64,000 bases of DNA from Perna viridis (Eukaryota): positions 5,394,001-5,458,000 of the forward strand of contig CM074522.1 in assembly GCA_037379345.1 (NCBI GenBank). The letters are read 5' to 3'. The position numbers were made by a program, and so were the translations under genes. Of the stretch, positions 1 to 64,000 are shown piece after piece; positions within the stretch are counted from its first letter, which is position 1, and each line of letters starts with the position of its first letter. A model generated the notes under the pieces. That model saw only the letters and a program-made list of their open reading frames with translations. It was not told the DNA's origin and ran no database searches.

Positions 1-779
1 CCTCCTACTTCGTTCATCATCTGTTGTACGTATCGTAAAGAAGAAATAAAAACACTTCCAATTCTAGAAAGAGGACTCACCATAATGGTCGACAATAGTT
101 CTGGGAATATTTACTAAGCCATTAATCTTCAGAAATACGTTTTAAAAATTAGTTAATGCCTTACAAAATTACAACTATCTCATTTAAAATTAATCTGAAT
201 ATGAAATTAGAGTTTCGATGTCAATGAATCTTTTTGTCACTCGCCTCCTTCATTATCTAGTTAAGATAGGAAGCTGATGTGTGTTCTTTCTAATTTTGTA
301 ACTTTTAACTGGAACTAGGGATTTACTTTATTAATGGATATACTATGGTATACTTTTTATAACACATGATACATCGTACCATTTGCACCAGAAACAAGTA
401 ATGATAGCACAAGGTTAAGCATGCTATAAGACCTTGCTAAATCCGTCATTTCCATCGGCAATGCTTATATCAAACCAGTACCATTGCGGTTGTTACCAAC
501 TTTCCGGTCTTTTCCTTGACATTGTCATTTGTTATATGCACTTTCCTTTTTTTTTTTTTTTTTTTTTTTGGCTCGATCGTTTGACTTTAACCTATTAGTA
601 ATTTCGGTATCTCTCTTTATTTGTATTAATTTTAAACAGATATCAAATGATGGTACATGTATAACATTACTTTCTTTATTTTTTCTCCTTAACCGACCGT
701 ATATCATACCGACCCAGTGTTACCACAACATGTACATTTATATTCTTATGATTGTATCCTTATCTTTAATGTCGAAATC

Positions 780-822
780 ATGATGAACATTCAAGTACTA
801 TTCCTATGTTTTGTATCTATGA
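780..822 (+). CDS. C-type lectin gene, exon 1 (signal peptide MMNIQVLFLCFVSM)
   Basis: ATG at 780, hydrophobic run, donor A|GTGAGT at 823 (phase 1). Joins in frame to 1283 to give MMNIQVLFLCFVSMISQAAFQNC, a typical signal peptide. Confidence 0.8.
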
Positions 823-1282
823 GTGAGTATGCTTGTTATTCATAGGCATTTATTTGTACATCAGTTGCTTAAAATGATGAAATGGTTACTAACATTTGTC
901 TAATATTGACTTGCTTTCCTAAGTGAATTAAAATTCACTTCATATCACGTCACAACTTAGTAATAATCATTTATTAGTGTAGGTTCTTATCTTCATTGAC
1001 CCTTTGGCATTACTTAGTCTAATTTCCCTGATTTCAGCTCCCGATGATTCTGCGAGATTTGTCTAAATGGCATCATATGCATTTCAAATGAAACAATATG
1101 CTTTAACTTCTTCAATCTATGCACTTTGTTTAATGCCAACTTTATAAATACTACTTAAATGTCGTGCAGACACCTGTTATTCCAGAAATTGTAAAATTGT
1201 CATGTTAATTTAAAAAAACAAATCGAAATCAAATAAAATATTAGTATAGTTTTCAGGTGTACAAGGCTTGCTTGATTTTCAG

Positions 1283-1564
1283 TTTCTCAGGCCGCTTTTC
1301 AGAATTGCCCGTCAAGACTTCTAAGATCAAAACATCTTGTCTCAAATAACGAACTCTGCTATCAATTTATCACCACAATGGCGAAGGACTGGACCTATGC
1401 AAATAACGACTGTACAACAAAAGGGGGTAGACTGGTCGTCGTCAGGGACAGCGACGACCACCAGTTTCTCATGAATACGCTGGGAGAACTTGGTTTCCAT
1501 GGTAATGGTTTGTGGATAGGTCTCAATGACAGAGACAAAGAGGGTTCATTCATTTGGACAACAG
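1283..1564 (+). CDS. C-type lectin gene, exon 2 (CTLD1 N-half)
   Basis: Acceptor ttttcAG at 1281-1282. Encodes NCPSRL...CYQF...W..A...C...GGRLV...LWIGLND...EGSFIWTT (WIGL motif). Donor G|GTACAG at 1565, phase 1. Confidence 0.93.
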
Positions 1565-2027
1565 GTACAGAAAAGTCATATTTCTTAATATTGTAGTATC
1601 GCATTGACATTATCTGATGCAGTTTCTTTATTCTTTTATGTTTATGAATTTCCTAAAAAAAACAATACAACACACTTCAGTGTAATGTTCTGTGTATTCT
1701 ATTGTTTGGCAAGACGAGATTTATTGAGATACACAATGATCCCTTAAAACTTTGACATATTTTTTCCCAGCAAGATGGTCCATGTAAATAGATATACCAT
1801 CAACAGTGGACAAAGTTATGTTTTTACTTTTAAAGCGATTGTTATTTCCAGCTTAAATGGTAAATTGACTTAAAGCAACGACCGGCTGAATCAAGTGAAA
1901 TTAGAAACAGGCCAAGCGAATTCGCAATGTAAAAACTATAAATTAAGAAGAGCTACAAAAATGAATTTTTATAAGACAGAAATCAAGGCAACCAAGATTC
2001 GAGGATAAAATCTTAAACATATTGCAG

Positions 2028-2198
2028 GAGAAGAAATATCATTTTCAAACTGGTACCCTGGTCAACCAGCACCTGTATTACCTGGGTTCAATGAAGACTG
2101 TGTTGCCATGATGTATTCAGATTCTGGACTATGGCACGATTACCCCTGCTCCAACGGACGCTTTGTCAATCGAAGTTATCCTTGGGTTTGTGAATACG
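2028..2198 (+). CDS. C-type lectin gene, exon 3 (CTLD1 C-half)
   Basis: Acceptor ttgcAG at 2026-2027. Encodes EEISFSNWYPGQPAPVLPGFNEDCVAMMYSDSGLWHDYPCSNGRFVNRSYPWVCEY. Donor G|GTTAGT, phase 1. Not in the ORF track. Confidence 0.93.
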
Positions 2199-2213
2199 GT
2201 TAGTATATATATT

Positions 2214-2708
2214 AAGTGAAAAATATCCAAACCGGTCTCCTTATGAATTTAAAGATTTGTGTCGGTTTAGACAGATGTTCGGTTTACCAAAGTAAAATAA
2301 TGTCTGGTTTAGACTGATGTTCGGTTTACCAAGGTAAAAAAGTGTCTGGTTTAGACAGATGTTCAGTGTACTCAGGTAAAACAGTGTTCGGTTTACTACG
2401 GTAACAAAAACATACTTCAAATAATATAGAGGGATGTTTGAATTGTGTTCAGATAACACAGGTGTTCTGGTTCCAAGGTAAAACAGTGTCTGGTTAAGAC
2501 AGTTGTTCTGTTTAGCAAGATAAAGCAGTGTCTGGTTAAGACATGTTCCGGTTACCAAAGTAGAACAGTGTCCAGTTAAGACAGGTGTTATGTTTACAAA
2601 GGTTAAAATGTTTGGTTTAGACAGGTGTTCGGGTAACCAAGTTAAAATGAAGTCTGGTTTAGACAGGCGTTATGGTTATTAAGTGTTCGGTTCGGATAGG
2701 TTTCACTG
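2214..2708 (-). mobile_element. MITE (CAGTGAAA-type termini, Tc1/mariner-pogo-like) with internal 42-bp tandem array
   Basis: Ends in GGTTTCACTG (2699-2708) with a degenerate opposite end at ~2214. About 10 copies of gtctggtttagacaggtgttcggtttaccaaggtaaaacagt. Same family as 44937-45451. Confidence 0.7.
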
Positions 2709-4055
2709 GTATTTTTCTTCTATTTTAAAATAAGTTGAAGATTTGAAAATGGAATAAACATGAGATACATGTCGATAAAACATTCCAAAAAAATAATTAA
2801 TTAAAACCATTACTCTGACAATAATATAGCTCTTACTTAATATAAACTAGATGCTAAATCTGAATTGATTATAATTACATTCTTTAATTTCGCAAGTTTA
2901 ATGTGTGCAAGTGTTACTTCAACATAATGGTACTTTAAGATTTTAGATTTTCATTTCTTTTTTTTTCGGGGTGGGGGAGGGTTAGTGTCTTTGTACTTTT
3001 TTAATAAAAGAAGGTATAAACGTGTTAAATGGACAGAATGTACATCGTTGATACACATATTTCTTATTTTCAAGGCCAAGTGAGGAAAATACCAGAACAA
3101 CATGTTACGAAAGACCCTATTTCGGTCATCGGGTAAAATTCCATTACCTTCAGGAATGAAATATCTGGTGATTATTACTGAAAGTGGAAACAAAACAACT
3201 TATAATCTAAATTCATATTACATATAAAAATAGCTGCACTAAGAAATAAAAACGATGGAAACTGACTTAAAAAAAACTTCGTGTTCTTTCTTGTTTCACA
3301 AACGATGCCGATAAGTACTGAAACAAAAATGTTATTTTAAATTGATGATTGTTTTTCTGTCTATTAATATCGTTAGATGGTATATATATTGTCTACATAT
3401 AATCCCGTTCAATTAATATTCAATAAAATGTGTTTTGAACTGCCTATCTTACAAAGTACGGATTAGTGAAAGATTGACAAAGTACTTAACACGACTTGTA
3501 AGCAATTGCAATAAAGTTCTATCTATAAAACTTCCATAATTGAATCCCGCCCTAAAGTGCACGAAATTCTACTAGCAAGATTGCATGTATGAATTTCACC
3601 TCAAATGACCCAATGGATAGGCCTTATCAGTCATTGATTCGGTCTTTGTCAACTTCTTATCTACAGTCGAACGACAATGCTACCATTGTTATTTATTTAT
3701 TTTCTGGCCGTATGTGAGTATGCAATTTTTAACTTTGTTACATTTGATATTTATTATTTTCAAATTAAAAATTATCCTAAACTGAATATGGTTACTGATA
3801 ATTCTCTTTTTTTATTTTCTAATTTCATTGGTTTGGTATTATTTCATTTTTTATTATGATTATTATTATCTTTTCCTTGTGCATTTTCAGGACAATTCCT
3901 CCCTGGGTATTTGAAAGTTGATAAAAATAATATTTGCAAAACAATATTTAAATGGCAGAAGTATAAGACAAATGTTATTTAAAAAATTAGACCAAGTTTT
4001 CACAAATTGCCTTGCTTACGAAAACAGCTAAAACATTTGTAAACCTATTATAAAA

Positions 4056-4361
4056 GAGTAATCAAGGGAACCAAGGTTATAGCGGTAATCAAAAGAATGT
4101 AATCCAGGGACAAAGCCCAGACATGGAAAACAGACATACACAACAAAGAACATAAAGTAACTAAAATCATACACCCCAAAACCACAAAAGCAAACGAGCG
4201 ACTCGGACTCCACTAAAAACTGGGAGCATGGACCAGGTGCACCGGTAGGGTTAACGTCCTCTGCTTTTCCAGAAACAACTGCCGAATTGCTCATGAAAAG
4301 TCCGGGGTAGACGAAAGAGAAAAGGAAAACTATAACACGTTAAACAAATCAGTTTTCATGG
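4056..4361 (-). mobile_element. Penelope-like (Naiad-type) retroelement 3' fragment
   Basis: Reverse complement of the 3' end of the 5250-5915 and 54340-54840 copies (MKTDLF end, structured motif, CTTGGTTCCCTTGATTACTC terminus). Confidence 0.85.
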
Positions 4362-4383
4362 AAAAAGGTCTTTTCTTTTGAAG

Positions 4384-4662
4384 CCGCCGATGACGTTAAA
4401 AATTGTCCAAGTAACCTTATAAGGGGAAATAACCTCGTAGCTTATAATGGCCGCTGTTATGAATTCATCACAACGCATAGAGACAACTGGGAGCATGCCA
4501 ACCACGATTGTGTTTCTAAGGGAGGTAACCTAGTTGCCATCAGAAGTAATGAAGAAAACCTGTTTCTAATGAATACAATGAGGTCACTAAACTTTCATGG
4601 AGGATCGGCATGGATTGGACTTAACGACAAAGCTCAAGAAGGAACATTTGTTTGGACAACAG
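4384..4662 (+). CDS. C-type lectin gene, exon 4 (CTLD2 N-half)
   Basis: Acceptor ttttcttttgaAG. Encodes ADDVKNCPSNL...GRCYEF...WEHANHDC..KGGNLV...AWIGLNDKAQEGTFVWTT. Donor G|GTGATT. Paralogous to exon 2. Confidence 0.93.
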
Positions 4663-4908
4663 GTGATTTTAATAATAAAAAAGTCATATTCCAAAGCATA
4701 AACAAATGTATGAAAGTTCTCAAAAACTTGTATATGAGAAGCTATCACAATATTCAAACTATTCATCAATCAGACGGTCAAATATGCAGACTAGGTGAAG
4801 TAAGGATAATGAATTATATGGGATATTGATTACAAACAAAATACGAATTATAAAACGACAATATGCGCTGATTGCAGATGCAAACTTACTTTGTTTTATA
4901 TCTTGCAG

Positions 4909-5082
4909 GAGATTATTTATCTTTTCAAAACTGGGCACCGGGGCAGCCATCATTACTACTGGGAGCTAATGAAGACTGTGTAGTGATGAAATACTCAGAG
5001 TCTGGTCACTGGCACGACTATCCATGTTCAACATCGATATTTAGCATAATTCCACATAATTATCCGTGGATCTGTGAATACA
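4909..5082 (+). CDS. C-type lectin gene, exon 5 (CTLD2 C-half)
   Basis: Acceptor tcttgcAG. Encodes DYLSFQNWAPGQPSLLLGANEDCVVMKYSESGHWHDYPCSTSIFSIIPHNYPWICEY. Donor A|GTAAGT. Paralogous to exon 3. Confidence 0.93.
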
Positions 5083-5249
5083 GTAAGTTCTCAGTTTTGA
5101 TGATTAAAGCATGATACTCAATCTCTACGAAGCTGGAACTCGTGTGAATCATTTGAAACGATACATATGACTTGCAAATGAATCAGACTTTACACCTGTA
5201 GAATACATGTGTTTATCGTTCATGACGATTTTTAAATAATTTTCTTAGT

Positions 5250-5915
5250 TGAAACAAGGATGCTACAGACACTGAAAAATCACCCTCATATCTTGATCTA
5301 CACTTAGAGATCGATGGTAAAGGAAAACTATTGACCAAACTTTACGACAAAAGTGATGATTTCTCATTCAGAATTGTCAACTTTCTTTTCATCTGTGAAA
5401 GTATCCCTTCAGCACCTGCGTATGGAGTTTTCATATCACAACTCACAAGTTATGCCAGAGCTTGTCGTAACTACGCAGACGTTTTGCATCGCGCTAGACT
5501 TCTTACAATTAGGCTTCTGGAACAGGGTTATGTTGCTATAAGATTAAAGTCATCACTATGGTCGTCATCATGAACTCGTTGATCGTTACGGTTTATCCAT
5601 CTACACCATGAAAACTGATTTGTTCAGCGTGACATAGTTTTTTCTTTCCTCTTTCGTCTTCCCCAGACTTGACTTTTTATGAGCATCTCGGTGAATGTTT
5701 TTAGAAAATCAGAGGACGCATACCCTACCGGTGCACCTGTCCATGCTCTCCACTTTAAGTGGAGTCCGAGTTTCTCATTTACTTCTGCTACTTTGTGTGT
5801 ATTATTTTAGTTGTTTTGTTTTCTTTGTTGTGTTTGTCTGTTTTCCGTGTCTGATCTTTATCCCTGGATTACATTCTTTTGATTTCCGCTAGAATCTTGG
5901 TTCCCTTGATTACTC
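5250..5915 (+). mobile_element. Penelope-like (Naiad-type) retroelement, 5'-truncated, RT C-terminus plus 3' region; pseudogenised
   Basis: Translates KDATDTEKSPSYLDLHLEIDGKGKLLTKLYDK.DDFSFRIVNF...IPSAPAYGVFISQL..YARAC, the PLE RT motif 7 and thumb. The ORF ends after the thumb with no C-terminal GIY-YIG, as in N-terminal-EN Naiads. A small deletion near 5558 frameshifts it. Confidence 0.85.
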
Positions 5916-6832
5916 ATACATTTTACATGCATGTAGTCATTTCTATTTTGTAACGATTGTAACGTTTACGCATTCTAAAATCTACTATAAATCAAAAATT
6001 TTAGAAATGATATAAAGATAAAAAAAAACCAGAAACGTCAACAAATGCTTACTTCAGTGGTCAGAACTCCATATTACATGTTTGTCATTCGATTTTCTTG
6101 AATTTTATTATGTAGGTTTTATTTGCAATTTAGAATTGCGCGATTTAAAAAAAGTTATAAATTAGATTCAGTTCTGATGAAAGTTCTTTAATTTAAATTA
6201 TAGCGATAAAATGCCAATCGCATGTTTTGCAGTAATAAATAAACTGCAATATTTTCTAAATTTACAGTATGTAAGATTTACAATGGTATTTATGTTTGTG
6301 TAGTTTAGTTTTTAGATCTATTTAATAAGTTCATGATTTATAAATGCATTGTTGTACGTATTTTCTTGCATGATATAATTGCTTAATAATAACAATATAG
6401 ATATTACACCACCGGAGAAGCTGTGAAACGATTATGATGATGATGAAACAAAAGAAAGTTTAATAATACCTACCCTTACTCGGTCATTTTTCATTGTTTT
6501 TGTTTAAGTTTTTTTTTTTTTTTTTGGGGGGGGGATATGTTGAATATCAAATATGGAGTATATGAATATCATATCTTCAAAGTAAAAAATAAATCCAGAA
6601 TTTCGCACTGTTATATCAAAATATAAAGTAGTATCGAAGGCAAACTTTGATTTCAAAACGCAAAAAAAATCTGCTATATGTACGAAAAACATATTGTATG
6701 TGCAACAAGTGTTGTTTATAGATAAAGATTCAATAAACACTTGTATTTTAAACTTTTAATGTTAAATTGTGCAGAAGTATTGAAATATTACGGTATATAA
6801 AATAATCATCTTTTTACCTTATAAATATATAG

Positions 6833-6945
6833 AACAAGAAAAGTTAGCTACGACTACAACTACAGAAGCACCAACAACCACAACAGAGATGCCAGAAAGA
6901 GAAGTTCCTCCGACGACAGTTGAAAATATTGCAATCATAGGCTAG
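6833..6945 (+). CDS. C-type lectin gene, terminal exon 6 (Thr/Pro/Glu-rich mucin-like tail)
   Basis: AG at 6831-6832. The phase-1 join gives KQEKLATTTTTEAPTTTTEMPEREVPPTTVENIAIIG then stop TAG at 6943-6945. Summed exons are 1062 nt = 353 aa + stop. Confidence 0.8.
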
Positions 6946-6981
6946 TCCTTGTAGTTGAAATTACGGTTGTGTTCATATTTC

Positions 6982-6987
6982 AATAAA
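6982..6987 (+). terminator. Putative polyadenylation signal (AATAAA) of the lectin gene
   Basis: AATAAA 37 nt downstream of the stop codon. Confidence 0.55.
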
Positions 6988-7203
6988 ACAGAAAAAACTT
7001 GAGTTATTTCCCTTTACAAGTTAATAGAAAGACAATATGATTAAAGTCTTTGCCTTTGAGGTACGGGCTATAGTTACTCACATAACATTTTTTATGCTGA
7101 TAGCGCACTACTATTTTGTTAAATCACTGATGTCTGGACCAATATGAATATGTGTATGTGAGGCTTCCTATAAAACACGCGTGAAAAGTTTAAACAATCA
7201 ATT

Positions 7204-7370
7204 CTAGTTTTTAGTGAAGTCCGAGTTGCTCATTTGCTTTTGTTACATTGTATGTATGATTTTAGTTACTTTGTGTTCTTTGTTGTGTATGTCTGTTTTC
7301 CATGTCTGGTCCTTGCCTCTTGATTACATTATTTTAATTACCGCTATAACCTTGGTTCTCTTGATTACTC
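7204..7370 (+). mobile_element. Naiad-type PLE short 3' fragment
   Basis: CCGAGTTGCTCATTTG...CTTGGTTCTCTTGATTACTC, matching the other copies. Confidence 0.8.
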
Positions 7371-8544
7371 CTCCTACCCCTAACCTCACAACAGAATGAT
7401 TTTCAGCCATTTATGATTCAGAGAGTCATATCTAACGGACGTCGCTTACGCTTCGTTTCTATTATTGGTAAAATGATGACAAAACGTAAAAAGAGAATTG
7501 ACGATATACTTGATATCGTCATAGTAAAAAGATAAGATAGGAATTCTGAAAATGCAAACTAGTGGAAATTGTTGAACAAGGCAATATCAGAAACACAGTA
7601 CTTTAAAAAAGAATCTCAAAAAATACAATAAAAAGCTACAGAAAAATAAACACTAAACGGTTCTTGTGTTCTAGTGTGTTTTAAAAGGATTTGTTTACTA
7701 AGAAAGTACTAAGTTCTACTACATTTTATATATAAGAACATGTCATTAATCGTAATTTAACTAACGTATGCCAAATAGAAGTCTTTTGTAAAGACGTTCA
7801 CTCAAAAATACACGAACATCTTATACAAGTTTATGTTCTTTTATAAACTTTTCATGTGATAGAAACATGTTTTATAACTTTCTCCTTCATCAATACTACA
7901 CTATAATGCATTGGAAAGCATGTTTTTTTCCGGACTTTGTACGTACTTATGATTTACTTATTACGATCCTTTTAATAGTAGGCAAATCGTAGTTACTGCA
8001 GTTTATGTTTATATTGATAGTATTTCGATCTTTAAATACCTCCGTCGAGTTAATAATCGACTGTAACATAGAATGAAAATCTAACACATTTATTGTGACT
8101 TTTCCCCCTTTTTTTAAAAAGAGTGTTCTTTATTAAAGTTGAACCCGAATTTCCGCTAGTCTGGGCGATTGTATAAATATTCACTCTTTTCTATCATCAT
8201 TTCTGCGAACAGTTTCCCCAATTATGTATTTTAAGAGGTTCCTTCATATGTTTTAAAAAAATCAAACCTATCATCCAGCTTACATTAGTTATAAGCTATT
8301 TGATATGGTTGGAAAAATAAAAGCAACTAACATACGCATTTTCAATCTAGCATACAAGATTAAAAAAATATGGTGAGTATCCCCATTCGATACGATATAC
8401 CATTACTGTCACTGTCTAAATGTGTAGCATATCAAATTCTAATTATATTTATATGGGAAAAGAACAAGCACCTTGGATGTTTTAATGTATTTATTTCCTG
8501 AATCATTTGTGCGTCTTAGTCGTAAAATCATATAATTAAACTGA

Positions 8545-8942
8545 TTAAGTAACTGTCTTTGTAAGAATCATGCAAAATCTGAAAAATGTGATACACCCCA
8601 AAAAAGGCTACACATTTTTATTTTTGTAATTAAGTTTTATGGGTCTATACTATGAAATTTGTAATTATGTATTCAAATCTGTCTGCTCTTAGGTGATAAT
8701 CAACATTGAAAATCCAATAGATTCTTTTGTATTGGAGTGTCATTTACAGAGTTATGTCCCTTACTTTTGAATTCTCTAGTGCATTCTATACAATTTTTAT
8801 CTCTGAGCACGGGTTATATGAAAAACCAAATGTTAATTTGTGTTTACTCAAGCATTTTAAACAAGATATCAAAAATAAAAATATGTAGGCTTTCCAACCA
8901 TGTATCACATTTTGCATGATTCTTAGCTGGAGTGCTACTTAA
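8545..8942. mobile_element. ~400-bp TTAA-bounded MITE, copy 1
   Basis: TTAA at both ends and subterminal IR TAAGAATCATGCAAAAT/ATTTTGCATGATTCTTA. Near-full-length similarity to 11282-11681 and 50286-50691. Confidence 0.85.
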
Positions 8943-9039
8943 TTAGTAATCTTACCTGAACTATGTTACGTGCAATTAATAATAGAGTATGATTTTAATT
9001 ATATTGGAAGGCAATTCAGTATTAAGATGATTAAAATAT

Positions 9040-9135
9040 TTAGCTCCTCTGACTGAAGGGCCACGTTAGCTTTTGCTATTACATGGCGCCCGTTGTCATC
9101 GTCGTCATCGTCATCCATCGTCCATTGTCGTTACA
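9040..9135 (+). mobile_element. Helentron/HINE-like non-autonomous element 5' fragment
   Basis: TTAGCTC...hairpin...AGCTTTT followed by a (CGT/CGTC)-type microsatellite, the usual layout of mollusc HINE ends. Confidence 0.55.
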
Positions 9136-10849
9136 TCAATTTTTATAACCTTCTTATAAGTCTTCTTATCCTCTTAAGTCTGATGGTATTTATCTTACCT
9201 ACATTGTTCAAGTAAATCTTTGGACCTGTTTAAGAATAATTCTCCATTTTGTGCAATTCATACCATTTTCGTAGTTTTCTGTTATTGTCAACGTATTGAT
9301 TTTCATGGATTCTGTTATGTGAACCTATTCGCGGGTATCAATTTTCGCGGTTTCAAAAAATGATAAGCATTGAATAGTATTAAAAATTTCTTGTATTGCG
9401 CTAATATAGCAAAAAATATACCTCGAAAAACAGTACAATTACAGTATTAACTTGAAAATAAAAACGTTCAATTAAAGCGGTTAATTTTCCATACTAAAGA
9501 CCATGTGATCTTTCATCGGTAAGAATTCTAGAAAATCGAATGACAAACTTGTAATATGGAGTTCTGACCACTGAAGTAAACATTTGTTGACGTTTCTGCT
9601 TTTTTTTTGTCTTGATATCATTTCTAAAAATCAACTACTCATGACTTAAGTACCAATCAGAAACAAACTTAGACTAAATATTCCATAGGTTATCTTGCCA
9701 AGAACTGATGTAGGGATTTTATTATCCGTCGACAAACATGATTGATGTTACTAAAAATAGACTGAAGGGGTGGAATAACAACTTTTTTCTTCAAATATCT
9801 CTAAAAGTATAAGTTTAAGACAAAAACTGACACAATAAAAGTGTTCAGCAAGATGAAATCTATCCATAAGGATATTTTCCTGAAATTCAGTAGAACTCTG
9901 TAGGAGTAACTGCCCTTTTGGAGTTTTTGTTTGTTTGTTTGTTTGTTTTCGTGAAATATCTGAAAATATCTGACCCATGTTGGAGTACTTGTCCTTTTTG
10001 ACATTTCTTTTTGCTCTTTTGATGTTTTAATTTTAAAGATCTACTTCTCTGAAACGGAAAGCGTCGATGTTTGGAATTATTTCAGGAATGTTGACCTTAA
10101 TACTCTTTAAAAGATTCAATTTTGATTTGCTCTAATGATTCAGTTGATGGCAGGTATTCTATGAGTATGAAGGCATGTTAAATTGATGGACGGTTTGTTC
10201 CAAAATGATACCACTAAGTGGTTTCAATTCTACTGTCGAAATCAATATATTTACCACTGTGATACTTGGATATAACCGCCGGAATGTAGGCCTTTAAAAG
10301 TCGCAGTCGGTCTGTATATTGTTATTAGAGAGCTGCTATTATGCGTTACTGCTGTCCACACACACGTTGAATATCTTTGATCATTTATATGGTTGCATAT
10401 GTACATTTCAAGCGGGGAGTTCAAAACATTTCCTTGATGATCAATAAAAGACAAAAAAAATTATTATTCTGGGTTCAAAATTGTCTTTTTAAAAATTACA
10501 ACGAACTTGACAAGGCTAGGCACCATACACTTCCATTAATAATAACCTTGAAATGACAAGGCGGAAATAAATAATTGCAAACGTTGACATATGATTCTCA
10601 AACAACAAGACTGCATGAACCAACTTATCTCACAAATACAAATACAAATCAGTATAATAATCAATGATACTATGTATCTTTCACAGGCGACAACATAATT
10701 GATACAAAAATGTATTAGTTTGACATTGTAGTTTTTTTATCATGTGTTCACATTAAGATATTTTAACGTCAATTAACTTAATCATGTAAATCTCAGATAT
10801 TCATCCTGAAAAAGTGTAATTACTGCAATATACTCTTCAATAAGAGAGA

Positions 10850-11203
10850 AAATTCAAGGGCACCCAGATTTTAGCGGAAATCCCAATAATGTAATCCAGG
10901 GACAAAGACCAAACATGGAAAACAGACATGACAAAGAACATAAAATAACCAAATTAATACATACAAAGTCAGAAAAATAAATGAACAACTCTGACTCTAC
11001 TAAAAAATTGGAGCATTGACCAGGTGCACCGGTAGGGTAAGCGTCCTCTACTTTTCTAGAAACACACACGGGGTTGCTCATAAAAAAGTCAAGTCCAGGG
11101 TAGACGAGAAAGGAAAGGAAAACTATGACACATTGAACAAATCGGTTTTCATGACGACCATAAAACTTTTGTAGTAATGACTTCAATCTTGTAGCAGCAT
11201 AAC
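10850..11203 (-). mobile_element. Naiad-type PLE 3' fragment
   Basis: Encodes YAATRLKSLLQKFYGRH plus the conserved 3' region, with an internal deletion. Confidence 0.85.
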
Positions 11204-11281
11204 TAATGATGTAAATTAGACACAACTGTATCATAGTTTGTTGTTAATGGTAAAAGGTTCTTGTGTAAAAAAAAATACCTT

Positions 11282-11681
11282 TTAAGTAGATGTTTTTGTA
11301 AGAATCATGCAAAATCTGAAAAATGTGATACACCCAAAAAAAGACTACATATTTTCTTTTTGTAATTCGGTTGTTTTATGGGTCTATATCATGAAATATG
11401 TAACTGTTCATTCCAATCTGCCTGCTCATAGGAAATAATCAACATTGAAAATGTTATAGATTCTATTGCATTTGAGTGACATTTACAGAGTTATCTCCCT
11501 TAATTTTGAAATCTACAGTGCATTCTATGTAAGAACTTCCTAAGAACACAGGTTATCTGAAAAATTGAATGTTTATTTCTGTTTACTATGACAATTCAAA
11601 CAAAATATCAAAAATAAAAATATGTAGGCTTTTAACCCATGAATCACATTTTGCATGATTCTTAGCTGGAATGCTACTTAA
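11282..11681. mobile_element. ~400-bp TTAA-bounded MITE, copy 2
   Basis: Same termini and body as 8545-8942. Confidence 0.85.
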
Positions 11682-12029
11682 ATATTTTAATTTGATGTCA
11701 CAAGATTTGATTGACTGGTTCTCCTTGGGAAACCAAGTTATTTTCCTGTTACTATAACGACTTGATTGGTCAACACTCCGCGATTCAAATAATCCCAAAC
11801 AAAATAACGTTTTGATTTTCGAATCAGTAACTATTATTTGGACATTAAATAATAAAATAGTTATCTGAATTTTCAATAGGTTATTTCTTATAATGTGTTT
11901 AAAAATTAGAAATGTTCTATAATCAAATTATTTTTCATGAAAATGCCAACCTAACAAAATGAGATTTAATATAATAATCCTGAATAGGCAAAACGAGAGG
12001 AAATTGCTACGATCAATGGAATACTTTTG

Positions 12030-12237
12030 TACTGTAATCCAAATTAATACTTTTTTTTTGCGATTCATGATATCCATTCAGTATCGCTTCTATGTATTTT
12101 CATGAGTATTACACTGCTTAACATGTACTCCACTATAAAGGATCATGTTCACGGCAATTTACTCGCAACCTTTTCGAGCTCACGAAAAAAGCGAATTTCA
12201 AAATAAATCATTCGCAAAAATAAATTGGTTATATAGT
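12030..12237. mobile_element. Degenerate TA-flanked MITE (CTGTAA...TTAYAG family); related fragments at ~6130-6269 and ~9290-9446
   Basis: TACTGTAA at the left end, TTCGCG/CGCAAAA-rich body, ATATAG/TTTACAGTA right ends. Confidence 0.45.
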
Positions 12238-12732
12238 TTTTTAACATACATGACTCAATAAAATTAAAATTTATTTATTTATGCACGTGGAAGGTCAATA
12301 AAGTGTTACTTATTTCAAAGTCAAAGATTGACAGGGTATTTTTAATATGGTAAAGTCCATATAGGTGGTTGTGTTTTTGCAAAAATACTTTTAAGTAAAA
12401 TTAATTAACACACTTTAGGTTATTAGCTCATTAGAGCATAATATGTCAATATGTTAATCTTGACACGCTAGCTCTATAAATAATACTCATAATTGTAGTT
12501 TTATTTAATTTTTTGGCCCAAAACTCAATATATTATACACAGGTGGCATAGTATTATTTTTTTCTCGGACTGAACTGACGTATTTTGCATTGACAATCAT
12601 GGTTGCGTCCTTCTTTGATTTATTTCATTTTTAGGTTCTAAATACGTCACCTGTCCCATGTTGACTAGAATTTATATGATAATGGTCGGGCGGTAATTAA
12701 TTATGTCTAAATTTAAGTTGTAATGTTAAAAA

Positions 12733-12769
12733 ATGAATTTAATATTTTGGGGACTTGTGCTTTGTTTTG
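12733..12769 (+). CDS. Putative first coding (signal-peptide) exon of the giant secreted protein
   Basis: ATG AAT TTA ATA TTT TGG GGA CTT GTG CTT TGT TTT G|GTAGGT (phase 1). Joins to the phase-1 acceptor at 21665 to give MNLIFWGLVLCFGIFKSSRG/KLDIG, a hydrophobic core plus an S-x-G cleavage site. Confidence 0.62.
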
Positions 12770-13232
12770 GTAGGTAAGTTTTATTACAATTTTTCGTTTT
12801 GATATATACAATTTTTATTTTCTTTTTTTGTTGTTGGTAAACGAAATAATGAAGTTTAACGATCTCATCTTCAGTAATAATCGCAACAGTGAAGTAAACA
12901 TAAGGAGAAACGTGATGAAGCCGTTAAATAAATAAATAGTTCTTCTCGAGCAAACAACATTATCTGCCTGTAATGAAAATGAATTAATGATAAGCAATGA
13001 ATATTGAATTATAAATGTGAAAGAATTTTTAGTCCTCAAGACTCACAATTATACATTATTTGTGTCCTGCAAAATAATTACTACGAACGAAACTCTTCGT
13101 GTTTTTATGCTAAGGCCCGTAATGGCTTTTTTTGTCCATTATGCGTCGTTGTTCTGATGGTCATTCAAGCTACACAGACACAATTATTTCACATGATTGT
13201 CAATTGAATTGAGCAAATAAACTTAGTGACAG

Positions 13233-13378
13233 AGTTCACGTCAAATTCGGGTGAATCGAGTCTTCACGTGAAATTCACATTAAATGTTTACATGAAATTT
13301 GTGTTACATGAATTTCACATGAATTTCACGTGAAGCTCGATTAACATGGATTTTACGTTAAAATATCTGCCTGTGTAC
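13233..13378. repeat. Palindromic TTCACGTGAA-rich dispersed repeat (MITE-like); relatives at ~33020-33121, 38180-38397, 51000-51190, 51395-51465
   Basis: IR TCGAGTCTTCACGTGAAATTCA (13256-13277) / TGAATTTCACGTGAAGCTCGA (13320-13340). Shared end ATATCTGCCTGT / TTTGCTTGTGTA. Confidence 0.6.
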
Positions 13379-14891
13379 AGCTACTTTTATAATTTTATAG
13401 ACTCCATAATAAAGCAAACTCAATATCTAAGGGTAAGTATTTGTATGAATCAGGCAAAATGGGAAGAAGCAGAAACCTGCTCGTGAAAACCCCGCCGAAT
13501 TGAAAATATAATTGGGATGCTTTTCAAATTTGCAAAGACCATTGTTTGATCTCTGCATGACTGGATTTGGTCGTAAAATTTTCAATAGAATGTTAGAAAA
13601 GTGAGGGTTTTTGACAGACTTATCTGCCTTTGAAATGTTCATTTTCATTACATTTTAATGAAATTGTAACTCAATGGTCCAGCATGATATGGAAAATCTT
13701 ATTTGTTTTTTCTTGATTCTGATAGTGCAAATAGTCAAATTACACTATCAAAACGATGGGTTTTTCATACCATGTTTCACCCACTGCCTGATTCTTACAG
13801 GGACTGACACTCAAAGATGTTATCAATTTCAATATTTTGAGGTTCACTCGTGTGCATACCTTCAACATATTTCTAGTCAGCAGTGGTTTTTTATATTATG
13901 TAAACTAATCTGATTAATATTATTCAAGATACATCTGAAAGTTTTTTACCTTTAAATATACATGTTCTACACGTTCAGTCTAGAAGGCATTTGCTTTTTT
14001 TAACATTCGCAATGAATTCTCATCGATTCGGACATTTCTGTTGCTAAACTTGAAAATACCTATCCAATAAATATATTCTGTTTTCGGTTTTTAATGAGTT
14101 ATTTCCCAACAACAGCATACGAACCAAACAGATCGGAAGTTCAAGATTCAAAAGTAAAAACTCAAAAATAAAATATCGAAACAGAAAACCAAATCCAGCA
14201 TCGATAAATTCTACCAGAGTAAGTCAAGGGAGCCACATCTTTGTAGCCTCATATCTAATACAAATGTTTCGAATGTTGGTGCTATGGCAAATGTCGGTAA
14301 GTAATATATGATAAATAGTTCGTTGTCAAACACATCTGTCTTCTGGTTAAGGGTATATCCTCGCGAACCTTTATGGCTGAGTTTGTCCTAATTGGAAACG
14401 GAAATTGGTCAAACATCATACTTTTGTACCAGCCACCATCAAACGAAACATTTGTTTGTAGTAAACCAGATATATATCATCAAATAATTTTGTTTGGTCT
14501 ACAAATTTAAAAGTAATTATAACTTATTATAAAAGCGTTTTCATGGTACATAAAAGGTCGGGGTTTCTTTTAAACGGTTGTTTTATGTATTTTAAGGTTT
14601 AAATTAGACTTGCGTACATCAATTAGCAATGTGTGACATATCAAATGAAAGGATGTGGTATAAAGAGTACAATATAAATAGATATAGTTATATTACAAGA
14701 ATAATAATAATTGTATTAACAAATCACTTCAAAATTTATTCAAGTTATTCACCAATATGGTGTGTTTTCTCCGTTGCATTAACACAGTTTTACCAACTGT
14801 TATTCGTATTTATTTTAATTCACCGGACAAGACATCAACGACTCAATTTTTAAAAAGCAGCGAATGCGTACCAAACCAAATACATTAGAAA

Positions 14892-15350
14892 GAGAAATCA
14901 AGGGACGCAAGATTCTTGCGGAAATTTAAACAAAATGTAATTCAGGGACAAAGACCGGACATGGGAAACAGACACACACAACAAAGAACATAACATAACC
15001 AAAATAATACGTACAAAGCAACAAAAGAAAATTAGGAACTCGGATTTCACTTGGGAGCATGGACCAGGTGGTCCGGTATATAGAAGATAATAACCAGAGC
15101 AGACTGCGAGCATGGACCAGGTGGACCGGTACATAGAACATAATAACTAGAGCAGAGTAATCATCTGCCACGTTTAAGAAATATACAACTTACTTATTAA
15201 GAGTAATCAAGGGAACCAAGGTTATAGCGGTAATCAAAAGAATGCAATACAGGGACAAAGACCAGACATGGAAAACAGACATACACAAGAAAGACCATAA
15301 AGTAACCAAAATCATACATACAAAGTAATAAAAGCAAATGAGCAACTCGG
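14892..15350 (-). mobile_element. Two tandem Naiad-type PLE 3' fragments (14892-15078 and 15201-15350) with a local ~53-bp duplication
   Basis: Both carry the GAGWAATCAAGGGA terminus. GAGCATGGACCAGGTGG.CCGGTA...AGAGCAGA is duplicated at ~15055 and ~15108. Confidence 0.8.
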
Positions 15351-17230
15351 TAAATAGTAAAAAGTTGGTCAATCAAACAGGCCTTCCTAGTGATATCTTT
15401 TTAATTATTTTATTCTGTTATATCTGATGACTAATTGTGAAAAATGACTTTTTATTGATGGAGTCGATCTTAAGCTCCTACACTAAAATAACTCGTACAC
15501 TAAGAGGTAAAATGTTAATAATTATTGAAGCTTTCGGCTTTAACATTCATTTTCACATGTGACAAAAAACTAAATAATTTTGACCACATGAATATCTATT
15601 TCTAAATTTTAAATAAAAAAAAACATTGACAGTTATGCCATGTTGTGGTTAATAAAAGATGTTAACTATCAATTTCATATTCAATTTTAAAGCCACAAAA
15701 ACATTAAGTTCTGTAGAACGGGCTTCGTAATTTGATTATTTCGTGATATTGTTTGTGACGTAAAATTGAAGTTTTACAAAACTGCTCATAACGTGCACAG
15801 AGAGAATTTGTACACAAACGTGACTTTTTTCCTATCTACAAGTAATTATTCCCTATTGTTGTTCAAATGTTTAGATATGACAGCCGTCGGTTAAAAATTT
15901 TTTATTGGTTTATTTCCGTCATGACATTTTTAATATTCTAATTATTATTATTATTATTATTATTATTGATGTGAATGATGAAAACGATGATGATTCAAGG
16001 CATTTTGCATTAGATTAGGGCGAAACAATCCGGATTCGTAATCAAGGCCAACATTGAAAACAAGGCGTAACTTAAAAATTAACCATGTTTATGGAAGTTG
16101 TCAATTAAAAAGTGTTTCCCTGTTTACGTGTTATATTCATGCAGATGTTTTTGTTTCATTCGTTTGATTTGATTTGATTTGATTTTTTTTTGGTTTGTTT
16201 GTTTGTCCTTTTTATTTGTTTGTTTGTTTTTGTCTTTGTTTTGTTTTTGTTTTGCTTTGGTTTATACATTTAATCGTTTTGTGGTCTCGCTGTAGCGTGC
16301 TAAGGTTAGATCCCTGGCCGAATGATACTAAGGACTTTAAATTTGCTGCTACACATAGCATGCGGTATGCCCTGTTCAAATTATATTGAATATATTTAAT
16401 AAGGAATTAAACTACAAACAATTAATTATACTTTACAAATTTAATAAAATAATAAACTGCAATCTGCCCTTACTTGTTGTATTACATTAATTACAAAATT
16501 ATCATCATCTTACATTGTAACATAGCTTGTGTTTTGTGAAATGTTTACTACGTGTATATACAAAATATCTTTAAACGGAGAGATAGAAGTTTTCAATGTG
16601 GTAAATTCGCATATCAAGTTCTAAAATCTATGAAAATCAGACGGTGGAAAACCATGGCCTTTAATACAACTTAACATGTATATTTCATAATTTGATAACA
16701 ATAAAACTCAATTTCCCGACTAAAGCATCAAGTACTTATTGTATGAATTAACCTGAATCTTAATATCAATGCGTTTTTTACCAAATCAGATACTGTAAAC
16801 GTGCAAAAACTTGTCCGGATAAGCGCAAGCTGTCCAAAATACAAAGTTAGTAATCATATCAATTAAGCATTAAGGTACATTATATTTGGATATTGCCACA
16901 GTTAAAGTTAAATAAGGCAGTTAAAATCGGATCGTCAAAATAATAAAATAAAACTGATACTTTGGGTGTAATAATTAGATTTTAATAAGATGTGTGTTAT
17001 GAATGCGCATGGTAGGCTGTATTGTATTATAGAAATCCATTTGTTTGGGCGAACACTTTGTTTAAAATAAATATATCATTTTATGAACATACGTTGGATC
17101 ATAATTTTCATTTTCAACTCTGCTGCGCTGCATATTATAACTGTTCAATGGATAAATCATATATTTTATAATGTGAAACATTGTTTCGTCAGAATATTTC
17201 AACTATAGATAAAATATAATATTTTGCTAA

Positions 17231-18145
17231 CAAATTCAAATTCAAATTCAAATTATTTATTGTTCAAACACATTTTTGTTAAATGGTCATGACACAATAA
17301 TAACATAATAACATAATGCACATACATTTGTATAAACAAAACATTGCTATCATTTACATGTATAATGTTGTGGACGACAGTGAACAACCAGAAAATTATA
17401 ACGTTATACTTTGAATGAAAACTTGTTAAAAATCAAACGTATGTTGTTTCCTGTTAGTGAGTTGAAGTAGTATATATTTTTTTTAATTTTAGTTATCAAA
17501 TCATTTCTATAGTTAATGTAGGCGGGACAGTGTATGAAGAAATGGGTTTCATCTTCAATTTTATTTAATTGACATGATTTGTAAATGCGTTCATTAGCTG
17601 GAATGTTTTTGTATCGTCTTCTCTCTATTGAAAGAGAGTGGGTATTAATTCGGTATTTGCAAATTATAAATCTGTCTGATTTGTATTTACATGTATCAAC
17701 GTAAGATGGTTTTTTGTTAACCTTATAGATTTAAAAACAAAACAGAAGTTTCTTATTATCTCTGAATGAGTTGATTTTGAATACTTTGATCAATGAGTTG
17801 ATTTTGAATACTTTGATCAATGAGTTGATTTTGAATACTTTGATCAATGATTTGAATACTTTGATCAATGATTCTTTGCTTTACATGTTATATATTATGT
17901 TTAAGTATCTGTTAAAATGTAATTAAAACTAAGTTCTTTTATCCAATTGTGAACTGTTGTTAGCCATTTATTATTTTGTGGAATATTTTTATATATTTCA
18001 TTTACAAGGGTGTTGTTGGAGTTGATAATGCTAAGAAATGACCTGCGCGAATGACAAAATGTGATTTTAATTTACTTTTCCTTTCTCTATAATGCTGCTG
18101 ATGTAACTGTGCTAGAATTGTATTGAATAAACAATGATATAACTG
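17231..18145 (-). mobile_element. RTE-X-like LINE 3' end (decayed ORF2 C-terminus with CCHC knuckle, AATAAA and (TTTGAA)n tail)
   Basis: Minus strand 17640-17505 reads HSLSIERRRYKNIPANERIYKSCQLNKIEDETHFFIHCPAYINYR. This matches the H.L.IE.GR...R.C..C...EDE.HF...CP.Y...R motif, with the first Cys mutated to Tyr. The tail appears as (TTCAAA)3 on + at ~17233-17251. Confidence 0.75.
17765..17872. repeat. 27-bp tandem repeat (3 full + partial copies) inside the LINE relic
   Basis: AATGAGTTGATTTTGAATACTTTGATC at 17765, 17792, 17819, then truncated copies. Confidence 0.9.
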
Positions 18146-19125
18146 TACCTGGTTTAAAAAAAAAATCTCAAATTGAAAATTTCCCAATTTTTTTTCTAAC
18201 CTCAAACTTCGATCAATCATTGATATTGAGATTTTTTTTAAATCTCAATTCAAGATTTTTTATGAAACTCATGCCCGATAAAAGGGAAAAAACTGCTAAC
18301 ATATTTGTAGATTAAAAGGTTTGCTGAGATAGTTTGTATATCATATATACATGTATATGTAACATAAGGCAATTAAAAACATAACAAATAATATATACAT
18401 TTGCACTCTGGTGTAAATATAAAACTTGCTGAGAAATGATGTATTTAAAAAATAAAGGAAATCTAATTTAAGTATAGAACATGATCGTAAAGTACTCAAA
18501 CAACTAAATAAAATGCCTATGGAATTATATGACATTTAACCTTCATTAACATCATACGTAACTATTTAAAAAAATCTTATCAGTGGCATGAGGTGTTAAT
18601 GCATAAGAATCAAAGTCTATCATTTGACTTTAACTGTTCAGTTGGAAATATTTATGACATAGCATAATACTTACAAAAATAACATGATTGCTTATTTGAG
18701 AATTCCCTGTGATAAAAAATACAAGTGACCAAAATTATAATCATTTTAGGAGGTAGACCTGGGGTAAGGGATATATCTCTTGAAATCAGTGATATGTTTG
18801 TATCACATTCAATTTCGTCAGAGCCTGTCAAGCTTTCATTTGAAATAGAATGAAATAAATCCAAGTCACTTTGATGCTTACCTGATACTGATGTAAAATG
18901 CATTACACAAACATTCCAATGATTTGTAAGAGTTATGTCCCTTACCCTAGATCTACCTCATTAATCACAAGTTCTATTATTATACTTTGATCGATATAAA
19001 AATCAGAGGAAAGACCATAAATATGATTTGATCGTGATTTAGGGCGGTGACAAATTTAACATGGTTCCTTACAAATAAAAATATATATACGGCTTCGTAT
19101 TTATTTACCTCCTCGACTATTTCTA

Positions 19126-19265
19126 GGTGTACCTTCTCTATGCTCCATTTTTAGTGAATTACAGGTTGCTCATAAGTGTGTGTGTGTGTGTGTGTGGTGT
19201 CTATATTCCTGGTCTAATCATCATTCCTTATAATTTCCGTATGAATTTTGGTTCCCTTGAATACC
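19126..19265 (+). mobile_element. Degraded Naiad-type PLE 3' fragment with (TG)n
   Basis: ATGCTCC..TTTTTAGTG..GTTGCTCAT and TTTTGGTTCCCTTGA terminus. Confidence 0.6.
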
Positions 19266-21074
19266 CTTACATGTAAACTTTAATTAATTTGAACTCCAAA
19301 TTGAGTCGAAAATGTTTAGTCAGCATTATTTTTCATCCATCATGTCATGTACATGTGATCTTACAATGCCTGGCTATTTTAAAAGGGTTCAAAGATGAAT
19401 CATCATGTTGTTAAGGCAGAATACGAATTGAGAATACAAAAATACATTACGACATAGTTTTGTTCCCTAATTTTTCGTTGTACTATCACACATATAAGAC
19501 TATAAACTCCAATCGGACTGAAGGATTTGAAATAAAACAGTTACAATCCTTCATGCCCAGTATCAAGTATTTTTGGTTTAATGTGTAAGATGATATATGT
19601 CTAAAATGTTTCAAGTTTACAACATGTATGGAACACAATATAAGTATATGATCAAGTGAAAACACGTAATAATTGTGAATGAACTTTACATTGCAGAATC
19701 AGGAACTGTTAATGCAAGATTACAATAATCTGATTATAAGAAGAACACAAATATTATGTGGAGCAGATATTCACTTAAACAAATGCAGTATTGACATGAA
19801 ATAAGTAAATTGTACTAATATAACCGAATGTGACTTAAACAACAGCATTTCGTTCTAAAAATAGTTAAATAATTATTATATCTTCACCAAGTTTATGTAT
19901 ATATTCAGTTTCATTGACACCAGTGACAAACAAAGGACAACATGAAATGAATACTAAATGACCCAAGTTAAAAACGGTTTATTTAACTTCTTCTATTTTG
20001 GTCTACTTTAGCGTCCTTTTCACTGAGATTTAAGCTAAGGGGAAGATTTAATCGTCTTTGTTCAGCATTTATTGTGTTTTCTATATTCCTTCTCTTTTTT
20101 ATTGTCCCAAACTTGGTGTATATAAAAGAGACATGAATATTTTGCATTTGATATATTTTTAGTTTCTAAAATATACTTTCAATATTCCTTAAAATCATAT
20201 ACAGTGTATTTTGTTAATAAGAAGCGCGATAAATCAATAAATTATCATGTGATTTGCAAAAGACACAATTAGCAATTTTCTTAAACTTTAGACATATCAT
20301 GTATATATTTTATATTGTAAACTATCACAGGAATGCACTTATAATATAAAGAAATAAACATGCAAATCTTTAAATGGGGTTAAAACATAAACTGGTGTGT
20401 GGAATACAAATTTGTACATTTAAGTTATAGTCTAACACAAAACCAGTTTCTAACATGCAGATGCTATTTTAAAATAAGACATACTAAAATATTATTACCT
20501 TTTATATAATGTAACGAATAAATGATGACTACAAGTTTTATATAAAAAATATTGTAATAACATTGAGTTAATAACAATTAAAAGATATTTTATATTTTTG
20601 CATTCAAGTTGCATTGCTTGTTTATTTTTAGTTGACACCATCTTGTGATACTTACGTTTTTTTCGAAAACAAGTGTGATCTTACTGAATATTAATGTTGG
20701 GATTCTTTAGATAAATATCTGATCGCACCTGTGATTATAGTTCAAGTAATACTTTCCAGGTTACACTGTCTAAATATTCTTGTTTTATTTTGAAAAAAAT
20801 ATAAACAGGAGGAATAAAATTAAATAAAATTATGTAAGATTTGTTTCCAACACATTTGTAGTGGATTTGTTTAGATGTAATGTGGCAAAATAAGTATAGA
20901 TATGGCTTGTAACAAATTTATTTATTAATCCTATTTTCAAACAGTTAAATAAAAACTGTATGTTTATTGAAACAAGTAAATGTGTTTTTTTTTTTCTTTT
21001 AATCTTTCCAATGAATTACAAAATCTACAAGGTATATGGTCAGAAATGTGACCTATATTTCTCATATAAAATGT

Positions 21075-21270
21075 CCATGCCCCGCCACACAAGTTGCAAG
21101 GTATTGTATAATACCCTCCAAAAGTGTGTCCGTCCGCTTGTCCCCCTATCTCCCGACAACGTACAAATGATAACTTAAAAACGGACCTATTAATTGTTTT
21201 GAAACTTTGCAGGTTGTTAAGTACTTAAGATACAGATAAAGTTAAATTATCAGAAAAATTCAGAATCCAT
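21075..21270 (+). mobile_element. Helentron/HINE-like fragment
   Basis: ATGCCCCGCC...GTCCGTCCG motif followed by ATAACTT...TTGAAACTTTGCAGG, typical mollusc HINE body motifs. Confidence 0.5.
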
Positions 21271-21664
21271 TCTTCGGGGGTTTAAGCATTTCGTCATCGT
21301 CCTTTTCTTTCACCATTACGTGGCAGGGTATCTCTTAATTTTCCATTAATGCGCTATTTTTGTCAAATATTGTTTAGGTGTGTTCATGGTTTGAGTTATA
21401 ATATTACGGCATGTAACTTTAAGTATGCATACATTAATCAGCATATTCAAATTATCGTATATCGTATGTATTTATTTGCGATCGATTTGCCTTTCAAATG
21501 CAGTGTATAAGTGTACAATGGTAACTGTTTATTGTTTCAGATTCAGTTTTATTTCATCTGTTATATATCATACCTACTGTGAACTTCCATTCACTTACAC
21601 ATATTAATATATATATGAAATAGTAATACAGTTTTATTATCTTTAATGTGACCTTTCTTTCCAG

Positions 21665-24600
21665 GCATATTTAAAAGTTCAAGAGGAAAATTAGATATTG
21701 GGGATTTATCGTTTCAAATTTTCCAGCCTGATACGGAGATACCAATCATCGAATCAAATGGAAGGCTCTTTGTTCCCTTTGTTGTGAAATACAGCTTCCC
21801 GTCAGATGTTTCTTCAGCAGTTTTGGAAACGAAATTACGTCGTTATGTCCAGGAAATGCTCAAGAACCGCAACCCTGATGGGTCACAGAAGACCGACTCT
21901 TCACCGGGACAAAACAAAATTTACAAAACATCGAACAGTTCGGTCCTTGTGTCATCAAAACACGCTCTCGATAACACACTTGATAACAGGAAACCGTCAG
22001 CATTTAAGTCAAAGGGTATTCCTGTGGTATTTCCTGCATCTGAAAAGAAATCTGCTAAATCTGAATTAGTAATGGGAATACCAGTAGAGTTATATGATGA
22101 GAACAAAAGCACAACAAATCTACAAAAGAAAACAAGAAAGCAAATTGCAGCATCCTTTGGCATCAAGGAAGGTGTTTTGTGGGGCAAGACAGCGAAAACT
22201 GGTGAAAAAAGCAAAGAACGCAATAAGAAAATTGATATTTATTCAAGAACAAAAGGAGGTGTTGAATTGATTGGACAAAGTTATAAAGGAACAAAGAACG
22301 TCATTCAAAATAGTAGGAACAGAAATGAAACGAAACTAACATTAGGCTCAATAATGGGATTAGACATACAATCTGATGAACGATTAAAACCAGATAATAT
22401 AAAGACAAAGAAACGAGAAGATAACTTTGTACTTTGGCAAATACCAGGATTTTACCAAACTGGCTCTGTTCCTAACCATCAGAACCATAATCCAGGCGGT
22501 TCAGGATTATCTAAAAATACCAATGAAATAAATAGGGTTAATCGGTTAAATCAAAAAGTCTGGACAAAGAAACATAGTTCACCTAAGCCTTATTCTGTCA
22601 CTAGAGGACATACCTTATGGAAACCTAAACCAACTACAATAAGTAGTAATCCTTGGAAATATCATGTACCCCAAACAAAGGACAAAATTTCGTTGCAGCA
22701 TCCAAATCGTGAAACGCAAAGTTCAGTCAGGAGAAAACCTAAAAGCCCAGACATAAAAGTCACAAATTTATTGAAACACAAAACCATTGATACAAACTCG
22801 AAAGATCCATGGCAATATTTCTCTGATACTAAAGGCGGAAATTTATGGAAACATAGTTTCATCAACACAAAATTCTCAATGTCCATACCAACTAACTCTG
22901 AAAATTCAAAAGGGACAGTCCCGTGGAAACAGAATTCGTTCATAAAAGCAACAACCCTATGGAAACCAAAACCCGTTCAAACAGAAGAAGCACCTAAGCA
23001 AAAGAATTCTGAAAGCCTTAACAACAAAGAAGCAATCCCGTTGAATCAGCATGCATTCACAAAAGAAGCAACTCTCGGGAAATCGAATACCGCGAAAACA
23101 AACGAACCGACTTTTCCTTTGAGGCCTTCAACTGATCACACAAGTGGAACATTTTCCCGATTAAAACCAAAATCAGTTATTACAAAAGGAGTTGAACCGT
23201 TAATACATTTTCCCGTCACGAAAGGAACTAATTTGTGGAAATCTGGGACTGCCAAAACAAAAATGTTTTCTTCTCAATTGAATCTAAAATCCATCAATAC
23301 AAAAGCGGCGACTTTTCAGCAGAATTCTAAAAGTGACAACTCAGCATCACGCAAACATAGTTCTTTCACTAAAGGGACAAGTTGGTGGAAGACACAAATT
23401 ACCGATAAGATTGACAATCAACCCCAAAAAACTGACGCTGGTTTAAAAAGTTCATTTCTTCCTAAAAGGAACGATTTACAAATGAAAAAGAAAATAAACG
23501 ATTCTTTTAAGCAGGAAATGGAAAGAAAAATGACGATCAACAGTTTATCGCAAAAACCACCAATACCACCTCCACCTGTAATACGGCGCACAATCACCAA
23601 ACAGAACGTACAAATGGATAAAAAAGCGCAAAGGAGAAATAAAAAGACGGATGTACACAAAATAAGGACAAGTTATGTACAGCATTCTGATACAAATATA
23701 AAAGAAGAACCACAAGTTGATATTTGGGCTCAAATATTAAATTCGTCAGAAAAATCAAGGAAAACTGAAATTGCCAATACGAAAAAGAAAGATCAATTGT
23801 CGAAAATAAAACAGAAAACACCAATTAACGAGCCTACAAACCCAACGTATGAATTTCAAAACGATCACAGAAATTCGAGAAGAAACGAGGAGGTTACTTC
23901 TAATACAAAGGCCGGAGACAGTGGCATGTTTAGAAAATCAAAGGATATTGACACAATGAGTAAAAAACAAAGATATAAACAGAATCTGAAAAATCAGAAC
24001 AGTTTACAAAAAAGTCAGGGAAACTCGGGGATGTCACGCAAAAGTTATATCAATCACAATCAGCAGATGACAACGACCAACAGCTTACTTGCCAATTTTA
24101 ATGAAGAAACAATTCCTCCCGATGAAACTCCAGCGCTATCTCCAACAAATGACAATGGGCATATTGATAAAAGTATAAATATGCAAGCTCATAGAAATGA
24201 TCGAGTGTATAATCCAAAATTGAAAAGGAGAAAGGATTTAATTGCAAAGTATAATGATTTGAAAGGAAAGATTTCAGTTCAGGAAAATAACTTAAAGGGT
24301 AGGATTAAAAACTTGCTGTATAGGAACAGTGTCTTGAGTAAAACGACAGAGAATTCAAATGATAAATTAGAAAGTACTAATCTGGATGAAAAAACAGAGT
24401 CAAATAGAAGAGTAGCTTCATTTTTAAATTCTGTTAAAGCGCCAGTTCAAAAGATTGGTACAGCTCTGTCAGTTATGAACTCAAAGAAATCAAAACAACC
24501 TACGGAGTCGGAAACTAAAACCTATCAAAGCAGACAATATAATGTGTTTGATTCTACAAGTCCATCTTATGAGAGATCTAACAAAAATATTAGAATAAAA

Positions 24601-27600
24601 GGTGTTACTCCGAGGATTATAAGTTCACATGATCAACAAGTACCTTCAAAAGAAGCAGAGACGCAAAAAGAAAGATCGATTCAAGCCTCCAAACAGACGA
24701 AAAACATCAAAGTTAGACTGTTACATCCAACACCAAGGCAACATGCCGAGGTAGCGCAAAAGAAACAGGTAAAAATAAATCAGAATTTAAGTAAACATTC
24801 AAAACCAAGGGGGATCTACATGAACCAATCGGGTGATGAAGTAATGAGACCTCGTGAAAAGATTTCAAGCGTTATGAACAAGCGAAAAAGAATTGATGTT
24901 ATAATAAATTCGAAACCATCGCCTGATTCAACTAATTCAGACGTCAAATATTCAGTGAAACCTGCAGGCAAAGCAAGATTGTCAACTTTTTCAATTACAC
25001 ATCCAACTTTACGAGCCAGGAAACAATCAAAGGTTGATGAACCATCTAAACGGGGAGGAAAAAAAGACATCTTAAATGATGACCCCCATACTTCTATGGA
25101 TAGTTTAATAAAACCTCCGGTTGATGGGAAAATTGAAACAAAGGATAATTATAAACTCAAACATGTAAACCAACCAGATAAACCTGCACAACCAATAAAC
25201 GGTGCATCATTGTTTCACAAGGTGAAAGTCAAACAACCACTTAATAATACCTTAATTCCGCCAAATAATACTCCTTCTTCCTTTTACAAGGTTATGGTTG
25301 ACGAAGCATCGAATGTCAAGCAGGACATTGCAAATAGGAAAAATATGAGCAGGTCCTCTAAAGTAAAAAATCGGCGAAAAAAACAAAGCCGAACGGTAAG
25401 ACGAAAATTAAAAGTTGGCAGTTCGGATGCTACCCATAGACACCATCAAAATAAAGGACAAATTGTTGATAACAATGAAACAAATAAAGAAGACAAACAT
25501 ACAAACTCAGATTTACCAAATACACATACACAAAAGGGCAACGCAGTGGGTTTCCAATCAGAGAATGACCATCAATCGCAACCGTCAGATCCTATCGACA
25601 ATAATACGTCAGAAGCTCAACTAAATGAACTTGAAAACTTGAAAATTCTAGAACAGACGAGATATGATGCGATGAAGAAGACAAATGAATTAAGTATTGG
25701 CAATATCAAACCAATTCCAGAGCCAAAATCATCTATCACTAGTTCATCGATCAACTATGTTTTAGATGCTATCAATTCAAGTCAAAACGATAAAAATAAT
25801 GATATTACAACGCATAGTAAACACAACAGCTTTGCTAATTCAAATCAGCAAAATAGTGCCAAGAGAAAAACGATGCGTAAACAGCATTCTAAGACGATAA
25901 TAAAACGACCATCCGATGAACCAAAAATGAAACCACCAACCATGCCACCGATAGAAATTGCAACCCTCCCACAAATTTCGAATGACACGGAATACAATGA
26001 GGCTAAATTCGAGTCCTTGGTCGACGACACAAATACAGGTATTCATATATTGTCTGCTGATAATAACAAATCATCAATTAAAAGAAGAAAACCTCATTCA
26101 AGTAAAAACATAAGGCGCCGAAAACATCGCATAACCTCTCAATCTAAAACCATATCTAGTAATATCAATAATCCTAATCAGGATAGCAACATAAAAATAC
26201 ATTCTGTCAAAGTTGAACCTACAACGCCATTGGAGATTGATCGTCATTCCAAATTCAAAAAACATTTAAGCGCGAAGTCTGTATCATCAAATAAGGTAAG
26301 TGGTACTGACCTAAGGCAAAGAGAAAATGGACAGACAACACTCAATAATATTGCTCAATCGACTTCGAATGATCAATACAAAGACAGGCAGATAACAAGC
26401 CCGGACAACACAATGGTTAAAAGCGAGGGAGTTGGACATAATAGAAGGAATCAGGATGATCATTCACGGACTGGAGCAGAAGAAGAAATGAATGTTAATA
26501 CCGACAACAATCTTATTAAGAGTATTGTAAAGGTATTAAAACAACCTTCAAAGGAAAAATTAAAAACATCCTTTATTCAATCCACTACTACCGAGAATAA
26601 CAAAGAGCAGGGTACATTTGAACGAATAAAAACAAAAAAAATCCCAAATGAAAAGAGGAAAAGGAAAGAGCTGTCTGGGATAGTAATGAGTTTGAGTCCA
26701 CGAGATCGACACAATCATATACAAACTACTTCACAACAAATTAGAACAATGATTGATCCAGACAAAATTTCAATAAAAGAGGCAATTAAGAAGGGCAAAA
26801 GGAGGAAAGGTCACCGTTCGCGTACTGAAGAAAATGACAAGCAAGTTGAAGAAATTATACCAAAAATCGAGGTGATGTCACCACCAATTAACACATCTAT
26901 TGATAGCCAACATGCGATCGCACCTGACTCGAGAGTACATCAAGACATTACCGATCATCCGCCTCCTCCTCCTATTAACCATCGAATTGAGAACAAAAAT
27001 CATGTTTCGAATCCCTCAGCCTCAAATAAAATTATTCCACATGACCTAAATAACGATATGTGGCACGACTTTTTGAAACCTAAGCATCATTCCTCAAATA
27101 AAGTAGATAACCCTAAGAAAGTGAGGTCAAATAAAAGACGTGAACTTAAGCCATTGTCGTCAAAAAATACACAAACGCCTGAGCAATTGTCGTCACATAG
27201 TATACGTAAATATTTACATGCCACTATAGCACCGAGAAAACAAACTAGCCATAGAGGACAGCAAGGACGTTTAAAATCAGGCAAACTTCTAGTACCTAAA
27301 CCCAATTATCGAAAAGAGGTAAAAACCCATGGAAGGACAATGAACAACGATGAACTCACGGAGTACCATGATTATAGTGAAAGTCATAGTTCTGATTACG
27401 ATAGAGGAAATGAAGATTATGATGAATATGATAGTCGTTATAACAACGGAAACAAAAATAATCATGAGAGTCATGAATATTATGATGGCGATGAAAGTCA
27501 TGATAATGATGATTATGACAGTAGGGAAAATCATGATTATGATAGTGGAGAAAATCATTATTATGACAGTGGAAAAAATCATGATTATGGTGGTGGGGAT

Positions 27601-28860
27601 AGTAATGATCATGATAATAGTGATAGTGATTATGATTATGATGAGGTTTCAGGTCATAAGCTGTCAAATACAGAAACACATAAGCATTACAAAGATCATG
27701 ATGATTATGAGTATTATGGTGATAGCTCTAGTGAAAATCATGATTCTTCTAACAATGCTCCAAGGGAATCAACTGTCTACATGAGACATAAGCATCGTGG
27801 GAACTATGGGGACGACTCGACAAAATACATAAAACAGTCAGCTCAATACTATTCCTCGCCTCACAACTCCGACTATTCTGCGGAATACGATCCGGGAGAA
27901 TATCCTATGAATGATGTCGACTCAAAAGAATATACTAATCCGCCTAATAAATACAGAAAACGTAATATGAAAATTTCGGATTTATATTATTACGATGAGT
28001 CGTCAGCATACGAATCAGATTATCGTCATGATTACGATTTTAAATATTCAGATAGTCAAGAACAAGACTACAACGACTATTCAAGAATATCGTACACAAC
28101 ACATATTCCATTTACGGCAATACAAAGACGCTTGAGAGCTACCGGAAAAGGGGCAAGTACACATCCAGTCGATTATTCTAGAGCGAGGCAAAAACAATTA
28201 CACAGAGAACATACAACACGGCATCGTCAATGGAAAATATCACAAAATAACAGGCAACTCTATGTTGACGCTAATGGACAAATGAGGTATGCAAACATAC
28301 AAGAAAGGTTACAATCAAGAAATTTGCCCTTGAACAGAAAAACAAAATCTCAGCCACATAGAGAAATTAATGAAGACTCAGAATATGATGATCATTACTT
28401 TGATAACAGTGATTCTGATTATTTTAGCTATGAATATGAGTACTATAGTGATGAGCAAACGCATGAAAAGAGTCATAAATCACACGGAACAAAGTCACTT
28501 TCCAATCAACGACAACGGCAATCGACAAACTTTTACGATCATGATGATGACAATTATGGTGATGAAGACGATGGTGCCGACGATGACGATGGTGATGATG
28601 ATGATGATTATACGTCCTCTGAACATAGTCATGAACACGCCGATGACTATACGGATGATTATTTCTATGTTGAACCAGTGGGAACAAGTAGTCGTGACAC
28701 TGTGACGCTCTTACGAGCACCTCGTAATAGGAAAAGTCACAATCAACGAATGAGGAGGGGTAATGTCCCTTCAAGACGGTCTCATTCGCAATTAAATGAA
28801 AAATGGCGATTGTGTGACTGTGTCCTTTGGAAGAAGGTGCGACCAAAAAAATCAGGATAA
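21665..28860 (+). CDS. Giant 7.2-kb terminal exon of a ~2410-aa, probably secreted, intrinsically disordered Lys/Ser/Asn-rich protein with Asp/Tyr/His-rich C-terminal blocks
   Basis: Uninterrupted 7.2-kb ORF in very AT-rich DNA. The frame extends 39 codons upstream of the track's GTG start to a strong acceptor ctttctttccAG at 21663-21664 (phase 1). Stop TAA at 28858-28860. AATAAA at 29402. Confidence 0.9.
27511..27606 (+). repeat. In-frame 24-bp coding repeat (DYDS[RG]ENH) x4
   Basis: GATTATGACAGTAGGGAAAATCAT / GATTATGATAGTGGAGAAAATCAT / TATTATGACAGTGGAAAAAATCAT / degenerate fourth copy. Confidence 0.85.
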
Positions 28861-29583
28861 CACAAGAGTATATTTGATCAGAAATGGCAATCATCCTAAA
28901 GTCCCATTAGTGAATAAGACATGACTGACCCAAGTTGTTGTTCTCAATAAGAGTCATATGAGGAGGATAGGGGCTGGGTTTTTATTTTTTTTTATATTCT
29001 TTATTTTGTCTTATTTTTCTTTCATTTGTGGTTGCTGAAGTAATATTGAACATCACCGGGACTGGTGTTATGTTTCATCGAGTACGAGCTTAAATTTAAT
29101 ATTAGTATTTCGGGAGAGTACATTGAGAGTGATTTGTAATCCTTAGCCTAGGGGTACAAATTGAAGACAAAAAAAAAGAGAATTTGAATGGAAATAGTTC
29201 TGATGCGAAATTCAAATGTCAAGAAAAATATTATTTCTTCAACTGATAAAACAGTTGTCTTTCACAAAGCCCTTAATAACACGAGTTTGACCGGCGGTGA
29301 CATATTTGGTCACCACTTCCTTTCGGTCACCTGCCTTATACCTTAGCGTTTTAAGTTCGAATTACTTTATTAACTCGCGAACTTCCTAATCTGGTATGAT
29401 TAATAAACGGTTTAATCAAAAATACGACAGCATTCCTACTGACCAATTTATGAAGGAATTACAAGTTATTTGAAGAATTCATTTGTGGTCTTAATAAATT
29501 CTTTTGGTTGTGTTTGAAAAATGAGTTTAATCAACGTAATGACAATGTATGTAGATGCGTAGACGTAGCTGTATATACATGTA

Positions 29584-29789
29584 GTTTAATTTGGCTTTGT
29601 CTTCAAGGCAAGGATAATAGCTGTATAATTACAGTTTTATTTGTTTAATTTGGCTTTGTCTTCAAGGCAAGGATAATAGCTGTATAATTACAGTTTTATT
29701 TGTTTTATTTGGCTTTGTCTTCAAGGCAAGGATAATAGCTGTATAATTACAGTTTTATTTGTTTTATTTGGCTTTGTCTTCAAGGCAAG
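29584..29789. repeat. 59-bp tandem repeat, 3.5 near-identical copies
   Basis: GTTTWATTTGGCTTTGTCTTCAAGGCAAGGATAATAGCTGTATAATTACAGTTTTATTT starting at 29584, 29643, 29702, 29761. Confidence 0.92.
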
Positions 29790-32254
29790 AGGGATAATAC
29801 AAAAAGGCTTTTGAGGCTTGTGGTTAAATGTTCTTTACGAAAGAAGTCGAAATTATAGAAAAGGCCTCTGCGCATTTATAGTTTTCGATGTATTTCATTA
29901 GGTGCGTGTATAGTACATGCGAAGACTTGTGCATGTTACTGTAATGTACATGTAATATCTTTGAACCAAATAAAGGGAATTTCCAGATAAATATACATCA
30001 TTTATACTTAAACAGATGCATTATTTCAATAAGTTACATTTTTTTACTGTTTTTAATTTTTGATTTACATGCATGTACTTATTCACATGTTATAAATCTT
30101 ATTTTACTTGACAAATGCCAATTATCATTATTGTGTAATAGGCCATATTTCTCTTCGATTTCCTTCATACATGTAATTAAGTATCAGTCTTCGTAAAATC
30201 TATATATTTTAAGGCAAATATTGGCATATTCGTGTATAGATTTTACAAAATGTCCTAGTTTTTATGGACGCCGATACACATGTACCTCGCACTAATGAAA
30301 TATTGTTATTGGCACACAAAAGGGCCAAAAGCATGATACATGTATCACCGTATGTGATAAAAGGTGCGTGGTACGATTTTGTCGTACGATAATAAGTGAA
30401 ATAAAAAATGAAAAAATTACACAATAATTCCATTGTCGTGTTTGACTTTGTTCCGAATACTCACTTATCAATCAAACAAATACTTGAAATGAATCAGATT
30501 GAGTTTAAATTTCAATTAGTACTAAGAGGTTAAAGTTCATAAAATGTGTTGGATAAGTTACATCACAGACGTACTACACTTTCATGATTGCATCCTGTAT
30601 GTTATGAGATTGAGAATTGTCTTTTCAAGCCTCATTGAAAGAGCATGTGTAAAAATGTCTTTTTGGATAAAAATATAAGAAATACTTGTTATAATTATTA
30701 CTTTTCATAATTCATCCCAGGGCCCCTTTCGTTTGTTTTTTTTTTTTTTTTTTGTTTCGTTTAAATGCTTACTAGATACACATGTAAGAGTTTTTATTAT
30801 TGTGAATTTCTTTGCTGAAGGAAATTAAATTTATGGAAAGCTCATTTTCCTTATTTATTGTTCTTGAACCTTAGAACAAAGACAGAAAATATAGATAGCA
30901 GGCACAAGTGAAAAAAACGCAAACTTAAGACATGACTGTGATATAGTCTCATTTTTGTCAATTTATGGCAATGACATAGCAATCGCAAAAGGCGAAATAT
31001 CGTCTAAAATATGTTTGCATCTCCCGCAGAAAATAATTTTCTCGACATTCACAAGTTTGATTCAAGGGAGCATGTATCAGTTAAGGTAACTACGCATATC
31101 AAAATGTACATGTATTTATGCAGTTTAATTTGCTTTCGGATCTAAGCAGGATCTCTGTTTGTTTAATTCGGATTAGACTTTAAAAAAAGTAATATATTCT
31201 TTCATAAATCACAGTTCTAGTTTTGTCGTAATTTTCATATAAGGTCATGCTATTGTAATCCGGATGTATAGAATCGACTACACTATGACAAATCGTCCCG
31301 TATCTAAATGATACCTTTATACCATTTAACATAAGCTATTCATTATTTGAATATTGTGGTGAGATTTAAGTATGATACTTGTAGTTGGAGTCTCATTCAA
31401 CATTAATTGACCAATAACATGAGTACTTTGATTTATGCTTATAGACGTTGTGGAATCTTGTGTACATTGTACATGTAATTGTTCACGTGGTACGTCCTTT
31501 CCTTCTCTAAAAATATCAGGAAAGTGATATTTGAAATTCACAGAACTAATTTTCAGTATGAAAATGGACGAACAAATTGCTTCTAGTTATCCATGTTCAT
31601 GTCAGAATCTGATAATGTATCTCCTAAAATAGACTAAGAATACCACTTCGTGTCAACACACATATATGTACTGAATCAAACTTTCAGAATAAAAAAGGGG
31701 AAATATTATGAATACATTTCATAGGAATTAATTCTTCAAATGTGAAGTCAAGTCCACAAGAACTAATATGCATATATATACTGAATTTCATGGTCCCAGT
31801 CTCCGTTTGAGCTTTATTTCGTGGTTAATGTTGTTCAAGATTTTTACAGACTGGGTGATTATTACCCTGCTAAACAAATCTATTCCATAATCTGTGATAA
31901 TAGTCCAAATCAGACGCGTAGAAAATCATAATAAAAGTTTTCGTAGTTACTCATATGACATATAGTGTCAAAACATTACAAGACGAGATACTAAATATAG
32001 ATCTGCACGTACGAGACGTGTAGGTCATGCAATGCTCTATATAACTATGTCTGACATTTGGCATGTGACAATTATTTAGGGGGTTTTCTGTCCGACTTAT
32101 GTACTGATGTGTCATTAATTTCTATGTACCAAATAAAATGATATTACAAAGATCATGTGACGAGCTATTAATTGTACATGTATGCGGACCTTAACCCTGT
32201 TACTGCAAACTACGCAGAAAGATCTGTCCATTCTTGTCATGTATGCACAGGTGC

Positions 32255-32457
32255 TTGCTCCCACTATCAAATATGCACCCCCATTAGTATGTAACACGTC
32301 GTTTTATATACATTCGGGTACTCCCACAACGTAAGAGGTTGGAATTCCGTTCCTCCATACTTATGATGGCACCAAGTCAAAAAATAGCTTGCCAGACATG
32401 CAACCTGTAGCACCGCCGGAGTAAGTAGTCGGGTTGCATATTTGATAGTGGGAGCAA
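32255..32457. repeat. Fold-back element with a perfect 23-bp inverted repeat
   Basis: TTGCTCCCACTATCAAATATGCA (32255-32277) / TGCATATTTGATAGTGGGAGCAA (32435-32457). Confidence 0.85.
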
Positions 32458-35400
32458 ACCCATGTGACGTATGTAACTCTTGTATGTTTATGTCCTTATA
32501 TACATTCTGCAAGACTCTTACTTGAATTAACAAATGGAAGAGATATTAAATTGATCAAATCAGTTAATCGCGCCTACCCGATCCGACAATCTAAATAGTC
32601 AAAACTGAAATAAGGTGGTCAATTTTTGTAAACAGCGATGTTTGGATGTCATTATAGAGTTATCTCCATTTTTTTTGTGTGTACATATAATTAATAGAAA
32701 ATCAGCTTTTTGGTTTGAATTACACTCGTCATTTAAAATACCGTATCCTCAATTCTGAAATGGATTCTATGTCCAGATTTTGTATTGAGAATTCGTAATT
32801 TCAAAACTTATAAAATTTAAAGGATTTTTATGACACAAATTATGCCCCATAAAACAGCATACTCTTATGGATCTTATCGGGTTTTGGCTTTCCATTTCGA
32901 TATTGTTTGGTCTTAAGTCCTTCTTGTATACATTTTTTGTGTGCGGGGGAGATCTTGAACATCCTGAGTGTTTGGTTCTAATGCCGCTGATAGCTTACTC
33001 CTTGAAACTCGGGTAGACTCGATACACATGAATTTCAGGTGAATTGTGTACCAAATTAGCTCACTTTAGGCTAAAACAATTTCTTATTCATCTGAAAATC
33101 GTGTGAAATTTTGTCTGCGTACGTGTAAAAATTCTATGCATTTAAATCCAACTCCGAATGACAAAAAAAATAAATTTAGATTCTGTTTTCAAAACACTAC
33201 AAATAATAAGTAGCCTTCAAATCCTATACCCAAACACAATAACACCATGCTATTGAAATGACAATCACTTATTAATAATCTATAGGAAGTTAGGAATGGG
33301 ACGTTTAAAATTCCATCAAGCTTTCAAAAATAAAAATAATAAAGAGAAAATTAAATAACATAATGCAAGAACTTGTTTTGTAGTTGCGATGAGTTGAAAG
33401 AACTTTCCATTGAACCTCAACGTGTCTTTTTTCATTTCGATGACTGCACATTGTCTTTTTTCTAAAGTAAATTTTAACGCCTATTCAAGAGACTCGGATC
33501 AGGTTATATACATTACACACACATGGTATATACCCCCTGTATTCTTATGAAAGAATGTTCGAACCTGATAATTCTGTAGGTAATTTGATAAAGACAAAAT
33601 AATAACATTGTATCTTGTTTGCTAATAGACTTCGAATCGAAATGGTTGTGATTAAAATGTGATAATTTAGGCGAATTCGTGAACTTTTGTATTTCATCGA
33701 TATAATGTCATGATTTTCCATGTATAGGATATAGAAATAGCTAAAATTCGGTGAGTATAAATCTAATAAATCTAAAATGTAACTCATTTGTGTGCTTAAA
33801 CTGCGGATGAAAAGGGGTACATGTATGTTGTGATAAATCTGTACATATTTTATAATTTTGTATTATATACCACTATCATAACTGAAAGTTTTCGTCTTAA
33901 TTGATGAAAATCCGTGTAAGTGTTTTTCACCAAACGATGGCTATGCTAAATCATTTGATACGCGCCTCCCCCCACCCTTTTCATGACAAATCTGAAAACA
34001 GTGAAAATGATATGTAGCTTTCTAATTCCTCCACGAAAAAAAGTTTTGTGCACCGAATCCTGACCAGAAGGATGATAAAACCATACAAAACATTCAATCA
34101 GACAGACGGACTGGCAGCGGTGTACCATTAGGTAATATGCCCTTCAAATGGGTCTTACATGCATGCATAATACTAGTGTACAAGTCGTACGATCGTGAAA
34201 AGTATAAATTCAAAGATTTTTTGTATACATCAACATTTCTTGACTATAGACAACATTTAAACAAAAACAGCTTCATGCGGGATCCGAATGTTATAACGTT
34301 TAGGCCTGAAGCAGAAGTCACCTTGTCCATACAAGGCCAGATTTTCCGGCCACAGTGCTGTCAAGGTGTGTACCCCAAAGGACTAAATAGGATAGCCGTC
34401 AACCGTATGATAACCTGACCATAGTGGGTACAGATGATTAGAGAGCGTTACGCTTCATACACGTTATTGACCCCATCGTTATGGTGTTCTTCTCGAATAT
34501 TCTCCTTGGAGCCTGTACTGATGTTACAAAATGCGCCGCTCTACCTATAACTCCCATATTCCGGTGGCAGTCAGTATTTTTCTAATTCTTGGTTCCCATC
34601 CTATTTTCAACTTGTTCTGTTTCTGATCACGTACGACATATTGACGTTAAACAGACACCAATAAAACAATAAATCAAAAACAAAACCAAGATTCAAAATT
34701 TATTGATACATTCACACCATATAAAAAAAAATACCAAGACAAATTGTGTGCAATGGAGTTTTCGGTATAAAATGATCCTTTCAACTCCAATTCGAATTCT
34801 TAACATTCTTTTCTTTAAACAAAGTTTTTGATATGCTTGGTTGTCTTTTTTATCAGGTCCGCGAAGATACACTGAGAATTCATGGCCATATCTAAACTTT
34901 ATTACAAATTAAACTTGTGTATCTTTCTGATGAATAATAACAGAAATATCGACCTGATAAATTCTAGGCAATATGGCTAAACCAAGGGAAAACCGAAGTT
35001 GGAAACCTCCGCAACTGGGTACAAACATTTCCGATTGAAATGATGGGTTAGTTACAGCATTTCTACTAGTTGTTGCATGGCAGTAGTGGTGCTATCAGAG
35101 GGTCGACTTACCAAGTCTAGCTAGGAGTGAAATGTATGATGATCAACATGAATTCAAAATGATTCGCTTAACAAGAACATAAAATTGTAGTAGGGGACCA
35201 AGGGGGATGTCCGAGGTTTACCACCCTTTTGTAGGAATTTTTTGAGAAGTTTCGCAAAATTTTAACAAATGAGCCCACACACTAATAAATTTCTGTATCC
35301 GCCACTGAAACGGCTAGTCAGTGATGAAAATATTTGATTGATAGAATTGATACAGAATTTTGGAAATCAGCCTTAAATTGATTATTGACACGACATATTT

Positions 35401-35970
35401 CAACTTACAACAGATTACGCCAACTACAATGAAAAGTCGTCAATTAAGAATTATGAACAATATTTCAATACATATTTTCATTTAAAAAGATCAACATGAT
35501 TAAAAACCACTTTTTATTAATCAGTCAATCAAAATGAAGTATCTTTTTGTTTTATTTGAACTGCTTATTGATGGTTCTCGACACAGAGGTCTTGACAAAT
35601 ATTATTTTTATGAACCCCTTTAAGTACACATCATATTTTTAATTAGACAACGAAGTAATTCTTACTTTCAGTTCTTACGTGTCAAGTGTGTTTACTCAAG
35701 TTTGTATCGAAATCTCGAGTATCTCTTTTTGTTAACTTTTGCAAATAAAGAAAATTTACCAGTTTGAGTTTTACTAGCAATTTACGCGATGTTGTTTATG
35801 TACCTCAGAGCATAGGGACTACTGAATGTACATGTAAGTTATTAAGTTGTTTAGTATTTCTTGGCATTTTCAATAAAATCGGATACACACTTGTGCACTT
35901 TAAAATGGTGGCAATTGTTGATTTTTTTTTCAAATGGAACTCAATTCACTTTTAATATTTTTTATAACGA

Positions 35971-36761
35971 CCTATCCGGGAACCGGTTTACACATATTAC
36001 TGGTCTATCCGGGAATCGATTTACACATGTTACCGGTCTACCATGGACTCAATTTACTTATGTTACCGGTCTATCCGGGAATCGGTTTACACATGTTTCC
36101 GGTCTACCCGGGAATCGGTTTACACATGTTACTAGTCTATCCAGGAATCGGTTTACACATGTTACAGAGCTATCAAGGAATCGGTTTAGACATGCTACTG
36201 GTCTATCCGGGAACCGTTTTATACTTGTTACCGGTTTCTTCAGGAATTGGTTTACACATGTAACCTAGCTATCAAGGAACCGGTTTACAGCTGTTACTGG
36301 TCTATTCGGGAATCGGTTTACACATGTTTCCGGTCTATCCGGGAATCGGTTTACACATGTTACTAGTCTCTTCAGGAATCGGTTTCCACGTTACCGAGCT
36401 ATCAAGGAACCGGTTTACATGTTACTGGTCTATCCAGGAATCGGTTTAGACATGCTTCCGGTCTATCCGGGAATCGGTTTACATATGTTACCGAGCTATC
36501 AAGGAACTGGTCTACAGTTGTTACTGGTCTATTCAGGAATCGGTTTAGGCATGTTACCGGTCTGTCTGGGAATTGGTTTAGACATGTTACCGGTCTACCA
36601 AGGAATCAGTTTACACATGTTACCGGTCTATGCGGGAATCGGTTTAGACATGTTACCGGTCTACTCAGGAATCAGTTTACACATGTTACCGGTCTACCCA
36701 GGAATCAGTTTACACATGTTACCGGTCTATCCAGGAATCGGTTTATATTGGTTTCATTGTA
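35971..36761 (-). repeat. 33-bp minisatellite (~23 copies) ending in a MITE-type terminus
   Basis: Unit GGTCTATCCGGGAATCGGTTTACACATGTTACC. The array ends GGTTTCATTGTA (rc TACAATGAAACC, similar to TACAGTGAAACC). Confidence 0.88.
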
Positions 36762-39454
36762 CATCGACTGGCCAAATGAAATGCTTTACTTGCTAAGGTG
36801 AAGTGTCATTGACATAATAGTAGATGTTTTATGTTATACTCCTTTTATCTATCAATGCCTTTGATTTTCTTTGATTAAACACACACAGAGTGAAAGTTAT
36901 AAAGATAACATAACTTACAAGTGGACGTAAATTACGGAGAATCAAACATACAATGTACAAGCAAAACGTTTAGGGTTCATTCAAAGGTTCATTCTGCACA
37001 GTTAAATCACAACACCAGTGACGGATCAAGAGATTTTGAAAAGAGGGGTTACAGTAAAAAGGGGGTTTACAGGCAATTATTTGCAAATATTTGCCCATAT
37101 TTCACTTAAAATTATCAAAATTGTCAAATAAAAGAGTGGTTTCGACCATCGGAACCATTCCTGGACACTATACAGAGTGTCCAGACATGGCCAATTGGCT
37201 TCACAAAGTATACATACATTCATTTACAACCCAAGAAAATTGTCACATACAGAAAATGTTTATATTTCACTTGAAATTGAATAAGCGAAAAGGGAGGGGC
37301 GGTTAAGTTGATAGTCATGTCGCTATGACTAAGGCAAATTACAACAAAATTGCATAAAACGAAAATTTATCTGAAGTATATATACTGAACGGACATTGTG
37401 CGCGTCCAGATGTAGAAAGTAAGTAAAGTCAAAATGAAAATCTTTTGTGGCTTGATATACATTTATCTACCAAGTAAAACTCTTGTGATGTGCCTTACAT
37501 TAATAAATATTTTCCTATGAAAAAGATGCATACTCAACTTGAACTGCAACGCACTGCAATGTATGGCGAGACTGCCATATGCATTGAAGAGCAATCGCTT
37601 CCTCATATAATTCACACCAAAAGATAATGTTATCACTCGGACGAATAAATAATAGATTTATTTTCAGAATATACATCGAAAAATGGTTCATTGAATGGAG
37701 GTGTCCCTTAAATGACCATAAACTATCACTTTTGCTTACATTAACCCATCATAAACGTCAAAATTTCACCTTTCAAGTTCTCTATTCTTGTTAAAGAGGT
37801 TGTGTTTTGGATTTCGCCTGATTACGGTAAGTCTAATACAAACTACTACGTGTCAAGTCTATTTTGTTTTAATGTGTGTTTTCTGAAAGATGTTTTAGGC
37901 ATTATAATTTCATGAAAAATATCTATCAGAGAGTTCTATATTTCGTTTCCTTGGTTCTCAAATCGTTATAATTGATCAAACTCCATCACTGATCATCACT
38001 TATTTTGGTTTGTTGTACCACCGATCGAAATAATCTTCCGAGACAAAATATTGAATATTTGACACCTGTTTTCGTTTAAAATTTCGTGCGTTTGGTCAAG
38101 CAAAGAAGATAAAGTTTGAAATACACTTCAAGTTGATTTCTCCTCATATTGCTTAATGTCTACACGGACAAGTATTGCTCATTGGAAATTTCGTATGAAA
38201 TTAATGATTTCTTAGTATGAACTTCCTACGAAAATATTACATAAAATATACGTGAATGCTCGATCGATTCACATGAATATCACATGATTTTTTCTTACCA
38301 ATTTCATTTGCACAATTCGTATTTGCACAAATTCGTGTTCAGGTGAAAATAACGTGAAATTCATATGAAAACTTATGTGTAATAATTTGCTTGTGTATAA
38401 TGATCTCTTTACAATTGATGAAACATAGTCATCCGAAATTATACTCTCTGGCGAAAGCAAAAAGATAATAAAATCAACAATAAACCTACTTCAAAGTAAC
38501 ATTCTTTAATTGAATCAGATGAAGATTATGCTTACAAGCGTGAACTATCTGATTCCTAAGCCTGTCATATTATTGGCACAATTCTCCATGGTTTAAATAT
38601 CTATCTAGAAACGGTTACATTGATATATCTCTTAAATTTATAGGCACAGCGGAGGTTAATTTATGATGATTATTCGGTAAACATATTGTATGTGTAATTT
38701 ATTTAAACATTGTCCAAACTTTAAATATTGTTAAGTTATGGGGAAACAGTGATATTCGTTACATCGTAAGTAAGTTGGTAAACTATTTATGAAATTTATC
38801 TATTTTCACAATCTTTTTTTGAGATAAACAAAAAATGTAGAAAATACGTGATTGTATCAAGGAAACAAAAACTACAACATATCACATAATAATTATCTGG
38901 GTATAGACTAGATAGTTGGAGCGTGTCCACTACTAATATTGAAAGAAAAAAAATAAATCCCTTTATCACTTTAACACTTCCCTGGGGGCGCAGCTTGATA
39001 CGACCGCAGAGGTAGAATTTTGATTCCAGTTAAATATTTGACACGGGACAATCAAAATGGTTCCTTTTTGGGCACTTATTCATTAAGGGTTTCAGTCACA
39101 ATTTCACAGAGATCTATTCACTTTGAAACAAGCTATTGTCCAGATGTCATGATAATTCGTATTTCTGACCTCTTTTGGACCATAATTACTAATATAAGCA
39201 GATGAAGTTACGACCACGGAAATCTAATAACGGAAATCCTAAAAGGGGCTCTAAATCACGAAGAGCAACATTCTAGGCTCCTCTAGTAAATGATGTTTCA
39301 TTATATGTCGAACAAGGGAAGCTGTGTCAAGTTTTTTATGGAAATGAATGTCGAGGGAAATAGAAACTTGTTACTTGTATAAACAACACACAGTTTTATT
39401 CGGTGTGATTTAAAGGAGTTTTCATTGTATACAATTGGTCGTGTAGATCAACGA

Positions 39455-39593
39455 TTCAGGGGCCTTGGTGATTAGATTCCCCCTTTAAATGTCAAATTTG
39501 TTAATATCGTGCAGCATTTGGGCAAAAATTTGCAAATTATTGCTATTAAACCCTTTAAAGAACCCCTCGTCAAAATCTGGATCCGCCCCCTGC
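39455..39593. mobile_element. Short CAGGGGCGGATCCAG-type MITE (hAT-like); related ends near 35306, 37015, 45835, 46226
   Basis: CAGGGGC at ~39458 and CTGGATCCGCCCCCTG at ~39577-39592. The same terminal motif recurs at the listed sites. Confidence 0.5.
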
Positions 39594-40345
39594 AGAATCT
39601 TGTTCCCCATTGTTTTAGTTGAACTCTTTATCATTTTCAATTTTCTAATCGTTATATTAAAATGTAACTAAGGTTCCAGTCGTTCGGTCGCAAGACTGTT
39701 CAAGAATATTTGAACTTCGAAAGATAAAACTAATGAAAATTGAACTTACAAGATAGAACGAACAACATTTATAAAACATATTTCATTTGAGCTATAAGAA
39801 AGTATTAATTAAAAAATGCTGGACCTTGTTAGAGGAATGCAAAACGTGTGAAATCATAATATAAGAGGGTTTTATTCACCAATCATGGATCCTCTTAAGT
39901 AGAAAATTACAATGATTAAAAACATACATACAATGTAAACAATCAAGAATGTTCACGCGGGAATACAGTCGAGGAAAATTTTTGTGTTTAAGGATTGTTC
40001 CCCTTTGTATATTTTGCATGGTGTTCGGTCTGTATATACTCTATGCGGTGCTACTAAGAATAATTTTTTAAAACATATCTGGATTTTTTTTCCCTTTGAA
40101 TGCAAACAATAGTCGACGAATAGGTAATCCATGTAAGTAATGCATTACTTTTGTTACATTTTGCAAAATTACAACTCCATGTCACATACTACCACTCGAA
40201 CCAATCAATTATTACTTAAAACAAGGTCAAACCCTTTATGACACAAATCGGTGACAAAATATATCACTTTTTACACTTAAGTGAAGTTAGTACATGAAGC
40301 AACCCTAGGATATAATACTTAACCACGAAATTTTGTTATTTACAG

Positions 40346-40789
40346 CTTTTGACACCCGCGATGTTCTGCATGCAAGTAGATGTTCTGGAGCACGCGGTTC
40401 AGATGAAACAGAAAAGGTCATTTCTAGGAAGGAACGGTGCCAAAGTTCAGTTAGATCATCACCATGACGACGTACCTTGTGTTGAGAAAGAGAATTCCGA
40501 CGACATACACAAAAAAGAAGAAACTCACCAGCTGTTCCTTTTTCAACGACGGAAAGCTCAAATGAAAGACGTGAAGAATTATGTTCAGATTTTAAGTGCC
40601 CTGAAATTGAGACCTGGTCATTGGAACTATGCTACACCTGAAGAGGATCCAGTGTTCAAGATAATGCTGTCCATTCTCAGGAAAATTGAATTCGAAAATG
40701 CAAAAGAGAGGAGAAAAAGACGAGAGGATAAAAGACGTAAACGAGAAGAAAGAAGAAAATTGGGACAACTTAATCAAGTAAATGAAATT
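40346..40789 (+). CDS. Probable first coding exon of the tandem-PH protein gene (ATG 40361; 143 aa with an E/R/K-rich helix)
   Basis: Acceptor ttttgttatttacAG at 40344-40345, an open frame with protein-like composition, and donor ATT|GTAAGT at 40790 (phase 0). The phase is compatible with the acceptor at 59390. The linkage is inferred. Confidence 0.68.
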
Positions 40790-43700
40790 GTAAGTACTGT
40801 TTTAACCTAAAATATTTCACGTTTCATAATTATATTGAGGAGAATAGCGGATCTATGGGGTTCCAGGATTCCAGGGGTTCCCTCTTTTTTTGTCGCATTG
40901 TGTTTATTTTGTGCAAAATGTGGTAAATGAAAGCCCAGATCCTCCTTTTTTCTTTTTAAAATTTCTGGATCAGAACCACCCCTTTTTTTTGTTTGTATAA
41001 ATTTCTTGATTCGCCGCTGTTTCTTTACTATTCCTTGAATCATAGAAACAAGTTTATCATCTTTAATCTTTAGAACATCGCAATATCCTAAACGAAATCC
41101 AAACTTTAGGAAACGGAAATATTAACTAATTTTGTAAGACTAATAACACGTGTTATCGTTACTGATTTTACTGGACACTACATTAATATAAAGTTCAAAA
41201 GTTTTTAAAGATTTTTTCTGAGGTTTTCTGATATCTTCCAATAGGCAACATCGACACCCGTTACATCCTACATCCTAAATATATAGTTTTGTAGTCGACG
41301 AGCGTTTAAGCTTTCGGCTTTAATCTTCCGGTTCAGTCTTAGAATCGGGCAGTGGGTGAAGCCCGCCATTTTGAAGTGTAATTTAACTTGTTGCACCATC
41401 AGGCAAAGAAAAAAAGACAAGATCTTCCATATCATTTTGGTGAAATGATTTATAATTTCATTGGAATATGTGCGTTTTAAGGAAAGATCACTCTGTCAAA
41501 AACCTCAGTTTTCTTAAATTCTTTTGAAAACCAGTAATTCAGAGATGAAATAATGGCCTGTAGATGTCAACAATAAAAGGTGCATTCGCTGAAAGATAGT
41601 ATGATTGTTCGTTTCTTGTCGAGGGTGATTGCTGCGGCTCAAAATCATAAAAATTCTGATGTTCACAAGCGAAAAATACTACATGTACATGAGTGAAGTT
41701 CTCGTGACATCCATGAATTTCTTCAAATGCTCATACAAAAATCAATGTGAAGGCTCATATCACACAAATGTCGAGTTAATTCCGAAACAAGACTTAATGT
41801 TCAGTTGACATCCTTCAAGACTAGTAGAGTTGGGAAACGGTCCCTAACCCAAGTGGGCTTTGGGAGTAGGGCAGAACGCCAACGCAGCTGCCCAACCGCT
41901 AATTGGACCAAATTCTTTGGTCTTGTATCCCGAGCGCTTGGGTCCGCTTACAACAATTGTTGTCTTCAACTACAGGCACTAACAGACTCCCCGTAAGGAT
42001 CAGTACAGAAAGGGTAGTCAAGACCATAGAAACTCCAATTCATCAGAAACTAATCTGTATTGTACAGTAGATGAGGTGTGCGTTTCCTTTCTTCATGTCT
42101 TCAAGGCATACATTTGATTTGTACTTAAAATATGACCACTTATTATGGCACAGGATTGCGTGCGGGCAAACATTATGACACAACTTTATTCATGTCATCA
42201 AAACATTTTCAATGGAGGTCATAACCTATTTGTACTTATTACAAGTTATATTGATATTAAGTATAACGGAATGATTGGGTCCATAATCCTTCAGAATTTC
42301 CCGCTGTTCAAATAAATTTACTCTACTAATATATCATTTTCATAAGTAATGATAATACACTCTTATACACATTCAAAAATTCCATAAAACTATAAATCTC
42401 TCTGAATAACGAATTCCTGTCCTTTGCCAAATTATGTTGACAAACAAAAGATGTATTTAAGGTCGCGTTAAATGAAGCACGCAAGCTATTTTAAAAATTA
42501 AATCTTTCAATTGGTCTTTTTTGAACGAACCCATCTAAACTGTCTTGTTGAATAATTCCCATTGAAACTCGGTAAGAAGATATATATTTGGGGTTGTCGC
42601 GGAGTTCAATATTTTTCTTTGATAATTTCTCTCTTTGGAACTGTTGTGTAGATTGAGTGAAGACACTTTTTTGTCGAGTACCCGAATTTTTCGTGTGATT
42701 TTAATCTACGGGTTAAATATTGTCATTGATAATTCAATTATTTTGGTGAGCCATATGTGAATATTTGGATATAGCACAGTCATATAAGGAGAGGACTGAC
42801 AGATTGAGAGATAGAAATGTTTTCGAGGACAGAAGGGCGAGCGATTACAATCATGAGGGTATGTTGGTATTGTTTAATATATGTTGTAGGCGGTTAATAT
42901 TGAAATATTTTTGGCTCGGTACGAGTCGTCAAAACTTTATCTACATGACATATTTTCTTTAATGTTTTTGATCGATTGAATACCTTAAAATAACAAAGGA
43001 TTGTCCTCATGTTAATGCTTCCGAAAAACGTGATTTTGCATATTAATTATGGTACTGTTCGTTTTCTATTTGTTTTATTTGTTTATTGTGTTCCGATTTG
43101 TCAGGTCATGTAACCGGTTAACACAGGTATTATAGAAGATTTAAAATCACAAGTTGCAAACGGTTAAGGCAGGTTTCCATTTTATCGATGCTTCTCTTTT
43201 AAAGGTTTCTTAGAACTTATTTTTTTGTTCAAAAGCAACAAATACACTTGACCGGTTTAAAATGTCTACAGTTAACAGGGCTTTTGATTTGAGGAGCCAG
43301 CATTTGATTTTTATATGGCGCGGGCTGGTATCAAATTTGAAATAAAAAGTCAAGACGATGAGACGATGATGTATGGTTACAAAATCAAGGATGGACAATT
43401 TGGGTAAGCCCAGGACAGGCTAGAATAAAAAATAAGTCAGGAGAACTTAAACGAAAAAAAATCCAAGAACAAAAATTTGATAGTAGCCTCCCCCACTTCC
43501 AACCCCAATAGAAATCGGTTGCTCCTTCAGATGGAGAGGTATTGTACTAGAATAAGAAACTGACTGTTATCGGAGATAAAAATCGTTGGGGTGTCCTTAC
43601 GCAGAACGTTATAAGAATACAACGGTTTGTCGATGGCGACTCCTCACCATTGATACCACGAAATATTCTGGTTATAATTTCAGAAATTTCAGAAGGGCAC

Positions 43701-44127
43701 GAGTTAAAAGGTCTGGATTGCTTTCTAATCCCAACTTAGTATAAGAAACTCAAATGAAAGACAAATCTGAAAAGCGACGAACGAACAGACGGTAGGACGC
43801 TAAGATCAAAAACGTATCTGACCCTATGGGGAAAAATAATCTCTTTTTAAACCTGTCAACTCGTTTTAAAATTATAACTGAGTTGACATAGTTTTTCATA
43901 ATAAGCAATCTTCGTCCACTTACTACAAGTTTTATCGCAAATCTGTTAACTAAAATTACTTGCTTTAAATGATAAGTGATAAATAATGTATTAAGAACTA
44001 TTAACGTGTCAAAAGAAAAAATATACCGTTATTTGAAATGGGTTTAAGCAGAGCATCACCATAAATAGTTGTGGTTGCCAAGTATAATATTTCATAACTT
44101 GATTTGAAACGAGAGTTTTTGGGAGAT

Positions 44128-44211
44128 TATTGTAGGTACATTATTGTAGGTACATTGTAGGTACATTATTGTAGGTACATTATTATAGGTACATTATTGT
44201 AGGTACATTAT
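44128..44211. repeat. 14-bp tandem repeat ATTATTGTAGGTAC (~6 copies)
   Basis: Directly visible. Confidence 0.88.
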
Positions 44212-44936
44212 GTTGTCATTATTTATTAGATTTATTAGACAAGAAAAAATCGGTCATTATATTCAGGATTCAAAATTTTATGAAAGGGAAAGGAGAGTCC
44301 GATCGACAAATTTATTACTGGTATATAAGGGGGGTTCGAAGCTGCATCCAATCACCACATACACATACAAGTACCAGGAGCGTATCCAGGCCTGGGGTGG
44401 TTATGAAATTTTGTTTTTTTGCAAACACATTTATTTATGGTGAGGTCCATCCAAAACCCATAGGCAACGATACATTTTTCTTTTGGCTCGCATTTTTTTT
44501 TAATTCATTAGCTCATTTTTATTCATGCACCTTTTGCTTCAAAAACTGCTTTAAAAAATCATTTTTATCGAAAATCTTAATACATGTATCATTACTTTCA
44601 ACTGATTATCGAGCAAATAATTTCTATAAGGAGCTGGTTAAACTATACGAGTGGTTCTATACCATTAGATATGCTTCATTATAAGTCGTCTTTTTATATA
44701 TAATGTGGATAATGAATGTCAAAGTTTATGAATGGATAGCACAACAATTCTGTACTGTTAATGAATGAGGCTCGAACAATTCAAAAGTTGTGACAAGAAT
44801 TCGGTAATTTTTACATTATTAAAATTATTTAAGGGTATTATTAAGGATTGTGAAGAATGGCGAATTGTGACTTTTAAATCTTAAATACTTTATAAACAAA
44901 CTTCTGTGTTGCCTTGATTTTTTCATTATTATATAA

Positions 44937-45451
44937 CAGTGAAACCTGTCAAAGTCGTACCCTGGATAATCAGAAAACCTGTCTAAAACACAGACATATT
45001 TTAAAGTCGATTCATATCATTTTTTTTTTTATTGTACTTTGAACCTTGGTAACCCGAACACCTGTCTAAACCAGACTTTATTTTACCTCGGTAAACCGGT
45101 CACCTGTTTAATCCAGACATTGTTTTACCTTGGTAACCCGGACACCTGTCTAATCCAGACATTGTTTTACCTTGGTAAACCGAACACCTGTCTAAACCAG
45201 ACTTTATTTTTCCTTGGTAACCCGAACACCTGTCTAATCTAGCCACTATTTTACCTTGGAAAACCGAACACCTGTCTAAACCAGACTTTATTTTACCTTG
45301 GTAAACCGGTCACCTGTTTAATCCAGACATTGTTTTACCTTAGTAACCCGAACACCTGTCTAATCCAGACATTGTTTTACCTTGGTAAATCGAACACCTG
45401 TCTAAACTTGAACTGATTGTAAAGTGGCTTCGATTCACCCAGTTTTCACTG
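44937..45451 (+). mobile_element. MITE with CAGTGAAA...TTTCACTG termini and an internal 42-bp tandem array (~8.5 copies)
   Basis: TIR at 44937 and 45444-45451. Unit CCTTGGTAAMCCGAACACCTGTCTAAWCCAGACWTTRTTTTA over 45044-45407. Confidence 0.8.
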
Positions 45452-48400
45452 AATTTGTTTGTTTGTCGAGCATGGGTGTAACATCCTTACATCCTGATGG
45501 TAGTATTGAAGGGCAACTCACCTACCTAACTACATAGCTATCTCGATGAACCGTGTCTAATCGTACACCCTCTAGCAGTCGAGAATCCTGTGTAATCCGA
45601 CATCTTGAGATAATCCAGGTTTCTGTCCAATCAGACGCTTTGAAGATCCCAAACTCTCGTCTAATCAGACACCCAGTAGTAATTGCGAATCCTGTTCAAT
45701 CCGATCTCTTATAGTATTCTGAACGCCCGTGTAATCGGCACCCTGTAGTTTTCCAGATTTGCTTCCAATTTTTTTTCACTCGTTTTTTCTCCGCGATCTG
45801 CACCACTCTTACTTCAAATCCTGGATTCGCCACTGGTGTTTAGAGATTAGAGATTGATCTTATGCACCCAGCTGCAATGTTTTGTGAATTTGATGACTGA
45901 AACTTAATGGAAACAGCTTTATTTTGCGTCTATAAAAAAAAAACACTTTTTAGGATCATTATGTAATTTCCTTAAAACAGACCAATTTCAGTGATAATCT
46001 TTATAATACGATATCTTGTCCATGTTTATCTATTATAACGAAAATGCAATTTTGTCTCTAGATATTATATCATCTATGAAACTTTTGGTGCTGCCCTACA
46101 TGCTGATGGCATTACGGACAGTAAGACTAGAAAATGAAATTTGTGAGGGTGATACTGAGAAATATGAACGAATCTGCCGCGACGAATAAATTCGAACTCA
46201 ATGTAAAGAACAAAACGTACTATTCCAGTGGCGGATTCAGAAATTCCAAAAAGGGGAGGCTGAGTTTCCTAGGAGGGGTCGCTTTAGTTTCTATATATAT
46301 AATAAACACAATTTTTTGGCATAAATCGAATCTACCTAAGTTTCTGAATAAATACGATATAAAATACTAAGCCTTTATAATTTTTACAACCGCTTCTTTC
46401 AAAGGTCCAGTTTCGTAATGTTGTAAGACTCAATGTTTCACAATTCACCACAATTAAGAACGCATTTCACGTTTATCCTTTTATTCAATGTAAGTACAAA
46501 TATGTGTGTGAAAGACCTTAGTACCGCTTTTATAATCAAACGAATGACGACGGTTTATGAAGATAAATATTGAAAGATTATTTGGTCTACTTCTTGCAAG
46601 TAGTGTGCTATTTTGTTGAATTTAAAACCCTACAGAAATGTGGTACATGTACATATATAGGAGTGATAACATTTTCATTGTATATTTTAATAATTACACT
46701 TTTATTTTTGTGTCATGGGGATCAACCTCGTATTTGAATTTCATGCCAAGGTCCTGAACTCTTCAACGGTAAGCAAACTGCACCTCCTGTCTCTTACCGT
46801 CCCTCATAAGTGTTTGGCAGTGGGTAAAACATGGTCATTTTTATAATAAGACCAGAAATACATTTGTATAGTGGACATGTTTGCTATTTGTTTTGTAAAA
46901 TGAATTATGATTACTGTATCATGGAACAATGCCGATAAATAACACGACGCAGATAACATCTTGAAGTTTCCAACTCAATGAGTGAGTAGTACGTTAGAAT
47001 CATCTTCTCTGTCCGGTCATTCTGTCCTTCCGAATTTCTCAACTCTCAATGGATTTGTTTAAAAATTGGTATGCGGCTTTATGTAGATAGTACATACGAC
47101 GCAAGCAATTTTGGTTGCTGTTCTTTATTAACTTTAAATTTCGTAGGATTGTCAAACAAGTTAGGGAATACCTAGCACGACAACTCGTTAACTTCACATA
47201 AGGTCGGTGGTTTTCATCAGTAGAAACCATTTCCTTTAATTGGTCATACAATGTACTTACAATTTTAAAGTACTATGGATTGTAAATGCAGCTCACTGTT
47301 GACATATTATTTACTAAAAAGGTATGCTATGCAAAGGTACTACTGTCAACGATTTTATTTTCTAATGATAACCATGCGCATATGCATGCAGGCAGTCTTG
47401 GGTGATATCAAGGTTGGCTAAACGTGAATAGAGTATTGCGCTGTAAGCATCTAAGTATACTTAAGTGTCGATACCCCTATACCGATCATGCTTTTTTATA
47501 ATGTAGTTACAGGCAAAACAAAACTATAGCTTCCCATTGTAAGTGGAGGGTATTCCTGGGTGAAGTAACCCAAAACTACTGTTAATGCCACTGGAACGCC
47601 GTGGATATTTCAGAAACGAAAGAAACGAATGTCTAATTACGGTTATTTTCTTCGAGGGTTCAATTCAGATGATTATGAGGGAAAGGTACTTGTCTAGCAT
47701 TATTCGCATTATTTGAAAATAATATCGTTTTGAAATGACATATTAGTTTTAGCATTTCTATCCAAATTGGCTTTACGTCTATGAAAATAAAACATATTAA
47801 TGGTATGTTTGTAAAATTGTAACCCATTATAGGATTAAATTGAAATATAATATCAAATTTAATCAGTGAGAATTCTAAAGGTTGACAATTTAAATTGATG
47901 TTTTACTACGCTATTACCCTATGGTTTTCTCCTATCAGGTAAATAAATGTTATATTGACAAAATTCTTTAATCATGCATATTTGATAATGACAAAAACAC
48001 TTCCATTAAATTTCTGGTTCACAAACTTAGTCATAAATATTTGGTTTACATATTCGTGATACTCTTTGTGGATTCTTTATTCCATCCGAAGTACCATGAT
48101 TTTATCAACGTACATGACTCTGCGAAAGTAATATTTATTTGTTTGAATTTTTAACGATTATACCATATTAATATATACGACATTTTAATGGTTTTACTCC
48201 CGTGACTTGGAAACTGATAAAGAATAGTTATTAGATTTAATGTCTACATGTTTATTATTGAAATGGTCCATTTAAGACATGGATTTATAAGCCAATCCAT
48301 TTGGAATAGAACTTTGTGGTGATTTACAAACTCCTAGAAGAAATCGGATATAAAGTTTCCGTTCCGAACTTGTATTTCAAACAAGTTTGCATTCTTTGGC

Positions 48401-49384
48401 AAAATGATATCGGTTAACAAAATCAGGACAAATTCAATAGTGTTCTTTGTATGATTACAACCCGTTTCAACCTTCTCACACATTAACAGTTGTGGTATAT
48501 TGAAGTGTACAAAATTCGAACGATCGGATATATCTTGAGACTGTCGTTTGACTGAAAAACAATGATAACGTACGTTTTAAACAATGCCGAAAGATCAAAG
48601 TGATACGACATACTATATACACGGAGGGGGTTACAAAACGGAAATAAAGGACTGAACCAATACATTGTTTACATACTTATGTTGATGAATAATGGATACC
48701 ATATACAAGCCAATATATGACAATACAATTCATAAGAATGTGCATATTTTGCCAGAAGTTAAGCTCCTAGATAGCCTAACCGTTGGCTACAAGGTGTGAT
48801 CAGTATTAAGGTAAGCCTAACGTATACACACATTTTTAAAAGAAAATCTACAGAAATCGTATTTTTGTCAATATTTCTAAATAGTTCCACTTTTTTAAGT
48901 CGTCAATATTTAAGTGTTTTCCTCTTTCATTTAATGTAACAAATGGATTTTTTTCTGCTTCATATGTCGAAGCCTAATTTTCACCTAAATGGCAAATCTG
49001 TAATGTTTTGCTGCAACGTAAGATATTGGTATTCGGTTAGAGTACCAGGGAGGAAAATACCTTGCTAGCCAAGTGCTAGCACTGCCGGACAAATAATACA
49101 AAAACGTCTAGATAGGGTCAAATTCTCACACATATTAAACAAAACCAATAACGGTCTACTCAAATTCGACCCCAAGCTATCTCATTCATTCTCCAAACGG
49201 TACTTGATCATTAGGCTATGACATTTAATCTCAAATTCATTTATTGCTAGTCCTTTACACAAAACTTAGATCTGATTTATCTGTTATATCTTCCCAGGGT
49301 TGATATAATTTATAGCACAAATCACGTATTTATCAGACGTAATCTACTTAATAGACATGTTTACTTCATAAGAAATATCTCAAC

Positions 49385-50010
49385 TTTTACGTATGAGTCT
49401 TTAAGAGAACCATGAGGTGTTTTACGTACGAGCCTTCGTAACCATTCTGAGTTGTTTTATGCATGAACCATCGTAACCATGTTTAAGTGTTTTTACGTAT
49501 AAGCCTTCATAACCATGCCAAGACAGTTTTACGTATATGAGCCTTCGTAATAATCATGCTGGGGTGTTTTACGTACGAGCCTTCGTAACCATTTTGAGGT
49601 GTTTTATGCATGAGCCTTCGTTACAATGTGTAAGTGTGTTTATGTATAAACCTTCGTAACCATGCCGAGGTGGTTTTACGTATATGAGACATCGTAATAA
49701 TTATGTTGGGGTATTTTTACGTATGAGCATTCGTAACCATTTTGAGGTGTTTTATGCATGAGCCTTCATAAACATGCCGCTCGAGGCGGTTTTACGTATA
49801 AACCCTTAGGCTGGTAAGAACTACATGTATGCTAAGGTGTTTTACCTTTGTGGCCTCGTAAGAACCATGCTGATATGTTTTACACATAGGCTTTTGTAAG
49901 CACTGCACTGAGGTGTTTTTGCGTATTTACCTTCGTATGACCCATAGTAAGGTGCATGTTTTACAATTTAGCCTTCATTAGAACCATGGTGAGGTGTTTT
50001 ACGTATGAAC
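49385..50010. repeat. ~35-40-bp minisatellite with a 4-monomer higher-order repeat
   Basis: Unit ~GAGGTGTTTTACGTATGAGCCTTCGTAACCATGCT. The variant pattern recurs at 49414, 49561 and 49708. Confidence 0.85.
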
Positions 50011-50285
50011 CTTACTGGGATGCTTTGGTTTTGTTTTCTATTTTAAATTGATGACAGGATCTCAGGGGCATGCAGACTCAGTGAGGTAACTTACAGGATT
50101 TAAACAAATTAGTTATCCAGTGGACTAGGGGCTTTATTCATAGAAAATTCAAGTAGTTGATTCTGTATTTCAAATTTTAGATTGATGTTGGTCAGATCTG
50201 ACCCGTATCAATCCGCACTATGCTTAGTTAATATTGATTTTGACCTGTTTATCCGTAAGGAAGTTTTGAGGTGTATATACGAGTA

Positions 50286-50691
50286 TTAAGTGGCCGTCTT
50301 TGTAAGAATAATGCAAAATCTGAAAAATGTGTTACTCCCCAAGGTAGGCTACATATTTTTATTTTTGTAATTAAGTTGTTTTATGGGTCTATATTGTGTG
50401 AAATGTGTAATTATTCATTTATATCTGCCTTTTCTTAAGAGATAACCAACACTGAAAATCCAATAGATTCTATTGTTTTTGAGAATCATTTACAGATTTA
50501 TCTCCCATTATTTTGAAATCTACTGTGCATTCTATATATTTTTTATCTCCTATGAGCATGGGTTATATGAAAAACCACATGTTACTTTCTGTTAACTATG
50601 ACATTTTAAACAAAATATCAAAAAGAAAAATATGTAGGCTTTCCAACCATGAATCACATTTTGCATGATTCTTATGTGGAGTGCTACTTAA
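50286..50691. mobile_element. ~400-bp TTAA-bounded MITE, copy 3
   Basis: Same termini and body as 8545-8942. Confidence 0.85.
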
Positions 50692-53290
50692 AACAATTAT
50701 CATTATACCTTTGTCTGGTTGCCCATGAAAACGTGCTTGAATATTTAGTATACAATTTACTGAAGGTTCAATGGAGTTAGGCAAAACTTATACAGGCCCA
50801 CTTACACAACTAATGCTTTTTCTATGGCAATACAAAGATTATTTGAATGAGTAATAATTATATAAACGGATCTAACTTTATTTTCATACTTTTGAGTCGC
50901 CCAAAATAGCAACTAAGTCTTGAGTATTCCGTCAATCAATGGCTTGGTGTCCGCATTAAGTTAGTTGCCTATTTACATAACATTGTTCATAATCCCTAAA
51001 TTGGTTTCATTTGAATTCTACTCATGCAAATATTGTTCACGTATTACTCACGCGTCCTTCACTTGAAATTCACTTGGCGTGAACATAATATGAAAACTTT
51101 ATACCGTATTTATATAATTAACGTGAAGGTGGTTTCGCGTGATCTCTATTTAAAATTCCATTTGCTCAATTGGGTAAAAACACATGAAATTTCAAGCTCC
51201 AGGCAGCGGCAGTCGTTTGTTTTCTCTCTTACTCGCCACTACAAACAGGCCTTTCGAAATTCTCAGACATGATTCAACTCAATCGGATAACGTTGAAATT
51301 GTTAACATTTCCCGACTATAAGATTCTTGCATTTTCCGAGAGAGCTGACTGCAGCGTCTAGGATGAATTTCGATCGTCAGACGCTGTTTCGGAGCTTTGC
51401 AAAATTCGTGTGAAATCATGTGAAATATTTTTTTTTTCTCTGTAAGTGCAATAATATCTGCCTGTCACTTGATTTGACTCATTACAAATCAGTTCCTTGA
51501 TTGTCAATAGCACTTGTAATGATATGCATACAAGCGTTTATGCGTTCGAAAACTTTCTATTAGTCTACTGCAATTACATAAAGGTGCATTGACATTTGAC
51601 GACAATTTTATATTAAATTTGTTATGATTCGGTTGTGAATGTAAGTTTTTTCTTCATAAATCGTGCTTTATTTCCATATTAAAGGATTGCATGATATCAA
51701 TGAAAAAAGAACATGACTTGTAGATTTAATACCAAGTTGCTTTATGTGCATATATCATGCGAAGTGTATATTGAATACACAGATATAAGCATATTACAAA
51801 CTTTTACTGTGATATAGAACGGTTGAGTTGGTTTAAAAAAAACAACGGAATAATTTCTGCAACCCGCGACTTGCGATAGAAAGCATACTGTTATGATTTG
51901 TTAAAGCTATTCTTTGTTTTGGCGGTGATAGTTCTAGAACTGGACCAAAGTTCTAAAGTTGATTTTCTTCATTCATATGTTCTATCGTTAGCGATGTTTT
52001 TTTTTTTAATTAAGGATGACTTGTTCATTCCCTTTCTTTAAATGTGGTCCAACCATTGCTTTTTGTTACAGTCAAATTACATATTTTGTCAACTGTACTT
52101 TGACGATATTCAGAAAAAAAGTTAACGTTCGGTGACTTGAAGGACCTAGTTGAAGTAGGCACTTCGCTGGATTCGTGTCCTGATTTACATGCCTTTACTG
52201 CAGCTTGATATAAAGCCAGACAAGATCTGTTCATATTTATACCCTGCAAATTGCAATTTCAGAACGCTTTTCCCAGTTTCACCATGCAAGGGTACTAATT
52301 TGTTAATCATTGGTACTCTTGTATTTTGTGTCAGTGTAAAATCTAAATCTAAATCTAGCATTATATACAATCAATACAAACGTACAGCCTATTCCTGAAT
52401 AAAAAAGATAGAATTAAGTCATTTTGTAACCATAAAAGTCAGTTTGCATTAACCCAATTTTTAACATCATACATCGGTCTGATATACAAGCACAAGAACT
52501 CTTCAACTTTAAGACGTCAAAGGTTTAATTACAATCTGAACATACATGTTATCTTTAGGGGTTTATTTACATAAACTGGTATTGAACGAAGACTGTGACA
52601 TGAGTATTATATTTCAAAAAGTCATTTAAAGTTGTCAAATTTCAATAGCATTGTAAAAAATGAGAAACGAGCTCAAAGAAATAATGAATTATTGTTTTTC
52701 AATTACTTCTTTGTAAGTTTTCTCCCCTGATCCGTGACGTTTGGCGATTATATTTGCTCAAGATAAGAACAAGGTTTTTTGTAAAGAAATCGAAGTGTCT
52801 AAAGTTCACGTAAAATAAGTGCTACAATGTCTCATTACAGTATTATAATTACAAAGTAAAATGTAACATGCTGTCTGATCATACTTCTCGCTTTCATACT
52901 GCCGGTATTAATACAAGTGTGTTAGTCGTTGTATTAAGTGGCAAAGGCGGAACCAATAAGCCTGGGTAGCCAGAGTGATTTTCTAAATTTTTTTGAATTA
53001 TTATTATTGTTTTTTTTTTGTTAAAACATTGATAAAACACAAGAAACATAGGATTTCAAACAATAATCATGCAAATTTGTTATTAACCATTGAATTGGTT
53101 ACACATTTTGCACATTTTTCTTGAGGAAAATATGTTACTCCGACTTTAACCCCCCCCCCCCCCACCACCACCTTGTTTTGTATCCGTGGATAGGCCACTG
53201 ATAATATAGCGTCATAACATACGTTTGTACATTTAATGAAAGGGTAAGTTTGTAGTTGAATATCAGATCTGTGTATTTTTCAGTGTATAA

Positions 53291-53470
53291 TGGTCCATGC
53301 TCCCAGTTTTTAATGTAGTCCGAGTTGCTCATTTGCTTTTGTTATTTTGTATGTATGATTTTAGTTACTTTATGTTCTTTGTTGTGTATGTCTGTTTTCC
53401 ATGTCTGGTCTTCGTCCCTGGATTACATTATTTTGATTACTGCTATAACCGTGGTTCCCTTGATTACTCT
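53291..53470 (+). mobile_element. Naiad-type PLE short 3' fragment
   Basis: TGGTCCATGCTCCCAG...GGTTCCCTTGATTACTC. Confidence 0.85.
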
Positions 53471-54339
53471 TTCTTATAAGGCAGTGGGTGACGCATGTCC
53501 AAATTTTGTTCCTAAAGTTTTCATTCATTAGAGTTGTTTTGTAATTTACTAAAATGGTAAGAATGAAATTACAAAGAAAGCGCTACAAATTTTAAAATAA
53601 AGGGAATTAACTCTTTGATCTGTTCATAATTTTGTTAAATTGTTAAGGAACTGAGTCATCCATCTTCTTATACAGAAAAAATCCCTATTCTTTATGGCGA
53701 CAAAATGAGTTTAATAGCATTTCATTTTGGAACAAAAAATTGTTGTGATGAATTTTATCCTGTGCAGCCCATACATGTATCGTGAAAGGTCTGCCTGGTT
53801 TCTGCTAAGCTCGTCCCATTAGATGAATCAAATATAGGCTAGGACACGTCATTTCAGCAATGCATTGTTTCATTTTTCAGCGAGTTATAACTCCCCCTGA
53901 TGAAGAAAAGCGTTCAAGGCTATAGGGAAAATGCATCAATTGACTTATCTATTGGCCCTCAGTGCAATACTATAAATATTCACAATAAAAGTGACAAAGA
54001 AATTTTTCTATAGTTACAAAAACATTATAATTACAAAGTACTAAATCGTTTTAAATGTTAATCTCTCTGCTAGTTTTATTGTAACAGAAGTCGTTTAATA
54101 TGCATAAACATTTTAATTGCAAATAAATTGAAAATCTGAAATGTCAGAATGAACCTTTATTATCTAACACTAGCAATTTGTAGTTTAAATCAACGATTCA
54201 AAATTCCTTAAACTTCGTAACAGGTGTGTAACACTGCAATCCATGATATGAAAACAGATAATAAACATTACTTCAGCACCAGTTTCAACTCCATTACGAA
54301 GGGTTTGTACTATTCGGATTCTGATTGCCAGTCTGCCAT

Positions 54340-54840
54340 TTTTTCATATCACAACTCATACGTTATGCCATAGATTGTCGAAACTACGCAGACATTTTGT
54401 ATCGCGCTAGAATTCTAACAAATAGGCTTCTGGAACAGGGTTATGTTGCTACCAGACTGAAGTCATCACTACAGAAGTTTTATGGTCGTCATCATGAACT
54501 CGTGGATCTTTATGGTGTATCCATCTGCACCATGAAAACTGATTTATTCAACGGGTCATAGTTTTCATTTCCTCGTTTGTCTACCCCGGACTTGACTTTT
54601 TATGAGCAACTCGGCGGGTGTTTCTAGAAAAGCAGAGGACACTTACCCTTCCGGTGCACCTGGTCCATGCTCCCAGTTTTAAGTGGAGTCCTAGTTGCTC
54701 ATTTGCTTTTGTTACTTTGTATGTATTATTATAGTTACCTTATGTTCTTTATTGTGTTTGTCTGTTTTCCATGTCTGGTCTTTGTCCCTGGATTGCATTC
54801 TTTTGGTTACCGCTATAACCTTGGTTCCCTTGGTTACCCT
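54340..54840 (+). mobile_element. Naiad-type PLE 3' fragment with intact RT C-terminus
   Basis: FISQLIRYAIDCRNYADILYRARILTNRLLEQGYVATRLKSSLQKFYGRHHELVDLYGVSICTMKTDLFNGS* followed by the conserved 3' region. Confidence 0.88.
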
Positions 54841-55799
54841 TCCAATAACCTTCGAATTCAAAGTTATCAAAATTTGTGTCCAGGAACTATTTCACTATCA
54901 AACTAAGCATTTTTCACAAAAGGTTTCTACCTATTGTCGGTTTAGTATACAAAGAATTTATCAAATGGGCCTTTTCACTTTTGAATAAACTTTTAATTAT
55001 GGACTGTATTATGATCTCGTGGTGCTTAAAAGCCCTTTAATAAAACAAGATTTCCTTTTTATATCCGTATACTTTGTTTACTTTCGGATTAGTTCCCCAA
55101 AAGGTATCAATGATTTCCATTTTTACTGATTCCACTTCAAATTTTATATAAATTAAAATTTTACATTGCTCTTACGTAGAATTTACTAATAGATTTCAAA
55201 ACATTCAACAGAGGCATAATATACTGGTTCCCTACTGGTACAAAAATTTAAATGAACAAGTGAAGTGTTGGGTGTCCGGTAACACTGAAATAATGCACTG
55301 GAGTTTTAATTTTGGTATATTATTCTAATTTACTTTTTAATTTTTGTTCAGTATTTCTTATAGGTTCTTTTGATTTGGTAGGTCCAAAAGAACAATTACA
55401 AAAACCATTATTTTTGTTAAGGTTTAATATATAATATGGATTATGATATTAAATTCTTAATCTGTGGAAAGTTGGTGGATTGGAACAAGTGGTTTAATTA
55501 GCACCGGAATTGAAAGCTAATCTTATTTTTATTTGTAACTTCGGAATAAACACAAAAGGCAATGATACTAGAGGATTTTTCTTTGTTTACAATAGACTTA
55601 TACATGAAACGCATGTTGGGAGTTGAAGTAATGGGTTAATATCCGAAAAAAAAACGGTAAGGCTAATTTAGTAAACTTTCATACGGTATAATTCTAAATG
55701 AGAAAATAAACTTATTATTATCACTCAGTTTAGTAATTTACTGGTTCATCACTGCAAGTTTAGATACTATCATTACACATAAAGTAAACGGTGTTCCAA

Positions 55800-56290
55800 T
55801 ATTTTCACTCTCATTGCTCAATGCACCGTTCCTGACGTCGGTCCATGTATTGTTCCCTTTTGCCCCTTACACCCTGCACTTTCACTGCTCCAAGTACTGT
55901 TCCCTCTGTTGTCACATACACCATAAACTTCCATTGCTCTCTCCATTACCCGATACACCATAAACTTTCACTGCTTTATTCATTGCTCTCTCCATTGTCC
56001 CATATACCATAAACTTTCACTGCTCCATGTACTGTTCCCTCTGTTGCCCCATACACCATAAACTTTGACTGCTCCATGTATTGCTCTCTCCATTGTGCCA
56101 TATTCTATAAACTTTCATTGCTCCATGAACTGTTCTGTCCATTGTTTCATACACATTTTCTTTCACTGCTCGCTGTACCGTTCCGCATTGTCGCTTTCTC
56201 ATACCTTCCTTTTGTCGCTCCATGTATTGTTCCTCACCTGTTTTATACTGTTCCTCCCATTCCTCCATTTTACTAAGTATTCTCTTATCG
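55800..56290. repeat. Degenerate pyrimidine-rich tandem repeat
   Basis: Recurrent CCATAAACTTTCACTGCTCCATGTAYTGTTC / CATTGCTCTCTCCATTG motifs. Confidence 0.75.
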
Positions 56291-59200
56291 CTTTGTACAC
56301 TGTCCAGTCATTGTTACTTTGACTAATCTACCATCGCTCTAGGCGCCATACTTGCAAGTTTTGTTCAGAATCTTCATCGATTCATATGCTTATCGTGCGT
56401 TTCATTACATACTAAATAATGTAGCAAGGCCATGTCAAAGCACAATCTCTAAACGTTATATACACGGTAAGCTCAGTACCAAATGCACAAACTCTCATCG
56501 CTCCATATACTATACTCAAAATGCTTCATGCTGTAACATTCATCGCGTCATAAACTATACTTTCAATGCTTTATATACCATACTCGTAGCTCCATGCATC
56601 ATTCCCTAGATATCTGTAGCGCTTTATGCCATTATCTGGATCATCTGGTTATTCATATGGTCACACACTAGGATACTTTTTTCAATCTTGAATTACAGAA
56701 GTTAGAGGTGAAATAAAGAAATTAATTGCATTTTAAACTTTAAAAAACTCTTCGTCGAATCAGGCTCATAATTAAGGATCATTAAAGTATCGAGGTCGTA
56801 TGGAACAGGCCATTTATCAGCCCCTTACCACATCCATTGAAGACCCCTTGTAGGGATATTAGTATATATTATACCAAAAATAGATACATGTAAGAAGAAA
56901 ATGTTAAAAGCTTTTGATAATAGGCTAATAATAGTGTTAGTTTCAAAGATAGATCTAATTACTGCTTGCTTAGACTGGTTCCCTATCGCAGTATTCAGTA
57001 TGTTACTATTATATACATATAATGTATGGCTAGTAACTAATACCTGGAACGTAGTCCCGCGAACAAAGATACGTTTGCTTGACATACGATAGAATATTAC
57101 TGCATTCTTGTCATAATAAACGTGGGACTACATATATATAGTAATTACACATGTACATGTGGGATCAGAATCCAAACTATTTCCATAAATTGAATTACGT
57201 TTGGTACATGTCTATTTTCTTATCAGACAGCATAACTGTGCTAGGATGTTAATTTTTTTTTAAATATACAATTAAAATAAGAAGTTCTTGAAACTATATA
57301 CACGTATGCACGCCAGTATAGAAATATGCATAGAGGTCGTTATCTAGACAGGCAATTCTCAAAAGTCTTTAGTCGATTCTTGGAGTGGTAGGGATAAAAA
57401 AAGTTTCTGCTTGTCAGGCATTGTTCTAGGGTATGATTTTAGAACTGTTAGAAATGTCAAAATTTGTTCTGGAGTAGAATTGACAGTAACTTTTCATTGG
57501 TAGAATAGCCGCGGGTTAACTGTTTTAGTCCGCGACAGACATGTACAAAATTGTGAAGTAAATTGTTGGGATATATATATATATATTTTTAACTATATGC
57601 TGTAAAAACACTTTGGATGAGCGAAAATTGCAAGTTCCACTGTCGTGGTTCTCCACATATGTACACCATACGTCACCATAGCTCATATATGAAATGTATT
57701 AATTGTAAACGTAAGATTTTTAACCATTTTATTTGCATTGATGGAAATGTGTGTATTGCATAACAGCAGGAAAAGTCTTTCGAATAGATTCACATGCCTA
57801 TATATGTAGTCCGAGATACGACAGTTATTGTATTGACATGTCTTTTTTATTGTAACTTTCAACAAGGCATGCAGATCAAGATTATCACACTGAATACAGT
57901 CGTATAATGTCACAGTAGTCTACATACAAACAAATCAGAGTAAACTCTCAAGTCTGGGAATATTTAAGTTCCAAGATGAATTGATCTTCCCAGTGGGTAA
58001 TGTTCTCGGACTATAGTAAGGGGCTGTTTTTGATACACAAGGGCATGGTCTAATCTTGTGAGATTTTCTAATTAGATTATTTTATTTCGAACTTACTTAC
58101 TGTGCAAAATATGATAATTAATTTTATTTTCAATTCATGAGTTTGGCAAATTGTAAATATTCTTAATTGCGTGTAATTATATTAATATTTCGGGGTGATA
58201 GAAGAACAGAACCCTGTCTATGGGTCTACAATCTTTTTATGCGTTGACTTTTTACATGAAATGTAACGACTTTCGGTGTACATGTAGAAAGCATACTTAT
58301 CTACGAACCAGAAACATGGTTGGGTTTAAAGAAAATCGACACCGGTCGCAGCTTCTTGTAAAGCGAAACTTACTTCCGGTATTATTTGTACTAATTCCAG
58401 TGGTCATGACTTTTTTCAGTTTAGAATACTCTAACACAAGGTCTATCCCATACGAGTCTTTGCCTGGTTCACGTTCTGGTGCGAAACCAGTTATTTTGGA
58501 AAATATTTGTCCATGATATTATATGCTCTTTGTGCCTAACTATTTCAAAAACAACATTTTGCCCAATGAAGAGGGGTTCCAATGCCCGGAACCCCCTGCC
58601 TCCTCTGGAACCTCCAACGAACGTACATGTGTAGTATTGCATTTCATATTAAGCCCCTAATGCGGACCGACTGTATCATTTTATCAAATGGATCCCAACA
58701 AATAGGTGATTGATAAATTGAAGTGTCGAACTCAATCAAACCATTACATCAAAATCTAAATATTTAATACTATCGAAACCCTAATTCAATTTAAAAGATG
58801 ATATCATAAATTAAAAATTTAAAGATGGCTATTTGCCAGGACCTAACACATTGTTTGTGGCTTATTACAATAACCGTAGGATAAGGATAATCCCTTTGTA
58901 TAACTTGACTTCAGTGGATTATCGGGGAGCTATAGTTAATCCTTCATTGCCAACAATTGTTGACCTTACATTGTTGCCTCTGGAACTAAAAGCAGTTGGG
59001 TGGTTCATTGGTAGAAATGTTACCTTCAACTTCTTTTCCAAGTTGAGAACACGAATAAAAGAGAAATGACATTTGTTGGAATAAGCGAACTTGACATGAC
59101 TTTTTTCCCTCATATACTACAACTGTTGGAATACTGATATGTACATGTACAGTAACTACATGTACAAATGACATTAAATTTGGACCATAGTGTACATTAT

Positions 59201-59389
59201 CCGAAATTGACTTTCTTGCGACACATCATATTTGCATGGTACTGTTACATGTACATATACATGAATTGTGTGAGTTTTAGGATTGAATTTCTAAAATGAT
59301 TCTATCAAGATATGAGTGCATGCGACGACAGAACACTCAATCATTTTGCCCCTATTTTACTTACACGTGAGTTTTACTTTTCCTTTCAG

Positions 59390-61267
59390 TATGGTGGCGG
59401 TGACAATGATGTACTCGTGGTCACGGATGATTTGAGTCAGCACCGAGATGTTCTTCGCAACAGATTTCTAAAAACACAGGAAAGAATGATGCGAGAACCA
59501 ACATTTAGTGCAGCCTTTAAGCAGGGTATTTCGACCATCAATGGAATGTCTCGGCTTTCCGATAAACTCCGGAATGTCACGATGTCCGATTTAGAGTTGC
59601 CTGATCGGACTGGCTGGCTATACGATCAAGGTGAACACAAACATGTATGGTGTGTGATCGCTGACATGCTATTTTGTGCATTTGACAGTGATTCTTCTGA
59701 AAAGCCGAATATCGTAGTTCTGTTACCCGGATGTTCAATTCGTTCACTTGTTTACCGGACAGAAAAGTCGAAAATTGTTTCATCTAAAACGATATCAGGA
59801 TTAGATAAGTATCAAATTATTATTGACGATTGTTCGTCTAGGAAGAAGTATTTGTTCAGTGTAGATAATCATTTCGAGCAACAAGAATGGATGACACAGC
59901 TTAAAGATGCATCAAAACTAGACGACGACACTGAATCGAGTGTCGAAACCGACATCCGGCGTCATTCAATTGCTTGTATATCGTCACGGCCTCAAGGGTC
60001 TTTCACATCACCCACATACGCACCTTCCCCAAAAACAACAAGCGGAAGTCGATCTTACGCATGGAATGATTCTGCTGATGACAAGGACGAGGACATATCC
60101 GGTTGGAGCCGAAGTCAGCAGGTACGAAATTCTATAGGAGACATCAGGCGCAAGCTGCGTCGTGAAACAGAATCAGAGCATTTGAAACCAACTCCAATGA
60201 AAGCAACACATTTTGAGAAAGCAGAATCACAAGAAAAGAAAGTTAACGCTTTCAAGAAAATTCGTTCATTTGGAAGCTTAGAAAGTTTATTCCGCCCGAA
60301 AAGACGACATAGCAAATCAGAAGAGAATAGAGAAACCGGTTCTCTTGATGAAGTAAATAGTGGGGGCAGTTCTAGCCCAGACTCATCACTTCGGAAATCT
60401 CACAATAAACGCTTATCGCAATCTCTTGATTTTGGGAAATCGGAAAAAGGTCTAAGCAAAGGGTTAGTTCGGACGGCGTCTGATCTCAAGGACAAGTTAC
60501 TGAAAAATTCACAAGACAAAAGCTCGAGTTCTAAATTTCGTTTGAAAGACTTAAAAGACATAAGTATATCGGGATTTTTACAATATAAACATTTGATTAA
60601 GTGGCAGAAAATATGGTGTGTCATAAATCGAGGATGTTTATATGGTTTCAAATCAGACCGAGATGACGAAACTGCCGAGTTTGTAGTAATATTGAACCGT
60701 TGTGAAGTTGCCTACATTTCCGACCAGGACAAACGTTACAAAAGATTATATGTGTTCAAGTTAACACAAAGAAACAAGAAAAGCATATACCTCAATGCTT
60801 GTGATTACGCAGATCTAAGTCGCTGGTTGCAAATTTTGCAAATGGAGTCAAGTAAAATTCAGTGCGATTCGGACTTAAAAGGAACAGAAGTGAATGGTTC
60901 TGTGACTCTTCGTAGTAAAAATGGCTTTGCGCGAAATTTTACAGATTCTGACTTGACAAAACGATATTCTCTTCCGAATGGTTTCGGAAGCGGAAGTGAC
61001 GAAACATTTTCCTCATCTGCAGACGATAGTGATTGCGTTGGTGGTATTAACAACTACCACAAAGCAGTACCCCCACAGCATGACGAAACTTTAAAACAAG
61101 TATGGGAAAAAGACAAAAACTATCTATTCAACGTTGTGAGAGCAAAACTCAGCTCGTACAAGCAAAACAATGACATTACCAATAAAGATATAAATGGTTA
61201 CAAAGGAGATGGTCTTCATATTGTTGTAGATGATAAATCGTTGACAGACGTTGGAAAAGCATCAGTG
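59390..61267 (+). CDS. 1878-nt internal exon (626 aa) encoding two pleckstrin-homology domains separated by a Ser/Arg/Lys-rich linker; gene continues beyond the window
   Basis: Acceptor ttttcctttcAG at 59388-59389 and donor GTG|GTAAGT at 61268, both phase 0. PH1 is TGWLY...HVWCVI...YLFSVD...EQQEWMTQL (~59608-59913). PH2 is SGFLQYK...WQKIWCVI..GCLYGF...YVFKL...IYLNA...DLSRWLQIL (~60566-60850). Confidence 0.9.
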
Positions 61268-61350
61268 GTAAGTACCATATTTTACATGTACATGCCACTT
61301 TCTATTTTGAAAATTTATTCTCTTAATATTTAAAAGTGAGAAAATTAGTA

Positions 61351-61515
61351 CAGTAAAACTTGTCTTAACAAAATCATATTTGGTTCTGTTTAAAGAGGTG
61401 TTCGGTTTGCTCAATTTCAAAATATATAAAAAAAAACGGTAATAGGTATAAAAAAAAGTGTGGTTTAGACCAGTTTTGCCTTTAATGCACGGTTCGGGTA
61501 GGACAGGTTTCATCG
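61351..61515. mobile_element. Short TA-flanked MITE of the CAGTRAAAC family
   Basis: TA|CAGTAAAACTTGTC ... GACAGGTTTCATCG|TA, with internal GGTGTTCGGTTT / GGTTTAGAC motifs shared with the 42-bp-array MITEs. Confidence 0.6.
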
Positions 61516-64000
61516 TATATATTAATGATCTCCATGGTAATACAGTGTATCATATATTTTTGAGGATACAGAAATACAACATTGCTAATGCACTTAGTCG
61601 TACCATTGTTAAAAGTTACACATTTATTTTTGTGACTATACGGCGAAAGTTAACCTGTACCGTATGGACCATACCGAAAGAGTCCTGGACGACGGAACAC
61701 TTTCATTAAAGGCAACCCTACCACGGAATAAGCATTTATGAAAACCAAGAAATATTAAAGCTGGCATCTGTGCATTTAAATTTTGTGTGTCGCTTTTCTT
61801 CCTTCCACGATAAATTAATCATCATGCCTTTGTGTGCTGTAGGTACCATACATAGCCGCAATTGACATCCTCGCCTTTGATTATTCCTTTTGAGTTATTT
61901 TGGAAGATGACACATAAAAAGTAATTTTGATAATTTAATGATGCCAGTTATAATTATATTTTGCTAATTGGCTATTTTGCCATTGTGTAAATAAACTATA
62001 TATTATTTCAAAACTACATGTACATGTAAATATACATGTCTCTGGAACTATGTGCTTAGACACTGAGCGTTTTTACAGGACACATAAGTGTCCATGCGAC
62101 CATTTCTAACACGAGCTACTGTAGCTTATCAACTGGGAAATAGCTGTAACTTTATGAGAGGTACATGTACCTTGGGGCAGAATCGATTTGACAGACATTT
62201 TCAACCTGGAGTTTGCGAAATTGAATTAGTCGTTCGTTTTTCAATTATGCATGATGTTGGAGAGTTTTGTGTTCATTAATTTTGGTGTTCCAAGTGAACA
62301 GACAAAGAACCTGAATTACATGTATATAACGCAAACTGGCGCATTGTATGATTCCATGCGAGTTCTAAGATAAATTGAATGTGACTGTCATTCGTAACCA
62401 TGGGGGTGAATTTAAATCAAGGAATTCAGTGTTAACAATTTACAACAAGGCTTAATGAATTTATATACGTTTGAAGTCGATCCTGGTTCTTTCCTTTTAT
62501 CCTATCACTATTTTGCAATTGGACCATTATTTGAGGCGTAAAAAATCAAACAATCAATACGAATTGATTCAGTACATGAGAACTTTGATTTAAATTAATG
62601 TGTCATTAAAAATGACTTTTATAAGTGATTCAATTGAGAGGCGGGTTCCTAAAATATTTACATCGTACCATATATTTTATTTAATCATTATACAATTAAT
62701 ATAGGTACATAACTTGAAAACCCCGTTTATTTGTTCATGGACCAATTGGACCGACAGTTGTACAACGATAGATAACTCTATTACGATTTAGATATCATCT
62801 AGTCCTCGGGACATAGATATAACATATTCCACAATACTGCATGTATGCTACAAGGTAGGATTTTTTCAATGATTGTTTCCATTGCTTTGTTTTTGTTTTT
62901 TGTTGTTGTTATTTTTGTTTATGTATTTTTTTCTCTAGCGGAATGCTAAATACAGTTATATAACTTTAAATTGTACAGCTCGCTCATAAAGGGAGTTAAT
63001 GTAATAGTACTTCTGCAATTAGCACGACTCAGATAACCATTTCTCCCATCGTTTATGTAAGAAATATATTTGAATTCGTAATTTGCTCTTTTTATTTAAG
63101 TCTCTCTTAGTTTTGATCAGAAAGGAGTGTTTTTAATATCTGTCCAATCCATATGAAATTCAGACATTGTCCATGGTAGAGGTGATTTTTAGTGTAGAAA
63201 AATCCACCGACAAAATACGCTTTTCCGGTCTTATACGCTATATTTTTTATGAAACGATAGCCATTTTTGTATTTTGATCTACATTTTTTAGAACACCATA
63301 CATTCATCTTCTGATAAAATCAACCAAACCAAATCAAACCGAGAAACGATAACTCTTCCAAAGTACCAATTTCATGCACACTTTAGACTATATAACTTTT
63401 AACTCAAAAAAGCAACCTTAGACTGGCTACATGTATGTAAAAGTGAATGTACGAAGACAGTAAAAAGGCAAATTTTGAGGAATTGCCGGAAGTTGACTTG
63501 TTCCATAGGGACCTCTCTGGAAGAGCCAATATAAAGCCGCTCATGACCTTTCAGACGGTTCCGCATGAACATCTACGTAAAGGCGGCCCATGAAATATAC
63601 AATGTACATATGGACATGCACATGACATGACCGACTGAGGCGCGTATGGACAAAGGATGTTGATATTGCCGATAAAAAGTATAACATTGTTTTTATTCAA
63701 ATCAGTTCACCTTAAAAGAATTTAATCTGCAAATCTCATGTTGAGTTATCTAACTTCAATAAAAAACAATTGTAACGTATTTAGATCTATTTAGTATCTA
63801 CTTAGATACGCCAACTCATTAGGTTATTTGACAGTTAACTGCCTAAGTTAATTATAAACACTTAACTTCACTTTGATCATAAGTAGGATTGATGACTTAA
63901 GATACACATGTTTAACTTACACTTATTCAGAGCGATGAAACGATATGAATTTCCTCCTCTTAAAACGAATTTGTAAATATATATAACTTCTTTTTTATGA

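What the first reader, a model, noticed from the sequence alone, without database searches (positions are those of the whole stretch)
12733..28860. Giant (~2410 aa) secreted block-polyampholyte protein: candidate undescribed shell-matrix or adhesive component
Seen: a signal-peptide exon 8.9 kb upstream joins in frame to a single 7.2-kb exon. The product has ~65 aa of foldable-looking N-terminus and then ~1800 aa of K/S/N/T/R-rich basic disorder. This is followed by acidic block 1 (D/Y/H/S/E, ~27350-28080), an Arg-rich spacer, acidic block 2 with poly-Asp (~28370-28680) and a basic tail. No recognisable domain. Known: bivalve shell and byssal proteins are low-complexity and use Asp and phospho-Ser for Ca2+, His for metal cross-links and Tyr/DOPA for adhesion. 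Inference: a self-coacervating extracellular material protein. ORF callers would miss its signal peptide.
Basis: partly seen in the sequence, partly recalled or inferred. Interest (0 to 1): 0.78.

Follow-up and report, generated by a model that had tools for sequence, protein, structure and literature searches.

The report
Giant orphan disordered protein gene, mussel
A real, single-copy mussel gene ends in a 7.2-kb exon encoding a 2,398-residue disordered protein with no known relatives; its sequence suggests it is secreted, but the proposed signal-peptide exon is unproven and it is absent from the published shell proteome.

Summary
The 7.2-kb open frame (21664-28860, +) is real. It has 2,398 codons without a stop (chance about 1e-77), is single-copy, and is transcribed at a low level from the + strand.

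It has no Pfam domain, no relative in two word searches, and none in a full HMMER scan of 1.84 billion proteins (residues 1-1199). No fold was predicted with confidence.

A much stronger GT lies 4 nt downstream and would break the frame. No RNA read covers the junction, so the exon is unproven.

I found three tandem C-type-lectin genes upstream. All their introns are phase 1, like the giant exon's acceptor, so lectin L2 is a rival 5' partner. This is also untested.

New evidence supports ER transit. N-x-S/T sequons are halved (17 seen, 36 expected; 0 of 5,000 shuffles this low). The effect is position-specific and absent from control ORFs of the same genome. Tyrosines sit next to acidic residues more often than expected.

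The shell-matrix role is not supported: 14 heptamers of the protein are absent from the 378 published Perna viridis shell-protein sequences.

Verdict: an orphan, probably secreted polyampholyte whose 5' end and function are unresolved.

The parts
21665..28860 (+). Giant terminal coding exon: 2,398 codons counting the split first codon, with the stop at 28858-28860
   Evidence: ORF list and translation. Open-frame chance about 1e-77; other frames hold 118-312 stops. Single copy in the 723-Mb assembly. Stranded RNA reads and patchy transcript contigs lie inside 22094-26499 with no joints.
21640..21664 (+). Splice acceptor (pyrimidine tract then cag|G), phase 1; the last upstream in-frame stop is at 21649-21651
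   Evidence: Sequence read directly. The frame is open 65 codons before the first ATG at 21859.
12733..12769 (+). Unverified.
   Evidence: In frame only through the donor at 12770 (6.8 bits). The stronger donor at 12774 (10.2 bits) is out of frame. Best of 5 upstream candidates, with a chance expectation of about 0.1-0.4 per 21.6 kb at its own quality. The sequence is unique in the genome. No RNA data.
3677..5082 (+). C-type lectin gene L2: signal-peptide exon 3677-3713, CTLD exons 4384-4662 and 4909-5082, all in phase 1. A GTAAGT sits right after ...CEY at 5083. Possible alternative 5' partner of the giant exon.
   Evidence: tblastn and Pfam Lectin_C. Exon ends read directly. The donor-like hexamer is kept in the paralogue L2' while the flanks cannot be aligned. 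Phase matches the 21665 acceptor (a+gc = Ser). A poly(A)-type hexamer about 20 nt further on argues for a plain terminal exon instead.
780..2198 (+). C-type lectin gene L1: signal-peptide exon 780-822, CTLD exons 1283-1564 and 2028-2198. Ends CEYG then TAG, which lies inside GTTAGT.
   Evidence: Its signal-peptide exon shares the donor GTGAGTATGC with that of L2.
22147..23410 (+). Array of about 8 degenerate copies of a short peptide motif (consensus F-x-T-K-G-T-x-L-W-K, often followed by ...T-A-K-T), residues 162-582. It holds 12 of the protein's 17 Trp.
   Evidence: LWK occurs 5 times against 0.1 expected; instances are listed. There is no DNA tandem repeat here, so the motif is kept at the peptide level.
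27349..28080 (+). Acidic block 1 (Asp/Tyr/Ser/His-rich, net -42), with a 24/48-nt tandem repeat at 27491-27614
   Evidence: Tyr lies next to D/E 52 times against 34 expected even with 30-residue local shuffles. No N-x-S/T in residues 1896-2398 against 6.0 expected.
28081..28369 (+). Arg/Gln-rich basic spacer (net +15)
   Evidence: The AF2 single-sequence model shows only a marginal helix plus hairpin (pLDDT 60-75 locally, 50 overall).
28370..28680 (+). Acidic block 2 with a poly-Asp (GAT) run at 28537-28608 (net -32)
28681..28857 (+). Basic Arg/Lys tail carrying the protein's only two Cys (C-D-C)
29402..29498 (+). First two AATAAA hexamers after the stop (29402, 29493); likely poly(A) signals, giving a 3' UTR of about 0.55-0.65 kb
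   Evidence: pattern only; the transcript end was not observed.

Best explanation
This is a real, single-copy, lineage-restricted gene of a mussel, probably the green mussel Perna viridis. Its last exon encodes almost the whole product: a 275-kDa intrinsically disordered protein. Shown: the open frame, the phase-1 acceptor, low-level sense transcription, the charge-block layout, the absence of any detectable relative or domain, and the motif statistics. Inferred: the protein is fed into the ER by an upstream signal-peptide-bearing exon whose identity is unresolved. It has been purged of N-glycosylation sites, so it leaves the cell as a 'naked' polyelectrolyte. Its long Lys/Arg-rich body (net +159) and its two Asp/Tyr/His-rich blocks (net -74, tyrosines in a sulfation-type acidic context) can bind each other, Ca2+ or metal ions, and anionic partners. 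That would make a multivalent, charge-driven extracellular scaffold or coacervate in a soft secretion (foot/byssal gland, mucus or another tissue-specific secretion) rather than a component of the mineral shell.
For: Real coding exon. In-frame 12-nt indel polymorphism in a transcript contig. Single copy. Sense-strand RNA: 17 of 17 stranded reads in run X10; contigs in some runs of the species and none in others. An upstream exon is required (frame open 65 codons before the first Met, good acceptor). ER transit: N-x-[ST] occurs 17 times against 36.1+-5.2 expected, with 0 of 5,000 shuffles this low. The depletion is robust to 30- and 100-residue local shuffles. Among N, D, Q, K and H at offsets -3 to +4, only the pair N with S/T at +2 is depleted. 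The neighbouring PH-domain ORF shows no depletion, nor do 26 other open stretches from 297 kb of the same genome (43 against 38.1). Tyr is adjacent to D/E 52 times against 34. CDK-type [ST]P.[KR] sites occur 0 times against 4.2, and CK2-type sites are not enriched. The neighbourhood holds secreted genes with the same phase-1 design. Orphan status. Not a shell protein.
Against: No signal peptide has been shown, and no read covers the 5' junction. Expression in the only raw RNA runs laid is very low (17 reads) or nil, unlike typical structural secretions; the tissues are unknown. K/R clusters (4 of 5 residues) are enriched (26 against 9-12) and would also suit nuclear import. The composition is non-repetitive and close to what AT-rich codons give, which is typical of fast-evolving intracellular disorder. 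Sequon avoidance is an indirect, non-standard argument. Coacervation and ion binding are pure inference.
Confidence: 0.5

Rival explanations
1. One reading: the 37-nt exon at 12733-12769 supplies Met plus a 12-residue hydrophobic core and splices over 8.9 kb to 21665. This gives a 2,410-residue secreted shell-matrix or adhesive protein.
For: It is in frame and in phase 1, the same design and even the same length (37 nt) as the real signal-peptide exon of lectin L2. It is the best of the upstream candidates; none as good on both scores was found in 99 kb x 3 phases elsewhere. The sequence is unique, with a TATA-like box about 60 nt upstream. Secretion as such is supported.
Against: The needed donor (6.8 bits) sits 4 nt upstream of a near-perfect donor (10.2 bits) that would give a stop after three codons of the giant exon. 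Two out-of-frame ATGs lie within 30 nt upstream. T-rich DNA makes such mini-ORFs common, about 2.8 per 21.6 kb at a loose cut. There is no RNA support. The protein is absent from the shell proteome.
Confidence: 0.15
2. Lectin fusion: the giant exon is the last exon of the upstream C-type lectin gene L2, or of a longer transcript through the lectin array. The product would be signal peptide + CTLD + a 2,398-residue disordered tail, a lectican- or apfp-1-like bridging protein.
For: All lectin introns are phase 1. Exon b of L2 ends ...CEY + 1 nt followed by GTAAGT. The same hexamer is kept in paralogue L2' and as GTTAGT in L1, although the flanks cannot be aligned. The 21665 acceptor is phase 1 and on the same strand, and no other gene is recognised in between. 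L2 and L2' share no further downstream exon. A CTLD plus low-complexity byssal protein exists in Atrina (PMC4912638). Tandem foot-specific lectins followed by unannotated foot-specific genes are reported in P. viridis (PMC7971044); this is a lead only, not mapped to this locus.
Against: Phase match alone has a 1-in-3 chance. L1 reads CEYG-stop and a distant paralogue ends ICEKPLG-stop, the usual way CTLD genes end. L2 and L2' each have a poly(A)-type hexamer about 20 nt after CEY. The intron would be 16.6 kb. No RNA evidence. The joined model was not searched.
Confidence: 0.2
3. An intracellular, probably nuclear or nucleolar, disordered protein. Upstream exons would lack a signal peptide, the K/R clusters would act as nuclear import signals, and the acidic blocks as histone- or cation-binding tracts.
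For: Six strong K/R clusters, with 4-of-5 K/R windows at 26 against 9-12 expected. K/S/N/R-rich, non-repetitive, rapidly evolving sequence with low expression. No signal peptide demonstrated.
Against: The position-specific sequon depletion has no known reason outside the ER. The strict NLS pattern K-[KR]-x-[KR] is not enriched (11 against 8-9). CDK and CK2 site patterns are depleted rather than enriched. The acidic blocks are Tyr/His-rich, not the Ser/Glu type of nucleolar proteins. No nuclear-family domain.
Confidence: 0.22
4. A transcribed but functionless or decaying open frame, with no selected protein product.
For: No relatives anywhere; composition close to AT-driven codon usage; very low RNA level.
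Against: A 7.2-kb frame cannot stay open without selection (about 1e-77). There is an in-frame indel polymorphism, a peptide-level motif array, and directional motif statistics.
Confidence: 0.03

Closest known systems
Acidic bivalve shell-matrix proteins (Aspein, Asprich, MSP-1, Pif80 type)
   Same: Asp-rich, low-complexity, Cys-poor stretches with a poly-Asp run; lineage-restricted; expected to be secreted.
   Different: Asp is 7 % overall and reaches 18-26 % only in 346 of 2,398 residues. About 76 % of the protein is strongly basic and non-repetitive. No sequence similarity. Not among the 378 published P. viridis shell proteins.
Mussel foot / byssal proteins and other coacervating marine adhesives (mfp/Pvfp; sandcastle-worm cement as an oppositely charged pair)
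   Same: Cationic Lys-rich disorder, Tyr and His present, and oppositely charged blocks that could drive complex coacervation. The gene design of a short phase-1 signal exon plus one large exon would fit if the exon is real.
   Different: No tandem peptide repeats. Tyr lies in an acidic, not a Lys/Gly, context (YK|KY 15 against 13 expected). At 275 kDa it is far larger. No evidence of foot-specific high expression.
CTLD-plus-low-complexity matrix proteins: Atrina pectinata foot protein-1 (PMC4912638) and vertebrate lecticans
   Same: If the lectin-fusion model holds: a signal peptide, a C-type lectin domain and a long disordered region encoded by a giant exon in one secreted protein.
   Different: The link is untested here. 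The CTLD would be N-terminal, whereas it is C-terminal in apfp-1 and lecticans. The lectins carry QPS/QPA and WHD in place of the canonical EPN/QPD and WND sugar-binding motifs (read; recalled consensus, not tested).
Nucleolar acidic/basic disordered proteins (Nopp140/NOLC1, nucleolin, Ki-67 giant exon)
   Same: Very long disordered chain from one giant exon, with basic clusters and acidic tracts.
   Different: No family domain. Acidic tracts are Asp/Tyr/His, not Ser/Glu. CK2 and CDK motifs are not enriched. Sequon avoidance points to the ER.

Membership tests
Acidic bivalve shell-matrix proteins | N-terminal cleavable signal peptide | tested here: inconclusive
   The candidate exon is frame-compatible but rests on a weak donor and has no RNA support.
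Acidic bivalve shell-matrix proteins | Physically present in shell extracts | tested here: not met
   14 heptamers spread over the protein are absent from the full sequences of the 378 P. viridis shell proteins (PMC6641155 S1-S4). This assumes the genome is P. viridis and that the mantle unigene set covered the transcript.
Acidic bivalve shell-matrix proteins | Mature chain dominated by Asp/Ser/Gly acidic repeats | tested here: not met
   Overall pI is 9.7 and Asp is 7.1 %. The acidic blocks cover 346 residues only.
Mussel foot (byssal adhesive) proteins | Tandem peptide repeats rich in Tyr/DOPA with Lys, Gly, Pro | tested here: not met
   TRF finds only a 24/48-nt repeat and a GAT run in the acidic blocks. 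Tyr is 3.5 % and Tyr-Lys adjacency is not enriched.
Mussel foot (byssal adhesive) proteins | Foot-gland-specific, high expression | tested here: inconclusive
   17 reads in one RNA run and 0 in another. Contigs appear in some runs of the species only. Tissues are coded and not known.
CTLD-containing matrix proteins (lecticans, apfp-1) | C-type lectin domain and disordered region on one polypeptide | tested here: inconclusive
   The lectin L2 exon end and the giant-exon acceptor are both phase 1 and on the same strand. A stop and poly(A)-type hexamers right after the CTLD fit a separate gene equally well. No RNA.
Nucleolar acidic/basic IDPs (Nopp140, nucleolin, Ki-67) | Family domains (SRP40_C/LisH, RRM, FHA/PP1-binding) or sequence homology | tested here: not met
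   No Pfam hit at E<=1 over the whole exon. No homologue found.
Nucleolar acidic/basic IDPs (Nopp140, nucleolin, Ki-67) | Ser/acidic CK2-type clusters and CDK sites | tested here: not met
   [ST]xx[DE] occurs 38 times against 52 expected; [ST]P.[KR] 0 times against 4.2.
SIBLING/SCPP-type acidic secreted phosphoproteins | S-x-E/D (FAM20C) motif enrichment, RGD | tested here: not met
   S.[DE] occurs 37 times against 33-34 expected; no RGD or KGD.

The most novel reading that the evidence does not exclude
A giant secreted polyelectrolyte stripped of N-glycosylation sites, possibly tethered to a C-type lectin head. It would act as a self-complementary (basic body, sulfated-Tyr/Asp/His acidic blocks) coacervating linker in a mussel secretion. 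That would be a kind of extracellular material protein with no described relative.
Probability: 0.25. Interest if true: 0.65.

Novelty: new member of a known kind. Interest (0 to 1): 0.42.

Why it matters
Bivalve genomes hold many lineage-specific low-complexity genes that annotation pipelines miss or truncate, and some of them build byssus, mucus or shell. This one is unusually large (275 kDa) and has no relative among billions of proteins. It also carries an internal statistical signature, position-specific loss of N-x-S/T, that suggests ER transit without the signal peptide being seen. If that signature holds up, it offers a cheap way to sort orphan disordered proteins into secreted and intracellular when the 5' exon is unknown. 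The protein itself would be a candidate natural block polyelectrolyte. If it does not hold up, this is one more fast-evolving disordered orphan.

Tried and rejected
- Homology: Pfam on the whole exon gave nothing. Word searches with the full exon and with the first 150 residues gave nothing. A full HMMER scan of 1.84 billion representatives with residues 1-1199 gave nothing. Two ESM Atlas queries gave nothing. Residues 1200-2398 were screened only by Pfam, and partly by the Atlas.
- Structure: single-sequence AF2 of the N-terminal 110 residues and the C-terminal 269 residues gave pLDDT 44.6 and 50.0. That is too low for a fold search, so none was run.
It showed sense reads inside the exon but nothing within 430 nt of the acceptor, no joints and no useful loose ends. 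Neither junction could be tested.
- Paralogues and retrocopies that might reveal the spliced 5' end: none; the gene is single copy.
- A shared downstream exon among the three lectins: tblastx and blastn found only transposon matches.
- Lectin orthologues that might show the natural C-terminus: only fish ladderlectins at about 40 % identity.
- Other direct signal-exon candidates were rejected. The one at 16322 lies beside a TTTG microsatellite. The one at 20960 gets its hydrophobic core from a poly-T run and has a poor donor.
- An unspliced model starting at Met66 was rejected: the frame is open 65 codons upstream (chance about 0.004) and a strong acceptor is present.
- A recalled resemblance of the W-K motif to the Pvfp-1 decapeptide was not tested and is not relied on.
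- Mapping to gene models pvir_s00466g47-g50 failed because that paper's supplements hold no sequences.
- Peptide strings were not found in any paper text.
- A repeat map of the 16.6-kb interval returned only the most abundant transposon family.


Full report
**What is there**

The window is AT-rich (about 33 % GC) with no N. The + strand holds one open frame from 21652 to the stop at 28858-28860. The ORF listing reports 2,358 codons from an internal GTG. Counting from the splice acceptor at 21664/21665, the frame has 2,398 codons.

With the local base composition a stop is expected about every 14 codons, so the chance of such a frame is about 1e-77. The five other frames of the same DNA carry 118-312 stops.

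The three pieces I searched in the 723-Mb assembly each matched only this locus, so there are no paralogues or retrocopies.

The protein has these features:
- Mass 275 kDa, pI 9.7, GRAVY -1.31, and only two Cys.
- No hydrophobic run longer than five residues, so no internal membrane anchor.

| Segment | Coordinates or residues | Character | Net charge |
|---|---|---|---|
| Head | about 70 residues | mixed composition | |
| Basic body | residues 71-1895 | K/S/N/T-rich | +159 |
| Acidic block 1 | 27349-28080 | Asp/Tyr/Ser/His-rich | -42 |
| Spacer | 28081-28369 | Arg-rich | +15 |
| Acidic block 2 | 28370-28680 | Asp-rich, with a GAT run | -32 |
| Tail | 28681-28857 | basic | +14 |

Tandem repeats at the DNA level occur only in the acidic blocks.

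**Is it a gene?**

- The frame stays open for 65 codons before the first Met (chance about 0.004). The last upstream stop is followed within 12 nt by a pyrimidine tract and cag|G. This is an internal or terminal exon entered in phase 1, not a free-standing ORF.
- In the one read-laying run allowed, a stranded RNA-seq run of the same species gave 17 reads, all in the orientation expected for a + strand transcript. A second run gave none.
- Two contig sets that are probably transcriptomes covered the exon in patches (22094-26499) but not the 1.1 kb upstream. One of them carried an in-frame 12-nt deletion allele. No joint was seen inside the part laid.
- Across the runs listed for the species, some hold 12-22 % of the exon's words and many hold none. 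That fits a tissue- or stage-restricted, weakly expressed RNA.
- The five point differences seen (two synonymous, three not) are too few to measure selection.

**Relatives and folds**

All of the following came back empty:
- Pfam at E<=1.
- The word-index search with the whole exon and with its first 150 residues.
- The exhaustive HMMER scan of 1.84 billion representatives with residues 1-1199.
- Two ESM Atlas queries.

The same databases do hold animal proteins. Earlier notes of this scan report oyster relatives for other genes of this genome. So the blank is meaningful: this is an orphan, or it has diverged beyond recognition.

AF2 without an alignment gave pLDDT 44.6 for the head and 50.0 for the last 269 residues, so I ran no fold search.

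Residues 162-582 contain about eight degenerate copies of a short motif (F-x-T-K-G-T-x-L-W-K, often followed by T-A-K-T). They hold 12 of the 17 Trp. LWK occurs five times against 0.1 expected, and there is no DNA repeat underneath, so the motif is kept at the peptide level. Its partner is unknown.

**The proposed signal-peptide exon**

The arithmetic is right: ATG at 12733, 37 nt, phase 1, and G|GC makes Gly. Three points weaken it.
1. The donor it needs (ttg|GTAGGT, 6.8 bits on a generic donor matrix) lies 4 nt upstream of tag|GTAAGT (10.2 bits). Joined to the same acceptor, that stronger donor gives a stop after three codons.
2. Two out-of-frame ATGs lie within 30 nt upstream.
3. T-rich DNA produces such mini-ORFs readily. 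At a loose cut I count five candidates in the 21.6 kb upstream, against about 2.8 expected from the rest of the window. At the candidate's own quality the expectation is roughly 0.1-0.4.

In its favour, it is the best candidate and it lies in unique sequence. It also has the same design as two genuine signal exons nearby, described next. No RNA covers it. I rate it about 0.15.

**An unnoticed neighbour: three tandem C-type lectin genes**

Two of the other candidates from my scan turned out to be real signal-peptide exons of C-type lectin genes on the same strand.
- L1: exons 780-822, 1283-1564 and 2028-2198.
- L2: exons 3677-3713, 4384-4662 and 4909-5082.
- L2': a third copy 7-11 kb upstream of the window.

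These assignments rest. The two signal exons share the donor GTGAGTATGC. Every intron is phase 1. L2 and L2' differ by 24 synonymous and 4 non-synonymous codon changes, yet their intron flanks cannot be aligned.

Each CTLD ends ...P-W-[IV]-C-E-Y plus one base, followed by GT[AT]AGT. Between L2 and L2', similarity stops right after that hexamer. If it is a live donor, it is in phase 1, and so is the giant exon's acceptor (a + gc = Ser). L2 and L2' share no further exon downstream.

So a fusion of signal peptide, CTLD and a 2,398-residue tail is frame-compatible. It has a precedent in Atrina foot protein-1.

Against the fusion:
- L1 reads CEYG-stop, and a distant paralogue ends ICEKPLG-stop, the usual way such genes end.
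- L2 and L2' each have a poly(A)-type hexamer about 20 nt after CEY.
- A phase match alone has a one-in-three chance.

I rate the fusion about 0.2.

**Evidence from the exon itself that the protein enters the ER**

- The acceptor motif for N-glycosylation, N-x-S/T (x not Pro), occurs 17 times where 36.1 +- 5.2 are expected from the composition. None of 5,000 shuffles was this low.
- The deficit persists when residues are shuffled only within 30- or 100-residue windows.
- It appears in all four quarters of the protein, and the motif is absent from the acidic C-terminal 503 residues (0 against 6.0).
- It is position-specific. Of 35 combinations of N, D, Q, K or H with S/T at offsets -3 to +4, only N with S/T at +2 is depleted (19 against 38, counting N-P-S/T). 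The reverse pattern and the Q and D analogues sit at expectation.
- Controls show no depletion: the neighbouring PH-domain ORF has 4 against 5.4, and 26 other open stretches of 150 residues or more from 297 kb of the same genome have 43 against 38.1.

I know of no reason for such avoidance other than exposure to oligosaccharyltransferase. This step is my inference, not an established test.

Two further points agree with it. Tyr sits next to Asp/Glu 52 times against 34 even under local shuffling, which is the context of tyrosine sulfation, a Golgi modification (established knowledge; not tested). CDK-type and CK2-type phosphorylation patterns are depleted rather than enriched.

Pointing the other way, windows with four K/R in five residues are enriched (26 against 9-12). 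The stricter K-[KR]-x-[KR] pattern is not enriched (11 against 8-9).

Overall I put secretion at about 0.75.

**Shell, byssus or something else?**

Earlier agents of this scan reached the same species.

The published P. viridis shell proteome gives the full sequences of its 378 proteins (PMC6641155). Fourteen heptamers spread along this protein, and the lectin motifs, are absent from them. The shell-matrix reading therefore has no support.

The protein also lacks the tandem repeats and the Tyr-Lys chemistry of foot proteins. The foot-transcriptome paper lists tandem foot-specific lectins followed by unannotated foot-specific genes, but its supplements carry no sequences, so I could not map them to this locus. 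This is a lead only.

**How it most likely works**

Shown: the charge blocks, the motif statistics, and the transcription.

Inferred: after ER entry and without N-glycans, the long cationic body and the Asp/Tyr/His blocks can pair with each other, with Ca2+ or metal ions, and with anionic polymers. That would give a multivalent extracellular scaffold or coacervate in a tissue-restricted soft secretion. The W-K motif array may be a docking site for an unknown partner.

**Verdict**

'Secreted' gains new indirect support. 'Shell matrix' is not supported. Function remains open.

Noticed in passing
window 780-5082 (+) and L004/L006 (window coordinates -10731 to -7368): Three tandem C-type lectin genes (L2', L1, L2), each with a 37-43-nt phase-1 signal exon and two phase-1 CTLD exons. 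L2 and L2' exons are about 93-96 % identical (24 synonymous and 4 non-synonymous codon changes), yet their intron flanks cannot be aligned right up to the splice sites.
   Followed up: partly
window 35972-36745: A 33-nt minisatellite of 23.6 copies (78 % match) that is open in two + frames, giving P-V-Y-P-G-I-G-L-H-M-L-type peptide repeats. It could be plain satellite DNA or a repetitive exon.
   Followed up: no
window 5256-5915, 10854-11203, 7206-7370, 14888-15350: Copies and fragments of a very abundant element of about 670 nt. The first-look search returned more than 50,000 candidates across the genome, and the copies scored were 83-88 % identical. These copies fill much of the interval between the lectins and the giant exon.
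   Followed up: partly
window 29584-29789: A 59-nt tandem repeat of 3.5 copies at 99 % identity, about 0.7 kb after the giant exon's stop. It lies just beyond the first two AATAAA hexamers.
   Followed up: no
window 59312-61333 (+): A 673-codon open frame with two PH-domain matches (Pfam PF00169, E 8e-18), a separate and probably intracellular gene. Used here only as a control for the sequon statistic.
   Followed up: partly
window 23851 and 24007: One transcript contig carries an in-frame 12-nt deletion allele at 23851. It also has a 1-nt insertion at 24007 inside an A6 run, which is probably a homopolymer error.
   Followed up: partly
The real signal exon of lectin L1 has a similar ATTTATAT about 45 nt upstream.
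   Followed up: no
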